Of a stretch of 64,000 bases of DNA, positions 1 through 64,000 are shown piece after piece. The stretch comes from Mucilaginibacter sp. (GTDB taxonomy: Bacteria; Bacteroidota; Bacteroidia; Sphingobacteriales; Sphingobacteriaceae). Under the pieces are notes generated by a model. It ran no database searches and was not told the DNA's origin. It was given only the letters and a program-made list of their open reading frames with translations. The position numbers and the translations under genes are program-made. Position 1 is the stretch's first letter, and every line of letters begins with the position of its first letter. The stretch covers positions 24,904 through 88,903 of the forward strand of contig DATHKT010000020.1 in the NCBI GenBank assembly GCA_035489035.1, read 5' to 3'.

Positions 1-15
1 TGCAGAAACATTATT

Positions 16-534
16 ATGAAAACAGCTACATACTTTTTGATGATCGTGGGATCATTGTTTCTTTTCAGCAGCGGCGCAAAAGCGCAGGAGTTTAAACCCG
101 AATATAAGCCGAATTACACTTTTGCCTTAGGCCTCAAATTTGGCGGTTACGAGAACGGCCTTTCCGGCAAATATTTCATGACTACCAATACCGCATTGGA
201 AGGTATTTTAGGATTCCGCTCACATGGTTTGGTTGTAACCGCATTATACGAGATCAACCAGCAAGCCTTTGGTGTAGAAGGATTTAGATTTTATTACGGT
301 TTCGGCGCGCACATTGGTGGTGTTGGCGCAGGCGTGTACAAAAGATTTAATGGCGATAACGAATTATATAACAGCAACCAGATATTATTAGGTGCTGACG
401 GCATCATCGGGCTTGAATATGTGATACCAAAATCACCTATCGCCGTGAGCCTCGACCTTAACCCAAGAGTTGAACTGGCTACAGGCCCATTTTTTGATAT
501 CGCACCGGGTTTAGGTATAAAATACGCTTTCTGA
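16..534 (+). CDS. Small outer-membrane beta-barrel protein (hypothetical)
   Basis: Signal peptide ending AKA-Q, alternating hydrophobic beta-strand pattern, C-terminal aromatic BAM-type motif (GLGIKYAF). Confidence 0.7.
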   Translation: MKTATYFLMIVGSLFLFSSGAKAQEFKPEYKPNYTFALGLKFGGYENGLSGKYFMTTNTALEGILGFRSHGLVVTALYEINQQAFGVEGFRFYYGFGAHIGGVGAGVYKRFNGDNELYNSNQILLGADGIIGLEYVIPKSPIAVSLDLNPRVELATGPFFDIAPGLGIKYAF

Positions 535-547
535 TAAATGAGCGAAT

Positions 548-580
548 AGAATTGACAACTTTTAAAAAGTTGTCAATTCT
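548..580. terminator. Perfect 16-bp inverted repeat between convergent genes, probable bidirectional terminator
   Basis: AGAATTGACAACTTTT-A-AAAAGTTGTCAATTCT, 14 nt after the stop of 16..534. Confidence 0.6.
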
Positions 581-589
581 TTGATTTTA

Positions 590-631
590 AAAAGTCTCTC
601 CGCCAGCCGGCGGAGGAGATTGAGAGGGGGC
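590..631 (+). repeat. REP-like palindromic element, family A copy 1
   Basis: AAAAGTCTCTCCGCCAGCCGGCGGAGGAGATTGAGAGGGGGC; a close reverse-complement copy lies at 31022..31062. Confidence 0.7.
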
Positions 632-3600
632 TTACCTCGTAATAATAATCTTCTTCTTATAAGCCTTCTGCCCCAATTGTATCTTTAAAACATACGTTCC
701 CGGCGCCAGGTGGTCGACATCAAGCAATGTGCTGAAGTTTCCGGCAGGTAATGCTTGTGCTGCTGAATAGCTTGTTTGCCCGGCGCTGTTTATTAATGAT
801 ATATTTAATGCTGTAGCTGTTTTAGCGGCAAAAACAACATTTAGCTGGTCGTTGGCCGGTACGGGGAACACGGCCAGGCCTATATCATTATCACCGGGAT
901 TAGCAGCCAGTATCACATATACAAAATTATCGGATTGGGAAACACAGCCATTTGCCAGGCCAATATCTACCCGGTAATTGCCGCTTTGCGCAGGCGAAAA
1001 GGTTTGCCCGGTTGCCCCGCTAATCACATTCCCGTTTAAATACCATTGATTACCTGTAGCAAAATTCGAACTTAAAACAGTGCCATTTTGTGTAATAACC
1101 GGTTTAACAAGCGTTACCGGCTGCTTTACTATCGATGCGCAACCGGGGCTTTTTAAATGGATATCGTATAAATAATAATAAAAATTCTTGTAATAAGCCG
1201 TATCACTCTCTGATGTAGCTGTATTCCCTGTGATACTGAACACATCACCTATTTTAAACGGGTAGCCACTTACGCCCCCATTGTTGCGATAAATAGTGGC
1301 GGTATTATCAAAGGAGGCGCTGATGGTGTAATTCCCGGCAGCGGGCAATTGTAAATTGAGGTTATAAACCTGTCCCTGGTCGGCCGGGTCATCGGCCTGC
1401 GCACCGGGTTGCGGGTTGGTACGGGTGGCAGTTGCATTAATGGTAGTGGTGGATACGATCTCGCCGCTATCATCTGATACGCTGAAAGTGATCTTACCCG
1501 GATTGCCAATATATAACCTGGCACTTTCAATAATTACAGGTATGCGGGTAAACACATTGATGGCCGGTGTAAACTGGTTATAACCACCGGCGTTGAATAA
1601 ATTCTTTGTTGCCGGGCCAACCGATCCGCTAAAATCATTAAGCCCTGCAAAGTAGGTATTATTTACAGGCGCCTGGGTAGTAGTTGCAGCGGAGCCATAG
1701 GCGATAGGGATAACATCTGTACTGTTCTGATACCAAAGCAATTCCCCATCACCTGTACCGGTTAACAAATAGGAATTGGTGCTGTTACAATAATTGGCAG
1801 CAAGGTCGGTCGCCGCAGGCGGATTACTAACTACAACTGTTTTCGTTACCTGGTTATTACCGGGTATGGGGTCTCCGGCCAGGCTTGTGGATGCCGCTAT
1901 GGTATAAGTTGCCCCGGCAGTAATATTAAAAGTAGCGGTAAAGGTAAAATCTTCGGTTGCTGATGGCGCAAGCGTACCGGTGTAAACCTGGTTGAATGTA
2001 GTCACCGTGTTATCGGCGGCAGTGATGGTCACATTTACAGGTATATTGCTGATGGTCGCGCCTCCGAAATTTTTAAGGGTTACGGTAACGGGGGTTGCCC
2101 CCGAGCAGTTGCCACCTTCTGCAGGATTGACAATAGCGATCACCCCTGCATCAATACTTGTTTGTGTAAATTGCACCCGGTAATCCTGTGTTTCGCCTTT
2201 AGCGTAAGTTCCGCAGGCATTAATGGTTGAAGCATCTGTTGTCTCAACCAATACCACGCGCATCAAACTAAAATTGCCCGGTATAACGGATGGCGGAACG
2301 GTTATATTGGTGGTATAAGTGCCCGTAGTGCTTATCGTCCCGGTAGTGGCTACCAGTTCATCCGTTCCAAAAGCTCCATCGCCATTCCAGTCAATAAACA
2401 CCTTGGCTATTTTATTAAAATTGGCTCCGCAGGTGCCCAATGTCAGGCTTAAAGGATAAGTTTTGCTTTGCTCCAGTTGCACTGTCAGGTTGGTATAATC
2501 CGAATAAGTGGTACAACCAGCAGCAGGTGTATTATTTAAATTCGACAGGGTAACATTATTAACGCGCGAGTCGGCGCTGGATAGCGGGCTCGATGCGCAA
2601 TAAGTTGTACCGCCAATGCCGGTCACAATAATTGAATATGCCTGCGGGCCTTGTTTCAATATACCCTTATGCGAAACGGTGATAGTATATGCTTTACCCG
2701 GAGTGGCATTGGCTATATAAACCTGTTCCACATTATCCCGGATATTATCTCCTTTTGTAGCGGCAGCACCTGGATTAGCCGGGTCCAATACCCATGGGGT
2801 AAAGGTAGTGGTGCCATCACTGACCCTGATATCCAGGTCATTTACTAATTTGGGTGTGCGGCTATTGATCGTTCCATCGGTTGTTATGGTACCTTCGGGA
2901 TCGGTCCATGATATAGTTGCCACCAGGGCGCCGTTACCCGATGCCACTACATTATAGTTTTGTTGTTTCCCCTGTGCTAATGAAACTTCCCGTATCAGGC
3001 TTTTTACACTATTATCCGTAATTGCCTGGGCGGCTTTTTTCATATCCAGCAGGCCCCAGCCGTAAATATAATCCGGGCCAACGTTACCTGCATCAAACGC
3101 AGTATGACAGGCCAGCCCCTTCAGCGTTGCTGCCCGCATAAAGTTTCCTGCATTTTTTTCTGCATAATACTCCTGCAACAGGTATAATGAGCCTGTTATA
3201 TTAGGCGTTGCCTGTGAAGTACCCGAAAAGGTGATATAACTGGTAGGGCTGCTGCTGCCTGCAGATAACACATTCAATCCGTTGCCAACCAGGTCGGGCT
3301 TGATACGGCCGTCATCAGTAGGCCCCCAGCTGCTGAAAAAGGTAGTAGCGATGCTTTGTGAATTGGTCGGCCCATTGGGCAGCGGGTTTATAGCGCCTAT
3401 GGTTAATATGTTTTTAGCATTAGCAGTAGAGCTGATACAGTCGTAACTGTTATTGCTGCTTATGCCGGCCGGCCTCGGGCCTTTATTAATAAAGGTTTGA
3501 TCGCTGGCGCTTCTGTAACCATAGTAGGTTTCACCAACAGCGGGCCCGGTGCTGCCCCTGCTATTGCCCGCCGCTTCTACAATCAGGTAATACGGCGCGT

Positions 3601-4366
3601 TAAAGGCTATCTTGTCCCATGCCTGGGCCCTGTCTGAATAAAACCCAAAAGTATAATCAACCGTATCGCCCGGTATTCCAAACCATTCCCAGTGATTGTT
3701 CCCTTCATTGAAATTCCAGCCTGCTTCATCGCCATAAGAGTGATTTGAAAGCAGCAGGTTTGAAGCAGCCGCGCTCATTTCGGCCACATCATTATTAAAA
3801 TCATAGGATAATAAGGTGCCCGCGTTAAAAGCCATCCCTTTTGCAGGAGCATACACCCCTTTTGCAAGCAAGGTGCCGCTTACGTGCGTAGCATGGTCAA
3901 TTACGAAAGAAGTATCTTTCAGTGTGATGGTTTTCCCGGCAAACTCCTGGTGGGCCTTATAAACCCAGCCCCCATCCCATATAGCCAGCTTATTATTTAA
4001 AAATGTACTTGATCCGGATAGATTTAATCCTAATGAACCACCCGGCTGTACAGTAACTGTATTAGTGGTAGCGGCAGATGTTGTGTTGTTATCAGTAATG
4101 AGGTATACCGGGAACCCCAGTTTGTTGATACCCTGCAAGGATATGATCCCACCGTTCTTAGTTTTTCTGCTGATCAGCCATCCCCGGCTTTTAGCCAGTG
4201 CCAGTGCCTGTTGCCTTCCCTTAATATATAAGTCATTTGATTTGGCCGACAGAGCATCCAGCTCCTTCTTATTAGCGGCAGATGCAGGCACTTGCTGACC
4301 AAATGCACCTACGCCAAAAAACAACAATAAAAATCCTGTAAGTAATGCCGCGTAGTGTTTTCTCAT
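632..4366 (-). CDS. T9SS-secreted S8 (subtilisin-like) serine peptidase with GEVED and Ig-like domains and a type A C-terminal sorting domain
   Basis: Signal peptide; catalytic motifs IWDGG, DHATHVSGT and SGTSQAT; oxyanion-region AAGN; GEVED-like segment (VFIDWNGDG...GETQDY); CTD VFPVPA...LAPGTYVLKI...KKIII. Confidence 0.9.
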   Translation of the reverse strand: MRKHYAALLTGFLLLFFGVGAFGQQVPASAANKKELDALSAKSNDLYIKGRQQALALAKSRGWLISRKTKNGGIISLQGINKLGFPVYLITDNNTTSAATTNTVTVQPGGSLGLNLSGSSTFLNNKLAIWDGGWVYKAHQEFAGKTITLKDTSFVIDHATHVSGTLLAKGVYAPAKGMAFNAGTLLSYDFNNDVAEMSAAASNLLLSNHSYGDEAGWNFNEGNNHWEWFGIPGDTVDYTFGFYSDRAQAWDKIAFNAPYYLIVEAAGNSRGSTGPAVGETYYGYRSASDQTFINKGPRPAGISSNNSYDCISSTANAKNILTIGAINPLPNGPTNSQSIATTFFSSWGPTDDGRIKPDLVGNGLNVLSAGSSSPTSYITFSGTSQATPNITGSLYLLQEYYAEKNAGNFMRAATLKGLACHTAFDAGNVGPDYIYGWGLLDMKKAAQAITDNSVKSLIREVSLAQGKQQNYNVVASGNGALVATISWTDPEGTITTDGTINSRTPKLVNDLDIRVSDGTTTFTPWVLDPANPGAAATKGDNIRDNVEQVYIANATPGKAYTITVSHKGILKQGPQAYSIIVTGIGGTTYCASSPLSSADSRVNNVTLSNLNNTPAAGCTTYSDYTNLTVQLEQSKTYPLSLTLGTCGANFNKIAKVFIDWNGDGAFGTDELVATTGTISTTGTYTTNITVPPSVIPGNFSLMRVVLVETTDASTINACGTYAKGETQDYRVQFTQTSIDAGVIAIVNPAEGGNCSGATPVTVTLKNFGGATISNIPVNVTITAADNTVTTFNQVYTGTLAPSATEDFTFTATFNITAGATYTIAASTSLAGDPIPGNNQVTKTVVVSNPPAATDLAANYCNSTNSYLLTGTGDGELLWYQNSTDVIPIAYGSAATTTQAPVNNTYFAGLNDFSGSVGPATKNLFNAGGYNQFTPAINVFTRIPVIIESARLYIGNPGKITFSVSDDSGEIVSTTTINATATRTNPQPGAQADDPADQGQVYNLNLQLPAAGNYTISASFDNTATIYRNNGGVSGYPFKIGDVFSITGNTATSESDTAYYKNFYYYLYDIHLKSPGCASIVKQPVTLVKPVITQNGTVLSSNFATGNQWYLNGNVISGATGQTFSPAQSGNYRVDIGLANGCVSQSDNFVYVILAANPGDNDIGLAVFPVPANDQLNVVFAAKTATALNISLINSAGQTSYSAAQALPAGNFSTLLDVDHLAPGTYVLKIQLGQKAYKKKIIITR

Positions 4367-4643
4367 CAGCTTAACAATAAATTAACTCGTTTTGATAGCT
4401 GGGAGCAACCTGCAAAACAAATCCCCGCGACAATATATTTGATCATTTTTGCTAAAATTATAGATTTTTAATCTCAAATCCGATAACAACCTTTTATCGT
4501 TAATACATAAACAGCCACATCACAACAATTTTATCGCATTATTAGTATACAGGCATATACGTATAAAATAACCTCAACGGCTACAATATTATTATAAAAT
4601 GCGTTGTATAAAACTTTCTGCCGAAAATTATGGTAAAAAGGAA

Positions 4644-4651
4644 TAATTTTG
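4644..4651 (+). promoter_or_regulatory. Bacteroidota sigma70 -7 box for the micro-protein gene
   Basis: TAATTTTG matches TAnnTTTG, 26 nt upstream of ATG 4678. Confidence 0.55.
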
Positions 4652-4677
4652 TAACATTGAGGTTTAAGAATATAAAT

Positions 4678-4896
4678 ATGAAATTGAAGGCAGGCTTAGT
4701 GGTATTTGTATTGTTATTGATCAGCATGGTAAACGCCCACGCCCAGGGCCTGCCTTGCGGTGGTGATGACCCGGATGCTGTTTGCCCGCTTGATACTTGG
4801 GTAATAGTTTTGGTTGTTGCCGCATCTATGTTTGCCGCATTCCGCTTATACAGCCGCCAAACATCTGCGCTGCAGGGTACTCCTCAATCAAGATAA
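4678..4896 (+). CDS. 72-aa secreted micro-protein with a PEP-CTERM/PID-CTERM-like C-terminal sorting signal
   Basis: Signal peptide MKLKAGLVVFVLLLISMVNAHA, then QGLPCGGDDPDAVC, motif PLD, a hydrophobic helix TWVIVLVVAASMFAAF and basic residues. Start moved from 4630 to ATG 4678 because of the -7 box and the signal peptide. Confidence 0.75.
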   Translation: MKLKAGLVVFVLLLISMVNAHAQGLPCGGDDPDAVCPLDTWVIVLVVAASMFAAFRLYSRQTSALQGTPQSR

Positions 4897-5195
4897 GGGT
4901 TCACTCAAACCCGGAGTATAAATAAACCCTCTTTATCCAAAAAAATATTCATTTTTTGAATGTATCATACTTTCCATGTAACCAATTTATTACAAGGCTT
5001 ATATTAATCAATGATTAATTTTTATGCAAAAAATGGAAAACCAATCTGATTTTTTTAACGTAAACAAGAAAAAATTAAGTTAACTTCACTGGCGACCTGA
5101 GTTTTATTGATGACCCTAACATCAAGCAGGCCAAACCGGATTCTCTTATTTTGTGTGTTGTGTTAAAGATTGGTGACTATTAGCCCCCTTGTACT

Positions 5196-8100
5196 TTGAA
5201 GAAACTTCTATTATTTGGCTTGATTGTTTTATCTGCCTCATTGTTAACTAAAAATGCGAAAGCGGCAACTTATCAATGGTGGGGAGGAACGGGTACGTGG
5301 AATGTGTCGGGCAACTGGTTAAATATGAGCACCGGCTTTTTTAGTGGTTATCCCGGCAGCGGCGTTGGCGATGTGGCTTATTTTAATTCTGTTTTTACCA
5401 ATAACGTTACCTTATCGGCCAATTTACCCAATGCTATTATTCAAGTACAGGCGCAAGCTTATTCAGCCTGTAAAATTACCATCAATAGCGGCATAACCCT
5501 TAATGTAAGCAACGGACTGGCAATCACCGGGACCTATGGAGGCTCCTATGACGGGATCACCTTTGCGGGCCTGGGCTCCGCAGTGATCGGTGGCGCTTCA
5601 GCATTTACATATTATGCAACGCTTACTATTGGCGCTTCAAATACGGTTACATTCCCTGCTGGTTCAAGTATATCCATGGCAAATAGCTATTGTGGCATTA
5701 CCAATAACGGCACACTCAAATTTACAGGCACATTAGCATCAGGTGTTACTGTAACGTTTGCAGATTATGGTACCCTGGCTAACACAGGTACGATGACGGC
5801 AACATATACCACTATTACATCGGCTAATATTAATCCCACCGTATCCAACACCAACTCTTTTACCTTAACATCATCCACCATTCAATTGGGAGGGCAAAGT
5901 GGCGTTCTTACCAATTCTGGTACATTAAATGCCACATCATCAACATTTGCGCTTTCGGCAAATAATACTGCCATTAATAATACAAAAACCTTTACTGCTA
6001 CATTATGTCCTATTAACTTAACCGGGCAGGCGGCAGCCATTAACAATACTACCGCAACAGGTAGTTTTTTAGTTAATGCTTGTCCCATTGTCCTTTCCAC
6101 TCAAAATCAATGTAATATTACTAATGGCGCCAGTGCAACATTCCTGGCTTCCGGCGGGTCGTCTATTTCCATTTCAAGTTACCAGGGATATATTATAAAC
6201 AACGGAAATTTTTACTCCGGCACATCTAATTCTGCATGTCCCATTACTTTAAGCTCGCAAGGCTCATATATAACTAACTCGGGTACATTTTATGTCGGGT
6301 CTACCTCGGGTATCAATCTTACGGGTTACCAGGGGCTTGTTACCAATAACCCTGCTGGTTTTTTCATTTTTCAATCGGATACTTATGGCTCAGCCTACGT
6401 TGGTGCTATCCCGACTGCTGTACCGGCCAGTGCCAGCGGCCAGTTTGTTGGCACGTTTCAAATTCAGCGCTATATCAGCGGCGGCAGTGCTGCTTACCGT
6501 GGTTATCGCCTGTTTTCATCACCTGTTTATGCAAGTACCGATGCAAGCAGCAACCACATCTACAGTCTTAATTATGTAAAGGCATCAGCGTTGGTAACCG
6601 GCAGCGCGAGTGGTGGTTTTGATAAAACAGGTAATCCAAGCCTTTACCTCAATCGCGAAAACATTGCAGTTTCAAACGCGACTTTTGTATCCGGAAATTT
6701 CAGGGGCGTCAGCAGTATTCTAAGTGCCCCCACCTACAGTTTTAATGGGGAAGCATCTACTTACAGCATACCTGTGGGCAATGGCTTTCTTTTCTTCTTC
6801 AGGGGCGATCGTACAACCAATTTAGCTAATAAATATACCCCCGGCACCAGTGCCGAGAGCGTGATCATGACAGCCAGCGGAACCTTAAATACCATGCAGG
6901 TGATTGTACATCCGTGGTATACGCCCGCTTCTGCAAACCTGATGTATACCACTACAGCTGGCAATACCACCGTTAGAGGCTATAATATGGTAGGAAATCC
7001 TTATGCCAGCTCTATAGACTGGGAAACCTTTCAAACCACAACATCAACAACCGGCATTTATGCACCGGTCGTGAGCACCGTAACCACTGTTGGCCCAACT
7101 ATCTATTTATTAAATCCGCAAAATCATAATTATGGTGCGTACACCAAGGGGGGCGCTGGCCTTGGCACCAATGGCGCAACCAACATTATAGCCAGCGGGC
7201 AGGGGTTTTTCGTTTTGGCCGCAAATGCATCGGCACAGCTGATCTTTAATGAGTCGGCAAAAACTACCGCACAAGCCACAGGGCCCGCTTTGTTTATGGG
7301 AATGCCTGCCGACCAGGTTGCCTTCAATCCGTATATCCGATTACAAATGGCAAAGGATTCGGCTGACTCAGATGATCTGCTGCTGCGCTTTAACAGTAGT
7401 GCCCAAGTTAATTATGTTGAGAACGAAGATGCGCCTTATAAAAAAGGATTTGGCAAAGTAAGCTTGTCAAGCAGATCAAACGATAGTGTTGACCTGGCGA
7501 TAAATGCTCTCCCGTTACCCAAACAAAACGCTGAAACTGTTGGGCTAACAGTTGATGCCACTGCGGATGACATTTATCAGTTAAGCCTGAAAGATATTAA
7601 CCAGGTTCCGCAGCTTTTTGATGTATGGCTGATGGATGCCTATAAAAAGGATTCGTTAGATATGCGCCATAACTCCACTTACAGCTTCAACGTTCTTAAA
7701 GGTGATTCGTCAAGCTTTGGATCGAAGCGCTTTAGTTTGATCATCCGGCAAAACCCGGCTTACGCCTTCCGCCTGTTAAATTTTACCGCTCAAAAAATAA
7801 ACAATACCACGCAGGTACAAGTAGCCTGGAAAACCGAGAATGAACAAAACTACACCAACTTCACTGTTGAGCGCAGCATCGATAATGGTGCCACCTATGA
7901 AGTATTGGGCGGTGTATCTTCAAGCGGGCTCGGCTCATACAATTTCCTGGATAAAAGCCCGGTAATTGGCCAAAACCTTTACCGCCTGAAACAAGAGGAT
8001 ATTAACAATACCATTACCTACTCCAAAGTAGTACAGGTGCTTTATTCTGATAAGAGCAACAACCTGGCTGGCAATATCAGTATATATCCTAATCCTGTAA

Positions 8101-8321
8101 ACAGCACACTTAATTTAGCCATAGCTTCTCAGTCGGCGGAGAGCGCAAGCTATAATATTATAATCACCAGCAGTTCAGGCGCGGTAGTAAAACAAGCTAT
8201 TACTAACGAGCCTAATTGGCAGGGTGCGGTCAATAATTTGCTTCCGGGTACTTACCTTGTACAAGTGATAAATAATAAAGATAAAAGCCTTGTCGGAAAC
8301 AGCAAGTTTATCAAGATTTAG
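5196..8321 (+). CDS. Large T9SS type A cargo protein, array paralogue A1 (adhesin-like)
   Basis: TTG start and signal peptide; Thr/Asn/Gly-rich beta-helix-like N-terminus; shared core QRY..GG..YRGYRL.SSPV / GNPY.SSIDW / SGQGFFV; Ig-like domain; CTD IYPNP...KFIKI. Confidence 0.9.
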   Translation: MKKLLLFGLIVLSASLLTKNAKAATYQWWGGTGTWNVSGNWLNMSTGFFSGYPGSGVGDVAYFNSVFTNNVTLSANLPNAIIQVQAQAYSACKITINSGITLNVSNGLAITGTYGGSYDGITFAGLGSAVIGGASAFTYYATLTIGASNTVTFPAGSSISMANSYCGITNNGTLKFTGTLASGVTVTFADYGTLANTGTMTATYTTITSANINPTVSNTNSFTLTSSTIQLGGQSGVLTNSGTLNATSSTFALSANNTAINNTKTFTATLCPINLTGQAAAINNTTATGSFLVNACPIVLSTQNQCNITNGASATFLASGGSSISISSYQGYIINNGNFYSGTSNSACPITLSSQGSYITNSGTFYVGSTSGINLTGYQGLVTNNPAGFFIFQSDTYGSAYVGAIPTAVPASASGQFVGTFQIQRYISGGSAAYRGYRLFSSPVYASTDASSNHIYSLNYVKASALVTGSASGGFDKTGNPSLYLNRENIAVSNATFVSGNFRGVSSILSAPTYSFNGEASTYSIPVGNGFLFFFRGDRTTNLANKYTPGTSAESVIMTASGTLNTMQVIVHPWYTPASANLMYTTTAGNTTVRGYNMVGNPYASSIDWETFQTTTSTTGIYAPVVSTVTTVGPTIYLLNPQNHNYGAYTKGGAGLGTNGATNIIASGQGFFVLAANASAQLIFNESAKTTAQATGPALFMGMPADQVAFNPYIRLQMAKDSADSDDLLLRFNSSAQVNYVENEDAPYKKGFGKVSLSSRSNDSVDLAINALPLPKQNAETVGLTVDATADDIYQLSLKDINQVPQLFDVWLMDAYKKDSLDMRHNSTYSFNVLKGDSSSFGSKRFSLIIRQNPAYAFRLLNFTAQKINNTTQVQVAWKTENEQNYTNFTVERSIDNGATYEVLGGVSSSGLGSYNFLDKSPVIGQNLYRLKQEDINNTITYSKVVQVLYSDKSNNLAGNISIYPNPVNSTLNLAIASQSAESASYNIIITSSSGAVVKQAITNEPNWQGAVNNLLPGTYLVQVINNKDKSLVGNSKFIKI

Positions 8322-8515
8322 GTGTGAATGCCTGCAATTATGGGGAGAATATTACCCGTTAAAAATGGGCAGGTATTGATTTAAAAAGCTGCTTTAAAAA
8401 AAGCCCCCAATTAAGTGCCCTAATAGCCTGTATACGCACTTTTTTATCGTGATTGGATAATTAATATTATTGGCAGTTAATTTGTTATATCGAGGCAGGA
8501 AACAACCTCCGCCTT

Positions 8516-11500
8516 TTGAAACAATTTATACTTAAAATAATAATACTATGCGCGCTGCCCATTTTCTTCATGGGAGAAGTGCGTGCAGCCAATACTTACG
8601 ACTGGACAGGAAATACTTCAACCAATTGGGCCGCCGCAAGTAACTGGAAGAAGAATAATGGTACATCAACCACTTATCCTGGCCAAAGCGGCAATACCGA
8701 TATTGTACGCATCGGCGTAGTTACCACCATTCCTACGTTTTACACCTACCCTGTTTTAGCAAACAATATTACTATAGCTTCATTAACCTTCGGCAACGAT
8801 AATTCGCCTGTTGCAAGTTTTGGCGGAGAAATGCAATTGACTGTTAATGCTACATTAACCATAACCGGCACCCTTTTGCAAATGCATAGCGCTACAGGCG
8901 GCCCTGCAAATTCGGGTGGCACGGGTTCAACAGTTGATGACTCTGATTTTGAAAAATTCACATTTGATGAAATAACAACGCTGCTTGGTACCGGCACAAT
9001 TAACTGCGCCACATTCCAGGTGGGTGATAATACTACAGGAGTAAATAACAGCACCGTTAACGCTACGCTGGTAGATATTGGAAATGACTACACCACATCA
9101 ACATTAACCATAAACGTAAGCGGTGATTGTGTCCTGAACTCGGCAAGTAAAAACAATGGCACAGTGGTAACCCGCAGCAGCCGTTCGCTTATTTCGCTCC
9201 AGGCCGGAACCTTAAATATTACCGGTAAACTGAACTTAACCAATAACAATGTCTTTAAATTTGTATTGCAGCAATACGAGTCCCTTTGTCTTTTTTCGAT
9301 GGACCTGTATGCCAATGCCAACAGCCCGGTATTAAACCTTAAAGGGGCTACCCCGGTTTTGGTCGGTACCTCACAATATGCCGCTAACCCTGTCGACTTT
9401 TATAATGTCAACGCCACCGGCGGTACGGGGACTGCAACCGTTAATTATTTAGGAACCAACCAGCGGATATATACTTATAACGGATCGTTAGATCCCAACG
9501 AATGGATAGACGTGGTTCCTAATGATATCTATCAAAATCTTACCCTGTCGAATTCAGGAACAAAAACAGTGGATGCGGGTTTGCTTTCTGTAGCCAACAA
9601 TTTTACCGTATCCGGTACTGCAACAGTAAACATGACTTCCAATAACCCGACTGTAATTATTGGTAATGATCCGGCGGCAAGTGGAGGTGGTTATTATACA
9701 ATCGGTGGCACCACCGTTAACCTCGGCACGGGTACTGTAAATATCACCGGCTCTACTTTCAGTAATTTGGGGACTACCAGCATTGGTACCGGGTTGATCA
9801 CTTTCGATTCACCCTCCCCTACAACGCTTACCACAACAGCCGCGCTTGCCTTTAGTAAAGTTGCCTTTAGCGGCGGCGGTACAAAAACCCTGTCGAGCGG
9901 AAGCTTCTCGGTATTAAACACCGGCGTATTAACCATGAGCGGCGCTACAACGCTACAGGCAGGGGGGCATTTAACGTTAAATTCCAATTCCACCTCTTCA
10001 GCAACCGTAGCCGCTATACCTTCAGATTGCGCCATTAACGGCAATGTTAGCGTTCAGCGTTATGTAACCGGCGGTATTGGCTACCGGGGTTACCGGTTAT
10101 TATCTTCTCCTGTTAATACGGGCACCAATGATGCCAATGGTAATAAACAGTTTAGCTTTAACTACATAACTAATTCAACCTATACAACCGGGCTTAATGG
10201 CGTTGCCGGGGGCTTTACCCAGGGAGGCAACCCAACAATTTATTTATGGCGCGAAAACTTGATCCCCTCAAATGCATCCTTTACAAGCGGCAATTTCAGG
10301 GGCGTTGGTGATCTGAGCGCATCACCCAATTACCTGGTAATAGGCGATGGCACATTCAATATGCCGGTAGGTAATGGGTTTTTAATGTTTTTCAGGGGCG
10401 GGATAGGCACGCCAAACCCCTTTCAAACCACATCTACTCCTCTTGCTGCCACATTCACTACCACCGGGATATTAAACCAGGGATCAATAAGTGTTAAAGA
10501 CTGGTATACACCAGCTTCCCCAAGCCTTGGTTTCACTACTATTTCGGGCACAATCGCGGTAGAAGGTTTCAACCTGGTGGGTAACCCTTATGCCAGCTCA
10601 ATCGATTGGAGTACTTACAGCACCACCAACGCCGCAGCCGGGGTATATGCCGCTGGTGGCAATGTGGGGCCATTTGCTTATATATTGCACACTACAGGGC
10701 AGGGTAATGGCAATTATGGCACTTATGATGCCGTCCATAATGTAATTCAAAACGGGGGTTCAAAAACTATTCCAAGCGGCATGGGCTTCTTTGTAATAGC
10801 ATCAAGCAATACCGCATCAACATTGGTATTTAACGAAGCTGCAAAAACTAATACACAAGTTAGCCCGCTAAATTTATACATGGGCAAACCTGTAGCAACA
10901 AATACACTCTCTCTACTGCGCCTCCAATTGACACAGGATACCATGAGTACAGATGAAACATTGGTGCTTTTTGATGATAACGCAAAAGCTGGCTACGATT
11001 ATAAGGAAGATGCTCTTTATAAAACAGGAACCGGTAAGGTAAGCTTATCCAGCACATCAAGCGATCAAATAGCCCTGGCTATTAACGATCTTCCTTTAAG
11101 CTTAAAAGGCCAAATCATTCCATTAAAATTAAGCGCAACCATTGATGGCACTTATACTTTAAAGATGACCGAAATGAAAGGGATTCCGCAGTTATACGAT
11201 GTATGGTTAGTGGATGCTTTCAAAAAGGATTCGGTAAACATGCGTACCACTTCAACCTACAGCTTTACCATAGCCAAAGGCGACACCAACACTTTCGGTT
11301 CAACCCGCTTTAAACTGGCACTGCGCCAAAACCCTGCTGAAATGTATAAGCTACTAAGCTTCACTGCCGATAAGGTTGATAACAAGGCACAGGTAGAAGT
11401 AACCTGGAAAGTTGCCAATGAGCAAAACTACACCCACTTTACCCTGGAGCGCAGCAACAATAACAGCAAAACTTTTGAGGTGATAGGCGGCTTAACTTCA

Positions 11501-11902
11501 AGCGGTCAATATAACTACAGCCTTTTGGATAAAAACCCGGAGAATGGTATCAACCTCTACCGCCTGAAACAGGAAGACTTCAATAGCAAGATCAGCTACT
11601 CAGATGTAGTGGAGGTACAATATGCTGATAAGAGTAATAACCTAACCGGCAGTGGCCACCTGAGTGTTTATCCCAATCCTGCGGTGAACACTATTAACTT
11701 AATCATTGATCCCAAAAAACAGGTAACAACCTATAGCATCAGGGTCACCAACAGTGCAGGTACAATAGTAAAACAAGCTACCACCACGCAACCCAACTGG
11801 CAGGATAATGTAAGCCGCCTGCTTACCGGAACCTACCTGATCCAGGTAGTAAATGGTAAGGACAACAGCCTTGTTGGGCAAACAAAATTTATCAAATTAT
11901 AA
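8516..11902 (+). CDS. Large T9SS type A cargo protein, array paralogue A2
   Basis: TTG start, signal peptide, YDWTG...W...NW motif, same core and CTD (VYPNP...KFIKL). Confidence 0.9.
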   Translation: MKQFILKIIILCALPIFFMGEVRAANTYDWTGNTSTNWAAASNWKKNNGTSTTYPGQSGNTDIVRIGVVTTIPTFYTYPVLANNITIASLTFGNDNSPVASFGGEMQLTVNATLTITGTLLQMHSATGGPANSGGTGSTVDDSDFEKFTFDEITTLLGTGTINCATFQVGDNTTGVNNSTVNATLVDIGNDYTTSTLTINVSGDCVLNSASKNNGTVVTRSSRSLISLQAGTLNITGKLNLTNNNVFKFVLQQYESLCLFSMDLYANANSPVLNLKGATPVLVGTSQYAANPVDFYNVNATGGTGTATVNYLGTNQRIYTYNGSLDPNEWIDVVPNDIYQNLTLSNSGTKTVDAGLLSVANNFTVSGTATVNMTSNNPTVIIGNDPAASGGGYYTIGGTTVNLGTGTVNITGSTFSNLGTTSIGTGLITFDSPSPTTLTTTAALAFSKVAFSGGGTKTLSSGSFSVLNTGVLTMSGATTLQAGGHLTLNSNSTSSATVAAIPSDCAINGNVSVQRYVTGGIGYRGYRLLSSPVNTGTNDANGNKQFSFNYITNSTYTTGLNGVAGGFTQGGNPTIYLWRENLIPSNASFTSGNFRGVGDLSASPNYLVIGDGTFNMPVGNGFLMFFRGGIGTPNPFQTTSTPLAATFTTTGILNQGSISVKDWYTPASPSLGFTTISGTIAVEGFNLVGNPYASSIDWSTYSTTNAAAGVYAAGGNVGPFAYILHTTGQGNGNYGTYDAVHNVIQNGGSKTIPSGMGFFVIASSNTASTLVFNEAAKTNTQVSPLNLYMGKPVATNTLSLLRLQLTQDTMSTDETLVLFDDNAKAGYDYKEDALYKTGTGKVSLSSTSSDQIALAINDLPLSLKGQIIPLKLSATIDGTYTLKMTEMKGIPQLYDVWLVDAFKKDSVNMRTTSTYSFTIAKGDTNTFGSTRFKLALRQNPAEMYKLLSFTADKVDNKAQVEVTWKVANEQNYTHFTLERSNNNSKTFEVIGGLTSSGQYNYSLLDKNPENGINLYRLKQEDFNSKISYSDVVEVQYADKSNNLTGSGHLSVYPNPAVNTINLIIDPKKQVTTYSIRVTNSAGTIVKQATTTQPNWQDNVSRLLTGTYLIQVVNGKDNSLVGQTKFIKL

Positions 11903-12448
11903 CCCCAAAAAGCTCCTGATTTTGAGGTTTCAGAAGCCGTTATTGAGACAAAATCATCCGGCGTATTAACCCATAATTAATTTATTGCCGCTATTTTCGG
12001 CTATTAATTACAGGCCAGCCCCATGGGCCGTTCATACTATTCATAATCGAAGATGTCGGATCAACACTTTAAATAGAAGCCTTAAAGCTCTGATAATACA
12101 TTACTTAAATTTAATACACTTAAGTGTTCCCAATTGGGCGTTGATAATAATATTAAAAGCCGTATAAAAAATGTTCTTTTTGCTTGATAAAGTGCATTTT
12201 ATCCCTTAAAATTGTATAAGGAATCATATTTACCTGGTGTAATGAAAAACAAAAAAGTTGTATTCCAACTCCTTGATCTTCATTATAAACGGATGCATTT
12301 CTTTGCTAAATATTTTTTATTATTTTAATAAAAACAATAAGTAATAAAACAAGTTGTACAACAACTATGCGTGGTGTTGATTAGTGTACTTTAATTATTA
12401 AGGTTGGTGCTGATTAACCAAGAGTTATTGACCTTAAACCTTTGAAAC

Positions 12449-15400
12449 GTGAAACAGCTTTTACTTAAAATATGTATTGTAAGCGCCCTGCTTATGATCT
12501 CTGCGCGAAGTGCTTTTGCGCAACTCACTTATGACTGGACCGGAACAACCAATACAGCATGGACTATCGCCAGTAACTGGAGTGTTGGCGGCGTAGCACA
12601 AACCGGAACCAATTATCCCGGCGGCGCAGGCCGGACAACTGATATTGTCCAGGTTGGTGTTGACGCAAGTATTACCGCGGCTCAATTTCCTGCTTTATCA
12701 TCATCTTTAACTGTAGCTTCAGTAACTTACGGATACAACAATAAACCAGTTAATACCAAGGCCAATATGGCATTAACAATTAACGGTGCCGGGGTGACGC
12801 TAACCGTTACAGGTGCGTTTTTACAAATGCACAGTCCCAATGGCGGCAACGCCAATAGTGGCGGAACGGGACCGGGTGTCGATTATACCGCAAGATTTAC
12901 CGCGATTACAACATCGATAATAGGAAATGGCACGCTTCATTGCGGATCACTTATAGTAGGCGATCCCACTACCATCCCCCAAAATTTATATACCAACGAT
13001 TATACACAGCTGCTTATTGGCAGTAATACTGGTGATAATCCTATAAATATAATAGTGGATAATGATTTTATACAAAACTCCGTAAGCACCCGGCTGGGTG
13101 GAGACCCAACCGTTATTGCCAGGAACATCCACACTGAAGTTTTTTTTTACCAGGGGACTTTAACTATAGGCGGCACACTTAAATTGGTGAATAATAAAGC
13201 GGATGGCAACGATTTTGCTTACTCACTGGATCAGTATTCTCCTTCAAATCATTTTACGATCCAACTTTTTGATGTAGTCAATGATGCCATTTTAAACCTG
13301 GGGGGAGCCCCATCTGTACAAATTGGTGATATAACAAGTCCAGACTATGCATTGACCAACAACTACATCGATTTTTATGAAATAATAAATACACCGCACA
13401 AAACAAGCACGGTAAATTATTCAGGCCCGGGCAACCAGGAGGTATTTGCTGATGGTGTAACAGGTATTGACAATACTACAGCGGTGTATCAGAACCTTGG
13501 TTTTGCGGGTGGTGGAATAAAAACTGTAGATGCAGGTTCACTTTCTATTGATGGTAATTTTAACCTGGCCCTCACCGGTACAGGGTCGGTCGACTTAAAA
13601 ACCAATAACCCCGTAGTTAATATCGCAGGGACTTTTACATCCAACAGCACAAACGATATACTTAACCAGGGTACGGCAGCTATCAACATCACAGGCCTTG
13701 CAACAAATGCCGGCGATATTGATCAATTGAGTTCAGGCGCTTCGGGCACTATAGCTTTCAATGGAGGATTTACCAATACGGGTAATTTAAATCAAACCAA
13801 CGGAGATATTACGGTTACCGGATCTGTATCAAACACAGGAAACCTGAACCTTGGTTCGGCCAATTTCAGTGTTTCAGGAGATTACAGCAATAGTGGTAAT
13901 TATACTCAAACTACAGGTACCACTATATTTAATGGAACAGGTGCTCAGGATTTAGCCGGTGGAGCAGGTGCAGGTACTGCTTTCCATAACGTAACATTTA
14001 GTGGTGGCTCAAACAAAACATTGCAAAGCGGTAATTTTTCTGTAGCAAGCAGCGCTGTGATGACACTGAGCGGCACCAATACCCTGGTGACTGCCGGTAC
14101 AGGCAATTTGACGCTTATTTCGGATGCGGGTGGTTCTGCAACAATTGCCACTCTCACCAATGGCTGCCAGGTAAACGGGAGCAACATAACTGTGCAGCGG
14201 TACATAGCAGCGCTTCGTGGTTACCGTTTAATGTCTTCCCCTATATATGCGGCTACAGTAGGATCAAACAATGTTTACAGCATAAATTATTTACAGGCGA
14301 ATACGGTATTGACGGGTATGGGTGGTGGTTTTGATAAGGTAAGCAGCCCAACACTTTATTTATACCGTGAGGATGTGCCTGTTTCAAACTCCTCATTCTT
14401 AACCGGCAACTACAGGGGTATACATGATATAACCACTCCGCCCGATTATACGGTTGAAGGTGATGCCGCTTCCTATAACATTCCAACCGGTAACGGATAT
14501 CTATTCTTTTTCAGGGGATATAGTGATAAAAGCCCGGCTTCTATCGCTGCGGAAACTTTAACAACTTATGTTGCCACAAGCGCCACGGTAGCGGCTACCG
14601 GCTCGTTAAATCAAGGACCAATAATTTTCAGGGATTGGTATAATGCCGGGTCAGATAATTTAGGCAAATCAAATGTCGATCCGGCTGCCTACGGTTTTAA
14701 TTTAACCGGCAACCCGTATCCAAGCTCTATTGATTGGGAAACTTTTAATACCACCACCTCCGGAAGCGGAATTTATACGCAGGGCCTGGTTAGTACAGTG
14801 TATGAGCTTAACCCGGTAACCAAAAACTACGACATTTACCAGGTTGGAGGAAATTCTACCAATAATGGCAGCCGGTATATTGCAACCGGGCAAGGTTTTT
14901 TTGTACTTGCTGATTTTTCATCAGCGCTGGCGCCACAGCTTACATTTAATGAGTCGGCAAAAGCTACTGCACAACCAGCAATCTTATTGATGGGCAAACC
15001 TGCTGACCTGGTTACAAACAACCAATTTATGCGCCTGGAGCTTGGAAAAGATTCGATAGACAAGGATAATGTCCTGATCCGCTTTAACAGCAATGCCAAA
15101 GCCGGATATAATATCAAAGAGGATGCACCTTATAGAACCGGGTTGGGGGCTGTAAGTTTGGCCAGTATTTCGAGCGATAAAGTTATCCTGGGTATCAACC
15201 AGCTTCCATTAGCCTCCATGGGGCAAACCATTGCTTTGAAAATAGGCGCCACTACTGATGGTAGCTACATCTTAAACATGAAAGAGCTTGTCGGCGTACC
15301 ACAATTATATGATGTATGGCTGATGGATGCTTTCAAAAAGGATTCGGTTAATATGCGCACCGATAAACTATACAATTTTACCATTGCCAAAAGTGATACC

Positions 15401-16015
15401 AACACATTTGGTTCAAATCGTTTTAAACTGGTTGTGCGCCAAAACCCAGCCCAGATGTGTCAGCTGATCAGCTTTAATGCCAATAAGGTTACTAATAAAG
15501 CACAGGTTGAAGTAATTTGGAAAGCTGTTAACGAACAAAACTATACCCACTATACCGTAGAACGCAGCACCGATAACGGAAAGGTGTTTGAAGTGGTGGG
15601 TGGTTTAACCTCAAGCGGACAGGGTACCTATAGCCTGCTGGATAAAAACCCGGCAAACGGAATTAATAAATACCGCCTGAAACAGGAAGATTACAACAGC
15701 GTCATTACTTACTCAAACGTGGTAACTATCCAATACTCAGACAAAAGCAATAATCTTACAGGGAGCGGCCACCTGAGCGTTTACCCTAACCCGGCGGTAG
15801 GTAATATTAATTTAGCCATTGATCCGAAAAAACAGGTGACAGCTTATAGCATCAGGATCACCAATAGCGCGGGTACAATAGTAAAACAAGCGATCACTAC
15901 GCTACCAAACTGGCAGGATAACGTAAGCAAATTGCTCACGGGGACTTACCTGATACAGGTGGTTAACAATAAAGATAACAGCCTGGTTGGGCAAACCAAA
16001 TTTGTGAAACTGTAG
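12449..16015 (+). CDS. Large T9SS type A cargo protein, array paralogue A3
   Basis: GTG start, signal peptide ending AFA-Q, same core and CTD (VYPNP...KFVKL). Confidence 0.9.
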   Translation: MKQLLLKICIVSALLMISARSAFAQLTYDWTGTTNTAWTIASNWSVGGVAQTGTNYPGGAGRTTDIVQVGVDASITAAQFPALSSSLTVASVTYGYNNKPVNTKANMALTINGAGVTLTVTGAFLQMHSPNGGNANSGGTGPGVDYTARFTAITTSIIGNGTLHCGSLIVGDPTTIPQNLYTNDYTQLLIGSNTGDNPINIIVDNDFIQNSVSTRLGGDPTVIARNIHTEVFFYQGTLTIGGTLKLVNNKADGNDFAYSLDQYSPSNHFTIQLFDVVNDAILNLGGAPSVQIGDITSPDYALTNNYIDFYEIINTPHKTSTVNYSGPGNQEVFADGVTGIDNTTAVYQNLGFAGGGIKTVDAGSLSIDGNFNLALTGTGSVDLKTNNPVVNIAGTFTSNSTNDILNQGTAAINITGLATNAGDIDQLSSGASGTIAFNGGFTNTGNLNQTNGDITVTGSVSNTGNLNLGSANFSVSGDYSNSGNYTQTTGTTIFNGTGAQDLAGGAGAGTAFHNVTFSGGSNKTLQSGNFSVASSAVMTLSGTNTLVTAGTGNLTLISDAGGSATIATLTNGCQVNGSNITVQRYIAALRGYRLMSSPIYAATVGSNNVYSINYLQANTVLTGMGGGFDKVSSPTLYLYREDVPVSNSSFLTGNYRGIHDITTPPDYTVEGDAASYNIPTGNGYLFFFRGYSDKSPASIAAETLTTYVATSATVAATGSLNQGPIIFRDWYNAGSDNLGKSNVDPAAYGFNLTGNPYPSSIDWETFNTTTSGSGIYTQGLVSTVYELNPVTKNYDIYQVGGNSTNNGSRYIATGQGFFVLADFSSALAPQLTFNESAKATAQPAILLMGKPADLVTNNQFMRLELGKDSIDKDNVLIRFNSNAKAGYNIKEDAPYRTGLGAVSLASISSDKVILGINQLPLASMGQTIALKIGATTDGSYILNMKELVGVPQLYDVWLMDAFKKDSVNMRTDKLYNFTIAKSDTNTFGSNRFKLVVRQNPAQMCQLISFNANKVTNKAQVEVIWKAVNEQNYTHYTVERSTDNGKVFEVVGGLTSSGQGTYSLLDKNPANGINKYRLKQEDYNSVITYSNVVTIQYSDKSNNLTGSGHLSVYPNPAVGNINLAIDPKKQVTAYSIRITNSAGTIVKQAITTLPNWQDNVSKLLTGTYLIQVVNNKDNSLVGQTKFVKL

Positions 16016-16459
16016 TTCTCAGCCGTCTTTAAAACTCATTATAAGTGCAAAAAACTTCAGGCTTTGCTAACGCGGCCATTGTTTCCATGCTTTATGCTGA
16101 ATTAATACAGCCTGAATTCTTCTTAAAAGCAAGGGAGTGATTTTTGATCACATTCCCGCCAGCAGCGCGTTTTACGCCGAAAAAACCCTTAACAAGCTAA
16201 AATAACTCAGGAAACATGATTGTTACACAATCCCCGGCATTTAACTTGTGGACAAATAATTAATCATAAGGAATTTTATTATTCAATAGTTAAATTATAT
16301 GGTGGTTTTTAAAGATACGTCATCAATTTGGCCGGTTAAATTAATTTATGATTAATTAAAAAATAGTATTAAATATGAAACATCGTACAAAATCTCTCCG
16401 TAAGAATATGTCATAATAACACAATGGCTCATCGGCAATTTTGACTAATAACCTTATTC

Positions 16460-19400
16460 TTGAAAACACAACTACACCGAATTCTGCTTCTCCCCCTCTT
16501 TTTATTTTTATTTTTTGAAAAAGCCAACGCTTATACATTCGACTGGAAAGGTAACACCAGTGCTAATTGGGCCACAGCAAGCAATTGGACCAGGACAGGT
16601 TCTGGAGGTACAAGCACTTATCCGGGGCAAAGCGGTTCGGTAGATATCGTCAGGATAGGGGTAAATAATTATACAGGTAACCAGCCCACGCTGGCTGCTT
16701 CGGTCAGTGTAGCTTCTGTTGAATTTGGCGATAATAACGGCAATTCCATCACTTTAACCGTTAACACTGCGGTTGTACTTACAGTTACAGGTACAGTTTT
16801 ACAGGATCATAACGCGGCTAACGGGGGCATGACAGTCACTGTTACAGGGACGGGCACAGCCGGGCTCACTTGTTCCGCATTAATAGTTGGTAATAGCGCG
16901 GCGCCGCCGGTTCCCGATGGCGATTCTCTTTTTGGCGGCAATTTACCAACCAATAATACCACTACATTTGATTGCAATATTGCTGTTTTAACTATAAACG
17001 GCGATCTTACTTTACACAGTACCACTTCGGCATTGGCTACCTGGACCTTCTTTTTTGTGCCTATAGCATCCAATTATTCCGTTAATAATCCATTGTTCAA
17101 TCTTAACTCGGGCACGCTTACAGTCAACAATATTATAACCACTAATGGCTTATATGTAAGCCGGAATGATGGTTATTATTACGTGCAGACCACCGCGAAC
17201 TATAAAATGGATTTAGGTGCAAGTACCAATACGCTGAAATTATTAGGGGCCAACCCGATAACAACAGCTACCGCCGGCAACATAGATTTTGTAAGCGGGG
17301 GCACAGTAACAGCCAGCACAGTAAATTACGCTGCAACATCGGGCACCCAAACTATTTACACCAGTGCCGATGCCTCTGTGAGCCCGGCGCCAACCGTTTA
17401 CCCAAATCTGATACTTAGCGCTGCCAGTGCTAAAACCGTACATGGCGGCACATTAAGTATAGGCAGTGACTGGACGACCAGCGGAGGATCTGTGGGCCTG
17501 AATACGAATAATGCTATAGTAACTGTAGCCGATGATTGGACCAACTCAACCACTATTACACAAGGGACGGGAAGTATTTCAACCGGGGGGGATTTGAGCA
17601 ATACAGGCACCCTGACCCTTGGAACCGGAAACTTAACAGTAACCGGTAATTATACCAATAACGGCACCTATACACAAAGTATCGGCAATACCATATTTAA
17701 TGGCGCCTCACCCGCGTTAAATGATGGCGGCTCGGGTACAATATTTAATAATGTTACATTTAGCGGCAGTGGCACGGCGCTTTTAAACTCAGGGAGCTTT
17801 TCGGTATCAAATACCGGTACCTTAACAATGGCCAATACCAATATCTTAAATGCAAATGGCCATTTAACATTGATCTCTGGTTCTACCAGCACAGCAACCG
17901 TGGCTACCATTCCATCAACCTGCAGCATTACGGGCAACGTAGCGGTACAAAGGTATATAACTGGCGGCAGCGCCACATACCGGGGCTACCGCTTAATGTC
18001 TTCGCCTGTAAATGCAGGTACAGTTAGCGGTAATAAAGTTTACAGCATCAATTATCTAAAAAACTCAATGTATCTAACCGCTACAACTACCGCCGGCGGC
18101 TTCGATAATACCAGTACGGCTAATCCTACTTTATACCTGTACCGGGAGAACATGACACCGGCATATTCTACATTTTTAAACAGCAATTTCAGAGGGGTCA
18201 ATAATATCAACGCCTCGCCAGGCTATACTTTAGATGTGGATGGGTCCGGGTTTAATATTCCTGTTGGTAATGGCTTTTTATGCTTCTTTAGGGGTAACAG
18301 GGCTTCTGCTACTTTTGCTGCTGAAACAGTTTCAACCTATGTTCCGCAAGCCGCAACGTTAAGCACAACCGGTACATTAAACCAGGGGCAGGTAACCGTT
18401 ACAAACTGGTTTACGCCTGCCTCCGTAACCTTAAGTTGCACAGCCGGCTCCCCGGCTGCTGTAAAGGGCTATAATTTGGTGGGTAACCCTTACGCCAGTT
18501 CTATTGATTGGAACACTTTTCAAACTGCTTCAACTTCAACCAATATTTATGGTACGGCTAATGTTGGCAATACCATATGGATGCTTGACCCGGTAAGTAA
18601 AAACTTTGGCGCCTATGTAAGCGGCACTCCCGGTGGAACAGGAACCAACAGTTCTTCGCATGTAATAGCCAGCGGGCAGGCATTTTTTGTGGTGGTTTCT
18701 TCAGCGGGCGGCAAGCTTATTTTCAACGAGGGAGCTAAAACAGGCACCCAACCTAACCCGGTAACCGCCCCCAAGCTGCTGATGGGAATGCCTGCGGATT
18801 ATGCTGACAATCAATATCTGCGGCTGCAACTGGCTATGGATTCTGTTAATACAGATGATATTTTGCTTCGTTTTAAAAGTAACGTCAGCACTGCCTATGT
18901 TCCAAATCTTGATGCTGCTTATAAAACAGGGTTTGGTGTTGTAAGTCTGTCAAGCCTGTCAAGTGACCAAATCCCTTTGGCTATCAATGTGCAGCCTTTG
19001 CCTGATAATAGCGAAACCATCAAATTAACCATAAATACTGCTGCTGATGGAAACTATTCATTAAATATGAAGAATCTTGTAGGCATACCCCAGCTTTTTG
19101 ATATCTGGTTGATGGATGCTTTTAAAAAGGATTCATTGGATATGCGCCATAATACTTCTTATCATTTCAATGTACTAAAAAGCGATTCCAATACTTTTGG
19201 CTCAAAACGCTTTAGCCTTGTTATCCGCCAAAACCCTGCCTATGCGTATCATTTGCTTGATTTTGCCGCTGCAAAAGTGACCTCATCAACGGATAAGCAA
19301 GTACAGGTAACATGGAAAGCAGAGAATGAACAAAATTATACCCATTTCACAGTGGAACGCAGCATCGATAGCGCAAAAAACTTTGAAGTGATTGGAGGAG

Positions 19401-19810
19401 TGCAGGCCGGCGCCCGGGATAATTACAGTCTTTTGGACAAGGCTCCTATTGCAGGTCAAAATCTTTACCGCCTGAAACAGGAGGATATTAATAACAACAT
19501 CAGTTACTCTAAAATAGTTCCCGTAGCCTATGCCGACCTGAGCAACAATCTTGCTAAAAATGCTATCAACGTGTATCCTAACCCGGCAAAAAATACCATA
19601 AACCTGGCCATAACTGCCGATATTAACAAACCGGTTACTTACAATATCATGATCACCAACAGTTCAGGGTTGATTATCAAACAGGCTACTTCGGCCCAGC
19701 CGGAATGGCAGGCCAGTATTAACGACCTGCTTCCTGGCACTTACCTGGTAAAAGTGATCAATAACACAGACAACACCCTTGTAGGTAATACCAAGTTTGT
19801 AAAAATGTAG
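16460..19810 (+). CDS. Large T9SS type A cargo protein, array paralogue A4
   Basis: TTG start, signal peptide, same core and CTD (VYPNP...KFVKM). Confidence 0.9.
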   Translation: MKTQLHRILLLPLFLFLFFEKANAYTFDWKGNTSANWATASNWTRTGSGGTSTYPGQSGSVDIVRIGVNNYTGNQPTLAASVSVASVEFGDNNGNSITLTVNTAVVLTVTGTVLQDHNAANGGMTVTVTGTGTAGLTCSALIVGNSAAPPVPDGDSLFGGNLPTNNTTTFDCNIAVLTINGDLTLHSTTSALATWTFFFVPIASNYSVNNPLFNLNSGTLTVNNIITTNGLYVSRNDGYYYVQTTANYKMDLGASTNTLKLLGANPITTATAGNIDFVSGGTVTASTVNYAATSGTQTIYTSADASVSPAPTVYPNLILSAASAKTVHGGTLSIGSDWTTSGGSVGLNTNNAIVTVADDWTNSTTITQGTGSISTGGDLSNTGTLTLGTGNLTVTGNYTNNGTYTQSIGNTIFNGASPALNDGGSGTIFNNVTFSGSGTALLNSGSFSVSNTGTLTMANTNILNANGHLTLISGSTSTATVATIPSTCSITGNVAVQRYITGGSATYRGYRLMSSPVNAGTVSGNKVYSINYLKNSMYLTATTTAGGFDNTSTANPTLYLYRENMTPAYSTFLNSNFRGVNNINASPGYTLDVDGSGFNIPVGNGFLCFFRGNRASATFAAETVSTYVPQAATLSTTGTLNQGQVTVTNWFTPASVTLSCTAGSPAAVKGYNLVGNPYASSIDWNTFQTASTSTNIYGTANVGNTIWMLDPVSKNFGAYVSGTPGGTGTNSSSHVIASGQAFFVVVSSAGGKLIFNEGAKTGTQPNPVTAPKLLMGMPADYADNQYLRLQLAMDSVNTDDILLRFKSNVSTAYVPNLDAAYKTGFGVVSLSSLSSDQIPLAINVQPLPDNSETIKLTINTAADGNYSLNMKNLVGIPQLFDIWLMDAFKKDSLDMRHNTSYHFNVLKSDSNTFGSKRFSLVIRQNPAYAYHLLDFAAAKVTSSTDKQVQVTWKAENEQNYTHFTVERSIDSAKNFEVIGGVQAGARDNYSLLDKAPIAGQNLYRLKQEDINNNISYSKIVPVAYADLSNNLAKNAINVYPNPAKNTINLAITADINKPVTYNIMITNSSGLIIKQATSAQPEWQASINDLLPGTYLVKVINNTDNTLVGNTKFVKM

Positions 19811-20220
19811 TCAAAGGCGGCTTTAGGCATATACTTTTATTTCCGAACGACTATTTCTAAAAAGAGTTTTTCATAACGTCCAAAACACAGGTTTAATATG
19901 ATCTTGCCCGCACGATTCGGCCAAATATCATCAAATGTTCTAACTATTTTTCAACATATTAACATTTGTCAATAATACATGTGTAAAAACACGGTTGATT
20001 ACTTTTTGCTTATTGGTAAAATACAGTTTATAAATATTAATCTATAATATAATATTAACTAATAATATATACAAATTGACCATTTATTAATATAAACGAA
20101 ATATTTAATTGGTATATAAGCATTTATTGGTTACAAAAATTCACCTCCGGTAGTTTATGTCATAAAAAAAATACCTTAAAAATCATTAGTTTCGGGTCCA
20201 GTTACTTAAACTATGGTATT

Positions 20221-23200
20221 TTGAAAAGGCGGCTGTCGTATTTAGTTGTTTTATTGGTCCTATTGATATCTGCTATAAATGTTGTAGCGCAAGCTCCCAG
20301 CATTTCATACTCTCCATCAACCAATGCGTTGTTAAATGGCTTACCATTTTCCATTAGTCCTATTAATTCTGGCGGAGCGGTACCTGCTACCGTTTATGGC
20401 ACCATAACTACATTTGTGGGTAGCGCAGCAGGCGCAGGAGGCAGAGCAAATGGAACAGGCACTGGCGCTACTTTTAATTTACCTCGCAGTATTGCCATTG
20501 ACCTTGCCGGTAATCACTATATTTCTGATGCAGGCAACAATGAGATCAGGTTGGCTACTTCGGCTGGTGTTGTAACATTATTGGCAGGTAACGCAGCAGG
20601 TACAGCGGGTATGGCAAATGGCACAGGGACCGGGGCCTCTTTTAATTTACCCTATGATTTAACAACAGATCCCAGCGGAAATTTATATATAGCCGATTAT
20701 AACAACAATCAGATCAGGAAAATAACCATTGCAACGGGTGCGGTAACGCTGTTAGCGGGGAATGCAGGAGGGGGCACAGGTTCAGCCAATGGCACAGGAA
20801 CTGCAGCAAGTTTTAACGGGCCCGTAGGAATAGTGTACAATCCCGTGGATGGGTTCCTTTATGTTTCCGACTACGCAAATAATTTGATCAGAAAAGTTAG
20901 CCTTGCAGGAGTTGTTACAACATTTGCCGGCAGTGGTACAGCCGGCACTACCAATGCAACCGGTACCGCGGCACGATTTGACGGCCCTAACGGAATTGGT
21001 GTGGATGCAACCGGCAATATGTATGTGGGCGACCAGAATAATAACGAGGTCAGGAAAATCATAAGAGCAACTGCTGTAGTGAGTTTATTTGCCGGAAGCA
21101 CGGCCGGTACTGCCGGCACTACTGATGGTACTACCACGGGCGCAAGGTTTAACACCCCAAGAGGAATTACCGTAGATGCATCAGGCAACTTATACGTAAC
21201 CGATAGCGGAAACAATACGGTTAGATTGATAACCCCGGCAGGTTTGGTTTCAACGTTTGCGGGCGGCGCAGGTACTGCGGGTTACACAAACGCTGTTGGT
21301 ACCGCCGCACGATTTGACCAACCGAGAGGATTAGATTTTGATCCGGCTACAGGTAATTTATATGTCGCTGATTACAATAACAATGCCATACGTCAGATTA
21401 TAACAACCGGGTATTATATTAGCGCCCCCCTGCCTGCCGGGCTAGCCTTTGATAATACAACAGGCATTATCAGTGGCACCCCCACAGCGAATTTTGGCGC
21501 AACTCTTTATACTGTCTTTGCCTTTAACGCCACCGGAAGTTCGTCAACAACTATCACTTTATCCTGTACCACCCCTACAACAGTTACAAGATGGAGGGGA
21601 ACCACCAACACAACATGGACTACTGCATCCAATTGGAGCAATGGCGCGCCTACGACAACTGCAAGCATTGAAATTGGCACAGTTGCCTATACCGGCCTAA
21701 AACTCCAACCAACCATTAGTGCAAATGCTACCATTCAATCAATTGAATTTGGAACCCTTAATACACCTACCTTAACCATAAATTCCGGAATAACTTTAAC
21801 TGTTAATAGTGGTATGGGGGTTGATGCATCCTCAAATGCAACAATAAAAGGCCCGGGCACAATAAGTTTGGATGGCAGCTCGTATATTGTACCCGGAGGA
21901 TCAATAACTGTCGCGTTAAACGGGATAGTTAAGCTTGCTGCCACAGCCCAACTTGTTAATTCAGGCACATTTACTTTAGCTTCCGATGCCAGTGGCTCAG
22001 CATCTATCGGTGCCATTCCTTTAACCTCCAGCATAACCGGAACATTTGCAGTGCAGCGCTATGTATCAGGCGGCAGTAATACTTATCGTGGATATCGTTT
22101 GATGTCATCACCTGTATACGCTGCCCAGGTTAGCGGTAATAACGTTTATAGCTTAGATTATATAAAGACATCCGCGTTGATTACGGGCACCAACGGTTCT
22201 ACCGATGGATTTGATAAAGCAGGTAATCCCACCATTTATTTATTCCGCGAGGATCAGGCGGTATCCAATACAACATTTACCAGTGGTAATTATTTTGGCT
22301 TAAGTAAGATGAATAATGCACCATCTTACAATTTCTATTTCAATAATGTCGCCACATTACGGCAGATAACTGCCGGCAATGGCTTCTTATTCTTTTTCAG
22401 GGGCGACAGAACCACTAACCTGATTAACAAATATACTACAACCACCAGCGCGGAGAGTGTGACCTTTTCCTCATCAGGCACCCTGAATACTGGAACAATA
22501 GTTGTAAAAGACTGGTATCTTGCCTCTGGTCTCGGCTATAGCAGTACTGCTGGCAACGCCGCCGTGAAGGGCTTTAACCTGGTGGGCAATCCTTATCCCA
22601 GCTCAATTGATTGGGATACATTCGGTACCAGTATAACTGGCGCTAATCTTTCAAATACCATGTATATATTGGACCCAGTAAGTAAAAACTATCGTTCTTA
22701 TACAAAAGGGAATGGAGGAGTAGCAAGCGATGGTACTACTTCAGCCAATGTTATACCCAGCGGGCAAGGGTTTTTCGTACTGGCCACCGCTGCCAATCCC
22801 ACACTTACATTTACTGAAGCAGCCAAAACAGCTTCACAGGTGCCCAATATTAATCTCTACCTCGGAACACCTGCAGACAATGTTGTAAATAAGCAGAATC
22901 TGCATTTGCAATTAGCAAAAGATGAGATCAATACAGACGGTATCCAGATCAGCTTTAACAATAATCACATTAATGATCAGCCATATGATTATAAGGTGGA
23001 TGCACCTTACAAAGTGGGCTATGGTGCAGTGAGTTTATCCAGCAGATCGAGCGATAATGTCGACCTGTCAACACATACTGTTTCTTTACCGGGCCAGGGC
23101 AAAGCAATTATAGCCTTAAATGTAAGTGCCAAAGATGATGCTATCTATAAGTTAACCCTGAAAGATATCACCGGTATTCCACAGCTATATGATATTTGGC

Positions 23201-23895
23201 TAATGGATGCATACAAGAGGGATTCGATGGATATGCGGCAGAACAAAACCTATAGCTTTAACATTTACAAAAAAGATACATTAAGCTTTGGGCCTAAGCG
23301 CTTTACCCTGGTTGTCCGTCAAAATCCGGCTTATGCCTATCATTTATTAGATTTTACAGCTAATAAGCTACCCACTGCCCGCCAGGTACAAATAGTTTGG
23401 AAAACTGAGAACGAAGAGAACTACACCCATTTTACTGTGGAACGTAGCATCGATCAGGGTAAAACATTTGATGTATTGGGCAGCGCAAAGGCGGCAGGAC
23501 AGGGTACCTACAGCCTTTTGGATAAAACCCCGGTTGTGGGCCAAAACCTGTACCGTTTGAAACAAGAGGATATAAACAGTACCATTTCCTATTCAAAACC
23601 GGTTACAGTGCTTTATGCAAATCTGAGCAACCAAACCATAGCTAATAACCTGAGTATTTATCCCAACCCGGTGATCAATACCGTTAATTTAGACATCCTT
23701 TCAAAAACCACCGAAAATTCTTCTTACCGAATCAGGTTTATGAGCAGCGCGGGTGTTATAGTGAAACAGGTTATTTCATCACAGCCATCATGGCAGGGCA
23801 GCATAAGTAATTTGCAGCCGGGAATTTATCTCATACGCGTATTTAATAACAAAAATGACGCTTTTGTGGGTGAAACAAAATTTGTAAAATTATAA
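20221..23895 (+). CDS. Large T9SS type A cargo protein with NHL-repeat beta-propeller and putative Ig (He_PIG-like) domain, array paralogue A5
   Basis: TTG start; about six NHL repeats (A.F..P.GI..D..GNLYV.D..NN.IR.I); LPAGLAFDNTTGIISGTP Ig motif; same core and CTD. Confidence 0.9.
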   Translation: MKRRLSYLVVLLVLLISAINVVAQAPSISYSPSTNALLNGLPFSISPINSGGAVPATVYGTITTFVGSAAGAGGRANGTGTGATFNLPRSIAIDLAGNHYISDAGNNEIRLATSAGVVTLLAGNAAGTAGMANGTGTGASFNLPYDLTTDPSGNLYIADYNNNQIRKITIATGAVTLLAGNAGGGTGSANGTGTAASFNGPVGIVYNPVDGFLYVSDYANNLIRKVSLAGVVTTFAGSGTAGTTNATGTAARFDGPNGIGVDATGNMYVGDQNNNEVRKIIRATAVVSLFAGSTAGTAGTTDGTTTGARFNTPRGITVDASGNLYVTDSGNNTVRLITPAGLVSTFAGGAGTAGYTNAVGTAARFDQPRGLDFDPATGNLYVADYNNNAIRQIITTGYYISAPLPAGLAFDNTTGIISGTPTANFGATLYTVFAFNATGSSSTTITLSCTTPTTVTRWRGTTNTTWTTASNWSNGAPTTTASIEIGTVAYTGLKLQPTISANATIQSIEFGTLNTPTLTINSGITLTVNSGMGVDASSNATIKGPGTISLDGSSYIVPGGSITVALNGIVKLAATAQLVNSGTFTLASDASGSASIGAIPLTSSITGTFAVQRYVSGGSNTYRGYRLMSSPVYAAQVSGNNVYSLDYIKTSALITGTNGSTDGFDKAGNPTIYLFREDQAVSNTTFTSGNYFGLSKMNNAPSYNFYFNNVATLRQITAGNGFLFFFRGDRTTNLINKYTTTTSAESVTFSSSGTLNTGTIVVKDWYLASGLGYSSTAGNAAVKGFNLVGNPYPSSIDWDTFGTSITGANLSNTMYILDPVSKNYRSYTKGNGGVASDGTTSANVIPSGQGFFVLATAANPTLTFTEAAKTASQVPNINLYLGTPADNVVNKQNLHLQLAKDEINTDGIQISFNNNHINDQPYDYKVDAPYKVGYGAVSLSSRSSDNVDLSTHTVSLPGQGKAIIALNVSAKDDAIYKLTLKDITGIPQLYDIWLMDAYKRDSMDMRQNKTYSFNIYKKDTLSFGPKRFTLVVRQNPAYAYHLLDFTANKLPTARQVQIVWKTENEENYTHFTVERSIDQGKTFDVLGSAKAAGQGTYSLLDKTPVVGQNLYRLKQEDINSTISYSKPVTVLYANLSNQTIANNLSIYPNPVINTVNLDILSKTTENSSYRIRFMSSAGVIVKQVISSQPSWQGSISNLQPGIYLIRVFNNKNDAFVGETKFVKL

Positions 23896-24137
23896 TTTTC
23901 AGCAATTAAAATCAGTCCTTCACTACCTTAAAACAAGGATTGGGTGGCATGATGCATGTTTAAACAATCAACAGAAATGCCTCATAATCAGCCTCCTATT
24001 TATATCTACGTAAAGTGCTTTATATCAGCACAAAACACCAAAAATTAGCTATAAAAAAGCCGTAATTTAATTCGCTTTTTTTTGGAACCTATTTAAAAAA
24101 CATTCGTATAAGTTTTCAAGTATCTTATTAATTTAAA

Positions 24138-27100
24138 TTGAAAGCTATAATACATCGATTGTTTCTAATTGGTTTTTTGATAACCATTTTTGCGGCAAAC
24201 ACTTTTGCTTCAACTTTTGATTGGTCGGGCACCAAATTGGTTGGTGGTGTATATAACTGGAATACGATAGCAAACTGGAAGGTTAACGGCCTTGCTGCTA
24301 CCAGGCTTCCAAATAATACCGATATTGTACGGGTAGCCGTTACCGCATACACCAACGATCCTACTATTACAGACGCTCAATCATGCGCTGTTCTTATACT
24401 TGGCGTATTTGGCAACCTTGATCTCACTGTAAATGGTACCCTAACGGTTTTGGGTGATATCACCCAAAATAATGATCCTGATTTTTTTCAAACCACTAAA
24501 TTGGCCGGTGCAGGAACTATCATCTGTAAGAATTTTAATGTTGGCGACAATACTCAGCCAACCAGCGAAACAGGTGTAGTAACTGCTATTAGCAGTACGG
24601 TGAAGCAATTGACCATAAATGGCAACCTTACATTAAATGCAGCGGGCAATAACCTTGGCGATGGTATAGAGTATCCCTTCTTTTCATTAGATGCCAATAA
24701 GCTATTATTATATGGTCAAATAAAAACTTCAAGCTATAGCAATCCAAAATCAGGGGCCGTTGATGATCCATTATTCCCTGGTATAGGGTTGTTCCAGGCC
24801 GACTCTTATGCGGCAGCAACAACAATCGAATTACCAAATAATAATCCTATCGTATTACCTATTGTTACAGGATTTACTATTGACTTTACCAACAACGGCC
24901 CGGGGCTCGGAACTGTTATTTATGATGCAGCAGCAGGCACACAAGCAATTTACACTACCGCAACAACCGGCCTTGGCATAGTTTACTATAACTACGATTA
25001 CCTGCTCTTTTCTGGCGCCAGCGCCAAATTAGCAGCCGGAGGTGCATTTACTATTGGTAAAAACTGGACAACAAGCGGTACCGGTGCAGTAAATCTAAAT
25101 ACCAATAACCCGACTGTCTCCATAGGCGGTGTCTGGGCTAATTCAACCACTGTTACACAGGGTACCGGGAGTATCACAGTAACCGGGCCATTCATAAATA
25201 CTACCGGCATAGTGCAGTGCGGCACGGGAAATATCGTATTTAAAGGAAACTATACCAATAGCAAAACTTTTAATGTAGGAACCGGCACGATCAGTTTTTC
25301 CGGAGCAACACAAACGCTGTTAGATAATGGCACTGGTACCATATTTAATAAAGTTACTTTTAATGGCACGGGTACATCCACCATGACAGCAGGAGTAGGT
25401 AATTTTTCGGTATCAAGCACTGGTTTGTTAACGCTGGTGAGCCCGGCTAAACTGGTTACCGGCGCCGGCGCTGCCTCTTTTTTAACCTTGAAATCAGGCG
25501 CCACCAGCTCTGCTACTGTTACTGCCTTATCCGGCACATCAACCATTACAGGCAATGTAAACGTGGAACGCTATTTAACAGGCGGCAGCGCTACTTATCG
25601 CAGCTACCGGCTACTATCATCGCCGGTGTATGCCGCAACAGTAGGCGGGAACAATGTATACAGCATTAATTACTTAAAAAAATCCAGTTACCTTACCGGT
25701 ACTTTAGGAGCCCTTGGTGGTTTTGATAAAGCTGGTAACCCTACCCTTTATCTATATCGTGAAAATACAGCAGTATCAACCAACTCATTTAGCGCCGGGA
25801 ATTTCAGGGGCATCAATAGTATTGTTGTTTCGCCAAACTACCTGATAGACGGTGATTTGGGTATATTTAATATCCCGGTGGGTAATGGCTTTCTATTCTT
25901 TTTTAGGGGCGATAGAAGTACCACCCTTGCCAGTAAAACTATAGCTCCCTATACAAATCCTGAGAATACAACTTTAGTAACTACCGGCTCATTAAACCAG
26001 GGCCAGGTAACAGTAAAGGATTGGTATACACCTGCCTCGGCAAATTTGGGGTATACCACAATAACCGGTAATGCCTCTGTGCGGGGTTATAATTTAGTGG
26101 GTAACCCTTATGCAAGTTCCATTAACTGGGATCTGTATAATACAACCACGCCTACTACTGGTATTTATGCCTCCGGTGTTGGTACTACTATCTATGTATT
26201 TGATCCTTCGAGTAAAAACTATGGCGCTTATACTAAAGGACTTGGTGTTGGCACACACAATGCCAGCAGCACGTTGGCAAGCGGCCAGGGCTTTTTCGTT
26301 GTAGCCACAAGCGCAGCAGCCAAATTGACCTTTAACGAATCGGCTAAAGTAAATACCCAAAATACCGGCCTTAAATTATTAATGGGCAAGCCCGTTGACG
26401 ATTACGCCAACAACCAATATATACGCCTGCAATTGAACCAGGATTCTGTTAACAATGATGACATCGTTATCCATTTTAGCAGCGGGGCCAGTACGGATTA
26501 TGTACAAGATGAAGATGCCCCATATAAGCCGGGTTATGGTACCGTGAGCATGGCCAGTATATCAAGCAATAATGTGACCCTGGCTATCAATAACCTTCCT
26601 TTGCCAAAAACAAGTCAGACTATAGACCTGGCTGTAAATACCGTTGCTGATGGAACTTACAACATAAATATGAAGGAGCTGGAAGGTGTACCTCAACTTT
26701 TTGATGTATGGCTAATGGATACTTTCAAAAAGGATTCGGCAGATATGCGTCATAATACAACTTATACTTTTGAGGTTTCAAAAAGTGACACCAATAGCTT
26801 TGGTACGCACCGGTTTAAGTTGGTTATCCGCCAAAACACTGAATATGCTTACCAGTTGCTGAATTTCACGGCGGCTAAAGTAACAGCAGCAAATGCCAGG
26901 CAGGTGCAGGCAACCTGGAGAACCAAAAATGAACAAAATTATACACACTTTACCGTGGAACGCAGCACCGATAATGGAAAGAATTATGAAGTTTTGGGTG
27001 GTTTTGCCTCAAATGCCGTAGGGTCGTATAGCATTAAAGATAAAAATCCTGTTAACGGGCAAAATCTTTACCGGCTGAAACAGGAAGACATTAACAGCAA

Positions 27101-27410
27101 TATCAGCTACTCCAAAGTTGCACCTGTTGAGTATTCTGATCTGAGCAATAGCATGGTTAAAAGTAATATTAACGTATACCCTAACCCGGCAACCAATGTA
27201 ATTCACCTGGCAGTATCGCCCGATGCGAATGTCAAAAATTATAAGATCACGATCACTAACAACGTAGGTTTGGTCATCAAAGAAGTCACTTCTGCACAGC
27301 CGGTGTGGCAGGGAAGTGTAAGCGAGTTACTTGCCGGAACTTATTTTATCCAGGTGATAAGCACTAAAGACAAAAGCTTTGTTGGCCAGGCGAAGTTTGT
27401 AAAGATGTAA
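24138..27410 (+). CDS. Large T9SS type A cargo protein, array paralogue A6
   Basis: TTG start, signal peptide, same core and CTD (VYPNP...KFVKM). Confidence 0.9.
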   Translation: MKAIIHRLFLIGFLITIFAANTFASTFDWSGTKLVGGVYNWNTIANWKVNGLAATRLPNNTDIVRVAVTAYTNDPTITDAQSCAVLILGVFGNLDLTVNGTLTVLGDITQNNDPDFFQTTKLAGAGTIICKNFNVGDNTQPTSETGVVTAISSTVKQLTINGNLTLNAAGNNLGDGIEYPFFSLDANKLLLYGQIKTSSYSNPKSGAVDDPLFPGIGLFQADSYAAATTIELPNNNPIVLPIVTGFTIDFTNNGPGLGTVIYDAAAGTQAIYTTATTGLGIVYYNYDYLLFSGASAKLAAGGAFTIGKNWTTSGTGAVNLNTNNPTVSIGGVWANSTTVTQGTGSITVTGPFINTTGIVQCGTGNIVFKGNYTNSKTFNVGTGTISFSGATQTLLDNGTGTIFNKVTFNGTGTSTMTAGVGNFSVSSTGLLTLVSPAKLVTGAGAASFLTLKSGATSSATVTALSGTSTITGNVNVERYLTGGSATYRSYRLLSSPVYAATVGGNNVYSINYLKKSSYLTGTLGALGGFDKAGNPTLYLYRENTAVSTNSFSAGNFRGINSIVVSPNYLIDGDLGIFNIPVGNGFLFFFRGDRSTTLASKTIAPYTNPENTTLVTTGSLNQGQVTVKDWYTPASANLGYTTITGNASVRGYNLVGNPYASSINWDLYNTTTPTTGIYASGVGTTIYVFDPSSKNYGAYTKGLGVGTHNASSTLASGQGFFVVATSAAAKLTFNESAKVNTQNTGLKLLMGKPVDDYANNQYIRLQLNQDSVNNDDIVIHFSSGASTDYVQDEDAPYKPGYGTVSMASISSNNVTLAINNLPLPKTSQTIDLAVNTVADGTYNINMKELEGVPQLFDVWLMDTFKKDSADMRHNTTYTFEVSKSDTNSFGTHRFKLVIRQNTEYAYQLLNFTAAKVTAANARQVQATWRTKNEQNYTHFTVERSTDNGKNYEVLGGFASNAVGSYSIKDKNPVNGQNLYRLKQEDINSNISYSKVAPVEYSDLSNSMVKSNINVYPNPATNVIHLAVSPDANVKNYKITITNNVGLVIKEVTSAQPVWQGSVSELLAGTYFIQVISTKDKSFVGQAKFVKM

Positions 27411-27517
27411 CTGTAGCCCGCAGTAATCTAATTTCAAATAATCATATAATACTATTCAAAAAAATCCCCGCTGCAATCTGCAGAGAGGATAATTAAAACA
27501 ATAAATACGTAGTAGTA

Positions 27518-28174
27518 TTATGATCTTGTTGATGCAGTTTGTGGCGGAGCAAGTTGTAACTGGCTGATAATGCCATCCACCACCTTAGGCAGATCATCAA
27601 TATTCTTTTGAGGGTTTTTGTGAACCTCACCCACACCAAATCCACGCCATACAACTCTTTTGGTATGGGTATCAATCAGGTCAATAATAATGGTGCCTTC
27701 CTTATAGTGTTCCTTATCCACTACCGTTGAGCCACCGTAATAGATGAATGGTTGTCCGTATCCGTAATAATAAGGGCGGTAGCCTCCCCAGCCATATCCG
27801 TATCCAAGCCCAAAACCCCAGCCGGGATAAAAGCCCGAGCCATAACCGCTGCCATAATAAGTATCAGCATATACTTGTTTAGAGCCGCGCCCTATTTTAG
27901 CGGTATAGGTTACCAGCAGGTCGGGATTGGTGGTTTGTAATTTCAACCCCTTCATAGAAAGTGATGCAACAGCAGCATCCTTTATTTTCAGATCAGCCAT
28001 AGCACTGCCTGCGGCGGATCTATTGTTTTTACCTTCAGGCGGGATCCATGCGAACGAGCGGTACCTGCTCATATTGGTTTTATTAAGACCGGCAGTATAA
28101 TAGTTATAGCTGCTGCATGCTGATAATCCCGAAATAATTAATAATCCGAGGATAAGATAAGATGATGTTTTCAT
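27518..28174 (-). CDS. DUF4136-domain lipoprotein
   Basis: Lipobox LSA-C; YRSFAW motif, Gly/Tyr-rich insert, YKEGTIIIDLID...VVWRG motif typical of DUF4136. Confidence 0.8.
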   Translation of the reverse strand: MKTSSYLILGLLIISGLSACSSYNYYTAGLNKTNMSRYRSFAWIPPEGKNNRSAAGSAMADLKIKDAAVASLSMKGLKLQTTNPDLLVTYTAKIGRGSKQVYADTYYGSGYGSGFYPGWGFGLGYGYGWGGYRPYYYGYGQPFIYYGGSTVVDKEHYKEGTIIIDLIDTHTKRVVWRGFGVGEVHKNPQKNIDDLPKVVDGIISQLQLAPPQTASTRS

Positions 28175-28264
28175 GGCTATGTTCCCTTTGTGGTTTATTA
28201 GACAATTTACAGTTAAAAGGGTTTAATCAGAAAATAAATTTTTTAGCGTTTTTCTGTCACTTTT

Positions 28265-29914
28265 TCAAGACAAATATTTACCTACAATAGGCATACGCCT
28301 GCCCATTCCAAATGCCTTTGGCGATACCCTTAATATAGGCGGAGTTTGATAGCGCTTATGCTCGGCAAGGTTTACCAGTTTAAGCACCCTGCGGACGGTT
28401 TGCTCGTCATAGCCCATCTTGGTGATCTCACCTGATGAGCACCTGTTTTCGATATACTCCATCAAGATAGGATCAAGCACATCATACTCAGGCAGCGAAT
28501 CGGTATCCTTTTGGTCAGGCCTCAATTCGGCAGAGGGTGGTTTTACGATCGTATTTTCGGGTATGATCTCGCGCTCGCGGTTAAGATATCTTGCCAACTC
28601 AAACACCTGGGTTTTGTAAACATCACCGATAACCGAAATTCCCCCGCACATATCGCCATATAAAGTGCCATAGCCCACCGCGGCCTCGCTTTTATTGGAG
28701 GTATTTAACAAAATATAGCCAAACTTATTACACATAGCCATAAGCACCACGGCGCGACTGCGCGATTGTATATTTTCTTCAGCGATATTGAATGGCAAAT
28801 TGTTGAACTGTGGCTGAAGCGTGCTTTCAAATGCTTCGGTGATATGCCTGATAGCAATAGTCTCGCTTTTGCAGCCCAGGTTCTTCACCAGGTCCTCCGC
28901 ATCCTTGATAGAATGATCACTTGAAAAGCGAGAAGGTAACAGCACGGCCATCACATTTTGCGGCCCCAGGGCCTCTGCCGCAAGTGCGCAAACTACAGCC
29001 GAATCTATCCCCCCTGACAATCCCAATATGGCGCTCTTAAACCCGGATTTATAAAAATAATCCCGGATGCCCAGGATAAGCCCCTGGTATATCTGTTCAA
29101 TATCACTTTGCCGTTCTTTTTTGCGGGTTGTGGGTTGCTGCAACTGTACTTCGGCTTTGTCTGCCAATACATAATAAGCCACACTTTCTTCAAAGTAAGG
29201 CAGTTCGTCCACCAGTTCACCGGTATTATCAAATATCAGCGAACCACCATCAAATATCAATTCTGTTTGCGCACCAACATGGTTCAAATAAAATAAGGGT
29301 AATTTATATCTCTTGGCGTTATCACTCAGGATAGCAATACGTTCCTCATCATGATTGTAAGCAAACGGCGAAGCCGCAATATTGATCATTACATCGGGCT
29401 GCTCCTTGATAAGCACATCCATCGGGCGGGTTACATACAACGGATTTTCGATGGTGTTCCATAGATCCTCGCAAATGGTCAATGCTATGCGATGCCCTTT
29501 AAAATCAATACACTTGAATTGGGTTGATGGTTCAAAATATCGGTATTCATCAAATATGTCATAATTGGGGAGCAATGCCTTATTTACAATGGCCTTTACT
29601 TCTCCGTTCTCAATAAAATAGGCGGAGTTATTCAACTCCTTACCTTCAGGATTATTATTATAGGTTGGCAGGCCAATAATACAAGCGATATCCCGGCAGG
29701 AGTCAGCAATGGTTTTAGCCGCCTGGTCGCACAGGTCAATAAATTCCCTGAACTCCAAAAAATCCCGCGAAGGATATCCGCAAACACATAGCTCGGCAAA
29801 AACTACCAGGTCGGCCCCTTGTTGTTTTGCTTTTTGTATATGGTCGATAATTTTAGCAGTGTTCGATTCAAAATTACCAACATGATAGTTCAATTGTGCC
29901 AGTGCGATCTTCAT
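28265..29914 (-). CDS. nadE: Glutamine-dependent NAD+ synthetase
   Basis: N-terminal nitrilase-like domain (MKIALAQLN, VFAEL, KALLPNY, TICEDLW) plus synthetase motifs LGLSGGIDS, EENIQSR, NKSE, SAELRPDQKD. Confidence 0.95.
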   Translation of the reverse strand: MKIALAQLNYHVGNFESNTAKIIDHIQKAKQQGADLVVFAELCVCGYPSRDFLEFREFIDLCDQAAKTIADSCRDIACIIGLPTYNNNPEGKELNNSAYFIENGEVKAIVNKALLPNYDIFDEYRYFEPSTQFKCIDFKGHRIALTICEDLWNTIENPLYVTRPMDVLIKEQPDVMINIAASPFAYNHDEERIAILSDNAKRYKLPLFYLNHVGAQTELIFDGGSLIFDNTGELVDELPYFEESVAYYVLADKAEVQLQQPTTRKKERQSDIEQIYQGLILGIRDYFYKSGFKSAILGLSGGIDSAVVCALAAEALGPQNVMAVLLPSRFSSDHSIKDAEDLVKNLGCKSETIAIRHITEAFESTLQPQFNNLPFNIAEENIQSRSRAVVLMAMCNKFGYILLNTSNKSEAAVGYGTLYGDMCGGISVIGDVYKTQVFELARYLNREREIIPENTIVKPPSAELRPDQKDTDSLPEYDVLDPILMEYIENRCSSGEITKMGYDEQTVRRVLKLVNLAEHKRYQTPPILRVSPKAFGMGRRMPIVGKYLS

Positions 29915-29960
29915 ATTACAGATGATATCAATTTGCTTGTGTGAATGTGGGTTAAAAATC

Positions 29961-29968
29961 TAATTTTG
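29961..29968 (+). promoter_or_regulatory. -7 box of gldB
   Basis: TAATTTTG, 15 nt upstream of ATG 29984. Confidence 0.55.
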
Positions 29969-29983
29969 CTAAAAGAACGAAAA

Positions 29984-31021
29984 ATGACCTTCAATTCGCA
30001 CACAGCAAAACAAATTTACCTAATTTTTCTGACGAGTTTGCTATTAACCGCCTGCGGCCGCTCTAAAAAAGTCGATGTCAGCAATATTGATATTAACGTG
30101 ACAATAGAGCGCTTTGACCATGATCTGGACGCTATGCGTACCAAGCCGATGAATACGCAGGTGGCCTTTATGGAAACAAAGTATGGGGCCTTTTACCAGG
30201 ACTATATGGAGCGTGTTGTGCGCTGGGGGGCTATTAGAGATACCGTTTATTATAAAACAGTGCGCGAAGTGCTGGGCGCCCAATCCTACAAAGACCTGAA
30301 GCATGATGTGGATTCCATCTACCCTAACATGGATAAACAAAATGCCGAAATAACAGACGCCTTCAGGCATATTAAATATTATTTCCCCCAGAAAAACCTG
30401 CCTAGAGTATATGCTTACTTCTCGGGCTTCCAGTTGCAAAAATCTATCGGCAATGGCTATTTCGCTATCGGGCTGGATATGTTTTTGGGGGCAGATTCAA
30501 GGTTTTACCCCGCCCTTAAAGAAACGATACCGCATTACGTATCGCGCAGGTTTACGCCGGATAACATTGCACCACGTGTAGTAGAAGGTATAGCCCGCGA
30601 GGACATGTTCCCGGAGAACGACCAGGATAAATCCCTGCTCTCCAAAATGATATACAACGGGAAGATCTTGTACTTTATGGATAGGATACTACCCGATGCA
30701 CCTGATTCGACCAAAATTGGCTATACCGGCAAACAATTCAAATGGTGTGACGATTTTAAAGCCAATATATGGGGCTATTTTTTGGAAGAAAAGCTTCTGT
30801 ATGAAACCGATTATGAGAAAATTCAGCGGTACCTGGGTGAGGCCCCTTTTACACCGGGTTTAGGCGAGAATAACGAGTCGGCCCCAAGGCTTGCCTTATG
30901 GACCGGCTGGCAAATAGTACGCCAGTATATGGACAAGCATCCGGAGGTGACGCTGCCGCAGCTAATGGCCGACAGGGACGCGCAGAAGATACTGAATGAA
31001 TCGAAGTATAGGCCGAAGTAG
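29984..31021 (+). CDS. gldB: Gliding motility lipoprotein GldB
   Basis: Lipobox LTA-C; IGLDMFLG and GEAPFT...ESAPRLALWTGWQIVRQYM motifs. Start moved to ATG 29984. Confidence 0.85.
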   Translation: MTFNSHTAKQIYLIFLTSLLLTACGRSKKVDVSNIDINVTIERFDHDLDAMRTKPMNTQVAFMETKYGAFYQDYMERVVRWGAIRDTVYYKTVREVLGAQSYKDLKHDVDSIYPNMDKQNAEITDAFRHIKYYFPQKNLPRVYAYFSGFQLQKSIGNGYFAIGLDMFLGADSRFYPALKETIPHYVSRRFTPDNIAPRVVEGIAREDMFPENDQDKSLLSKMIYNGKILYFMDRILPDAPDSTKIGYTGKQFKWCDDFKANIWGYFLEEKLLYETDYEKIQRYLGEAPFTPGLGENNESAPRLALWTGWQIVRQYMDKHPEVTLPQLMADRDAQKILNESKYRPK

Positions 31022-31096
31022 GCCTCCTCTAAATCTCTCCGCTGGTTAGCGGAGAGACTTTTAAGCCCTCCCTTCCGGGGAGGGTTGGGTGGGGCT
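31022..31096 (-). repeat. REP-like element family A copy 2 plus an adjacent CCCTCCC..GGGAGGG palindrome
   Basis: 31022..31062 is close to the reverse complement of 590..631; GCCCTCCCTTCCGGGGAGGGTTGGGTGGGGC follows. Confidence 0.7.
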
Positions 31097-31110
31097 TTGG
31101 TTCAGACAAC

Positions 31111-31147
31111 AAAAAGAGCGTTACGGGATATCCGCAACGCTCTTTTT
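31111..31147. terminator. Bidirectional intrinsic terminator
   Basis: AAAAAGAGCGTT...AACGCTCTTTTT stem with A and T tracts, between convergent genes. Confidence 0.8.
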
Positions 31148-31168
31148 ATATGGAATATTTTATTTAAT

Positions 31169-31357
31169 TTATTTCAAAATCGAAAATACACCCTTTAAAG
31201 CAAGTGCAACACCAACGATCAATATTACATTAGATGCCCATGAAAAATAAGCGGCATCATTAACAAAACGAAGGTATACACCCACCAGGCCAATGATAAG
31301 AGATATAGTGATCAAGAAGTAATGGCGTTCATCGTTTGCGTTCTCTACTGAGTTCAT
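31169..31357 (-). CDS. Small two-helix membrane protein (hypothetical)
   Basis: 62 aa from ATG 31357, two hydrophobic segments, co-oriented with the upstream lipoprotein gene. Confidence 0.6.
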   Translation of the reverse strand: MNSVENANDERHYFLITISLIIGLVGVYLRFVNDAAYFSWASNVILIVGVALALKGVFSILK

Positions 31358-31426
31358 GTTGTTACGGGTTATTGTTTGCGACAAAAATAGCAATGTTTAA
31401 CTAAAATCGATAATACTTTTAACATT

Positions 31427-32275
31427 TTATACCGTAGGCTGATTGGTTATACGCACTCTGTTCTTATAATACCGATAGCCCATCCAAACGCCTATAGCGG
31501 CCAATATAAATACCCACAGGTTGAGCATCCCTACCAGCATATCCATAAAAATCGCCCAGCCATTACCAAGGGCCAAACCCAATCGCTGAAACATGGGTAT
31601 ATTATAAGCTGAAGGATCGCTATTGGCCATTACCTCTTTAAGTATCGTATCGTTTTGGTAAAAGTTAAGATTAATAGTACTGTACATCACCTGTTCATCG
31701 GTTTTCAGATTACTGATTTGCTTATCAACCATATCATCCTTTACGGTTAATATTTCATCCGGATGTTTCAGCGTTATCTTTCCTGATTTTTGCTCCTTAA
31801 CTAACTCTTTCCGGTTATCAGCTTTAAGTTTTGATGACAGGTAATCCAGGGAGCGGTCCTCAATATCCATCTTACTTGAGCTGATATAGATGCCCATTCG
31901 ATTTACCTGGTTTACAAAATTCTCCAGCTTGTCAGATGGGATTTTCACAGTCATCTCCGCTGTGGTGTTAAACGCCGATATAAGCATCATAGAATCATTG
32001 CTGAGATGAATATTTTCAACCTTATTAATCGACGACTGCATTTGATGATGCATTACCATCCCATCAAATTTATCAGTCAATGCAGAGATAGCCTCACCTG
32101 TTTGTTTTACGTCTTTCACTTTAAAGCTAATATCGGCTGTCTTTACCAGTTTGTTAGCCATGGTTACGCTATCAGCGACCTTTGCACTATCAGCAGATGA
32201 TTTGTAACTTTTGCCCTTGCATGCCGCCAGCAACGCAACCGCAACCAGCAGTATTGGTAAGAATTTTGTTTTCAT
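31427..32275 (-). CDS. DUF4349-domain lipoprotein
   Basis: Lipobox LAA-C; KLVKTADISFKV and VKIPSDKLENFV motifs; C-terminal TM helix with basic tail. Confidence 0.8.
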   Translation of the reverse strand: MKTKFLPILLVAVALLAACKGKSYKSSADSAKVADSVTMANKLVKTADISFKVKDVKQTGEAISALTDKFDGMVMHHQMQSSINKVENIHLSNDSMMLISAFNTTAEMTVKIPSDKLENFVNQVNRMGIYISSSKMDIEDRSLDYLSSKLKADNRKELVKEQKSGKITLKHPDEILTVKDDMVDKQISNLKTDEQVMYSTINLNFYQNDTILKEVMANSDPSAYNIPMFQRLGLALGNGWAIFMDMLVGMLNLWVFILAAIGVWMGYRYYKNRVRITNQPTV

Positions 32276-32418
32276 GATCTTAGGTTTTTAATTGGATTTT
32301 CAATTAATACCACGTGCTCACGAAAGGTAACCTTGTATAATAATGTTGTTACAATATTTTATTTTGAATAAGAATAATAAATAAGAATATTATTTCAACA
32401 TGCAGCACATATCCATCC

Positions 32419-32485
32419 TGTCATTCTGAGCATAGCGAAGAATCTATTCTGCTGTAGAAGATTCTTCGCTACGCTCAGAATGACA
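32419..32485. repeat. Long palindromic REP-like element, family B copy 1
   Basis: TGTCATTCTGAGC-A-TAGCGAAGAATCT ... AGATTCTTCGCTA-C-GCTCAGAATGACA: 27-bp arms with one mismatch. Confidence 0.75.
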
Positions 32486-32494
32486 AGAGGAAAC

Positions 32495-32525
32495 AAAAAA
32501 GGCTTCTCTTTGCAGAGAAGCCTTT
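32495..32525 (-). terminator. Intrinsic terminator of the atp operon
   Basis: GGCTTCTCT-TTGC-AGAGAAGCC stem, followed by a T6 tract on the minus strand. Confidence 0.8.
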
Positions 32526-32538
32526 AAATATTGCTTTA

Positions 32539-32570
32539 GAGTCCTCTCCTTTGGAGAGGATTAGTTGAGG
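32539..32570. repeat. Short TCCTCTCC..GGAGAGGA REP-like palindrome
   Basis: AGTCCTCTCCTTTGGAGAGGATTAGTTGAGG, similar to family A. Confidence 0.55.
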
Positions 32571-32571
32571 T

Positions 32572-33456
32572 TTAGTTTGATGATAACGCAGCCGCACCGC
32601 TCACAATTTCGGTAAGCTCGGTAGTAATAGCTGCCTGGCGGGCCTGGTTGTAGGCTAATTTAAGCGCCTTGATCAGTTCGCCTGCATTTTCAGTTGCCTT
32701 ATCCATCGCTGTCATACGTGCGCCATGCTCAGATGCATGAGAATCAAGCACTGCCTTATACAACTGTATCTTGATATTTTTAGGGATCAATTGTTCCACG
32801 ATCTCTTCCTGCGAAGGCTCCAGGATATAATCAACCTGCACAGCTTTTGCATCAGGTTTCCTTTCTGTTTTTGGAACAGGAAGCAATTGTTCAACCGTTA
32901 AAAATTGAACAGCGGCATTTTTAAATTGATTGTAAACCAGTTCAACCCGGTCATAATCACCTTTTAAAAAGCCCTGCATAATTTCTTCCGTAACTTTGGA
33001 TACATTGATAAAGTTAAGGTCGAGATATAGCTCGTTATTATTACCAATCACGTTGTATTTACGTTTCTGGTAATATTCCTGCCCTTTTTTACCAATACCT
33101 ACTATGGAAACATTACCCGCTTTTAACTGGTTGCTGTATTTCTCAACGATCAGGTTATTAGCAGTTTTGATCACGTTAGCATTGAAAGCACCGGCCAAAC
33201 CGCGGTTTGATGAAACAACTACGATCAGCACGCGTGTTGGCTCACGCTCCTGCAAAAATGGTGATGAACCATCCTCCAAACTTGCAGAAAGGTTTGACAA
33301 CATTTCCTTCAGCTTATTGGCATAAGGGCGCAACTGTACAATAGCATTGGTAGCCCGTTTCAACTTAGCCGCCGAAACCATTTTCATAGCCTTGGTGATC
33401 TGCTGCGTTGAGCTTACCGATACGATCCTGTTTCTTACTTCTTTTAAATTAGCCAT
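32572..33456 (-). CDS. atpG: ATP synthase F1 gamma subunit
   Basis: MANLKEVRNRI, ITKAMKMVSAAK, RGLAGAFN, EHGARMTAMDKATENA, NQARQAAIT. Confidence 0.98.
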   Translation of the reverse strand: MANLKEVRNRIVSVSSTQQITKAMKMVSAAKLKRATNAIVQLRPYANKLKEMLSNLSASLEDGSSPFLQEREPTRVLIVVVSSNRGLAGAFNANVIKTANNLIVEKYSNQLKAGNVSIVGIGKKGQEYYQKRKYNVIGNNNELYLDLNFINVSKVTEEIMQGFLKGDYDRVELVYNQFKNAAVQFLTVEQLLPVPKTERKPDAKAVQVDYILEPSQEEIVEQLIPKNIKIQLYKAVLDSHASEHGARMTAMDKATENAGELIKALKLAYNQARQAAITTELTEIVSGAAALSSN

Positions 33457-33463
33457 TCTTTTT

Positions 33464-33536
33464 TTGAGTCTTGAGTTCTGAGTCTTAAGTCTTAAGTCAT
33501 CTTCTGACCACCAACTTCGGACTTCCGACTTCTAAC
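33464..33536. repeat. Heptamer tandem repeats forming an imperfect inverted pair (atpA-atpG spacer)
   Basis: TTGAGTC TTGAGTT CTGAGTC TTAAGTC TTAAGTC ... ACTTCGG ACTTCCG ACTTCTA. Confidence 0.75.
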
Positions 33537-33539
33537 TAA

Positions 33540-35114
33540 TTAATACTTCTCTGCCAGTTCTTTAGCAACTGTTTCCAGTACGCCTGTTATCTGGTCGTCC
33601 AGTTTGCCGGCTTTTAAAGCAGCCAGTGTTTCAGGATGACGCATTTCTAACTGGGTAGTATATTCGCTTTCAAATTCTTTGATCTTGTTCACAGGCACGT
33701 TACGCATCAGGTTTTTTGTACCGGCGTAAACAATAGCCACCTGTTTTTCAACCGTTACCGGTGAGTACTGACCCTGCTTCAAGATCTCTACGTTACGGGC
33801 ACCTTTATCAATTACGTTTTTGGTAGCCGCATCAAGGTCCGATCCGAATTTAGAGAAAGCCTCTAACTCGCGGTATTGAGCCTGGTCAAGTTTCAAAGTA
33901 CCAGCTACTTTCTTCATGGATTTGATCTGTGCGTTACCACCCACACGTGATACCGAGATACCCACGTTAATGGCCGGACGAACACCCGCGTTGAACAAGT
34001 TCGACTCCAGGAATATCTGTCCATCCGTAATTGAAATTACGTTGGTTGGGATATATGCTGATACGTCACCCGCTTGTGTTTCAATAATAGGCAATGCGGT
34101 TAATGAACCACCACCCTTAACGATGCTGCGGATAGACTCAGGAAGATCATTCATAGCCTGAGCTATTGAATCATTTTCGTTGATCTTTGCAGCACGCTCT
34201 AACAAACGGCTGTGCAGGTAAAACACGTCACCAGGATAAGCCTCACGGCCCGGTGGGCGACGCAATAACAATGATACCTCACGGTAAGCAACAGCCTGTT
34301 TTGACAAATCATCATAGATGATCAAGGCAGGGCGACCAGTATCACGGAAGTACTCGCCAATAGCAGCACCGGCAAATGGCGCGAAGAACTGCATTGGAGC
34401 AGGATCGGCAGCAGAAGCAGATACAACGATAGTATAAGCCATAGCGTTATTTTCTTCCAGCGTACGAACGATGTTCGCTACTGTTGAAGCTTTCTGACCG
34501 CATGCCACATAGATACATATAACCGGCTCGCCGGCTGCGTAAAATTCTTTTTGATTGATAATGGTATCGATACAAACAGCAGTTTTACCTGTCTGGCGGT
34601 CACCGATCACCAGCTCACGTTGACCGCGACCGATAGGGATCATCGCATCGATAGCCTTGATACCTGTTTGCAAAGGCTCGGTTACCGGCTGGCGATAAAT
34701 TACACCCGGCGCTTTACGCTCTAAAGGCATTTCGTATAGTTTACCTGTAAGGTCCCCCTTGCCGTCAATAGGAACGCCCAAAGTATTAACCACACGGCCA
34801 AGCATACCTTCGCCTACATTGATGGAAGCGATCTTTTTAGTACGTTTGATCGTATCGCCTTCCTTCACACCGTCCGACTGACCCAGCAATACCACACCCA
34901 CGTTATCTTCTTCCAGGTTTAGCACGATACCCTGTAAACCTTTTTCAAATTCAACCAGCTCACCCGATTGCACTTTTGTTAATCCGTAAACGCGGGCAAT
35001 ACCATCACCCACCTGAAGTACCGTACCTACTTCTTCTAATTCAGATTCTGACTTGAAGCCCGATAATTGCTGACGCAAAATTGCTGATACTTCGTCTGGT
35101 CTAACCTCTACCAT
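33540..35114 (-). CDS. atpA: ATP synthase F1 alpha subunit
   Basis: [10 protein letters not shown], Walker [36 protein letters not shown]. Confidence 0.98.
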
Positions 35115-35144
35115 TTTTTATTTATTTAGAGTTTTGTTTTTAAA

Positions 35145-35693
35145 TTATTGCTTTACCCCGTGGGCAAAATCCTGTTTTAACCTGTTTAAGCTTGCTGATA
35201 TACTGGTATCCACCTGCCTGTCGCCAATGGTAAGCACAAAGCCACCTATTAATTTGGCATCTACCCTGGTGTGCAGTTCAATTGTTCCGCCTGTTGAGGC
35301 CTCCAATTCGGAGATGATCTTCTTTTTGTTTTCTTCAGACAAAGGCGTAGCCGAAACTACATACGCCCGCATAATATGTTTGATGATATTATACTGGTTG
35401 ATAAATTCCTTCGATGTAGCGTATAAGATCTCTGCACGGCTTTTATTCACCATGATCTTCAGAAAAGAATCGGTCACCTTATTAATCTTGTTACCGAAAA
35501 TAGCTTCCAGTATCCTGATCTTCCTGGCATGGCCGATAATAGGATTAGCCAAAACTGCCTGCAGCTCGTGATTGGCCCTTAATGTTTGCGAAAAAAGCTC
35601 CATATCTTTCCTGATCGCTTCAAGAACTTTTTGTTCCCCTGCAAGATCGATGATCGATTTGGCATACCTGGTTGCAACTGTTGTTTCAGACAT
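35145..35693 (-). CDS. atpH: ATP synthase delta subunit
   Basis: VATRYAKS and LIGGFVLTIGDRQVDTS motifs; operon position. Confidence 0.95.
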   Translation of the reverse strand: MSETTVATRYAKSIIDLAGEQKVLEAIRKDMELFSQTLRANHELQAVLANPIIGHARKIRILEAIFGNKINKVTDSFLKIMVNKSRAEILYATSKEFINQYNIIKHIMRAYVVSATPLSEENKKKIISELEASTGGTIELHTRVDAKLIGGFVLTIGDRQVDTSISASLNRLKQDFAHGVKQ

Positions 35694-35702
35694 ATCTTTT
35701 TA

Positions 35703-35803
35703 TTTCGAATTTCGGATTTACGATTTCGAATTTATTTTTTTAGTCTTCTTTCTGATCTCAATTCTGGATACTTAAATCCGAAATCGTAAATCCGAAATCC
35801 GAT
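35703..35803. repeat. Heptamer-built perfect 20-bp inverted repeat (atpF-atpH spacer)
   Basis: ATTTCGGATTTACGATTTCG (35709..35728) and its exact reverse complement CGAAATCGTAAATCCGAAAT (35779..35798). Confidence 0.8.
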
Positions 35804-35807
35804 ATCA

Positions 35808-36299
35808 TTATAACTTCACTTCCTTTAGCAGGTCGGCTACTAATTGGTCTTGTTTATTTGAGCTTTCAAATTGCTTGCGCAATATTTTCTCCGCGATCTC
35901 GATAGATAAAGTAGCCACCTGGTCTTTTACATCAGCCATAGCTTTTGCTTTTTGATTATCAATCTCCAAACGTGCACGCTCTATCATACGGGCGCCTTCT
36001 GTGTTAGCCGCTTCTTTTGCCTCGCTGATGATCTGGTCTTTTACCTGTTTAGCTTCGCGTAATATTAGGTCGCGCTCGGCACGGGTCTGTTTAAGGAGTT
36101 CGTCATTCTCGCTGGTTAAACGTGCCATTTCTTCTTTAGCAGCTTCGGCCATTGAAAGCGCGCTTTCAATAGATTTTTCGCGTTCGCTGATGGCAGCCAA
36201 AATAGGCTTCCAGGCAAATTTGCCTAATATCCATAATAATATGCCGAAACAAAGGGTAGTCCAGAAAACTAAACCAATATTGGGGGTAACTAAATCCAT
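35808..36299 (-). CDS. atpF: ATP synthase F0 b subunit
   Basis: MDLVTPNIGLVFW...KFAWKPIL...ERE; coiled coil. Start moved to ATG 36299. Confidence 0.95.
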   Translation of the reverse strand: MDLVTPNIGLVFWTTLCFGILLWILGKFAWKPILAAISEREKSIESALSMAEAAKEEMARLTSENDELLKQTRAERDLILREAKQVKDQIISEAKEAANTEGARMIERARLEIDNQKAKAMADVKDQVATLSIEIAEKILRKQFESSNKQDQLVADLLKEVKL

Positions 36300-36342
36300 T
36301 GTATATTTTTTGTTAAAATAAGCTAACTTAAGTTTAAAACAG

Positions 36343-36363
36343 CCCGGAGCCAATCGCTCCGGG
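36343..36363 (-). other. GC-rich hairpin between atpE and atpF (mRNA stabiliser or partial terminator)
   Basis: CCCGGAGC-CAATC-GCTCCGGG, followed on the minus strand by CTGTTTT. Confidence 0.6.
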
Positions 36364-36378
36364 ATATTTTTTTCTTCC

Positions 36379-36651
<273 letters not shown>

Positions 36652-36672
36652 TTAATATGTAATTAATTCGAA

Positions 36673-37746
36673 TTAATGATGCTCTTCTATCGCCATACCA
36701 ATGAATAGCGCCGAAAGCAATGTAAAAATGTAAGCCTGCAGAAATGCTACCAGTAATTCAATAGCATCCATAAACACAACGAAAATAACCGATACAGGCG
36801 ATACCCAAATTGTATTCAAAATAAATATCAGCGATATCAGGCTCAATATTAAAATGTGGCCGGCTGTGATATTAGCAAACAAACGTATCATTAAAGCTAT
36901 AGGCTTTGAAAATATACCTACCACTTCAACCGGTATCATGATGATAAATAACCACCAGGGGTTCGGTACAAATATATGTTTCCAGTAAGTTTTGTTACCG
37001 TTCAGGTTCACTACAAAAAAGATAATAACCGATAGTACTGCCGTTACCGCGATATTACCCGTCAGGTTAAAACCTCCGGGAAAGAAAGGCACCATACCTA
37101 ATAAGTTATTAAGCAGGATAAAGAAGAACACGGTAAGCAATAAGGGCATAAACCGGGCATACTTATAGCCCATGTTCGGGATAGCGATATCATCGCGCAC
37201 AAACAGGATCAAAGGCTCCATCCATGATTGCAAACCTTTGGGCGCTTTGCCTTCACGTTTTTTATAAGTTGATGATATGCTTAAAAACACGATCAGCAGA
37301 ATGGCGATCCCCATAAACATACTGACCACATTACGGGTAATGGAAAGATCAACTATTTTTTTACTGCCTTCCTCATCAATTTTTCCGGAAGCGTCCACCA
37401 CTTTAATTTTGTTGGCTTCTAATTTATAGCTGTGGTTTGCAGTACTGTATACTGTGCCCTCAGGAAATAAATGGCCTGATGAGAAAACCTCCAAACCCTT
37501 ATCAGTGTAAAGAATAACCGGAAGCGGGATATGCCTTTCTTCAACAAAAGGAAATGCGAATGGCCAGGCGTGCGAATCACCAATATGTTCAAGTATTACT
37601 TCTTTAGCATCAAACTTCTTTTCCTTATTATCTGAGGCCTTTTCCTGACTGAAAGCTGATTGAGAAAATGCGCCTGCAATTAAAAAAAACGCACAAATCA
37701 AAGAAATTCTAAAAGTTTTTAAGTTCAAAATCGAGCCGTTTGCCAT
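36673..37746 (-). CDS. atpB: ATP synthase F0 a subunit
   Basis: PKGLQSWME, NNLLGMVP, IRLFANITAGH, LQAYIFTLLS. Confidence 0.97.
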   Translation of the reverse strand: MANGSILNLKTFRISLICAFFLIAGAFSQSAFSQEKASDNKEKKFDAKEVILEHIGDSHAWPFAFPFVEERHIPLPVILYTDKGLEVFSSGHLFPEGTVYSTANHSYKLEANKIKVVDASGKIDEEGSKKIVDLSITRNVVSMFMGIAILLIVFLSISSTYKKREGKAPKGLQSWMEPLILFVRDDIAIPNMGYKYARFMPLLLTVFFFILLNNLLGMVPFFPGGFNLTGNIAVTAVLSVIIFFVVNLNGNKTYWKHIFVPNPWWLFIIMIPVEVVGIFSKPIALMIRLFANITAGHILILSLISLIFILNTIWVSPVSVIFVVFMDAIELLVAFLQAYIFTLLSALFIGMAIEEHH

Positions 37747-37761
37747 CCTAAATGAAGTTTT

Positions 37762-38148
37762 CTACCTTAAATTTTTGTGCCGCAAGTTACGCAACAAAAG
37801 ATAAACTTCAAAGCCCATATTTAAGAAATATATGTAAAAAAAATCGGCTATAAAAATGTTCTTATTTAGCTTATTTTTTGCCACTATTATTAGTATAAAA
37901 ATCATACAGGCCAATATTTTTACAGTGCTGCCCGCCAAAAATGCGGCAGCATAATAATCCTGATTTTTAGCCTGTACAAACAAAATGCAGCTTACTACTA
38001 AAAATGTGAGCCCGGATAAATAAAAAAACACCAGCCAGAAATTAGGGACAAGCAAGCCTGTATTTCCGCTGAATTGCAAAATAGCCGGGGGGATTGCCAA
38101 AACAAATGTAAAAAGCAGGAAAGCTAAAATTGAGGGAAGTATTTTCAT
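37762..38148 (-). CDS. Four-helix membrane protein of the atp operon (AtpI-like)
   Basis: Four hydrophobic helices; position directly upstream of atpB. Confidence 0.65.
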   Translation of the reverse strand: MKILPSILAFLLFTFVLAIPPAILQFSGNTGLLVPNFWLVFFYLSGLTFLVVSCILFVQAKNQDYYAAAFLAGSTVKILACMIFILIIVAKNKLNKNIFIADFFYIYFLNMGFEVYLLLRNLRHKNLR

Positions 38149-38171
38149 TTATATATTAGGTTATACTTAGA

Positions 38172-38396
38172 TTATTTTTTCAAAGATACGATAACTACAT
38201 ACAAGGAGATAAAGACCCCGGCTAACGAAAGTATGGCCGTTACCCATTTTGTGGTATGATGGGCCGATTCATCAATTTTCAATCCTGCATAAGTGAACAA
38301 TCCTATTATAGCGATCATCTGGAAACCCATACCGCTGTATTTCGCATAAGCATTTAGCGAATCCTTATCATTTTCATCCTGTTCATTTTTAGCCAT
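38172..38396 (-). CDS. AtpZ/AtpI family protein
   Basis: YAKYSGMGFQM...G..ID...W...LSLAGV..SLY motif, first gene of the operon. Start moved to ATG 38396. Confidence 0.8.
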   Translation of the reverse strand: MAKNEQDENDKDSLNAYAKYSGMGFQMIAIIGLFTYAGLKIDESAHHTTKWVTAILSLAGVFISLYVVIVSLKK

Positions 38397-38399
38397 CTG

Positions 38400-38407
38400 C
38401 AAATTTA
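38400..38407 (-). promoter_or_regulatory. -7 box of the atp operon
   Basis: TAAATTTG on the minus strand, 3 nt before ATG 38396. Confidence 0.55.
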
Positions 38408-38467
38408 TTAATCCTATTGCATACTATTTACTAAATTAGCAAGGCTTTTCTAATCGATGGTTTTATT

Positions 38468-41359
38468 TTGAGGCGTATTTCTGAAACTTCCGTATTAAAA
38501 CGAATAATTTTCCCGGTTTTGGTGCTATTGCTGGCAGGTTGTTCGCTTGAAAAAGAAAGCGCCCTTAACCGCGGCCTGCAAAACCTGACCGCCCATTATA
38601 ATATCCTGTTCAACGCCAACGAGATCCTCCGGCTGAAACAACAAAGCTATGCCCTGTCTTTTGTCGACTCTTATAACGAAATACTAAGTGCTTACCAGGA
38701 TACAACGCTCAAAGGCGCCAACCCCGATAAAGACCTGGAAGATGCCAAACTGAAAGCCAACAAGATCATCACCATTAAGGAACAAAGTCATTATTTGGGG
38801 GATGCTTACCTGGTTTTAGGTAAAGCCAATTATCTGGAAGGTGATTATTTCCAGGCGGTCGAGTTTTTTAGTTACGTTATACGGTCATTCCCAAAGCAGC
38901 TTAATTTGACCCAGGAAGCATTGGTATGGAAGGCACGGTGCATGATCTACCTCAATCAGTTGCCCCAGGCCAAATTGGTATTGGATACCGCCATACGGAA
39001 CATCAACCCTAAAAAAAGAATCACTGCCGATGTGTACGCCACCAAAATGCAATACGATATTAATGTACAGGAGTATGCAGATGCCGAAGAAATGGGCAAA
39101 CAGGCCATACATTATTCAGGCGAAAAAGAGCAGCGGCTTCGGTGGACATTTATAGTGGCCCAATTGCAGGAGTTGAATAACAAAAATGCCGATGCCATTA
39201 AAAATTATACCAGCATTGTAAAAAGCAACGCGGCTTTTGAAATGGCCTTTAATGCCAATTTGAACCGCATCAGGATAACCGATAGTCAAAACGGGATAAA
39301 GGTTAGCCGTATTGACAGGCTAAAGAGCTTACTCAAAAACGAGAACAATAAGGATTTTACAGATCAGATCTATTACCAGATAGCGGAGTATTATTATGCC
39401 AACAAGGATATTGATAATGCCATCAAAAATTACAAATTATCAACACGCTACAGCCGGAAGAACCAGAATCAAAAGGGCCTCTCCTACCTGCGCCTGGCTG
39501 ATATTGATTTCAAAAACAAAGCCGATTATGTCGGCGCCAAAAAGTACTATGATAGTACATTGCTTAACCTGTCGCCCAACTACCCGGGCTACCAGTTGAT
39601 ACAAAAGAAAAGCAGCAATCTGCAGTTATTGGCCGACCGGTATACTATTATCTCGAAGGAAGATACTTTGCAAATGCTGGCACAACTGGACGAAAAAACA
39701 AGAGCCGCCCGCATTGATGCTATGGTAAACCGGGAGATCTTACAACAACAGGCTACTGATGCCGGTAACGTGGCGAATACGGCCTTTAGCAATTCCCAGT
39801 CTGGACCTGGAAGCGGAGGCAGTGGCGGCAGTTTCTATTTTTACAATTCAAACGCCGTAAGCCAGGGGTACAATGATTTTAAGCGAAGATGGGGCAACCG
39901 CAAATTGGAAGATAATTGGCGCCGGAGTAGCAGGGCCAGTAGCGACATTACTAATAATACATCGCAAACTATTGACCCCGACGCCCCTGCCGACAAGGTA
40001 CAGGGTAAAGGAACGGCCACTGCCGGCAACTACCGCCAGCAGCTTACTCAAAATCTGCCGCTCACCCCCGAACTGCTTGCACAATCAAACGCCCGGGTAT
40101 ACAGCGCTTATTTCGACATCGCCAATTTTTACAGGGACATTTTGGGCGATAAAAAGGAGGCGATAACCAATTATGAATTGCTTTTAAACCGTTTCCCGAA
40201 TAACCCTGATAAGCCCGCGATCTACTATAATCTATATCGTTTATACAGCGGGGATAATGAGGCAAAATCTGAAGAATATAAAAATCTGTTGCTGAAAAAT
40301 TACCCGGATACCCCTTATGCGAAAGTGATCATCGACCCCGAATACAGCAAAAGGCTGAATGATGCCGATGCCGCGTTAACTACTGCCTATAACCAGGTTT
40401 ATGACGATTATTCAAAAAAGGATTACAAAAAGGCGATAAGCGATATTGACGCCATGCTGCTGCAATTTCCGAACAACAAATGGTCGGCACAGCTGGCTTA
40501 TTTGAAAGCGATATCCGCAGGGCATGATGAAAAACTGGCTCCTTTTAAGGATGACCTTACCCAAATCATGACCAAGTATCCTGCAGACAGACTTATAGCC
40601 CCATTAGTAAAACAACATTTGGCCTATATCGATGCCAACCAGGTGGAAATGGCTGCAAGACCGGTGGTATTAACAGATAATACACTGGAGGAAAAGCCAT
40701 TTATACCGTCAACCGTAGCAGATCAGCCTGCTATCAATTACAGCTTACAGGTAGCACAAAAACGGATCGAACCAAAAAAACCACCGGTTACACCACCTGT
40801 AACTAAACCAAAGGCAACTGAGAAGCTCCTGGCAAAACAGCCACCGGCAACTAAACCCGCTGTTGATACCAACCGGGTGATCACTAATAATCCCGCGGCG
40901 GCCAAACAAGATACCAGCACGCAACCCGATCCGGATCGACCGGTTGTAACCACCACCCCTGCCGTGGTTACGCCACCTAAACCCAAGCGGCCATCTATCT
41001 ACTCGCTGCGCGACAGCACTAATTACTATTTCGTGGTGGACGTAAGCACCGCTACTACCAACCTGGCATCGTCACGTTTTGGTATCGGGCAGTTTAACCG
41101 GGCTAATTTTCCAAACGGGAATATCAACCACCAACTGGTAAATGTTGGCGAGAATAACCAGTTGATATATGTAGGTCGATTTTATAGTCTCAGCTCTGTG
41201 AAAGACTATGCACGTGCCATAATCCCGCTAATGCCCGAGATAATGAAAGTGCCGAAAGATAAATACAGCTTTTTTATTATAACCCAGGAAAATTTAGATA
41301 AATTGAACACTAAAGCCCGGCTTGATAGCTATATGGATTTTTACCAGGATAACTATTGA
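38468..41359 (+). CDS. sprE: T9SS periplasmic TPR lipoprotein SprE/PorW
   Basis: Lipobox LAG-C; LTAHYNILFNA; many TPRs; FYFYN...GYNDFKRRWGNRKLEDNWR motif; divergent from the atp operon, as is typical for porW/sprE. Confidence 0.75.
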   Translation: MRRISETSVLKRIIFPVLVLLLAGCSLEKESALNRGLQNLTAHYNILFNANEILRLKQQSYALSFVDSYNEILSAYQDTTLKGANPDKDLEDAKLKANKIITIKEQSHYLGDAYLVLGKANYLEGDYFQAVEFFSYVIRSFPKQLNLTQEALVWKARCMIYLNQLPQAKLVLDTAIRNINPKKRITADVYATKMQYDINVQEYADAEEMGKQAIHYSGEKEQRLRWTFIVAQLQELNNKNADAIKNYTSIVKSNAAFEMAFNANLNRIRITDSQNGIKVSRIDRLKSLLKNENNKDFTDQIYYQIAEYYYANKDIDNAIKNYKLSTRYSRKNQNQKGLSYLRLADIDFKNKADYVGAKKYYDSTLLNLSPNYPGYQLIQKKSSNLQLLADRYTIISKEDTLQMLAQLDEKTRAARIDAMVNREILQQQATDAGNVANTAFSNSQSGPGSGGSGGSFYFYNSNAVSQGYNDFKRRWGNRKLEDNWRRSSRASSDITNNTSQTIDPDAPADKVQGKGTATAGNYRQQLTQNLPLTPELLAQSNARVYSAYFDIANFYRDILGDKKEAITNYELLLNRFPNNPDKPAIYYNLYRLYSGDNEAKSEEYKNLLLKNYPDTPYAKVIIDPEYSKRLNDADAALTTAYNQVYDDYSKKDYKKAISDIDAMLLQFPNNKWSAQLAYLKAISAGHDEKLAPFKDDLTQIMTKYPADRLIAPLVKQHLAYIDANQVEMAARPVVLTDNTLEEKPFIPSTVADQPAINYSLQVAQKRIEPKKPPVTPPVTKPKATEKLLAKQPPATKPAVDTNRVITNNPAAAKQDTSTQPDPDRPVVTTTPAVVTPPKPKRPSIYSLRDSTNYYFVVDVSTATTNLASSRFGIGQFNRANFPNGNINHQLVNVGENNQLIYVGRFYSLSSVKDYARAIIPLMPEIMKVPKDKYSFFIITQENLDKLNTKARLDSYMDFYQDNY

Positions 41360-41400
41360 AAGGTTGTTGGAAAGTTGTAAGGTTTTAAAGTTGAAAGGTT
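41358..41400 (+). repeat. Short (8-nt) tandem repeats
   Basis: GAAAGGTT / GTAAGGTT / TTAAAGTT / GAAAGGTT; similar units at 46085..46110. Confidence 0.55.
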
Positions 41401-41416
41401 GGGATAGCGCACATAA

Positions 41417-41494
41417 AATCGGTGTAATCAAAAACAGAATCGGTGTGATCCAAAAACAAAATCGGTGTAATCATCACATAAAATCAGTGTAATC
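41417..41494 (+). repeat. Four 13-bp direct repeats AATC(G/A)GTGT(A/G)ATC at 21-22 bp period
   Basis: Copies start at 41417, 41438, 41460 and 41482. Confidence 0.85.
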
Positions 41495-41503
41495 CCCAAA
41501 CAG

Positions 41504-43735
41504 ATGATCATTAAACTTGCCCCTGCGGATATAAGAAGATACAACTGGTATATATGGCGGTTCTTTATCGGTTGTTTTTGTTTTTTGGTTTTGATGATAT
41601 TGCTTACTGCCTTTGGCGCATTTGGCAGTCTCCCCTCATTCCGCGACCTGGAAAATCCTAAGAGTAATCTTGCATCTGACGTGATATCCGAAGACAAGGA
41701 GGTTTTGGGTAAATACTTCGTTCAAAATCGGTCGCGGGTAAATTATAACCAGATTTCCCCTAACGTCATCCACGCGCTGGTAGCTACCGAGGACAATAAA
41801 TTTTACAGCCATTCTGGTATCGATTTCGGCAGGTCGTTCACCATCCTGTTATATAATATGATAGGGAACAAGCAGGGCGGCAGTACCATCACCCAGCAAT
41901 TGGCCAAGAACTTATATTCAGCGCCCTCCAGTAATATTTTCACCCGCATCATCCAGAAAATGAAGGAATGGGTGATTGCCGTAAAACTCGAACGTCACTA
42001 CACCAAAGAAGAGATCATAACCATGTACCTCAACAAGGTGGATTTTGGCGCTTATAATACTTACGGCATTGCCTCGGCAGCACATACCTATTTTAATACT
42101 ACGGCTGATAAGCTGACCCCCGACCAGGCCGCTTTGCTGATACAAATGGTGAAGGGCACCAGCCTGTACTCGCCTATCCGTAACCCCGACCGGGCGCTTA
42201 ACCGCCGCAATTTTGTATTGGGACGCATGGCACATGAAGGATTTTTGAGTAAAGAACAAGCCGAAGAGTTTGAGAAAAAACCATTAGGCTTGGATTTTAC
42301 CCGTTCTGATCATAATGAAGGACTGGCTACCTATTTCAGGGCGGTATTAAAACGCGATATCCAGAAAATATTTGCAGATAGGTCGATCACCCATTCCGAT
42401 GGTACACCTTATGACCTAGACCGTGATGGCTTAAAAATATATACCACCATCAATTCCAGCATGCAGGAATATGCCGAGGCATCGCAGGCTGAGTATATGC
42501 GCAACTTGCAGGCGCAGTTTAATGAGCATTGGAAAGATGTGAGCCGCTGGCGCAACATTCCTAATTTTAAATTACTGATAGATCAGGGCATGCGGCGATC
42601 CGACCGTTACCACTGGTTAAAGGCGCAAGGCAAATCGGATGATGAAATTAAACAGGATTTTAATACACCTGCCCGTATGGACCTGTTTACCTGGAGGGGC
42701 GATATTGATACTACGATGAAACCCATTGATTCCATTGTTTATTGTAAAATGACGCTCAGGAATTCGTTAATGAGCATGGACCCGGTAACAGGTTATGTAA
42801 AAGCTTGGGTAGGGGGTACCAACTTCGAGCATTTTAAATACGACCAGGTAAAAATGGGCACACGGCAGGTAGGTTCAACGGCTAAGCCATTTACTTATGC
42901 AGCGGCCATTGCAGCCGGGTATTCCCCATGTATGGAAGTGGATAACGTGCCGGATACCATAAGAGGTTATGGAACGCCATGGTGCCCTGCTTCGCCGGAT
43001 ACCAAACAGGGTAAGTTGACGCTTTTCCAGGCCCTGGCCCATTCGCAGAATTGGATAACCGCCCATATGATGAAACTGGTTAATCCAGAACCGGTTGAAC
43101 AACTGATCAAAAAGATGGGCATCACCAGCGCCGTACCGGATTATCCCTCTATATGTCTCGGGGTGTTTGATGCCTCAGTTTATGATATGACGGGCGCTTA
43201 CTCCGTATTTGCCAATCATGGGGTATGGACTGAGCCTACCTATTTACTGCGTATCGAAGATAGAAACGGCACCCTGCTTTACGAAAACAAACCAAAGCAA
43301 ACACAGGCCATGGATGAACAAACAGCCTATGTGATGACCTATATGCTGAAGGATGTAGTGGCCGAAGGCACAGGTTACCGCCTGCGCGGCAAATATGGCC
43401 TTACCAATCCCATCGGCGGCAAGACAGGTACTACGCAAAAAAACTCCGATGGCTGGTTCATTGGTATCACCCCGCAATTGGTTACCGGTGTGTGGACGGG
43501 TTGCGAAGACAGGGATATCCATTTCCGTACACTGGCACTGGGCGAAGGCGCCAATACGGCCCTGCCCATATTTGCGCTCTATATGAAAAAGGTTTATGCT
43601 GATGCGTCCCTGGGCATCAAACAAAATGTGGATTTCGATCTGCCTAAAAGTCCTTTAACTATTACGGTTGATTGCAGCGCCTACAGTCAGCAACAAAACG
43701 GCACGCCCGATCCGAACAAAAAGCAGGCTTTTTAG
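41504..43735 (+). CDS. Class A penicillin-binding protein (PBP1A family), copy 1
   Basis: GT51 motifs ATEDNKFYSHSGID and GGSTITQQLAKN; transpeptidase motifs STAK, SQN, KTG. Confidence 0.95.
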   Translation: MIIKLAPADIRRYNWYIWRFFIGCFCFLVLMILLTAFGAFGSLPSFRDLENPKSNLASDVISEDKEVLGKYFVQNRSRVNYNQISPNVIHALVATEDNKFYSHSGIDFGRSFTILLYNMIGNKQGGSTITQQLAKNLYSAPSSNIFTRIIQKMKEWVIAVKLERHYTKEEIITMYLNKVDFGAYNTYGIASAAHTYFNTTADKLTPDQAALLIQMVKGTSLYSPIRNPDRALNRRNFVLGRMAHEGFLSKEQAEEFEKKPLGLDFTRSDHNEGLATYFRAVLKRDIQKIFADRSITHSDGTPYDLDRDGLKIYTTINSSMQEYAEASQAEYMRNLQAQFNEHWKDVSRWRNIPNFKLLIDQGMRRSDRYHWLKAQGKSDDEIKQDFNTPARMDLFTWRGDIDTTMKPIDSIVYCKMTLRNSLMSMDPVTGYVKAWVGGTNFEHFKYDQVKMGTRQVGSTAKPFTYAAAIAAGYSPCMEVDNVPDTIRGYGTPWCPASPDTKQGKLTLFQALAHSQNWITAHMMKLVNPEPVEQLIKKMGITSAVPDYPSICLGVFDASVYDMTGAYSVFANHGVWTEPTYLLRIEDRNGTLLYENKPKQTQAMDEQTAYVMTYMLKDVVAEGTGYRLRGKYGLTNPIGGKTGTTQKNSDGWFIGITPQLVTGVWTGCEDRDIHFRTLALGEGANTALPIFALYMKKVYADASLGIKQNVDFDLPKSPLTITVDCSAYSQQQNGTPDPNKKQAF

Positions 43736-43793
43736 TTTGTTTGGAGGCACCTGAAGTGATTTGCTAAATATCAAAGTTGAATTTGTAATTTGG

Positions 43794-43801
43794 TATATTT
43801 G
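43794..43801 (+). promoter_or_regulatory. -7 box for PBP copy 2
   Basis: TATATTTG, 31 nt upstream of ATG 43833. Confidence 0.55.
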
Positions 43802-43832
43802 CAATTCTGCTGCACATCGACCCAACAAGAAA

Positions 43833-46076
43833 ATGATTGTAAAACTTAGTAAACACGATATAAGAAGATATAACTGGTATATCTGGCGGTTTTTTATTGC
43901 CTGCTTCGCGCTTTTGGTTATATTAATAGTGTCCACTTATTTGGGTGCTTTCGGCCCTCTGCCACCATTCCGCGACCTGGAAAATCCTAAAAGCAACCAG
44001 GCATCAGAGATCATTTCGTCCGATAAGCAAATATTGGGTACCTATTATATTCAGAACCGGTCGAATGTAACCTATAAGGAGATATCCCCCAATGTGATCA
44101 ATGCGTTGGTGGCTACCGAGGATGAGCGCTTTTATCAACATTCGGGCATTGATTTCAGACGCACATTTAGTATTATTTTCCTTAATATTTTCAAAAAACA
44201 GGGAGGCAGTACTATTACACAGCAATTGGCACTTAACTTGTTTTCAGAGCGATCGCATAATAAGCTGGTGCGTATCACCCAAAAATTGAGGGAATGGATA
44301 ACAGCCGTACAATTAGAGCGTCATTACACCAAGGAAGAGATCATCACCATGTATTTGAACACGGTTGATTTTGGCGCTTATAATACTTTTGGGATCAAGT
44401 CGGCGGCGCGTACTTACTTCAGCACCACGCCGGATAAGCTTACACCGGACCAGGCCGCACTTTTAATAGCTATGATCAACGGGCCGGGCATTTATTCGCC
44501 TATTAATCACCCTCAAAACGCGCTGAACCGCCGTAATAATGTAGTGCTTACGTTGATGGAGCGCCAGGGATATTTAAGCAGCGGGCAACTGGAAGAATTT
44601 AAAAGCAAGCCTTTGGGCCTGCACTTTAACCCGATCAATCATAACGATGGGCCTGCGCCTTATTTCAGGTCGGTGCTTAAAAGGGAAGTGCAAAAGATAT
44701 TTGAAGCCGAATCCATAGTCAGGGCTGATGGTACTCCTTATGACCTGGACAGGGATGGATTGAAAATTTACACCACGGTAAACTTAACCATGCAGCAGTA
44801 TGCCGAACAGGCCCAGGCCGAATATATGCGTATACTGCAAGCCCAATTTAAATCACACTGGAAAGGATATAACTTTAGCAGGAGCATCAAAAATTATAAG
44901 CTTTTGCTTGACCAGGGTATGCATCGTTCCGACCGTTACAAGTCGGACACTATACAGGGTAAATCGCCGGAAGAGATCAGGAAGGATTTTAATACGCCGG
45001 TGCAGATGATCTTATTTACCTGGCGGGGTGATACCACGGTAACCATGAAACCGATCGACTCTATTGTTTACTCCAAATTCCTGCTGCGCAACGCGATGAT
45101 GAGCATGGACCCTACAACGGGCTATGTGAAGGCATGGGTTGGGGGCATCAGTTTTGATCATTTTAAGTATGACCAGGTGAAAACAGGCAGCAGGCAGGTG
45201 GGTTCAACAGCCAAGCCTTTTACCTATTCGATAGCTATAGATAATGGGTATTCCCCTTGCATGAAAGTGGATAATGTACCTGTCACCATCAGCATCCCGG
45301 GGCAGCCGGATTGGGTGCCGAGGCAATCGTCATCCGATTGGAAGCAAGGGATGATCAGTTTGCGCACGGCTTTGGCATTCTCGCAAAACTATGTTACGGC
45401 TTATGTGATGAAACAGGTGGGCCCGGTACCGGTAGTGAACCTGGCGAAGAAAATGGGCATTACCAGCCCTGACCTTGGGCCTTATCCTTCTATTTGCCTG
45501 GGCACATTTAATTCGACAGTATATGATATGACTGGCGCTTATTCTGTATTTGCCAACCATGGTGTTTGGACCGAGCCAACCTATTTGCTACGTATCGAGG
45601 ATAGGAAGGGTAATGTATTGTACAATCATAAGCCAAAGATCGTACCGGCCATGAATGAGCAAACCGCCTATGTGATGACCTATATGCTGAAAGGGGTAAT
45701 AGAAAATGGTACGGGCTCAAGGCTGACCTATAAATATGGCATCCGCAATCCTGTAGCCGGCAAAACCGGGACCACACAGGATAACTCTGATGGCTGGTTC
45801 ATCGGCGTTACACCGCAGCTGGTAACCGGCGTTTGGACAGGCTGCGAGGACAGGGATATTCACTTCCGCTCGACTTACCTGGGTGAGGGTGCGAATACCG
45901 CGCTGCCTATTTTTGCCCTGTATATGAAGAAGGTTTATGCCGACCCGGCACTGGGTATCAAAAAGAATGTAGATTTCGACGCGCCAAAAACACCGCTTAC
46001 CATCAACCTGGATTGCGATGCTTACGACCAGCAGGAACAGGGCACTACAGAAGCGGACAAGAAGCTAGGGTTTTGA
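43833..46076 (+). CDS. Class A penicillin-binding protein (PBP1A family), copy 2
   Basis: ATEDERFYQHSGID, GGSTITQQLALN, STAK, SQN, KTG. Start moved to ATG 43833, matching the N-terminus of copy 1. Confidence 0.95.
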   Translation: MIVKLSKHDIRRYNWYIWRFFIACFALLVILIVSTYLGAFGPLPPFRDLENPKSNQASEIISSDKQILGTYYIQNRSNVTYKEISPNVINALVATEDERFYQHSGIDFRRTFSIIFLNIFKKQGGSTITQQLALNLFSERSHNKLVRITQKLREWITAVQLERHYTKEEIITMYLNTVDFGAYNTFGIKSAARTYFSTTPDKLTPDQAALLIAMINGPGIYSPINHPQNALNRRNNVVLTLMERQGYLSSGQLEEFKSKPLGLHFNPINHNDGPAPYFRSVLKREVQKIFEAESIVRADGTPYDLDRDGLKIYTTVNLTMQQYAEQAQAEYMRILQAQFKSHWKGYNFSRSIKNYKLLLDQGMHRSDRYKSDTIQGKSPEEIRKDFNTPVQMILFTWRGDTTVTMKPIDSIVYSKFLLRNAMMSMDPTTGYVKAWVGGISFDHFKYDQVKTGSRQVGSTAKPFTYSIAIDNGYSPCMKVDNVPVTISIPGQPDWVPRQSSSDWKQGMISLRTALAFSQNYVTAYVMKQVGPVPVVNLAKKMGITSPDLGPYPSICLGTFNSTVYDMTGAYSVFANHGVWTEPTYLLRIEDRKGNVLYNHKPKIVPAMNEQTAYVMTYMLKGVIENGTGSRLTYKYGIRNPVAGKTGTTQDNSDGWFIGVTPQLVTGVWTGCEDRDIHFRSTYLGEGANTALPIFALYMKKVYADPALGIKKNVDFDAPKTPLTINLDCDAYDQQEQGTTEADKKLGF

Positions 46077-46084
46077 TTTTGTTG

Positions 46085-46170
46085 TAAGGTTTGAATGTTG
46101 TAAAGTTGGATGCAAGGGTTACAGTGTTTGGTTAATTACATAGTGACCAATGATGACTCAATGACCAAAT
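46085..46170 (+). repeat. Mixed short tandem repeats (8-mers and TGACCAA-like heptamers)
   Basis: GTAAGGTT TGAATGTT GTAAAGTT ... TGACCAA TGA TGACTCAA TGACCAA. Confidence 0.45.
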
Positions 46171-47986
46171 GAATATGGAGAAATTTGATCACAGGGCGGC
46201 GTTAAAGAATATACCTCACAAACCGGGGATATACCAATTTTGGAATACCGAGAACGAGCTGATCTATATCGGTAAGGCCAAAGATTTGCGCAACCGGGTA
46301 AACTCCTATTTTAATAAGGATCTGAATGTAAATGCTAAGACGAAGGTTTTAGTATCTAAAATACGCAAAGTCACTTTTACCATTGTTGATACCGAGGTAG
46401 ATGCCTGGCTGCTGGAAAACAGCCTGATAAAAAAGCATCAACCGCGGTATAATGTGATGCTGAAGGATGATAAAACTTATCCCTGGATCATCATCAAAAA
46501 CGAGAATTTCCCCCGGATTTTCTGGACACGCCGCATAGTAAAGGATGGTTCTAAATACCTTGGGCCATATGCATCGGTAAGCATGATGCATGCTATTTTG
46601 GGCTTGATCAAAGAGACCTATCCACTTCGCACCTGCAACCTGGCCCTTAGCCGCCAAAACATTGATGCCGGCAAATTTAAGGTGTGCCTTGAATACCAAT
46701 TGGGTAACTGCAAAGGCCCTTGTCAGAATTACCAGACTGAGAACGACTACGATCATAACATTGAGGAGATAACAGACATATTGAGCGGCAAAATAGGCGG
46801 AGTGCTGCGAAACCTCAAAGCTGATATGGAAGCTGCTGTAAGCAACCTTAATTTTGAGCAGGCGCACCGGCTGAAAAGAAAATTTGATCTGCTGGAAAAT
46901 TACCAGAGCAAATCAACAGTGGTTAACTCCTCCATTACCGATGTCGATGTATTCAATATCGCATCGGATGAAAAGTATGCCTTTGTTAATTTCCTGAAGG
47001 TGATGAATGGCACCATTATCCAAACGCAAACCATCGAGTTGAAAAAACGACTGGATGAAAGTGATGAGGAATTGCTGACCATTGCCATTTCTGAATTCAG
47101 GACGAGGTATGATAGTAAGTCGAAAGAGGTTATTGTGCCTTTTGAATTAGGGGTGGATGATCCGAAGATCAAATTCACCGTGCCTAAACTGGGCGAGAAA
47201 AAGAAGCTGCTTGACCTGTCGCACAAAAATGTGCAATTCTTTAAAAAAGAGCGGATTGACCAGTATGAAAAGCTTAACCCCGAGATACGTACCGAGCGCT
47301 TGCTGACCACCATGATGAAGGATCTGCGGATGAATCAATTGCCGCGACATATCGAGTGCTTTGATAACTCCAATTTCCAGGGGAAATATCCGGTATCAGC
47401 TATTGTAGTTTTTAGGGATGGCAAACCATCCAAGAAGGATTACAGGCACTTTAATGTGAAAACAGTAGAGGGGCCCAATGACTTTGCCACGATGGAAGAG
47501 GCTGTCCACCGCCGTTATAGGCGTATGCTGGATGAAGGCACTGAACTGCCCCAACTAATCATTATCGACGGCGGCAAAGGGCAATTGTCATCGGCCATAA
47601 AAAGTCTTAAGCTGTTAGGCATCGATAAGCAGGTCACCGTGATCGGCATTGCCAAACGGTTGGAAGAATTATACTATCCCGGCGACCAGTATCCGCTATA
47701 TCTTGATAAAAAATCAGAAACCTTAAAGATCATCCAGCAGCTGCGTGATGAGGCACACCGCTTTGGCATCACTTTTCACCGCAAAAAACGTGATAAGGGA
47801 ACACTGGCTACCGAACTGGAGTTGATAGATGGCATCGGCAAAACATCAGCCGAAAAACTGCTAAAATATTTTAAATCAGTAAAGAAGATCCGCGAAGCAA
47901 GCACTGAGGAATTGCAGGAGGTGGTGAATTTGAAACAGGCTAAAGCGATTACAGCTTATTTTGGGAAGGAAGTGGTGAGCACTTAG
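46169..47986 (+). CDS. uvrC: Excinuclease ABC subunit C
   Basis: GIY-YIG motif (PGIYQF...IYIGKAKDLRNRV), IECFDNSN, IDGGKGQL, RDEAHRF, C-terminal HhH. Confidence 0.97.
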   Translation: MNMEKFDHRAALKNIPHKPGIYQFWNTENELIYIGKAKDLRNRVNSYFNKDLNVNAKTKVLVSKIRKVTFTIVDTEVDAWLLENSLIKKHQPRYNVMLKDDKTYPWIIIKNENFPRIFWTRRIVKDGSKYLGPYASVSMMHAILGLIKETYPLRTCNLALSRQNIDAGKFKVCLEYQLGNCKGPCQNYQTENDYDHNIEEITDILSGKIGGVLRNLKADMEAAVSNLNFEQAHRLKRKFDLLENYQSKSTVVNSSITDVDVFNIASDEKYAFVNFLKVMNGTIIQTQTIELKKRLDESDEELLTIAISEFRTRYDSKSKEVIVPFELGVDDPKIKFTVPKLGEKKKLLDLSHKNVQFFKKERIDQYEKLNPEIRTERLLTTMMKDLRMNQLPRHIECFDNSNFQGKYPVSAIVVFRDGKPSKKDYRHFNVKTVEGPNDFATMEEAVHRRYRRMLDEGTELPQLIIIDGGKGQLSSAIKSLKLLGIDKQVTVIGIAKRLEELYYPGDQYPLYLDKKSETLKIIQQLRDEAHRFGITFHRKKRDKGTLATELELIDGIGKTSAEKLLKYFKSVKKIREASTEELQEVVNLKQAKAITAYFGKEVVST

Positions 47987-48002
47987 TTTGAAAAAAAACT
48001 GA

Positions 48003-48098
48003 TGTCATTTCGAACGATAGTGAGAAATCTTATGCAACATACATAGTCCGTCTTGCAAGCTGTATAAGATTTCTCCTCGTACCTCGTTCAAAATGACA
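48003..48098. repeat. Long palindromic REP-like element, family B copy 2
   Basis: TGTCATTTCGAACG...GAGAAATCTTAT ... ATAAGATTTCTC...CGTTCAAAATGACA; same end motifs as 32419..32485. Confidence 0.7.
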
Positions 48099-48124
48099 AG
48101 TGACTATTAGGAATTCTTAAAAAC

Positions 48125-48162
48125 AAAAAAAGTCCTGAGCGGAATACCGACCCAGGACTTTT
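48125..48162 (-). terminator. Intrinsic terminator of gldKLMN
   Basis: AAAAGTCCTG...CAGGACTTTT stem with a T-tract on the minus strand. Confidence 0.75.
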
Positions 48163-48183
48163 CACTTATGAGTTTAGATTAAT

Positions 48184-49155
48184 TTAGTAGTTCCACAAAT
48201 TGAGTTCCCAATCCATCAGCTGTTTTTTCACCTTTTCAGATTCATACAGCTTATCGATGCCCTGGGCATAATCTTTAATACGTTCATCCCTATCGTTGGA
48301 TACTTTTACGATGTAACTGGTAAATATCCTCTTCATAAACACGTCGTCAAAGCTTAAGCCAGTTGCATCGCTGCTCCTGCTTACAGCTTCCTTAGTAGCT
48401 AAGATCGGGCGGGCATCAGGGAAATATATCCAGAATGCCGGTTGATAATCCAGATCAACACCACCTGCTTTTAATTTTACCATTGGTGCAATACCAATGA
48501 TACGGGGCTCAAACATTGAACGCTGCCTGTCAAATACCCAATCTTCTTTGATACGGAATTTTACTACGCTATCCGGGTTAAATTCACCAGCTTTCATTGA
48601 TGATCCTACTTTATCGCCATTCTTATCAAATCTGTCAACCATCGTGCTATCGGCTAATTTATTACGAGCCTGGGCTGGTTTCAATGGCGTTGCAAAACTA
48701 TCGCCATTAACGTCATTTTTAGGATCTGGAGTAGCATCATAAGCAGTTAGTTCGCCTGCTGATACTGCATTTAACAATACATCTATCAAGCGCAGTTTTG
48801 GCGATGCCAGGAACTGGTTCATTTTTTCGCGTACATCAATTTCTCTCCATACCCGTTTCGCAAACGCAACATCATTTTCGCGCAAATTTGGATACGGCGT
48901 TACCTTAGCATTCAGGATATTTGCTTTTTTATAATACCCGTCTAACGGTCTGTCAAAGGGTTTCGCTGGTCCTGCTGCTTGTTTTTTAGTGGTATCAACC
49001 GGCACGGCCGACTGTTGCCGGGTAGCTCCTGCATTGCTTACCTGCTTTGGGGCGGTCTTCCTTGTTGTCTTTTTCCGCTGAGCAAAAGCAGCGGTACAAG
49101 CCAAACAAAGTACAATAACCAAAATTCTCTTTTTCATAACGCTATTAATTTGCAC
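48184..49155 (-). CDS. gldN: T9SS/gliding protein GldN (PorN)
   Basis: LRENDVAFAKRVWREID, FRIKEDWVFD...RIIGIAP, FWIYFP motifs. Confidence 0.95.
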   Translation of the reverse strand: MQINSVMKKRILVIVLCLACTAAFAQRKKTTRKTAPKQVSNAGATRQQSAVPVDTTKKQAAGPAKPFDRPLDGYYKKANILNAKVTPYPNLRENDVAFAKRVWREIDVREKMNQFLASPKLRLIDVLLNAVSAGELTAYDATPDPKNDVNGDSFATPLKPAQARNKLADSTMVDRFDKNGDKVGSSMKAGEFNPDSVVKFRIKEDWVFDRQRSMFEPRIIGIAPMVKLKAGGVDLDYQPAFWIYFPDARPILATKEAVSRSSDATGLSFDDVFMKRIFTSYIVKVSNDRDERIKDYAQGIDKLYESEKVKKQLMDWELNLWNY

Positions 49156-50677
49156 TTAATATTATATCTTCTAATCCGCGCTCTCCACCCGGGCCTTTAG
49201 CCATAATATTTGTAAATATTATCCTGCTGCCTGGTGATAACGTATTTAATGCGGCTTTCATTTGTGATGATAACTCACTGCCGTTGGTACTGTAGCTAAC
49301 TGCGTCCTGGCGAGGTCTTAATATGATCATGTTAAATCTAACCACGTCGAATTTAAGGTCGAAGTAAAAATCTATCAACTTTGCAAAAAGCCTGTCCTGC
49401 GCTTTTAAATTAGCCGAGCTGGTTGAACCGGAACTTTTACCGGCAAACTGTGCTTTAGGATCAGGTACACGTTTAATTCTGAATAAAGTTGAGCCCAAAA
49501 CCTGTGTTTTTCCAGGCATAAGTTCACCTGAAACGGTAATAGTTGCGTCACCAGGCGAATTGACAGTAACAGCGTATTGCCCATTGCTACCGCTTATTGA
49601 GCCATTTGAAATACTCACATGCAACTTTTCTTTGGGAATACCGGGAGCGGAAACCGAAACTGGATTGGACACACCAATGAACAATACATTCATTTTATCA
49701 GGTGATACTACAGCCGATGGCTTAGCTACCTGGTAAGTTTGAGTTGGTGTTGGATATTCTTTAAGAGATCCGTCAGTTTGTCTAACTTTTATTTTACCAA
49801 CCCAAGTGTGAATACCTTCACTGGTGGTTGCTGTATAAGTTCCCACACCATTTTCAGTATGTATCTTTGAACCATCTACCGTAATATCAGGATTTGATTT
49901 TGAATCATATGCTGTCAGGAATACCTGAGCGGTAAAGGGTTGTCCTTGCAATATATAGCTTGATGGTGCTACTGCAACCGCCTGAAACTTATCCAGGTTA
50001 ACAACAGCCTGGTCAACTTTACCTAATATCTTTTTAACAACTTCGTTCTCAGAGTTTTTTAGATCCGCCTGTATTTTTATGAAAGCAGTCATAGCAGCTC
50101 CCATTGGGATACCTTCACCAAAATTCGCCCGCTCCCAATCTTTATCAGGAAAACCTTTACGTGGGTTTGGTGCTTTGGCCTCTAATGCCAATTTTACACC
50201 AAATTGGTCTTTGGGATCTAATAAAGCTAAAAGCTGATCGTGGGTAACTTTTATCTTTTTATGCAGATCGTACGCATATTTTCTTCTTTCAATCATCAGG
50301 TCAACTGCAAAATCCATTCCTTCGCGGCCTGCATAATCACCGGTAGCTTCACTCATACCACCTGATTCTTTGATCAATACATTCTTTAAAGAATCAATGT
50401 AAGCATTCAGATCGTTAGCTAATTTTTTTGCCTGTTGTGCCTTTGCATATATAGGCTTAGCCCTTTCGGCTTGTTCCTTCAATTTAGTTGCCTCAAATGC
50501 AGTAAACGTATTGTCAATGCCAGTTTGAACATTCTTGGTTGAAGCATTTAAGCTATCACTTATATTTTTAAATGAGTCCAGCAAATTCTCGGGTACTTCA
50601 AGGGCAATTAAGCCTAAAAGCACCAGGTATAGAATACCTATCATTCGCTGTCTTGGGGTTTCCTTACCTCCGGCCAT
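49145..50677 (-). CDS. gldM: T9SS/gliding motor protein GldM (PorM)
   Basis: MAGGKETPRQRMIGILYLVL...; AVVSPDKMNVLFIGVSNP; FRIKRVPDP. Confidence 0.96.
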   Translation of the reverse strand: MAGGKETPRQRMIGILYLVLLGLIALEVPENLLDSFKNISDSLNASTKNVQTGIDNTFTAFEATKLKEQAERAKPIYAKAQQAKKLANDLNAYIDSLKNVLIKESGGMSEATGDYAGREGMDFAVDLMIERRKYAYDLHKKIKVTHDQLLALLDPKDQFGVKLALEAKAPNPRKGFPDKDWERANFGEGIPMGAAMTAFIKIQADLKNSENEVVKKILGKVDQAVVNLDKFQAVAVAPSSYILQGQPFTAQVFLTAYDSKSNPDITVDGSKIHTENGVGTYTATTSEGIHTWVGKIKVRQTDGSLKEYPTPTQTYQVAKPSAVVSPDKMNVLFIGVSNPVSVSAPGIPKEKLHVSISNGSISGSNGQYAVTVNSPGDATITVSGELMPGKTQVLGSTLFRIKRVPDPKAQFAGKSSGSTSSANLKAQDRLFAKLIDFYFDLKFDVVRFNMIILRPRQDAVSYSTNGSELSSQMKAALNTLSPGSRIIFTNIMAKGPGGERGLEDIILSAN

Positions 50678-50720
50678 TTGTTATATTTCTAATCTTAGTA
50701 TTAAGTATAAAATCAATTAA

Positions 50721-51521
50721 TTAAACACGTGGCTGGCTCATGGCTGATAACATATTGCCATATATAGAGTTTAATGAACCCAGGTTCTTGGCCAAACGTG
50801 CAACCTCAGTTTTAAACTGTTGTGAATCGTCTAATGACTCATTAAAGTTTTGCATGGTTGAGGCCATATTATGATAAAATTTATTCATTGATTTTAAATG
50901 AGCGCTTGAATCCTGTAATTCCAGTTCGTACACCGCATTTAAAGCCGAAAGATTTTTAGCCAGGTTGTTCACCTGCTCGTGGTAAGCTTTTGAATCGACA
51001 TTTGAGTTAGCCATTTCAGCCAAATTAGCTGATGCCTGGTCAAATGCGCTGCTTAGTTTATCATAGCTTGCGCTTGCTGATTTAACTTTTGAAGAAAATT
51101 CCGTAGTAGCCATCCCTGCATCGGCAACACTGGATATAGTAGCAACCTTGTCACCAAAAGTTCTTAAACCATCACCAAGGCTGGTGATCAGTTCCGGACC
51201 GATCTTGGCATCAGATAACATTTTATCTAAAGCAGCTGTGCTCGAAACACCACCACCACCTGACTGCGATGATTTTGGTAGTTCGCCTTTGAAATCCTCA
51301 CTCAATTCGGGATATACACGGGTCCAATCTATATGCTCTTCCTCTTTATCTCGCATAAAGCCCAAAAGGAAAAACAAAGCAGCTTCAGTTAGAAGTCCTG
51401 CTGATATAAATGTACCACCATAAGGCCAGTGCTGGATCTTGAATAATAATCCAATAATAACCACCGATGCTCCCCAAGATACGATATTGGTAATCCCGTA
51501 AGGTTTTTTCTTATCAGTCAT
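50721..51521 (-). CDS. gldL: T9SS/gliding motor protein GldL (PorL)
   Basis: GASVVIIGLLFKIQHW, GLLTEA, DWTRVYPEL, LNSIYGNMLSAM. Confidence 0.96.
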   Translation of the reverse strand: MTDKKKPYGITNIVSWGASVVIIGLLFKIQHWPYGGTFISAGLLTEAALFFLLGFMRDKEEEHIDWTRVYPELSEDFKGELPKSSQSGGGGVSSTAALDKMLSDAKIGPELITSLGDGLRTFGDKVATISSVADAGMATTEFSSKVKSASASYDKLSSAFDQASANLAEMANSNVDSKAYHEQVNNLAKNLSALNAVYELELQDSSAHLKSMNKFYHNMASTMQNFNESLDDSQQFKTEVARLAKNLGSLNSIYGNMLSAMSQPRV

Positions 51522-51572
51522 AATAATTTAATAAATAGTTAGCAGTTCAATTTTTAGTTTAGAAAAATAAAT

Positions 51573-52901
51573 TTAGTGTTTATCCTTAATATCGCGGCCC
51601 AAATAATGAGTAACGCAACGGAAACCGATGTATGATTTTGCAGTATCCTGGTATTCATAGGTACGGGTAGAATTCTGAAGGAAATAACCAACGTCTTTCC
51701 ATGATCCGCCTCTTACCACTTTACGTTTTAATACAGCAGGATCACTTGCTTTTGCTTCATATCTGAATGTTGGAGCAAGGTCATGCACAAAGGTTGATGC
51801 TGATTCATCAAATGCTGATGCTGTCCATTCGGCAACGTTGCCCGCCATATTATATAAACCATAATCATTAGGGAAATAAGAGCGAACGTTCACCGTATAG
51901 GCACCACCGTCATCGGTATAGTTACCGCGGCCTGGTTTAAAGTTGGCCATTAAGCATCCCTTAGCATTTTTGATATAAGGACCACCCCATGGGTAATCGG
52001 TACCTATCCTGCCACCGCGTGCTGCATATTCAAATTCAGCCTCGTTTGGTAATTCATAGTCCAGGCGGTGAGCCAGGTTATGTGATTCTTTGTAGTTTTC
52101 GTTATAACGTGTACGCCATGCGTTAAATGCCCTTGCCTGGCGCCATGTTACGCCCACAACAGGGTAATTACGATAAGCAGGGTGCGAAAAATAACCCTGA
52201 ACCATGGGCTCGTTGGCAGAATAAGAAAAATCGCTCAGCCAAACCAGGGTATCCGGGTAAACGGGCACGGTATCACGTACGATGAAATCAGAACGTTTTT
52301 TTGTTTTGTCATCCTTGTGATTAGCAGCATCACGCAATGACAAAAGAGAATAATTATATTTTAATAAACGTACATCCAGTTCGTTGCGGTCAAAAACCCT
52401 GTCATCGCCCTGGTAGTACATACCCTGCAATTTGGCCAAATTAGCTGCGGCGCCTTTATTGCTTCCTTTGCTACCGTAATAGGAAAGAGGATAGTGCTTT
52501 ACATAAGTCCAGTTGATATATTTTTTGCCGTTGATGCTGGCAGCAGCGCCCTTGAGAGGCTTGATGTAATATTTATCATCATTAAGGTAGTTGGTGATGG
52601 CGATAGAATCGCGCACCCAGTTTACAAACTGCCTGTATTTAGTATTGGATACCTCTGTTTCATCCATAAAGAATGCAGGGACGGTAACCTGTTTTGTTTG
52701 GGCTGTTTGCGCAAATGTTACGTCCTGATCTGTTTGTCCCATCAGGAATGAGCCTGCGGGGATATAAACCATTCCGTAAGGGACCTCGGCCCTGAATGAT
52801 CTTTGCGGTACTCCGGTAAGTTCGCCTCGGTCGCCGCCTTTGCCACAACCACCTAATATGCCGCCGGCTAAAACTAAAATTAAAAAGTATATCTGCTTCA
52901 T
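51573..52901 (-). CDS. gldK: T9SS/gliding lipoprotein GldK (PorK)
   Basis: Lipobox LGG-C; FGE-sulfatase fold motifs YPVVGVTW, LPNEAEFEYAARGG, NDYGLYNMAGNVAEW. Confidence 0.95.
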   Translation of the reverse strand: MKQIYFLILVLAGGILGGCGKGGDRGELTGVPQRSFRAEVPYGMVYIPAGSFLMGQTDQDVTFAQTAQTKQVTVPAFFMDETEVSNTKYRQFVNWVRDSIAITNYLNDDKYYIKPLKGAAASINGKKYINWTYVKHYPLSYYGSKGSNKGAAANLAKLQGMYYQGDDRVFDRNELDVRLLKYNYSLLSLRDAANHKDDKTKKRSDFIVRDTVPVYPDTLVWLSDFSYSANEPMVQGYFSHPAYRNYPVVGVTWRQARAFNAWRTRYNENYKESHNLAHRLDYELPNEAEFEYAARGGRIGTDYPWGGPYIKNAKGCLMANFKPGRGNYTDDGGAYTVNVRSYFPNDYGLYNMAGNVAEWTASAFDESASTFVHDLAPTFRYEAKASDPAVLKRKVVRGGSWKDVGYFLQNSTRTYEYQDTAKSYIGFRCVTHYLGRDIKDKH

Positions 52902-53169
52902 TTTACTATCAAAATTCAGTTATATATTTATTATAACGCAATGTGACCCACTAATATATCAAAATAGATTAATCAAAACACAAAAATGTTTTTTTATATG
53001 CAAACAATGGCCGTTTGAAGTAACAAAAATATAAATTAATAGTTTATTGTAGTAAAAAACATATTAACCTATGCTCTAATTGATTACCCTTGCCAGGTAT
53101 GCAAATATGTGGCATTATACGGCCTGCAAGTTCAAAAAGTTGCAGGCTGATTCCATAAATTACTACAAA

Positions 53170-53928
53170 TTATTTATTTACCAACTTTACATATTGCTCA
53201 ACCGCCATGGTCATTGATGGCGCGCCGGGTGTTGGTGCAGGTATATCCAAAATTAAACCCGCATCGACAACAGCTTTGTGCGTAGTTGCCCCAAAAGCGG
53301 CAATACGGGTGTTATTTTGTTTAAAATCAGGGAAGTTCTTATAAAGAGATTGAATACTGGATGGGCTAAAAAAGGCGATAACATCATAAAACACCTCGGC
53401 CAAATCAGACAGATCGCTGCAAACCGTGCGGAACAATACCGCAGGGGTAAAATTATATCCATTATCCAGCAAAAACTTTTGTGTTTCTTCGGCAGCTACA
53501 TCTGAGCATGGGTAAAGAAATCGCTCGCTTGAATGTTTTTTTAGTATTTCGGCCAGGTCGGCAGCAGTTTGCTTACCGAAAAATATTTTTCTTTTGCGGT
53601 ACTGAATATATTTTTGAAGATACAGGGCAATCGTTTCAGACAGGCAGAAGTATTTCATCTCAACTGGTACCTCAAATCTCATTTCCTCACAAATGCGGAA
53701 AAAATGGTCGGCAGAGTTCCTGCTTGTAAAAATGACAGCCGTAAAGTCAGAAAGTGTGATTTTCTCCTTGCGAAAGTCTTTAGCCGGCACACCTTCCACA
53801 TGAATAAAAGCTCTGAAATCTATCTTCAGATTATGCTTCTTTGCCAGGTCGGCATAGGGATTTTTATCATTCTCGGGTTTTGGTAAGGTAACCAGTATAC
53901 TTTTAACCTTTTTCTTTCTTTCTTCCAA
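53170..53928 (-). CDS. hemD: Uroporphyrinogen-III synthase
   Basis: VKSILVTLP, IDFRAFIHVEG, FTAVIFTSRNSADHFF, IAFFSPSSI, IAAFG motifs. Confidence 0.85.
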   Translation of the reverse strand: MEERKKKVKSILVTLPKPENDKNPYADLAKKHNLKIDFRAFIHVEGVPAKDFRKEKITLSDFTAVIFTSRNSADHFFRICEEMRFEVPVEMKYFCLSETIALYLQKYIQYRKRKIFFGKQTAADLAEILKKHSSERFLYPCSDVAAEETQKFLLDNGYNFTPAVLFRTVCSDLSDLAEVFYDVIAFFSPSSIQSLYKNFPDFKQNNTRIAAFGATTHKAVVDAGLILDIPAPTPGAPSMTMAVEQYVKLVNK

Positions 53929-53955
53929 AATGTATATTGTATAATAACCTAATTC

Positions 53956-54936
53956 CTATATGTTTAATGCCTTTATCAAAATCAAAATAGGACAAATTTC
54001 GAGGGCACAAAGATACACAAATAAATAAAATTTATGAAATAGAATGTTTGAAATGATATTTACGCTGCTGCGCAGGTACTGCCAGATAAATATGATCACT
54101 ATCAAAATAAGCGCAATAGCAAGAATATACGGGATCAGCTGGTCGGTTAGTAAGCTAAAGCATACTGCTACCGGCAGAAACACAAAGGCAATATTAAAAT
54201 AGGTGAGGTATAAAACTGACAGGTATTCGCTCACCAGCTTGTTGATATTAAAAATAAAACCGATAAACTTTAATATTAAAAATTTAAGGGCAAATAAGCC
54301 GAGAATATAAAAAGAGAGCCTGATAAAAAGCGGGAAACCGCTTATGCTGTAAAAAACGTGATTATAGGCTGCCAACTGGTATAAGAACAGGCCAAATGTT
54401 AATCCAAATAACAAAAACAAGCCGATGAATGTCCACGAATTAATGAGACCGTCCTCCCTGCTTACCTGGGTGAGCATGCGCTTGTTGTAAAACGATTGCC
54501 ATACACTTTCAAAATCCTTGCTCATGATACGATTTAAAATTGCCGTATACAGCAATAAACCGATAATGATAACGATAACCCATTGATCGCGTGTTTGGCG
54601 GCTGCGGCCTTCTTTTTGGAGACTTTTAGAGGTGGATGGGATATCCAGGAACTGGCCATTCCCTTTATACACATATTTCGTAAACAGGCTATCAACCCAT
54701 TGATTGTGGCGCGCAGGATCGGCTGGTTTGATATACATGGTTGCTAACGAGTCAGAAACAAACTGGTCGCGCGCCTGGATGGCCTGGGCTACCGAATCAA
54801 GCAGGTAAAGGTGGTCTTTCTGCCCTCCATTTGATAAAGACGTATCATTGTTTTTTAAGCCTGATGAATCTTGCTGCGCATAAGTTTTATCCGCCAGTAA
54901 AAAACAAAACAGGAAAGCCACAACAATAAAACGCAT
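53956..54936 (-). CDS. DUF4271-domain membrane protein
   Basis: Periplasmic N-terminus and multi-TM C-terminus ending KFYLFVYLCALEICP; usual neighbour of hemD. ATG 54936 preferred as start. Confidence 0.8.
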   Translation of the reverse strand: MRFIVVAFLFCFLLADKTYAQQDSSGLKNNDTSLSNGGQKDHLYLLDSVAQAIQARDQFVSDSLATMYIKPADPARHNQWVDSLFTKYVYKGNGQFLDIPSTSKSLQKEGRSRQTRDQWVIVIIIGLLLYTAILNRIMSKDFESVWQSFYNKRMLTQVSREDGLINSWTFIGLFLLFGLTFGLFLYQLAAYNHVFYSISGFPLFIRLSFYILGLFALKFLILKFIGFIFNINKLVSEYLSVLYLTYFNIAFVFLPVAVCFSLLTDQLIPYILAIALILIVIIFIWQYLRSSVNIISNILFHKFYLFVYLCALEICPILILIKALNI

Positions 54937-54967
54937 ATAGATCAGCAAGCGATTATCTAATTTCCTG

Positions 54968-54975
54968 CAAAAATA
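54968..54975 (-). promoter_or_regulatory. -7 box for DUF4271-hemD
   Basis: TATTTTTG on the minus strand, 31 nt upstream of ATG 54936. Confidence 0.5.
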
Positions 54976-55089
54976 CCGTAATAATTGGTTGTTTTATTAA
55001 ACCGTCTTTTTATTACCGCAATTTTTGAGGAGTTTTTTTTAAGACATAGTCCCGGTTGGCAATACCCAACCGGGACTATAATTACCTGA

Positions 55090-56145
55090 CTATTGTTTTT
55101 GCAAATAGCCAAAAAGACCATGTGATTCATCATTGGGGCCTGCAGTAAAAAACAAGGGATCATTAGGGTTTCCGCCTGGGGCGTTATTTTTCAGGAAATC
55201 AATGGCCCATAATCCTTCAATAACTAAAGGTTGTCCATTACTTTCCAATTGACCTTTAAATTTTCCACCCATATCAAAAACATTGATCCGGCCATCGCCA
55301 AAATTACCAATAAGGACTGATTCTGCATTGCCTGCAAATCCGGCTGGGGCAAGGGCTATACCCCATGGTGAATTAAGGGTGCCCTGGGAAGCAAAACGTT
55401 TTACCAAAACACCTTTGGGAGTAAAAATATCAACATATCCATTGCCCGGGCCCGCTTCGTCGTCCTCATTATCAGGCCCTTTTAGTTTTGCATAGGTAAC
55501 ATACAACTGACCGCCAATATTTTGAATATTAAATGGAGCAAAACCAGCAGGAATGCCAGGATCAAGAAAGGGCTTATCTGTAACGTAACCAAAATTAGCA
55601 TCGAAGACATCAATTTTGCCCCCTTTAAAATTGGCCAGGTAAAGAAGATTTGCCGATCCGTCTGTAGCCATTGCAATGCCTTTATATACCGCATTTGACG
55701 AGGACCTGTCTGCAACCTTAACCGCCGAATTACCTGAAGCCCATGCGGTAATTATTCCATCCTCCCCAGCAAAAATGAATTTATTTCCTCCAAAATCCGT
55801 GGTGCTGTTAAAAATGATCCCGGTAGGTGCACCTGCCGCACCAGGTGTGGTGGAAGGAATGGTAACGGGCGGCCTTATTGTGCTGCCTGTTTTATCATAA
55901 ATCGTACTGAGGGCTGTATGATTGGCCGATATCCATATTATCCCGGTTGGCGAAGCGGCAATACCCCAGGCATTGACTAAGGCGGTGTCAATCTTTGCAG
56001 CTCCGTACCCGGCAGTATCAGCAACGAGATTTGTTTGACTAACATTAAACTCTTCGGTAGGTTTGTGGTCTTTCTTACATGCATAAAAACAGGTGATCAT
56101 TAAAAGCGCTGCAAGCAAAACTTTAGAAGTAATTAAATTTTTCAT
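55090..56145 (-). CDS. TIGR03118-family beta-propeller lipoprotein
   Basis: Lipobox FYA-C; QTNLVAD, LVNAWGIA, PTGIIFN, FAPFNIQ, LNSPWGIA, GNFGDGRINVFD, LFFTAGPNDESHGLFG. Confidence 0.85.
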   Translation of the reverse strand: MKNLITSKVLLAALLMITCFYACKKDHKPTEEFNVSQTNLVADTAGYGAAKIDTALVNAWGIAASPTGIIWISANHTALSTIYDKTGSTIRPPVTIPSTTPGAAGAPTGIIFNSTTDFGGNKFIFAGEDGIITAWASGNSAVKVADRSSSNAVYKGIAMATDGSANLLYLANFKGGKIDVFDANFGYVTDKPFLDPGIPAGFAPFNIQNIGGQLYVTYAKLKGPDNEDDEAGPGNGYVDIFTPKGVLVKRFASQGTLNSPWGIALAPAGFAGNAESVLIGNFGDGRINVFDMGGKFKGQLESNGQPLVIEGLWAIDFLKNNAPGGNPNDPLFFTAGPNDESHGLFGYLQKQ

Positions 56146-56364
56146 TGGTATATATAATTTAAGGTTAATAAACTATATGTAAGATTTAGTATTGGGTTAT
56201 TTTTAAATTTTTCCTGATCGCATTTCCTCCTTTTTTTATTTAACTGACAATGAGCACAAAGCATGCTTTTAACCTACACGAATGAATTTATAAAAAGGTT
56301 GCCCCTTGGTAAAAAAAATTAATATGAAAGAAATAAATGTTGGGATTATTTAAATGTATCCAGA

Positions 56365-56394
56365 GCAGGGGCGATGTTAAGACGCAAGCCCTAC
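56365..56394. repeat. Degenerate GTAGGG(C)-type REP palindrome downstream of the encapsulin operon
   Basis: GCAGGGGCG...GCCCTAC; imperfect pairing. Confidence 0.35.
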
Positions 56395-56412
56395 AAGGGA
56401 TTTATCCGATGA

Positions 56413-57243
56413 TCAGGCACTCTGGTTAACAGTCTGCTGCTTTACATCTATCCTTAACTGGTGAGTATTAAATACATTGGAGTATGGACTCACACTTTTG
56501 GTTAAAAATACACTCCCGCCGATAATGCTGTCGTGTCCGATAACCGTATATCCGCCCAAAATAGTGCTGCGGGCGTAAATAATTACATTATCCTCAACCG
56601 TAGGGTGCCGCTTGGTAGCTGATAGGTTCTTATTCACCTGCGATGCGCCCAGTGTTACCCCCTGGTAAATACATACATTTTTGCCGATGATGCTGGTAGC
56701 GCCGATAACAATGCCGGTACCATGATCTATGGTGAACGGAACACCAATAGTGGCATTAGGGTGGATATCAACCCCGGTTTTGCCGTGGGCGTGCTCGCTC
56801 AAAATACGTGGCAAAATGGGAATTTGCAATTGCGACAACCGGTTTGCTATGCGATAAACGGCAATGGCGTAAAAGCCGGGATATGACACGATCACTTCGT
56901 GGATGCTGGTTGCGGCAGGATCATTCTCGTGTATCTTACTGGCGTCCTGCCGCAAATTTTCATAAATAACATCCAGCGATTCATAAAATTCATTAACCGT
57001 ATTTTCTATGTCGACCGTATTTGGGTCGAGATAACTCAGCAACAGGTTTTCAAGGTCGATCTGGTTCTTCTTCAGCCGGCCTATGTAAGTTGACAGCTTA
57101 TTCAAATGATTATCCGGGAACAGGAATTCGATCAGGTCGCTCAGCCACAATACCGCCTGCTGATTGGAAGGTGTGGCCTCCCATTCAGCTTTGTGCGTTT
57201 TATGCAGCAGATCAATAAATTCCTGTATCCTCCCGTTGCTCAT
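56413..57243 (-). CDS. cysE: Serine O-acetyltransferase (CysE/EpsC type)
   Basis: DPAA, YPGFYAIAVYRIA, TGVDIHP.ATIG...IDHGTGIVIG, YQGVTLGA, KRHPT hexapeptide fold. Confidence 0.9.
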   Translation of the reverse strand: MSNGRIQEFIDLLHKTHKAEWEATPSNQQAVLWLSDLIEFLFPDNHLNKLSTYIGRLKKNQIDLENLLLSYLDPNTVDIENTVNEFYESLDVIYENLRQDASKIHENDPAATSIHEVIVSYPGFYAIAVYRIANRLSQLQIPILPRILSEHAHGKTGVDIHPNATIGVPFTIDHGTGIVIGATSIIGKNVCIYQGVTLGASQVNKNLSATKRHPTVEDNVIIYARSTILGGYTVIGHDSIIGGSVFLTKSVSPYSNVFNTHQLRIDVKQQTVNQSA

Positions 57244-57248
57244 TCTTA

Positions 57249-59672
57249 TTAATTTTTATGCCCGCCTTTTAAGCGGTGTAAAGTGAGTACCATGGTATCG
57301 ATATCGGCACAGGTATTATAAAAAGCCAATGATGGCCTTACAGTAGTTTCCTGTCCAAACCTTCGCAAAATAGGCTGCGCACAATGATGGCCTGAACGTA
57401 CCGCTATACCTTCCTGGTTTAACGCCGCGCCAACTTCTTCGGTATGGAAACCATCCAGCACAAAAGATAGCACACTGGCCTTGTCAGGCGCGGTACCAAT
57501 CAAATGCAATCCCGGCACCTGTTCCAGCAACCCGGTGGCGTATACCAACAGGTAATGCTCATATTGTGATATCAGATCGATGCCAATTTTGGTGACATAA
57601 TCTATAGCTGCGCCCAAGCCTACCGCGTCTGCTATATTGCCTGTACCGGCTTCAAAGCGTAGCGGGGCGTTATGATATTGGGTATATTCAAAAGTTACAT
57701 CTTTGATCATATTACCCCCACCCTGCCATGGCTGCGTTTCGTTCAACAGGTCTTCTTTGCCATATAGCACGCCAATACCTGTCGGACCGAAAATTTTATG
57801 TCCGGAGAAGACAAACCAATCGGCATCCAGCGCACGTACATCTACCCGCATATGCGAAACAGATTGCGCGCCATCTACCAATACCTTTGCCCCGGCCTGG
57901 TGTGCCATGTCAATAATTTGCCTGGCTGGCGTGATGGTGCCTAAAGCATTTGATACCTGTGAAAATGAGACCAGCTTAGTTTTCGGTCCTAATAATTTGG
58001 AATATTCGCTCAATATCACCTGTCCATCATCATCAACAGGGATCACTTTGATCTTGAGCCCTTTTTTAGCCGCCAGCTGCTGCCAGGGAACTATATTGGC
58101 ATGATGCTCCAGGTGGCTCAGTATGATCTCATCACCGGCATTTAAATATTGTTCGCCCCAACTTTTGGCCACCAAGTTGATGGCTTCGGTTGCCCCGCGC
58201 ACAAATATGATCTCGTTGAACGAGCCTGCGTTTAAAAATGCCTGCACCTTTTTCCTGGCATCTTCATAAGCATCGGTCGCCCGTGCAGCCAATTCGTGCG
58301 CTGCACGATGGATGTTGGAATTCTCATGCTCATAAAAATAACTGATCCGGTCGATCACCTGCCTCGGTTTTTGGGTGGTCGCCGCGTTATCCAGCCAGAT
58401 CAAAGGCTTACCGTTCACCCTTTCCTGCAGTATCGGGAAATCCAGTTTAATGCGGTTGACATCGAATGCTTGACCATTATTATCCTTAAACTCCTTTTGA
58501 ACCAAATCGGAGGCTTCCGGGGTAGACCTGAAATTGCTCTTCTCATTCAAAAAATAAAATCCCGACCCGGATGGGGGCGTAAAAGGTAATTGCTGACCCG
58601 GAAAGGTGGTGGTAATATTTTTTAATACACTTAACAATTCCGTATCAAAAGGTTGCTCCGATTGATAAGGTAATGTTTGCAGTGATGAAGGCAACGCGTA
58701 ATTATTACCGGTGTGTAAAGGCGTTTTTCCGTCAAAGCCGGGGAAGAAATTAATATTCTCCAGGTAAGAGGAAAAACCTTTAAAATCCGTTGAATAGGGT
58801 GATGCCGGGGCCGCAGTACTGGTGGTGTTTTGAGTTTGTGCAGGTTTGCTTCCGCCGCTGGTATTATGCGGATCGGGAAAGCTGGTTTGCGGGTTTTTCA
58901 GGTCGACCGCGTTTTTCTGATCGATAGCTGAAGGCGATATCCCGCTCCCGGCAACTGATTGGGGTACATTACCCAACCCGGTGCTGTTTGATCCGGGTAA
59001 ATTGGGCTGCGAACCATTGATATCCACTGCTTTGCCTTTATCACTGGCCGATGGCGATATACCGCTGCCTGCTACGGACTGAGGGATATTACCCAAACCC
59101 TGGTTGTTAGGATCAGGCAGACTTGTTTGCGGATTTTTTAGGTCGACAGCGTTTCCTTGTTCAGCAGCTGAAGGCGATATGCCACTGCCCGCTACCGACA
59201 CCGGAATTTTACTGGAACCTAAATGATTGAATTCAGGCAAGCCCAGTTTCGGATCACGCAGGTCTATTGCACTGGAATAGTTAGTTAACGATGGTGAAAC
59301 ACCAAGCCCACCCATTGATGGTGGAACTTTACCCATGCCTATGGATTCAGGCGATAGTAAAACAGCCTGTTCGTACGGCAAACCAACGCCGCTCAAATTA
59401 TTGGCATAGGACGGTGATATCCCGCTGCCCGCAACGGATGAAGGGATATTACCCAAGCCCAAAGCATTTACACCGGGCAACTCATGGGGCGCCTTGTCGA
59501 AATTAAAGCTGCTGTAATGCGGCAATGACTCCGGGCTCTGCGGTTGCTGGCCAAACTGCCGGGCACTTAAATCTATAGGCGGATCTCCCGGAAGCAATGA
59601 AAAAAACTGGTTGGCCAGTTTCTCCAATGCACCCAGATCAGGCAAGCCGCCGGGGAAATCATTTGTACTCAT
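57249..59672 (-). CDS. Family 2A encapsulin cargo cysteine desulfurase (SufS class) with a long disordered, repeat-containing N-terminus
   Basis: C-terminal ~400 aa: WLDNAATTQKP, PLP lysine FSGHK, catalytic RSGHHCA. N-terminal ~400 aa is Pro/Ser/Gly-rich with LEKLANQFFS and FYFL motifs. Confidence 0.93.
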   Translation of the reverse strand: MSTNDFPGGLPDLGALEKLANQFFSLLPGDPPIDLSARQFGQQPQSPESLPHYSSFNFDKAPHELPGVNALGLGNIPSSVAGSGISPSYANNLSGVGLPYEQAVLLSPESIGMGKVPPSMGGLGVSPSLTNYSSAIDLRDPKLGLPEFNHLGSSKIPVSVAGSGISPSAAEQGNAVDLKNPQTSLPDPNNQGLGNIPQSVAGSGISPSASDKGKAVDINGSQPNLPGSNSTGLGNVPQSVAGSGISPSAIDQKNAVDLKNPQTSFPDPHNTSGGSKPAQTQNTTSTAAPASPYSTDFKGFSSYLENINFFPGFDGKTPLHTGNNYALPSSLQTLPYQSEQPFDTELLSVLKNITTTFPGQQLPFTPPSGSGFYFLNEKSNFRSTPEASDLVQKEFKDNNGQAFDVNRIKLDFPILQERVNGKPLIWLDNAATTQKPRQVIDRISYFYEHENSNIHRAAHELAARATDAYEDARKKVQAFLNAGSFNEIIFVRGATEAINLVAKSWGEQYLNAGDEIILSHLEHHANIVPWQQLAAKKGLKIKVIPVDDDGQVILSEYSKLLGPKTKLVSFSQVSNALGTITPARQIIDMAHQAGAKVLVDGAQSVSHMRVDVRALDADWFVFSGHKIFGPTGIGVLYGKEDLLNETQPWQGGGNMIKDVTFEYTQYHNAPLRFEAGTGNIADAVGLGAAIDYVTKIGIDLISQYEHYLLVYATGLLEQVPGLHLIGTAPDKASVLSFVLDGFHTEEVGAALNQEGIAVRSGHHCAQPILRRFGQETTVRPSLAFYNTCADIDTMVLTLHRLKGGHKN
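58860..59470 (-). repeat. Five in-frame 120-bp (40-aa) tandem repeats inside the desulfurase N-terminus
   Basis: Equivalent positions at 58930, 59050, 59170, 59290 and 59410; consensus (G)LGN(I/V)PxSVAGSGISPS. Confidence 0.9.
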
Positions 59673-60576
59673 AATAATTTCCTATTTCTACATCTTCCAA
59701 TACAGCAATAGCATCATCAACCAAAACGGCCAGCGAGCAATACAGCGAAACCAAATATGAAGCAATCGCTTTATTATTGATGCCCATAAAGCGCACAGAT
59801 AACCCGGGGGTTTGTTCACCCGGTAATCCCGGCTGGAAAAGACCAACCACACCCTGGCGGCTTTCGCCTGTGCGGATCAATAAAATTTTGGTTTTACCGC
59901 CCACGATCGGCACTTTATCCGATGGGATCAGTGGGATACCGCGCCAGGTTAAAAACTGGGAACCAAACAGGGAAACTGTTGGCGGTGGTACGCCCCTACG
60001 GGTACATTCGCGACCAAAAGCGGCTATTGCTAACGGATGAAGCAGGAAAAATCCCGGCTCTTTCCAAACTTTAGTGATCAGGTCGTCCAGGTCGTCAGGA
60101 GTTGGTGAACCGTTACGCGCTTTTATATGCTGCGATGGTGCGATGCTGTTTAACAGTCCATACTCTTTGTTATTGATCAGCTCACTTTCCTGTCTTTCCT
60201 TTACAATTTCAATCGTAAGGCGCAATTGTTCGCTGATCTGGTTATAAGGCTTGCTGTACAGGTCGGATACACGGGTATGCACATCCAGTACCGTATTTAC
60301 CGCGCTCAGGTTATACTCGCGCGGATTTTCTATATAATCCACAAAGGTTGAGGGCAGTGTTTTTTCATCGCGTGATGAGCAATCCACTTCTACATTCTCT
60401 TCATTTTTTACCTTGTTCAGGCGATATACACCTGATTCTACAGGTATCCAGCTCATTAAATGAGTGAGCCACCGTGGGCTAATAATGTCTAACTGCGGTA
60501 CGGTACGTGTGGCGATTGCCAGCTGCCTCGCGGCTACATCGCCAAGAGCTGTTTGTTTGGGTTTCTGTTCGGCCAT
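59659..60576 (-). CDS. Family 2A encapsulin shell protein (SrpI-like)
   Basis: ALGDVAARQLA..T.TVPQL..ISPRWL, VHTRVSDLYS.PYNQI.EQLRL, PTPDDLDDL, FLTWRG.PLIPSDK; 305 aa with no cNMP insertion; overlaps the desulfurase start by 14 bp. Confidence 0.93.
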   Translation of the reverse strand: MAEQKPKQTALGDVAARQLAIATRTVPQLDIISPRWLTHLMSWIPVESGVYRLNKVKNEENVEVDCSSRDEKTLPSTFVDYIENPREYNLSAVNTVLDVHTRVSDLYSKPYNQISEQLRLTIEIVKERQESELINNKEYGLLNSIAPSQHIKARNGSPTPDDLDDLITKVWKEPGFFLLHPLAIAAFGRECTRRGVPPPTVSLFGSQFLTWRGIPLIPSDKVPIVGGKTKILLIRTGESRQGVVGLFQPGLPGEQTPGLSVRFMGINNKAIASYLVSLYCSLAVLVDDAIAVLEDVEIGNYYEYK

Positions 60577-60799
60577 TGGAGTAAGTGATTTAAGTATTTA
60601 GCTATAAATGATGGTTCAAGATATGATTAAAGTGCCTTGCATTAATTAACAGTTAACTTCTATTTTTTAACATTTAAATCCATTTTATCTGTTCTACAAG
60701 TATACTATATTAATTCTATAGATTTTATATACTAATGAAAAAATATTTTCAAATTTTTTATCAACCCTAATAAAATTATCCTTTTGATCGCTGTTAGCT

Positions 60800-60807
60800 T
60801 ACTTTTG
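60800..60807 (+). promoter_or_regulatory. -7 box of hemW
   Basis: TACTTTTG, 18 nt upstream of ATG 60826. Confidence 0.55.
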
Positions 60808-60825
60808 CGGTGTAATCTAAAACTA

Positions 60826-61947
60826 ATGGCCGGCATCTATCTACACATTCCTTTTTGCAAGCAAGCCTGCCATTATTGCGATTTCCATTTCAGCACTTCG
60901 CTGACCTACAAAGCTGAATTAGTACAATCCCTTTTAAAGGAAATAGAGCTGCAAAAGAGCTTTCTAAATGGTGAAACAATTGAAACGATCTATTTTGGCG
61001 GGGGTACACCATCTTTACTCAGCGGCGAAGAAATTAACCTGCTCATCGATAAAATAACCAAACTGCATACGGTATCCGCTGATGCCGAAGTTACCCTGGA
61101 AGCCAACCCGGATGACCTTGGCAGCGAAAAGTTGAAAGCGTTAAGGCAAACGGCCATCAATCGTTTCAGTATCGGCATACAATCTTTTTTTGATGACGAT
61201 TTAACTTGGATGAACCGCGTACACCGCGCGGCGGAAGCTGAGTCATCTGTGAAACGAGCGCAGGATGCTGGATTTGAAAATATTACAGTCGACCTGATCT
61301 ATGGTTATCCCCTGCTTACATCTCAAAAATGGAAAGGTAACCTGGATAAAGTGTTTGAGTTGGGGATTCCGCATGTATCCGCCTATTCTATGACAGTTGA
61401 ACCACGCACAGCCCTGGCTTCCTTCATCAAAACGAAAAAAGAAGCCCCCATGAGCGAGGAGCAAAGTGCCGAACAGTTTATGCAATTGACGGATGCCATG
61501 CAAACGCGGGGTTTTGAGCATTATGAAATATCCAACTTTGCATGGCCGGGTCAGTATTCGAGGCATAATACCAACTACTGGAAAGGGGTGAAATATCTTG
61601 GTATAGGCCCATCGGCACACTCTTATAATGGTGAAGCAAGACAATGGAACGTTGCCAACAACGCTAAATATATGCAGGAGATCGGTATCAATAAAATACC
61701 TGCCGAAATGGAGATCCTCACCGAAACCAACCGCCTCAACGAGTATATCATGACCTCCTTGCGTACCATGTGGGGGCTTGATCTGGACCAGCTTAATAAA
61801 ATAGCTAAAGGCTCCTCAGATCAACTATTAAAAGAAACTATTGAATTTTTTGAAAAGGGCTGGATCATCCAAAAAAACCAAACCATTTACCTCACCCAAA
61901 CAGGTAAATTATATGCCGATCATATTGCTTCAGAACTGTTTTTCTGA
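60826..61947 (+). CDS. hemW: Radical SAM heme chaperone HemW
   Basis: YLHIPFCKQACHYCDF (CxxxCxxC), YFGGGTPS, TLEANPDD, HYEISNF, HNTNYW. Start moved to ATG 60826. Confidence 0.92.
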   Translation: MAGIYLHIPFCKQACHYCDFHFSTSLTYKAELVQSLLKEIELQKSFLNGETIETIYFGGGTPSLLSGEEINLLIDKITKLHTVSADAEVTLEANPDDLGSEKLKALRQTAINRFSIGIQSFFDDDLTWMNRVHRAAEAESSVKRAQDAGFENITVDLIYGYPLLTSQKWKGNLDKVFELGIPHVSAYSMTVEPRTALASFIKTKKEAPMSEEQSAEQFMQLTDAMQTRGFEHYEISNFAWPGQYSRHNTNYWKGVKYLGIGPSAHSYNGEARQWNVANNAKYMQEIGINKIPAEMEILTETNRLNEYIMTSLRTMWGLDLDQLNKIAKGSSDQLLKETIEFFEKGWIIQKNQTIYLTQTGKLYADHIASELFF

Positions 61948-62058
61948 AAGAAACAGGCTATTATCAAATGATTGTGATCGTTAAGTTAAATCAAAGTTAA
62001 TAAACGTAACCCAATGTTTAAATGACGAAAATATTAATTTACTCAAATCGTTATCTTG

Positions 62059-62066
62059 TATCTTTG
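62059..62066 (+). promoter_or_regulatory. -7 box of the cupin gene
   Basis: TATCTTTG, 41 nt upstream of ATG 62108. Confidence 0.5.
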
Positions 62067-62107
62067 GCAAACAACAATGCCAATTATTATTGATTTGAGA
62101 TAATTAT

Positions 62108-62989
62108 ATGAGCTTTATTCTTCGCCCGATAGATACTGTAGATACCATTAGTTCTGAAGATTTTACTGAGAGATATTTAAAACCCCGCCGCCCGCTGGTA
62201 ATCAAAGGGTTGACCAAAAGCTGGCCCGCCCGCGATAAGTGGACACCTGAATATTTGAAGGAAATGGTAGGCAATAAAGTAGTACCGTTGTATGATAACT
62301 CAAAAGCCGATCCCTCAAAACCCATCAACTCGGCCGCGGCAGAAATGCCATTTGATGAATATATCGACCTCATCAAATCAAAACCTACCGAGCTGCGGAT
62401 TTTCTTTTTTAATATTTTCAAACAAGCGCCGCAGTTGCTCAATGATATCGTATTACCCAAAAACCTGATGGGCGGCTTTATAGAAAGCATGCCAGCCATG
62501 TTTTTCGGGGGGTCAAATTCGGTTACTTTTTTGCATTATGATATCGATCTACCTCATATTTTCCATACCCATTTTGGTGGCCGCAAGCACGTGATCCTTT
62601 TCGAAAACAAATGGAAGCGCCGCTTATACTGCCTGCCCAATGCTACCTATGCATTGGAAGATTATGACGTAGCAAACCCGGACACTAAAAAATTCCCCGC
62701 GCTGGAAGGTGTGGAAGGCACTGAGGTTTTCCTGGAACATGGCGATACCCTTTTTATGCCCACCGGCTACTGGCACTGGATGAAATATATTGATGGCTCC
62801 TATTCCCTCAGCCTGCGCGCCTGGGATGCATCCCTTACCCGCAAAGCGGCCAGCCTGTATAATTTGGCCATGAAAGGCGGAGTCGATAGCCTGCTAAAAA
62901 TGGCCTTCAAAGGCGATTATGCAAAATACCGCGAAAAGGTAGCCATTAAATGGGCCGACAGGGCATTGGCGGCGGGCAAACCCCTATAG
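62108..62989 (+). CDS. JmjC/cupin-like Fe(II)/2-oxoglutarate-dependent oxygenase
   Basis: YLKPRRPLVI...WPA..KW, MFFGG, HYD metal motif, G.K...LF, GDTLFMP.GYWH. Confidence 0.85.
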   Translation: MSFILRPIDTVDTISSEDFTERYLKPRRPLVIKGLTKSWPARDKWTPEYLKEMVGNKVVPLYDNSKADPSKPINSAAAEMPFDEYIDLIKSKPTELRIFFFNIFKQAPQLLNDIVLPKNLMGGFIESMPAMFFGGSNSVTFLHYDIDLPHIFHTHFGGRKHVILFENKWKRRLYCLPNATYALEDYDVANPDTKKFPALEGVEGTEVFLEHGDTLFMPTGYWHWMKYIDGSYSLSLRAWDASLTRKAASLYNLAMKGGVDSLLKMAFKGDYAKYREKVAIKWADRALAAGKPL

Positions 62990-63100
62990 GCAAAAAAAGC
63001 AATATTTCCTTAATAAATTGTCCACTTTTCAGGGCGGTCCGTTCCAAAAATGTAGAACACTTTGGAGTACCATAATAGTTAAGAAATTTAACTAAAAACG

Positions 63101-63150
63101 TACTGACAAACTCGTGTCAGTAACTAATTAAAACCCTTTCCGTAAATTTG
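63101..63150 (+). promoter_or_regulatory. Palindromic operator plus -7 box with no downstream ORF
   Basis: TACTGACA-N6-TGTCAGTA (63101..63122), 20 nt before TAAATTTG (63143..63150). Confidence 0.55.
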
Positions 63151-63159
63151 TATATAGCC

Positions 63160-63290
63160 CTTTTCCCCACCCTCTCTGCTGCGCAAAGAGGGTCGACAAG
63201 CGCAGCGTAGTCGGGGTGAGTCCACTCACCGATTTGCACAACTACCCCATAATTAACCCCCATTGTCTGTGTCCCCACAGACAACTACAA
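63160..63290. repeat. REP-like elements
   Basis: CCCCACCCTCTCTGCTGCGCAAAGAGGGTCGACAAGCGCAGCGTAGTCGGGGTGAG and palindrome TTGTCTGTG-TCCC-CACAGACAA. Confidence 0.55.
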
Positions 63291-63358
63291 ACACAGATAA
63301 CTACTGCATTCCATCATATAAATTATTTGTGAAAATAATTGAATTGTTCCTTGACGTA

Positions 63359-63961
63359 TTAATTCAGGCTGGACTTATAACATTGCATATCCCGGCCAAC
63401 AGGTTTCCGTAACACCACAACAGCAATATACCACACCGGTATCAGCATCAGCACATCCACCACATGCCCGATCGATTCGATCCGTAATATCCGGGAAACA
63501 GGGAACAAAAGACCGCCTGCCGCCAATAGTATGCCTGTCCATAAGGGGACAGCCTTTTTCACACAAAGCATGATACCAAGTACCAAAATGCTAAGCGGAA
63601 AAGCCGGGCCGCCAAACCAGAATATGAGGTTAGCTGCAACCGGGTGTTGTGCAAGCGCCTGCAACATAGTTTTATGATCGATGCTAAACATTTCGGCAAA
63701 TATACCCTGCAAGCCAAACGCCACACCGCCGCATACAGCGCCGTAAATGGCTATTGCTTTACCCCAGGCCGCATATATGGGGGCTTTCTCCTTCAGCAAA
63801 CCAAACAAGCCATCAAAAGCAAAAACCCAGAAGAAACTGCCGATAACAACAAACGTACCGCAGGTAACGCTGTACTGACCACCGTTCAGCCAAAAAAAGC
63901 CGGATATGGTATAAAATAAAGGCGCGAGGAATAACGATGATCTGTGAAGCTTTAATTCCAT
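63359..63961 (-). CDS. Multi-pass membrane protein (hypothetical)
   Basis: 200 aa with about six hydrophobic helices; ATG start with an A-rich leader. Confidence 0.75.
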   Translation of the reverse strand: MELKLHRSSLFLAPLFYTISGFFWLNGGQYSVTCGTFVVIGSFFWVFAFDGLFGLLKEKAPIYAAWGKAIAIYGAVCGGVAFGLQGIFAEMFSIDHKTMLQALAQHPVAANLIFWFGGPAFPLSILVLGIMLCVKKAVPLWTGILLAAGGLLFPVSRILRIESIGHVVDVLMLIPVWYIAVVVLRKPVGRDMQCYKSSLN

Positions 63962-64000
63962 AAATTCAGGTTTAATTAAAGCTCAGACTACCCAATAATC

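What the first reader, a model, noticed from the sequence alone, without database searches (positions are those of the whole stretch)
4678..4896. Micro-protein heading the array: a 14-residue disulfide-loop peptide on a PEP-CTERM-like anchor
Seen: signal peptide (aa 1-22), ectodomain QGLPCGGDDPDAVC, then PLD, a TM helix and basic residues. It has its own TAnnTTTG box and sits immediately upstream of, and co-oriented with, the six giant T9SS paralogues. Established: motif-TM-basic tails (PEP-CTERM class, with PID-type variants in Bacteroidota) are cleaved by exosortase-family enzymes, and N-terminal Gln is cyclised to pyroglutamate in Bacteroidota. Inference: almost nothing remains after processing except a pGlu-capped, Cys27-Cys36-bridged acidic 14-mer. 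It could be a dedicated anchor or assembly partner for the array proteins, or a released signal peptide. No exosortase gene is in this window. Micro-protein plus array (possibly plus the divergent protease) is my best candidate for an undescribed system.
Basis: partly seen in the sequence, partly recalled or inferred. Interest (0 to 1): 0.75.

Follow-up and report, generated by a model that had tools for sequence, protein, structure and literature searches.

The report
Tiny exosortase substrate beside T9SS adhesins
This 72-codon gene is real and encodes little more than an export signal, a 14-residue acidic disulfide-loop peptide and a membrane sorting tail; it is a diverged, so far unrecognised member of the database-listed PID-CTERM class of exosortase substrates, and it is inherited together with giant type IX-secreted surface proteins, which links two protein-sorting systems not connected in any paper I could find.

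Summary
Window 4678-4896 (+) encodes a 72-aa protein: signal peptide ending AHA|Q, ectodomain QGLPCGGDDPDAVC, invariant PLDTW, a TM helix and a basic tail.

**The gene is real.** It has 63 close homologues and 252 cluster representatives, all tiny, and dN/dS is well below 1.

**Family.** The curated PID-CTERM model misses it. Profile searches still join it without a break to canonical PID-CTERM micro-proteins (hhalign 97.4%).

**Exosortase link.** Across 221 Bacteroidia genomes, 101 of 102 genomes with such a micro-protein also carry an exosortase. In 53 genomes the micro-gene directly precedes the exosortase gene on the same strand (10 typed: XrtX by best match, 7 over cut-off). This genome's only exosortases are two XrtY copies in polysaccharide loci on other contigs.

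**T9SS link.** In 301 genomes of the same family, the micro-gene co-occurs with the conserved core of the array proteins: 92 have both, 9 and 8 have one only, 192 have neither. It nearly always lies next to such a T9SS gene, usually behind it.

**Verdict.** It is most likely an XrtY substrate whose peptide works together with the T9SS cargo. Cleavage, the acceptor and the function are all inferred. This is a new variant of a catalogued but unstudied system. The T9SS coupling does not appear in the literature I could search.

The parts
4652..4659 (+). Promoter-like -7 box conserved among orthologues (TAACATTG here and in one orthologue; TAnnTTTG in the other five)
Evidence: Alignment of upstream regions of 7 orthologous loci, invariant TA...TTG columns.
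4678..4743 (+). Signal peptide, aa 1-22 (MKLK...VNAHA), type I signal peptidase site A|Q
   Evidence: Translation; hydropathy; A22 and Q23 invariant in 42 homologues.
4744..4785 (+). Ectodomain QGLPCGGDDPDAVC, aa 23-36: acidic 14-mer with a Cys pair
   Evidence: Mean identity 0.81 within the genus-level alignment; two Cys before the PxD motif in 42/42 (A1) and 40/44 (A2) members.
4786..4800 (+). PLDTW, aa 37-41: sorting motif (P-x-D invariant across the whole family)
   Evidence: C36 P37 L38 D39 W41 invariant in A1; P37 and D39 the only invariant residues in A2; aligns with PIDGG of canonical PID-CTERM proteins.
4801..4842 (+). Transmembrane helix, about aa 40-55
   Evidence: Hydropathy peak 2.0-2.75 over aa 37-53.
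4843..4896 (+). Basic cytoplasmic tail RLYSRQ... (aa 56-72) and stop codon
   Evidence: relatives read RLYRRQ/K; poorly conserved beyond the basic cluster (identity 0.26).
5196..27410 (+). Six co-oriented paralogues A1-A6 (5196-8321, 8516-11902, 12449-16015, 16460-19810, 20221-23895, 24138-27410): variable head + conserved ~425-aa 'A-core' + T9SS type A C-terminal domain
   Evidence: ORFs; Por_Secre_tail / TIGR04183 over cut-off; alignment; A-core co-occurs with the micro-gene 92/9/8/192 in 301 genomes.
632..4366 (-). Divergent S8 subtilase-GEVED-T9SS CTD peptidase, a recurrent but not universal neighbour
   Evidence: Pfam; found beside the micro-gene in 18 of 43 and 2 of 20 mapped loci, and in L101.

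Best explanation
The ORF is a real gene for a minimal exosortase substrate. It is a diverged 'PLDTW' member of the PID-CTERM class.

**Shown**
- The architecture is signal peptide, 14-residue acidic two-Cys peptide, invariant P-x-D, TM helix and basic tail.
- It is homologous to canonical PID-CTERM micro-proteins.
- It almost never occurs without an exosortase-family gene.
- In many lineages it sits directly upstream of XrtX, or next to XrtY.
- It co-occurs with, and lies adjacent to, T9SS cargo that carries the A-core module.

**Inferred mechanism**
1. The precursor is exported by Sec and cut after AHA. Gln23 is cyclised.
2. The peptide is held at the periplasmic face of the inner membrane by the C-terminal helix.
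3. One of the genome's two XrtY enzymes, both encoded in polysaccharide-type loci on other contigs, recognises PLD + TM + basic tail and cuts there.
4. Like other sortase-type enzymes, XrtY passes the peptide's new C-terminus to a non-protein acceptor, probably a glycan or lipid made by those loci.
5. The peptide conjugate then acts with the co-encoded T9SS surface proteins, most likely in their surface attachment or assembly.

In this lineage the ancestral operon (T9SS giant, then micro-protein, then exosortase) has broken up. The micro-gene stayed with the giants, not with the enzyme.
For: **Real gene.**

**Sorting motif.** P37 and D39 are the only invariant residues in 44 members. The same tail is carried by longer passengers of 100-135 aa in other genera, so it behaves as a module.

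**Homology to PID-CTERM.**
- 13 of 44 members of A2 hit NF046080.
- 8 of 10 class-level members score over its cut-off.
- hhalign of A1 against the canonical set gives 97.4%, E = 1.3e-11.

**Enzyme.**
- The own genome has exactly two exosortase-family genes. Both are XrtY, at 235 and 239 bits against a cut-off of 160. They sit beside a glycosyltransferase, a WcaF-like acetyltransferase and an FkbM methyltransferase.
- No other ORF in the genome has a PxD-TM-basic tail or any recurrent tail motif.

**Co-occurrence with exosortase.**
- Family level, 301 genomes: 95 have both, 6 micro only, 30 exosortase only, 170 neither.
- Class level, 221 genomes: 101 / 1 / 46 / 73 in the same order.
- In the genus, all 21 micro-positive genomes have XrtY and none of the 11 others does.

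**Adjacency to exosortase.**
- The micro-gene abuts the exosortase gene on the same strand in 53 of the class-level genomes and in 7 loci within the family.
- These enzymes type as XrtX (7/10 over cut-off), XrtX-like or XrtY-like.
- A true XrtY lies beside micro plus giant in L075.

**T9SS link.**
- 40 of 43 loci in the first set have an A-core/CTD giant directly adjacent and co-oriented. Tandem giant-micro units occur in L045 and L053.
- Micro against A-core is 92 / 9 / 8 / 192.
- Class-wide, the gene upstream of the micro-gene is an 819-1213-aa T9SS type A CTD protein in 6 of 6 tested, 5 over cut-off.
- Independent metagenome contigs show the same synteny.
Against: - The curated PID-CTERM model does not hit this protein at all. 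It lacks the GG after the motif and the Gly/Ala-rich helix of canonical members.
- No exosortase lies within 64 kb of the gene.
- Co-occurrence is not corrected for phylogeny. On a NadE tree of the genus the joint trait needs only about 3 changes, and one origin is not excluded.
- XrtY occurs without any detectable micro-gene or A-core in about 20 genomes, mostly of one genus. XrtY therefore has other roles or substrates.
- One 98%-complete genome (G042) has micro and A-core but no detectable exosortase.
- The peptide has no Lys and a probably blocked N-terminus, so it is not an obvious acceptor for PorU-type attachment.
- There is no expression, cleavage or localisation evidence.
- Short profiles made of a signal peptide plus a TM helix gave false positives on CoxII-like proteins.
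Confidence: 0.72

Rival explanations
1. The protein is not cleaved. It stays as a bitopic inner-membrane micro-protein (17 residues outside, a short basic tail inside). It acts as an accessory factor for its giant neighbours, for example by holding or escorting them in the periplasm before T9SS export, or by sensing envelope state. On this reading the exosortase association reflects shared ancestry of an accessory gene set.
For: - Tight adjacency to the giants, while the exosortase is remote in this genome.
- The ectodomain is more conserved than a mere spacer would need to be.
- At least one fairly complete genome has micro plus A-core without a detectable exosortase.
- Genus-level co-occurrence comes down to few evolutionary events.
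Against: - The only residues invariant across the whole family are the P-x-D at the membrane face. That is the hallmark of a sortase-type recognition motif rather than a binding surface.
- 101 of 102 class-level genomes with the micro-gene have an exosortase, and 53 have it as the next gene.
- The same tail is carried by unrelated passengers.
Confidence: 0.13
2. It is the precursor of a released peptide, either a signal or a RiPP-like product. The 14-mer would be liberated, possibly matured by the neighbouring S8 protease, and in some relatives oxidised by a MauE/DoxX-like membrane protein. It would then act outside the cell.
For: - The peptide is a conserved two-Cys acidic 14-mer.
- An S8 peptidase is a frequent neighbour.
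- A 368-376-aa polytopic membrane protein with a weak MauE hit sits between protease and micro-gene in L006, L007 and L101.
Against: - The S8 peptidase and the MauE-like gene are absent from most loci, and the MauE-like gene is absent from this genome.
- No RiPP maturase or exporter is conserved beside it.
- In many other families the ectodomain is a simple Pro-rich stretch with a short CWPPPC-type loop (PPPPGGPPCWPPPC) with little information content.
- The linkage to exosortase and T9SS cargo would be left unexplained.
Confidence: 0.06
3. It is a chance ORF or an untranslated leader of the first array gene.
For: - It is small.
- No family model hits it.
- There is no expression evidence.
Against: - Hundreds of homologues keep the frame, the length and the motif.
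- Selection is strongly purifying.
- In most genomes the gene lies behind, not ahead of, the giant gene.
Confidence: 0.01

Closest known systems
PID-CTERM sorting domain with exosortase X and the XrtX-associated membrane protein (NCBIfam NF046080, NF046081, NF046082)
   Same: - The overall plan is the same: signal peptide, short Pro/Asp/Cys-rich peptide, P-[ILV]-D, TM helix, basic cluster.
- The size is equally tiny.
- Profile-profile homology is clear.
- The gene depends on an exosortase of the XrtX/XrtY clade.
   Different: - It scores nothing on the curated model.
- It reads PLDTW instead of PIDGG, and its helix is not Gly/Ala-rich.
- The genome has XrtY, not XrtX, and no XrtX-type operon.
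- The gene is detached from the enzyme and placed ahead of an array of T9SS genes.
Exosortase Y (NCBIfam NF046083), encoded in polysaccharide loci
   Same: Two full-score copies are the only exosortases in this genome. In the genus, XrtY and the micro-gene are always present or absent together.
   Different: I know of no published or curated substrate for XrtY (own knowledge; no paper in the library holds the term). XrtY also occurs without this micro-protein in about 20 genomes.
PEP-CTERM / exosortase A (EpsH) system of Proteobacteria
   Same: It uses the same logic: motif, TM helix and basic tail, with a polytopic membrane cysteine protease and an association with exopolysaccharide loci. Cleavage near the motif with transfer to an unidentified compound is proposed (PMC7468200).
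   Different: The motif is different (PEP) and no HMM match was found. Substrates there are many per genome and usually sizeable proteins. There is no T9SS.
PGF-CTERM / archaeosortase A and GlyGly-CTERM / rhombosortase
   Same: These are the sortase-like systems where C-terminal cleavage with attachment to a lipid-type anchor has been shown or deduced. For rhombosortase this is summarised in PMC7468200; for ArtA it rests on my own knowledge. They are the best models for what XrtY may do to the 14-mer.
   Different: The enzymes and motifs are unrelated or only distantly related, and the substrates are full-size proteins.
XrtF of Flavobacterium johnsoniae
   Same: It is a Bacteroidota exosortase. 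Deleting xrtF or its partner gene impairs surface colonisation and biofilm formation, and its substrates are stated to be unknown (PMC10936215).
   Different: The enzymes here score below the XrtF cut-off (52 bits against 90). Whether XrtF uses a similar micro-substrate was not tested here.
PorU sortase and glycolipid anchoring of T9SS type A cargo
   Same: The array proteins carry type A C-terminal domains. Such cargo is cleaved and joined to an amino-acid-modified linking sugar of a glycolipid in Porphyromonas and Tannerella (PMC7468200).
   Different: No role for an exosortase product in T9SS anchoring has been reported. The link proposed here is inference from gene linkage.

Membership tests
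PID-CTERM (NCBIfam NF046080) | Score at or above the curated cut-off (26 bits) on the family model | tested here: not met
   No hit for P0001 even at E<=10 or E<=0.1. By contrast, 13/44 relatives in A2 hit it, and 8/10 class-level relatives score over cut-off.
PID-CTERM (NCBIfam NF046080) | C-terminal tripartite signal: P-[ILV]-D motif, TM helix, basic cluster at the protein's end | tested here: met
   PLD at aa 37-39, hydrophobic aa 40-55, then RLYSRQ. P and D are invariant in 44 members.
PID-CTERM (NCBIfam NF046080) | Homology to bona fide members | tested here: met
   hhalign of A1 against 19 canonical members: probability 97.4%, E = 1.3e-11 over 64 columns. Caveat: signal-peptide and TM composition inflate such scores.
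PID-CTERM (NCBIfam NF046080) | Gly-Gly after the motif and a Gly/Ala-rich helix, as in the canonical consensus PIDGGxxLLxAAGxAYGxKK | tested here: not met
   Here the sequence is PLDTWVIVLVVAASMFAAF.
PID-CTERM (NCBIfam NF046080) | Occurs only in genomes with an exosortase of the XrtX/XrtY clade | tested here: met
   The own genome has 2 XrtY. Family level 95/101 and class level 101/102 micro-positive genomes carry an exosortase.
PID-CTERM (NCBIfam NF046080) | Cleavage at the motif by the exosortase | not testable with these tools
   Needs biochemistry or mass spectrometry.
PEP-CTERM (exosortase A type) | PEP motif and a match to the PEP-CTERM model | tested here: not met
   There is no PEP motif, and no such family appears among NCBIfam hits at E<=10.
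PExPT-CTERM, target of XrtJ (TIGR04200) | Score at or above 40 bits | tested here: not met
   10.1 bits, E = 0.53.
FeoB-associated Cys-rich membrane protein (PF12669) | Score at or above the gathering threshold of 27 bits | tested here: not met
   19.7 bits; the match covers the signal peptide and PCGG only.
Bacteroidota signal peptidase I substrates obeying the Q-rule | Small residue at -1 and Gln at +1 of the cleavage site | tested here: met
   A22 and Q23 are invariant in 42 homologues. The rule itself comes from PMC5837995 and PMC10653852. Cyclisation was not tested.
T9SS type A cargo (the six neighbours) | C-terminal sorting domain over cut-off | tested here: met
   PF18962 at 31.7-37.2 bits (cut-off 27) for the five paralogues scanned; TIGR04183 at 26.9-29 bits (cut-off 23); the sixth paralogue aligns through the same C-terminal region.

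The most novel reading that the evidence does not exclude
Exosortase and T9SS sorting converge on one molecule.

- XrtY would transfer the pGlu-capped, disulfide-looped acidic 14-mer onto a glycan or lipid built by the XrtY-linked polysaccharide loci.
- This peptide-glycoconjugate, once exported to the surface, would be the dedicated dock or covalent anchor for T9SS cargo carrying the A-core module.
- On this reading, each giant gene keeps its own micro-gene because the pair forms a matched cargo-anchor set.
Probability: 0.15. Interest if true: 0.85.

Novelty: new variant of a known kind. Interest (0 to 1): 0.6.

Why it matters
**An open question in exosortase chemistry.** What exosortases attach their substrates to has never been determined for bacteria. 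For Bacteroidota, published work states that the substrates are unknown (PMC10936215). A substrate that is almost nothing but the sorting signal plus a 14-residue, mass-spectrometry-friendly peptide is about the simplest possible handle on that chemistry. In this genome it pairs with one enzyme type (two XrtY copies).

**An informative case of the T9SS link.** The operon has split in this genome. The enzyme sits in polysaccharide loci and the substrate gene stayed with six T9SS surface-protein genes. This argues that the peptide's function is tied to the T9SS cargo rather than to the enzyme's operon.

**A link not in the literature.** A functional link between exosortase processing and type IX secretion is not in the literature I could search. 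If real, it bears on how non-Porphyromonas Bacteroidota fix large adhesins to their surface.

**An annotation gap.** The curated PID-CTERM model misses a whole Mucilaginibacter / Sphingobacteriaceae branch. Its members are currently annotated 'hypothetical protein', or wrongly 'signal peptidase'.

Tried and rejected
- **FeoB-associated Cys-rich protein.** The Pfam hit is below threshold and covers only the signal peptide. Rejected.
- **PExPT-CTERM / XrtJ.** 10 bits against a cut-off of 40. Rejected.
- **XrtF as the enzyme.** The own-genome hits score 52 bits against 90 and are XrtY.
- **Other exosortase substrates in the genome.** A regex search, two HMMs and a motif count over 200 C-terminal TM-basic tails found none.
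- **TAnnTTTG as evidence of a promoter.** The motif is not enriched. Only its conservation among orthologues counts.
- **Terminator or RNA element.** No terminator follows the gene on the + strand. No Rfam match in 4300-5400.
- **Genus-level 21/21 against 0/11 as strong statistics.** The NadE tree shows about 3 changes, so the Fisher values are not probabilities.
- **Co-variation of tail type with enzyme type.** Canonical P[IL]DGG tails also occur in genomes whose best exosortase match is a true XrtY; for some, such as G012 and G015, it is the only one. No claim is made.
- **What the A-core is.**
  - No Pfam hit, and no PDB hit by sequence.
  - The first AF2 model, from 14 sequences, was poor (pLDDT 61).
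  - A 60-sequence alignment gave pLDDT 86.8 and pTM 0.87. Foldseek still found no PDB match (best E = 0.013, TM 0.13).
- **Literature.** No paper holds PID-CTERM, XrtX or XrtY in the biological sense.

Full report
**1. What is there**

Window 4678-4896 (+) is an ORF of 72 codons plus TAA. It translates to MKLKAGLVVFVLLLISMVNAHAQGLPCGGDDPDAVCPLDTWVIVLVVAASMFAAFRLYSRQTSALQGTPQSR. Hydropathy shows an N-terminal signal-like segment and a second hydrophobic segment at about aa 40-55. Between them lies an acidic stretch with net charge -3.

An upstream in-frame ATG at 4630 is listed. Homologues begin at MKLK, and the intervening DNA carries a conserved promoter-like box.

The gene is single-copy in the 5.4-Mb genome. 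Upstream and divergent lies a 1244-aa S8 subtilase with GEVED and T9SS C-terminal domains. Downstream and co-oriented lie six paralogues of 1041-1224 aa. All six have T9SS type A C-terminal domains.

**2. It is a gene**

- A word-indexed search found 63 homologues. Nearly all are 64-85 aa, and those that carry a name come from Mucilaginibacter or Sphingobacteriales assemblies. They are annotated 'hypothetical protein', and once 'signal peptidase'.
- An exhaustive profile search of 1.84 billion cluster representatives found 252 at E<=0.001. All 150 listed are 54-113 aa.
- In 42 aligned homologues A22, Q23, P26, C36, P37, L38, D39, W41, L45 and L57 are invariant.
- Against the nearest orthologues, synonymous sites are saturated (pS 0.66-0.82) while pN is 0.18-0.30. 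Where it can be computed, dN/dS is 0.08-0.2.
- By segment, identity to the window's residues is 0.62 for the signal peptide, 0.81 for the 14-mer, 1.0 for PLDTW, 0.71 for the helix and 0.26 for the tail. The short ectodomain is therefore itself under selection.

**3. What the tail is**

Neither NCBIfam nor Pfam recognises the protein. The best hits are PExPT-CTERM at 10 bits (cut-off 40) and FeoB_associated at 19.7 bits (cut-off 27).

A profile of the homologues finds members in 44 of 301 genomes of the same bacterial family. The more distant of these score over the cut-off of NF046080, the PID-CTERM protein-sorting domain, at 43-45 bits against 26.

In a broad alignment of 44 members from more than ten genera, only P37 and D39 are invariant. 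13 of the 44 hit PID-CTERM. A profile-profile comparison of the window's clade with 19 canonical members gives 97.4% probability and E = 1.3e-11. It aligns the signal peptide, AQ, DPD, P[LI]D and the helix.

The same tail also ends longer proteins of 100-135 aa in other genera, so it behaves as a transferable module. The window's protein is thus a diverged branch of the PID-CTERM class. It reads PLDTW rather than PIDGG and lacks the Gly/Ala-rich helix, which explains why the curated model misses it.

**4. The enzyme**

No exosortase lies in the window. The genome has exactly two exosortase-family genes, on contigs C16 and C45. Both score as exosortase Y (235.6 and 239.1 bits, cut-off 160). The one examined (C16) is flanked by a glycosyltransferase, a WcaF-like acetyltransferase and an FkbM methyltransferase.

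No other ORF in the genome carries a PxD-TM-basic tail, matches a profile of this tail, or shares any recurrent motif before a C-terminal TM-basic segment. If XrtY has a protein substrate of this type here, this is the only candidate.

**5. Co-occurrence with exosortases**

| Set | Both | Micro only | Exosortase only | Neither |
|---|---|---|---|---|
| Family, 301 genomes (broad profile vs TIGR04178) | 95 | 6 | 30 | 170 |
| Class, 221 genomes (about 60 families) | 101 | 1 | 46 | 73 |

- At family level, one 'micro only' case is a false positive on a CoxII-like protein. Four more are 84-95% complete assemblies.
- At class level, the single exception is an 85%-complete assembly.
- The asymmetry is what a substrate-enzyme pair predicts: the micro-gene is almost never without an exosortase, while the exosortase is often without the micro-gene.
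- These tables are not corrected for relatedness. In the window's genus, all 21 micro-positive genomes have XrtY and none of the 11 others does. However, a NadE tree shows that the joint trait needs only about three changes, with 19 positives in one clade. That figure therefore represents few events.

**6. Adjacency to exosortases**

- In 55 of the class-level genomes the micro-gene lies within 600 bp of the exosortase match.
- In 53 of them it is on the same strand and upstream. The median distance is 269 bp to a match that begins about 90 residues into the enzyme, so the genes abut.
- Ten such enzymes were typed. All ten are exosortase X by best match, and seven are over its cut-off.
- Eight of the ten micro-proteins score over the PID-CTERM cut-off.
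- The next gene is the XrtX-associated membrane protein, at 62-63 bits against a cut-off of 75.
- Within the family, seven further loci show micro followed by an XrtX-like or XrtY-like gene. One locus (L075) has a full-score XrtY (229 bits) beside micro plus giant.

**7. The tie to T9SS cargo**

- Of 43 micro-gene loci mapped first, 40 have a homologue of the array proteins directly adjacent and co-oriented. That homologue has the conserved core plus a T9SS C-terminal domain.
- In the window's own clade the micro-gene precedes the array. Elsewhere it follows the giant gene. Two genomes have tandem giant-micro, giant-micro units. Twenty more loci give the same picture.
- A profile of the roughly 425-residue conserved core ('A-core') finds 100 of 301 genomes. 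The table against the micro-gene is 92 both, 9 micro only, 8 core only, 192 neither.
- Class-wide, the gene just upstream of the micro-gene is a protein of about 800-1900 aa in 13 of 18 loci. All six of these that were scanned carry the T9SS type A domain, five over cut-off.
- Metagenome contigs reached through exact protein look-ups show the same synteny.

The ancestral arrangement therefore appears to be T9SS giant, then PID-CTERM micro-protein, then XrtX, then XrtX-associated protein. In Mucilaginibacter the enzyme (XrtY) has moved to polysaccharide loci, and the micro-gene has stayed with the giants.

**8. What the giants are**

- The six paralogues share variable N-terminal parts. One has NHL repeats.
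- All six also share the A-core, a further conserved ~100-residue segment before the CTD, and the CTD.
- Close homologues carry many different N-terminal domains (LamG-type, DUF2341, NHL, He_PIG, Fn3) on the same core.
- The core has no Pfam or PDB relative by sequence.
- With a 60-sequence alignment AlphaFold2 gives a confident all-beta two-part model (pLDDT 86.8, pTM 0.87). Foldseek finds nothing in the PDB (best E = 0.013, TM 0.13).
- The constant core is the part that co-varies with the micro-gene. I therefore infer that it is the part functionally connected to the micro-gene.

**9. Mechanism proposed**

*Shown:* the architecture, the homology, the co-occurrence and the adjacency.

*Established elsewhere:*
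- Bacteroidota signal peptidase I substrates mostly expose Gln, which is cyclised (PMC5837995, PMC10653852).
- Exosortases are proposed to cut near the motif and join the new C-terminus to an unidentified compound (PMC7468200).
- A Bacteroidota exosortase (XrtF) is needed for surface colonisation, and its substrates are unknown (PMC10936215).

*Inferred:*
1. Sec export, then cleavage after AHA.
2. A pGlu cap and a C27-C36 disulfide.
3. Retention by the C-terminal helix.
4. Recognition and cleavage at PLD by XrtY.
5. Transfer of the peptide to a glycan or lipid acceptor.
6. A role of that product in the surface attachment or assembly of A-core T9SS cargo.

I hold the first part (a real gene, PID-CTERM class, exosortase substrate, genetically coupled to T9SS cargo) at about 0.7-0.8. 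I hold the last step (partner or anchor for the cargo) at about 0.3-0.4.

**10. Comparison and novelty**

The PID-CTERM / XrtX / XrtX-associated set and XrtY exist as curated NCBIfam families, so the kind is catalogued. No paper in the searchable library mentions them.

New here:
- A branch of the substrate family that the curated model misses.
- Its pairing with XrtY.
- A split locus in which the substrate gene heads an array of six T9SS genes.

Notes from other windows of this scan describe the same micro-protein / T9SS pairing in other genomes. I read them after my own analysis. They agree, but they are not independent evidence.

**11. Limits**

- There is no expression, processing or localisation evidence.
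- Short profiles built from a signal peptide and a helix can give false hits.
- Co-occurrence statistics ignore phylogeny.
- XrtY exists without the micro-gene in about 20 genomes, mostly of one genus.

Noticed in passing
L006:8701-9831(-), L007:8718-9824(-), L101:8726-9841(-); absent from the window (4367-4677 is only 311 bp): In some close relatives a 368-376-aa polytopic membrane protein sits between the S8 peptidase and the micro-gene. It has a weak MauE hit, a faint BT_3928 hit and a Cys-rich C-terminal part. It is absent from the whole genome of the window. It might oxidise the micro-protein's Cys pair.
   Followed up: partly
Own genome G000:C16:2522-3022 and G000:C45:2522-3022: Two paralogous XrtY genes sit at the same offset from the ends of two contigs. 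The C16 copy sits in a glycosyltransferase / acetyltransferase / methyltransferase neighbourhood. This suggests two duplicated polysaccharide loci or a shared repeat at the contig ends.
   Followed up: partly
window 6462-7757, 10052-11335, 14192-15448, 17945-19237, 22051-23328, 25563-26840: The roughly 425-aa conserved core of the six array proteins is confidently predicted (pLDDT 86.8, pTM 0.87) as an all-beta two-part module. It has no Pfam family and no PDB relative by sequence or fold. In homologues it carries many different N-terminal head domains.
   Followed up: partly
window 16-534 (+) and 632-4366 (-): A 172-aa protein with no Pfam hit and the S8-GEVED-CTD peptidase keep the same order and orientation next to the micro-gene. 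This holds in Mucilaginibacter relatives and metagenome contigs (L006, L007, L008, L040, L041, L060, L101).
   Followed up: partly
Genomes G025, G165, G185, G209 and most of genus g3: XrtY matches lie in open frames of 470-514 aa instead of about 190 aa. In these genomes XrtY may be fused to another domain.
   Followed up: no
Genus g25 of the same family (e.g. G024, G054, G077): About 20 genomes have a full-score XrtY but no detectable micro-gene, and most have no A-core gene. XrtY must have another substrate or role there.
   Followed up: no
window 4897-5195: A 299-bp AT-rich spacer separates the micro-gene from the first array gene. It has a short hairpin (GGGTT-N6-AACCC, 4897-4912) right after the stop codon, no T-run, no + strand TAnnTTTG box and no Rfam match. 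Relatives keep a similar spacer of about 370-530 bp.
   Followed up: partly
L137, L142 (G047:C211, G163:C78): The broad micro-protein profile also hits the N-terminus of CoxII-like proteins (signal peptide + AQ + TM). This is a source of false positives for anyone counting this family with short profiles.
   Followed up: yes
L145-L164 (class-level loci): Many canonical XrtX-linked micro-proteins carry a CWPPPC loop directly before the P[IV]D motif, after a poly-Pro/Gly stretch. This loop is a tighter Cys pair than the C-x8-C loop of the window's protein.
   Followed up: no

What the first reader, a model, noticed from the sequence alone, without database searches (positions are those of the whole stretch)
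58860..59470. Encapsulin cargo desulfurase with five exact-period 40-aa repeats in its targeting region
Seen: a ~400-aa disordered N-terminus containing five units at precisely 120-bp spacing (core GLGN(I/V)PxSVAGSGISPS, then AVDLKNPQTS(L/F)PD in two units). They lie between the LEKLANQFFS motif and the FYFL motif. Synonymous sites have diverged, so the period is maintained at protein level. Established: family 2A desulfurases are loaded through a disordered N-terminal domain with short conserved motifs. Inference: an expanded multivalent shell-binding, spacer or condensate-forming module. I do not know of this regular repeat being described.
Basis: partly seen in the sequence, partly recalled or inferred. 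Interest (0 to 1): 0.62.

Follow-up and report, generated by a model that had tools for sequence, protein, structure and literature searches.

The report
Repeated 40-residue module in encapsulin cargo tail
The enzyme that this soil bacterium packs into a sulfur-storing protein shell carries, in its floppy "address" tail, five old copies of a 40-residue module spaced exactly 40 residues apart. The module occurs in 1 to 6 copies across Bacteroidota, so it is a natural series for testing how the number of docking motifs controls cargo loading, not a new kind of system.

Summary
ORF 57249..59672(-) encodes an 807-aa Family 2A encapsulin cargo cysteine desulfurase. It overlaps the shell gene (59659..60576) by 14 nt and is followed by cysE.

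Residues 72-271 (window 58860..59459) are five 40-aa units in exact register. There are 78/180 identities at lag 40, against 25.8±2.1 in shuffles. Third codon positions are randomised (0.30 identity), so the repeat is old and is kept at protein level. AlphaFold2 predicts no fold for this region (pLDDT about 30).

The unit is not private to this genome. It is a module of the cargo-loading domain (CLD), consensus GxGx(I/V)PxSVAGSGISPSA…(N/D)PQTSLPDP(H/N)F. It was found only in desulfurase cargo N-termini, always beside a 2A shell gene. All named hits are Bacteroidota apart from one probably mis-binned contig. Copy number is 1-6. Anchor spacing is exactly 40 in 68% of adjacent pairs.

Units group by position across species. 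The window's Mucilaginibacter subclade has 3-6 detectable units and its sister subclade has 1. The unit is not detectable in the characterised A. baumannii or S. elongatus CLDs.

Most likely function, inferred and not shown: a multivalent, spacing-constrained shell-binding thread. No paper in the searchable library describes such a repeat for Family 2A. Repeated motifs are already known in Family 2B CLDs. Verdict: new variant of a known kind, moderate interest.

The parts
59659..60576 (-). Family 2A encapsulin shell gene (305 aa)
   Evidence: PF19307 SrpI-like E 5.8e-107. NF041162 scores 533 bits against a cut-off of 380. It is 73% identical to the A. baumannii shell and 72% to S. elongatus SrpI.
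57249..59672 (-). Cargo cysteine desulfurase (807 aa); the start codon overlaps the shell gene's last codons by 14 nt
   Evidence: NF041166 scores 890 bits against a cut-off of 800. Aminotran_5 covers aa 425-793, E 7e-145. The overlap sequence was read directly.
58473..59672 (-). Disordered N-terminal cargo-loading domain, aa 1-400
   Evidence: AF2 pLDDT <50 for aa 35-393. Composition is S 14%, P 11.5%, G 10.8%, with no Cys. No Pfam family matches here.
59598..59627 (-). Motif LEKLANQFFS (aa 16-25), the counterpart of LARLANEFFS in S. elongatus CyD
   Evidence: Position. It falls in the predicted helix 13-25, pLDDT 72-78. The motif is described in PMC8049743.
59340..59459 (-). Unit 1 (aa 72-111): GLGNIPSSVAGSGISPSYANNLSGVGLPYEQAVLLSPESI
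   Evidence: It clusters with the first units of other species in the unit tree.
59220..59339 (-). Unit 2 (aa 112-151): GMGKVPPSMGGLGVSPSLTNYSSAIDLRDPKLGLPEFNHL
   Evidence: It falls in the position-specific u2 clade.
59100..59219 (-). Unit 3 (aa 152-191): GSSKIPVSVAGSGISPSAAEQGNAVDLKNPQTSLPDPNNQ
   Evidence: It scores 70 bits against the iterated phylum-wide unit profile.
58980..59099 (-). Unit 4 (aa 192-231): GLGNIPQSVAGSGISPSASDKGKAVDINGSQPNLPGSNST
   Evidence: It falls in the '…PNLPGSNST' u4 clade shared with P0011-P0023.
58860..58979 (-). Unit 5 (aa 232-271): GLGNVPQSVAGSGISPSAIDQKNAVDLKNPQTSFPDPHNT
   Evidence: It is the best match to the unit profile at 79 bits. It falls in the last-unit '…QTSFPDP' clade.
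58614..58640 (-). Conserved segment ELLSVLKNI (aa 345-353), overlapping the predicted short helix 342-351
   Evidence: AF2 helix 342-351, block pLDDT 68. It is conserved as 'EQPFExxLxxxLxxI' in the alignment of 102 homologues. Acinetobacter CLDs carry a counterpart, 'LKSLL'.
58548..58559 (-). FYFL motif (aa 372-375), the counterpart of AASPYYFLDG
   Evidence: Y373 and F374 are invariant in 102 homologues. Position. The motif is described in PMC8049743.
57294..58400 (-). SufS-type PLP-dependent desulfurase domain (aa 425-793)
   Evidence: Pfam PF00266. Best PDB relative is 8kg1, E 1.7e-181. AF2 pLDDT is mostly above 80.
56413..57243 (-). Serine O-acetyltransferase (cysE/epsC-like), starting 5 nt after the desulfurase stop; operon partner
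   Evidence: TIGR01172 E 8e-44 and NF041874 E 7.5e-41, both below the curated cut-offs. An equivalent ORF lies downstream in 27 of 81 related loci, many of which are cut short.

Best explanation
The five units are a tandem array of a bipartite short-linear-motif module inside the intrinsically disordered cargo-loading domain (CLD) of a Family 2A encapsulin cysteine desulfurase. Each unit holds two conserved half-motifs, (I/V)PxSVAGSG(I/V)SPS and (N/D)PQTSLPDP(H/N)(F), joined by about 10 variable residues.

I propose that the units act as redundant, cooperative docking sites for the mostly non-polar patches on the luminal face of the T=1 shell. Consecutive units would engage neighbouring shell sites like beads on a thread. 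That would explain why the spacing between units is held at 40 residues even though the chain is disordered.

More units would give higher avidity and use more shell sites per enzyme dimer. Copy number (1 to 6 in nature) would then tune how tightly, and in what number, the desulfurase is loaded.

Shown here: the identity of the system, the array, its age, its conservation, its restriction to this cargo, and its predicted disorder. Inferred: shell binding, and the link between valency and loading.
For: System identity:
- NF041166 scores 890 bits against a cut-off of 800.
- NF041162 scores 533 bits against a cut-off of 380.
- PF19307 and PF00266 both match.
- The two genes overlap.

The array is real and old.

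Constraint on the units:
- Across orthologues the unit region is the best-conserved part of the CLD after the LANQFF motif. dN is 0.27-0.29 for the units, 0.60-0.84 for the preceding linker and 0.41-0.53 for the following region.
- P6, S8, G11, G13, S15, P16 and S17 are invariant or nearly so in 44 diverse units.
- Units cluster by position across species, so each unit has kept its own identity.

Spacing:
- 258/380 adjacent anchor pairs are exactly 40 apart and 338/380 are 39-41 apart. In the window's clade 94/102 are exactly 40.
- In that same clade the other CLD segments vary in length, with sd 12.8 and 6.2 residues.

Exclusivity:
- A unit profile run against 1.84 billion representative proteins hit only 60. 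Nearly all are N-terminal pieces that open with the LANxFF-type motif typical of desulfurase cargo, and the rest are short fragments cut before that motif.
- In the window's own genome the only five hits are these units.
- 77 of the 79 loci found with the unit carry a 2A shell ORF upstream on the same strand as the desulfurase.
- In the genus, the 8 genomes with a shell are exactly the 8 with the unit.

No autonomous fold: pLDDT is about 30 with essentially no secondary structure.

Published experiments:
- Family 2A CLDs bind the shell discontiguously at nonpolar patches near the 3-fold pores and A-domains. The authors liken this to CsoS2 (PMC10836720).
- In M. smegmatis single motifs are insufficient, but either half of the disordered region alone loads cargo (PMC11659603).
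- In Family 2B, repeated CLD motifs bind redundantly (PMC11550324, PMC13739066).
Against: - No binding was tested, and no shell-peptide complex could be modelled with these tools.
- The shell is 72-73% identical to those of A. baumannii and S. elongatus. Yet the unit is undetectable in their CLDs, both by HMM at E≤100 and by profile-profile comparison (probability 0.06%). The conserved shell patches can therefore be served without this unit. The shared LANxFF and FYFL motifs may be the real anchors.
- Natural systems with a single unit, or a degenerate one, exist. Many units are therefore not needed for a working system.
- The spacing statistics count related sequences, not independent events.
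Confidence: 0.55

Rival explanations
1. The array is a tether or spacer. The units do not bind the shell. They set the length and volume of the disordered tether between the true anchors (LANQFF helix, FYFL region), and so fix the radial position and number of enzyme dimers and the free lumen left for sulfur.
For: - CLD length varies from about 160 to about 440 residues, mainly through unit number.
- The unit is absent from the characterised CLDs although the shells are 72-73% identical.
- The array is predicted to be fully disordered.
Against: - A pure spacer needs neither nearly invariant residues nor position-specific unit identities.
- A pure spacer would not have a dN half that of neighbouring linkers.
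- A pure spacer would not keep an exact 40-residue register.
Confidence: 0.17
2. The array mediates cargo-cargo or condensate scaffolding. The units act as stickers that cluster desulfurase dimers before or during shell assembly, as scaffold proteins do in carboxysomes.
For: It is a multivalent repeat in a disordered region. The CsoS2 analogy is drawn by Benisch et al..
Against: - The array has only 5 aromatic residues, 9 K+R and 13 D+E in 200 residues. That is unlike typical sticker-rich phase-separating sequences.
- AF2 predicts no docking of the disordered N-terminal region onto the folded domain, although this is weak evidence.
- No experiment addresses this.
Confidence: 0.08
3. The units recruit a third partner into or onto the compartment. 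Candidates are a sulfur acceptor, the operon's serine acetyltransferase, or a disassembly or release factor.
For: A cysE-like gene is conserved downstream. The unit is specific to one phylum, as a lineage-specific partner would require.
Against: - No candidate partner co-varies with the unit in the loci examined.
- The acetyltransferase is found in only 27 of the 81 loci examined (79 unit-bearing loci plus the two model loci), partly because of truncation.
- No other protein in the genome carries the unit.
Confidence: 0.08
4. The expansion is neutral. Unit duplication in a tolerant disordered region has no effect on function.
For: - Recent, nearly identical extra copies exist in relatives (P0001 units 4 and 5 differ at 1 of 40 residues).
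- Copy number varies freely between close relatives.
- Other lineages show unrelated CLD duplications.
Against: Synonymous sites between the window's units are saturated, yet the protein motif, the register and the position-specific identities persist. That indicates long-term purifying selection on each unit.
Confidence: 0.07

Closest known systems
Family 2A encapsulin desulfurase systems with a disordered N-terminal cargo-loading domain: S. elongatus SrpI/CyD (Nichols 2021, PMC8049743), A. baumannii Enc/CD (Benisch 2024, PMC10836720), M. smegmatis Mmp1/Enc-CD (Tang 2024, PMC11659603)
   Same: - Same shell family (72-73% identity).
- Same SufS-type cargo.
- Same operon logic, with cysE.
- Same N-terminal LxxLANxFF helix and FYFL motif.
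- The same Pro/Gly/Ser-rich disordered CLD.
   Different: - Those CLDs are 155-225 residues long with scattered single motifs. This one is about 400 residues.
- Between the shared motifs it holds five copies of a 40-aa module that cannot be detected in the A. baumannii or S. elongatus CLDs.
Family 2B terpene-cyclase cargo CLDs and CLPs with repeated motifs: 2-MIBS GPxGLGT (Andreas & Giessen 2024, PMC11550324); GeoA repeating CLPs (PMC13739066)
   Same: - Disordered loading regions in which a short consensus motif recurs.
- Binding is redundant and cooperative.
- Long CLDs carry 'multiple repeats' of the motif.
   Different: - Different shell subfamily (with the CBD insertion) and different cargo.
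- The repeated element there is a motif of about 7-11 residues with no reported fixed period.
- Here the element is a 40-residue bipartite unit in strict register.
- Any sequence relationship ('GLG') is unproven.
CsoS2, the repeat-containing disordered scaffold of alpha-carboxysomes (cited by Benisch 2024 as an analogy; Ni et al. 2023)
   Same: An intrinsically disordered chain in which repeated short motifs, spaced by linkers, contact the inner face of an icosahedral protein shell at several points.
   Different: - Unrelated sequence and unrelated shell fold.
- CsoS2 is a stand-alone scaffold needed for assembly. Here the repeat is part of the cargo enzyme itself, and shells of this family assemble without cargo.

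Membership tests
Family 2A encapsulin cargo cysteine desulfurase (NCBIfam NF041166) | Whole-protein score above the curated cut-off of the family model | tested here: met
   890.3 bits against a cut-off of 800. The best stretch is aa 264-801 on model positions 90-623.
Family 2A encapsulin cargo cysteine desulfurase (NCBIfam NF041166) | C-terminal SufS-type class-V PLP enzyme domain | tested here: met
   PF00266 E 7e-145. TIGR01979 scores 550 bits against 475. PDB SufS relatives match at E down to 1.7e-181.
Family 2A encapsulin cargo cysteine desulfurase (NCBIfam NF041166) | Encoded next to a Family 2A shell gene | tested here: met
   The shell gene 59659..60576 overlaps the cargo start by 14 nt.
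Family 2A encapsulin cargo cysteine desulfurase (NCBIfam NF041166) | Disordered N-terminal domain with the LxxLANxFF and (F/Y)YFL motifs | tested here: met
   LEKLANQFFS at aa 16-25 and FYFL at aa 372-375. pLDDT <50 over aa 35-393. The motifs are as described in PMC8049743.
Family 2A encapsulin cargo cysteine desulfurase (NCBIfam NF041166) | The N-terminal domain is necessary and sufficient for encapsulation | not testable with these tools
   This needs co-expression or in vitro loading. It has been shown only for the S. elongatus and M. smegmatis homologues.
Family 2A encapsulin shell (NF041162 / PF19307) | HK97-fold SrpI-like shell protein without the cNMP-binding-fold insertion of Family 2B | tested here: met
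   NF041162 scores 533 bits against 380 over model positions 1-295 in one stretch. The protein is 305 aa. The 2B model matches only its HK97 part.
Family 2B-type repeated CLD motif (GPxGLGT / GPxGxGTxxL) | Presence of that consensus motif in the repeat | tested here: inconclusive
   Three of five units begin GLGN. Across the phylum only GxG is conserved at that place, and no Pro precedes it. No Family 2B CLD set was compared.
CsoS2-like shell-threading scaffold (functional class, not a sequence family) | Repeated motifs of a disordered chain contact the shell interior | not testable with these tools
   The repeats and the disorder are shown. Contact with the shell is not.
Any curated repeat or domain family (Pfam-A) | A profile match within aa 1-400 | tested here: not met
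   There is no Pfam-A hit at E≤0.01 outside the aminotransferase domain.

The most novel reading that the evidence does not exclude
Each 40-residue unit is a bipartite 'ruler' that occupies one shell protomer. One half-motif sits on the A-domain patch near the five-fold axis and the other on the P-domain patch near the three-fold pore. The array then threads from protomer to protomer, so five units would be roughly one pentamer. Its natural copy number (1-6) would set cargo-to-shell stoichiometry and the lumen left for sulfur. That would make it the first encapsulin cargo with a CsoS2-like molecular thread of tunable valency.
Probability: 0.18. Interest if true: 0.7.

Novelty: new variant of a known kind. 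Interest (0 to 1): 0.42.

Why it matters
How the long disordered loading domains of Family 2 encapsulins recognise the shell is still unresolved. In every published structure the cryo-EM density for them is too weak to assign sequence.

This Bacteroidota module is a sharply conserved, easily synthesised 40-residue candidate binding unit. Nature has already made a dosage series of it, with 1, 2-3 and 5-6 copies among close relatives and nearly identical shells.

That series makes two questions directly testable in standard laboratory hosts. The first is whether valency and spacing of CLD motifs set avidity, cargo number and sulfur-storage capacity. The second is practical: the module could serve as a modular, tunable tag for loading foreign proteins into Family 2A shells.

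It does not change the picture of what the compartment does.

Tried and rejected
- Tandem Repeats Finder on the DNA found no array. The repeat is visible only at protein level.
- The unit HMM, both the window-only version and the one iterated over 120 homologues, gave no hit in the A. baumannii or S. elongatus CLDs even at E≤100 or in 18 Acinetobacter CLDs.
- hhalign of a circularly permuted unit alignment against an Acinetobacter CLD alignment gave probability 0.06%. I therefore rejected the idea that the unit is an expanded copy of one of the 'five conserved motifs' of the A. baumannii CLD.
- The profile search of the 50%-identity representative library returned only 60 hits, mostly fragments. 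It is good for showing exclusivity. It is poor for counting, because full-length desulfurases collapse into clusters through their catalytic domain.
- An even phylum sample of 400 genomes held too few 2A systems (4) to give a distribution.
- dN/dS could not be computed because dS is saturated in every available orthologue pair. Only relative dN is reported.
- AF2 on the full-length protein gave no structure for the array. I rejected a folded-repeat explanation for the exact period.
- Cluster names gave almost no extra taxonomy.
- The supplement of PMC10836720 (fig. S6A, the five motifs) and the review PMC10225969 are not held. The five published motifs could not be compared letter by letter.
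- O-glycosylation sequons were considered and dropped, because the protein has no signal peptide and is cytoplasmic cargo.
- No shell-peptide complex could be modelled, because only single chains encoded in the window can be folded here.
Full report
**1. What is at the site.**

The finding lies in ORF 57249..59672 on the minus strand, which encodes 807 aa.
- Its C-terminal half is a SufS-type class-V PLP enzyme. PF00266 covers aa 425-793 at E 7e-145, TIGR01979 scores 550 bits, and PDB SufS relatives match at E down to 1.7e-181.
- The whole protein passes NCBIfam's model for 'family 2A encapsulin nanocompartment cargo protein cysteine desulfurase'. NF041166 scores 890 bits against a cut-off of 800.
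- The gene upstream, 59659..60576(-), is a Family 2A shell. PF19307 matches at E 6e-107 and NF041162 scores 533 bits against 380. The cargo ATG lies inside the shell's last codons, a 14-nt overlap.
- A cysE/epsC-like serine acetyltransferase follows 5 nt after the cargo stop.
- By nearest relatives the organism is a Mucilaginibacter.

**2. The observation.**

Five 40-aa units start at aa 72, 112, 152, 192 and 232 (window 59459 to 58860), exactly as reported.
- They lie between LEKLANQFFS (aa 16-25) and FYFL (aa 372-375).
- In aa 61-280 there are 78 identities out of 180 at lag 40. The best lag of 2000 shuffles gave 25.8±2.1, with a maximum of 36. Lags 40, 80 and 120 top the list.
- Units share 13-29 of 40 residues but only 55-81 of 120 bases.
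- Identity by codon position is 0.62, 0.72 and 0.30, and Tandem Repeats Finder reports nothing. The duplications are therefore old and the repeat is held at protein level.
- AlphaFold2, run with a 102-sequence alignment, gives pLDDT below 50 for aa 35-393 and about 30 through most of the array. Confident helices appear only at aa 13-25 and 342-351.
- The region is S/G/P/N-rich, weakly charged, poor in aromatics and free of cysteine.

**3. The unit is a family-wide module.**

An HMM built from the five units finds 1 to 6 copies in all 120 listed homologues of the N-terminal domain. The homologues range from 467 to 832 aa.

The consensus over diverse units is GxGx(I/V)PxSVAGSGISPSA-x(7-10)-(N/D)PQTSLPDP(H/N)F. 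S8 is invariant, and G1, G3, P6, G11, G13, S15, P16 and S17 are nearly so.

A scan of one genome per species (185,579 species) for S[VA]AGSG[IV]SPS returned 79 loci.
- The loci come from Sphingobacteriales, Chitinophagales, Cytophagales and a few Flavobacteriales.
- One contig is labelled Beijerinckiaceae. Its genes nest inside Chitinophagaceae, so it is probably mis-binned.
- 77 of the 79 loci have a 2A shell ORF upstream on the same strand as the desulfurase. These shells are 80-93% identical to the window's over full-length matches.

Within the genus, the 8 of 25 genomes that have a shell are exactly the 8 that have the unit.

One class-level relative has a 2A system whose unit is only a degenerate remnant.

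A unit profile run against 1.84 billion representative proteins hit only 60. Nearly all are N-terminal pieces that open with the LANxFF-type motif of this cargo, and the rest are short fragments cut before it. In the window's own genome the only hits are the five units. The module is therefore exclusive to the cargo-loading domain of this enzyme.

**4. History and constraint.**
- In a tree of 127 units from the window's clade, units group by position, not by species (u1, u2, u3, u4 '…PNLPGSNST', last '…QTSFPDP'). The array predates these species, and each unit has kept its own character.
- Some relatives replaced u4 by recent u3-type copies and reached six units.
- On a tree of the catalytic domain, Mucilaginibacter forms one clade that splits into two well-supported subclades. 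One has a single unit. The other, which holds the window, has 3-6 detectable units. Most other Bacteroidota have 1-3 full units plus a partial one.
- Synonymous sites are saturated between all available orthologues, so dN/dS cannot be given.
- dN can be compared. It is 0.27-0.29 in the units, 0.19-0.22 in the LANQFF segment, 0.60-0.84 in the preceding linker, 0.41-0.53 in the following region and 0.07-0.09 in the enzyme.
- The distance between equivalent anchor residues of adjacent units is exactly 40 in 258 of 380 pairs and 39-41 in 338. In the window's clade it is 40 in 94 of 102.
- In that same clade the segments before and after the array vary with sd 12.8 and 6.2 residues.
- These counts include related sequences and are not independent events. 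Even so, the contrast inside one protein region is clear.

**5. Relation to the characterised systems.**

I retrieved the S. elongatus PCC 7942 CyD from plasmid pANL, and an A. baumannii CD from a PLSDB record.
- Their shells are 72-73% identical to the window's.
- Neither CLD matches the unit HMM, even at E≤100.
- Eighteen diverse Acinetobacter CLDs give nothing significant either.
- A profile-profile comparison is at chance level.
- The shared elements are the N-terminal LxxLANxFF helix, an 'LxxLL' segment and the (F/Y)YFL motif. The unit array sits where those CLDs have unrelated Pro-rich sequence.

**6. Literature.**
- Benisch et al. describe 'five relatively short motifs' and discontiguous CLD density on nonpolar patches at the 3-fold pores and A-domains. 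They draw an explicit analogy to CsoS2.
- Tang et al. show in M. smegmatis that single motifs do not load cargo, whereas either half of the disordered region does.
- None of these papers mentions a periodic repeat. Searches of the library for such a description found none.
- For Family 2B cargo, however, long CLDs 'containing multiple repeats' of GPxGLGT and 'repeating' loading peptides are reported.
- Earlier notes of this scan record other lineage-specific duplications in 2A CLDs.
- I saw two more such duplications myself. One is the duplicated ERSL(E/A)QL(T/A)Q(T/A)VLQD segment in S. elongatus CyD. The other is a module of about 110 aa duplicated in one Acinetobacter protein.
- Repetition in these domains is therefore a known theme. 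This particular module, its strict period and its natural copy-number series are not described.

**7. Mechanism.**

The best-supported reading is that each unit is a bipartite linear-motif module that docks on the luminal shell surface. The array would then give cooperative, redundant binding, with the 40-residue register reflecting the spacing of successive binding sites.

Evidence for this reading:
- The module is exclusive to the loading domain.
- It is conserved more strongly than the neighbouring linkers.
- Each position in the array has kept its own identity across species.
- The register is fixed even though the chain is disordered.
- Published experiments show multi-site, redundant CLD binding.

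Evidence against it:
- There is no direct binding evidence.
- Nearly identical shell surfaces are served by CLDs that lack the unit.
- One-unit systems exist.

Four rivals are listed with their tests: a tether or spacer role, condensate formation, recruitment of a third partner, and neutral expansion. I put the main explanation at 0.55.

**8. Verdict.**

The system is an ordinary Family 2A desulfurase encapsulin that databases already label. Its loading domain carries an undescribed, phylum-specific 40-residue module, here in five ancient copies. That makes it a new variant of a known kind. It is of moderate interest, mainly as a ready-made experimental handle on how CLD valency and spacing govern cargo loading.

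Noticed in passing
L002:3160-5040 (S. elongatus PCC 7942 pANL, cyd): The model CyD N-terminal domain has an internal duplication of its helix-type motif. ERSLEQLTQTVLQDLQ and ERSLAQLAQAVLQDPQ lie about 63-72 residues apart, so the LARLANEFFS-type element occurs twice there.
   Followed up: partly
P0261 (765-aa Acinetobacter-type cargo desulfurase): One Acinetobacter-lineage CLD carries a duplication of about 110 residues covering its whole middle module (…PQPADPxxALGGRxPA…SLPxVGGANxP…SP(F/Y)YxL…). This is an independent case of CLD module duplication.
   Followed up: no
L030 (contig CAJCIQ010000144.1, labelled Beijerinckiaceae): An encapsulin operon with the Bacteroidota unit sits on a contig assigned to an alphaproteobacterial MAG. 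Its desulfurase nests with Puia dinghuensis (Chitinophagaceae) at 100/97 support. This is probably mis-binning, less likely transfer.
   Followed up: partly
L031 (Larkinella humicola MA1), about 2720-3660: The 2A shell gene appears split into two ORFs, matching 224 and 139 residues of the query shell. That suggests a frameshift or a sequencing error.
   Followed up: no
G065, G436 and 43 other genomes of one family (f38, genera g83/g86) in the phylum sample; loci L104-L111: A single Bacteroidota family with small (2-3 Mb) genomes almost always carries shell genes of about 490 aa. These match the 2A model in two pieces (positions 3-48 and 49-295) around an insertion, so they are Family 2B-like shells. 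Some genomes have two or more such shell genes. Their cargo was not examined.
   Followed up: no
L001 / NZ_CP077849.1: A 3.66-Mb A. baumannii record is filed in the plasmid collection as 'plasmid pDETAB15' with only 45 annotated features. It looks like a chromosome-sized record and carries the encapsulin operon unannotated.
   Followed up: no
window 55090-56145 (-): Downstream of cysE, after a 267-nt gap on the same strand, lies a lipoprotein-like TIGR03118 family protein (E 1.4e-95) of unknown function. No link to the encapsulin operon was established.
   Followed up: no
window 59659-60576 (shell) against the plasmid collection: The shell protein shows 25-27% identity (E about 1e-6) to major capsid proteins of phage-plasmids in Escherichia, Enterobacter, Salmonella and Yersinia. 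This is the known HK97 kinship of encapsulins.
   Followed up: no
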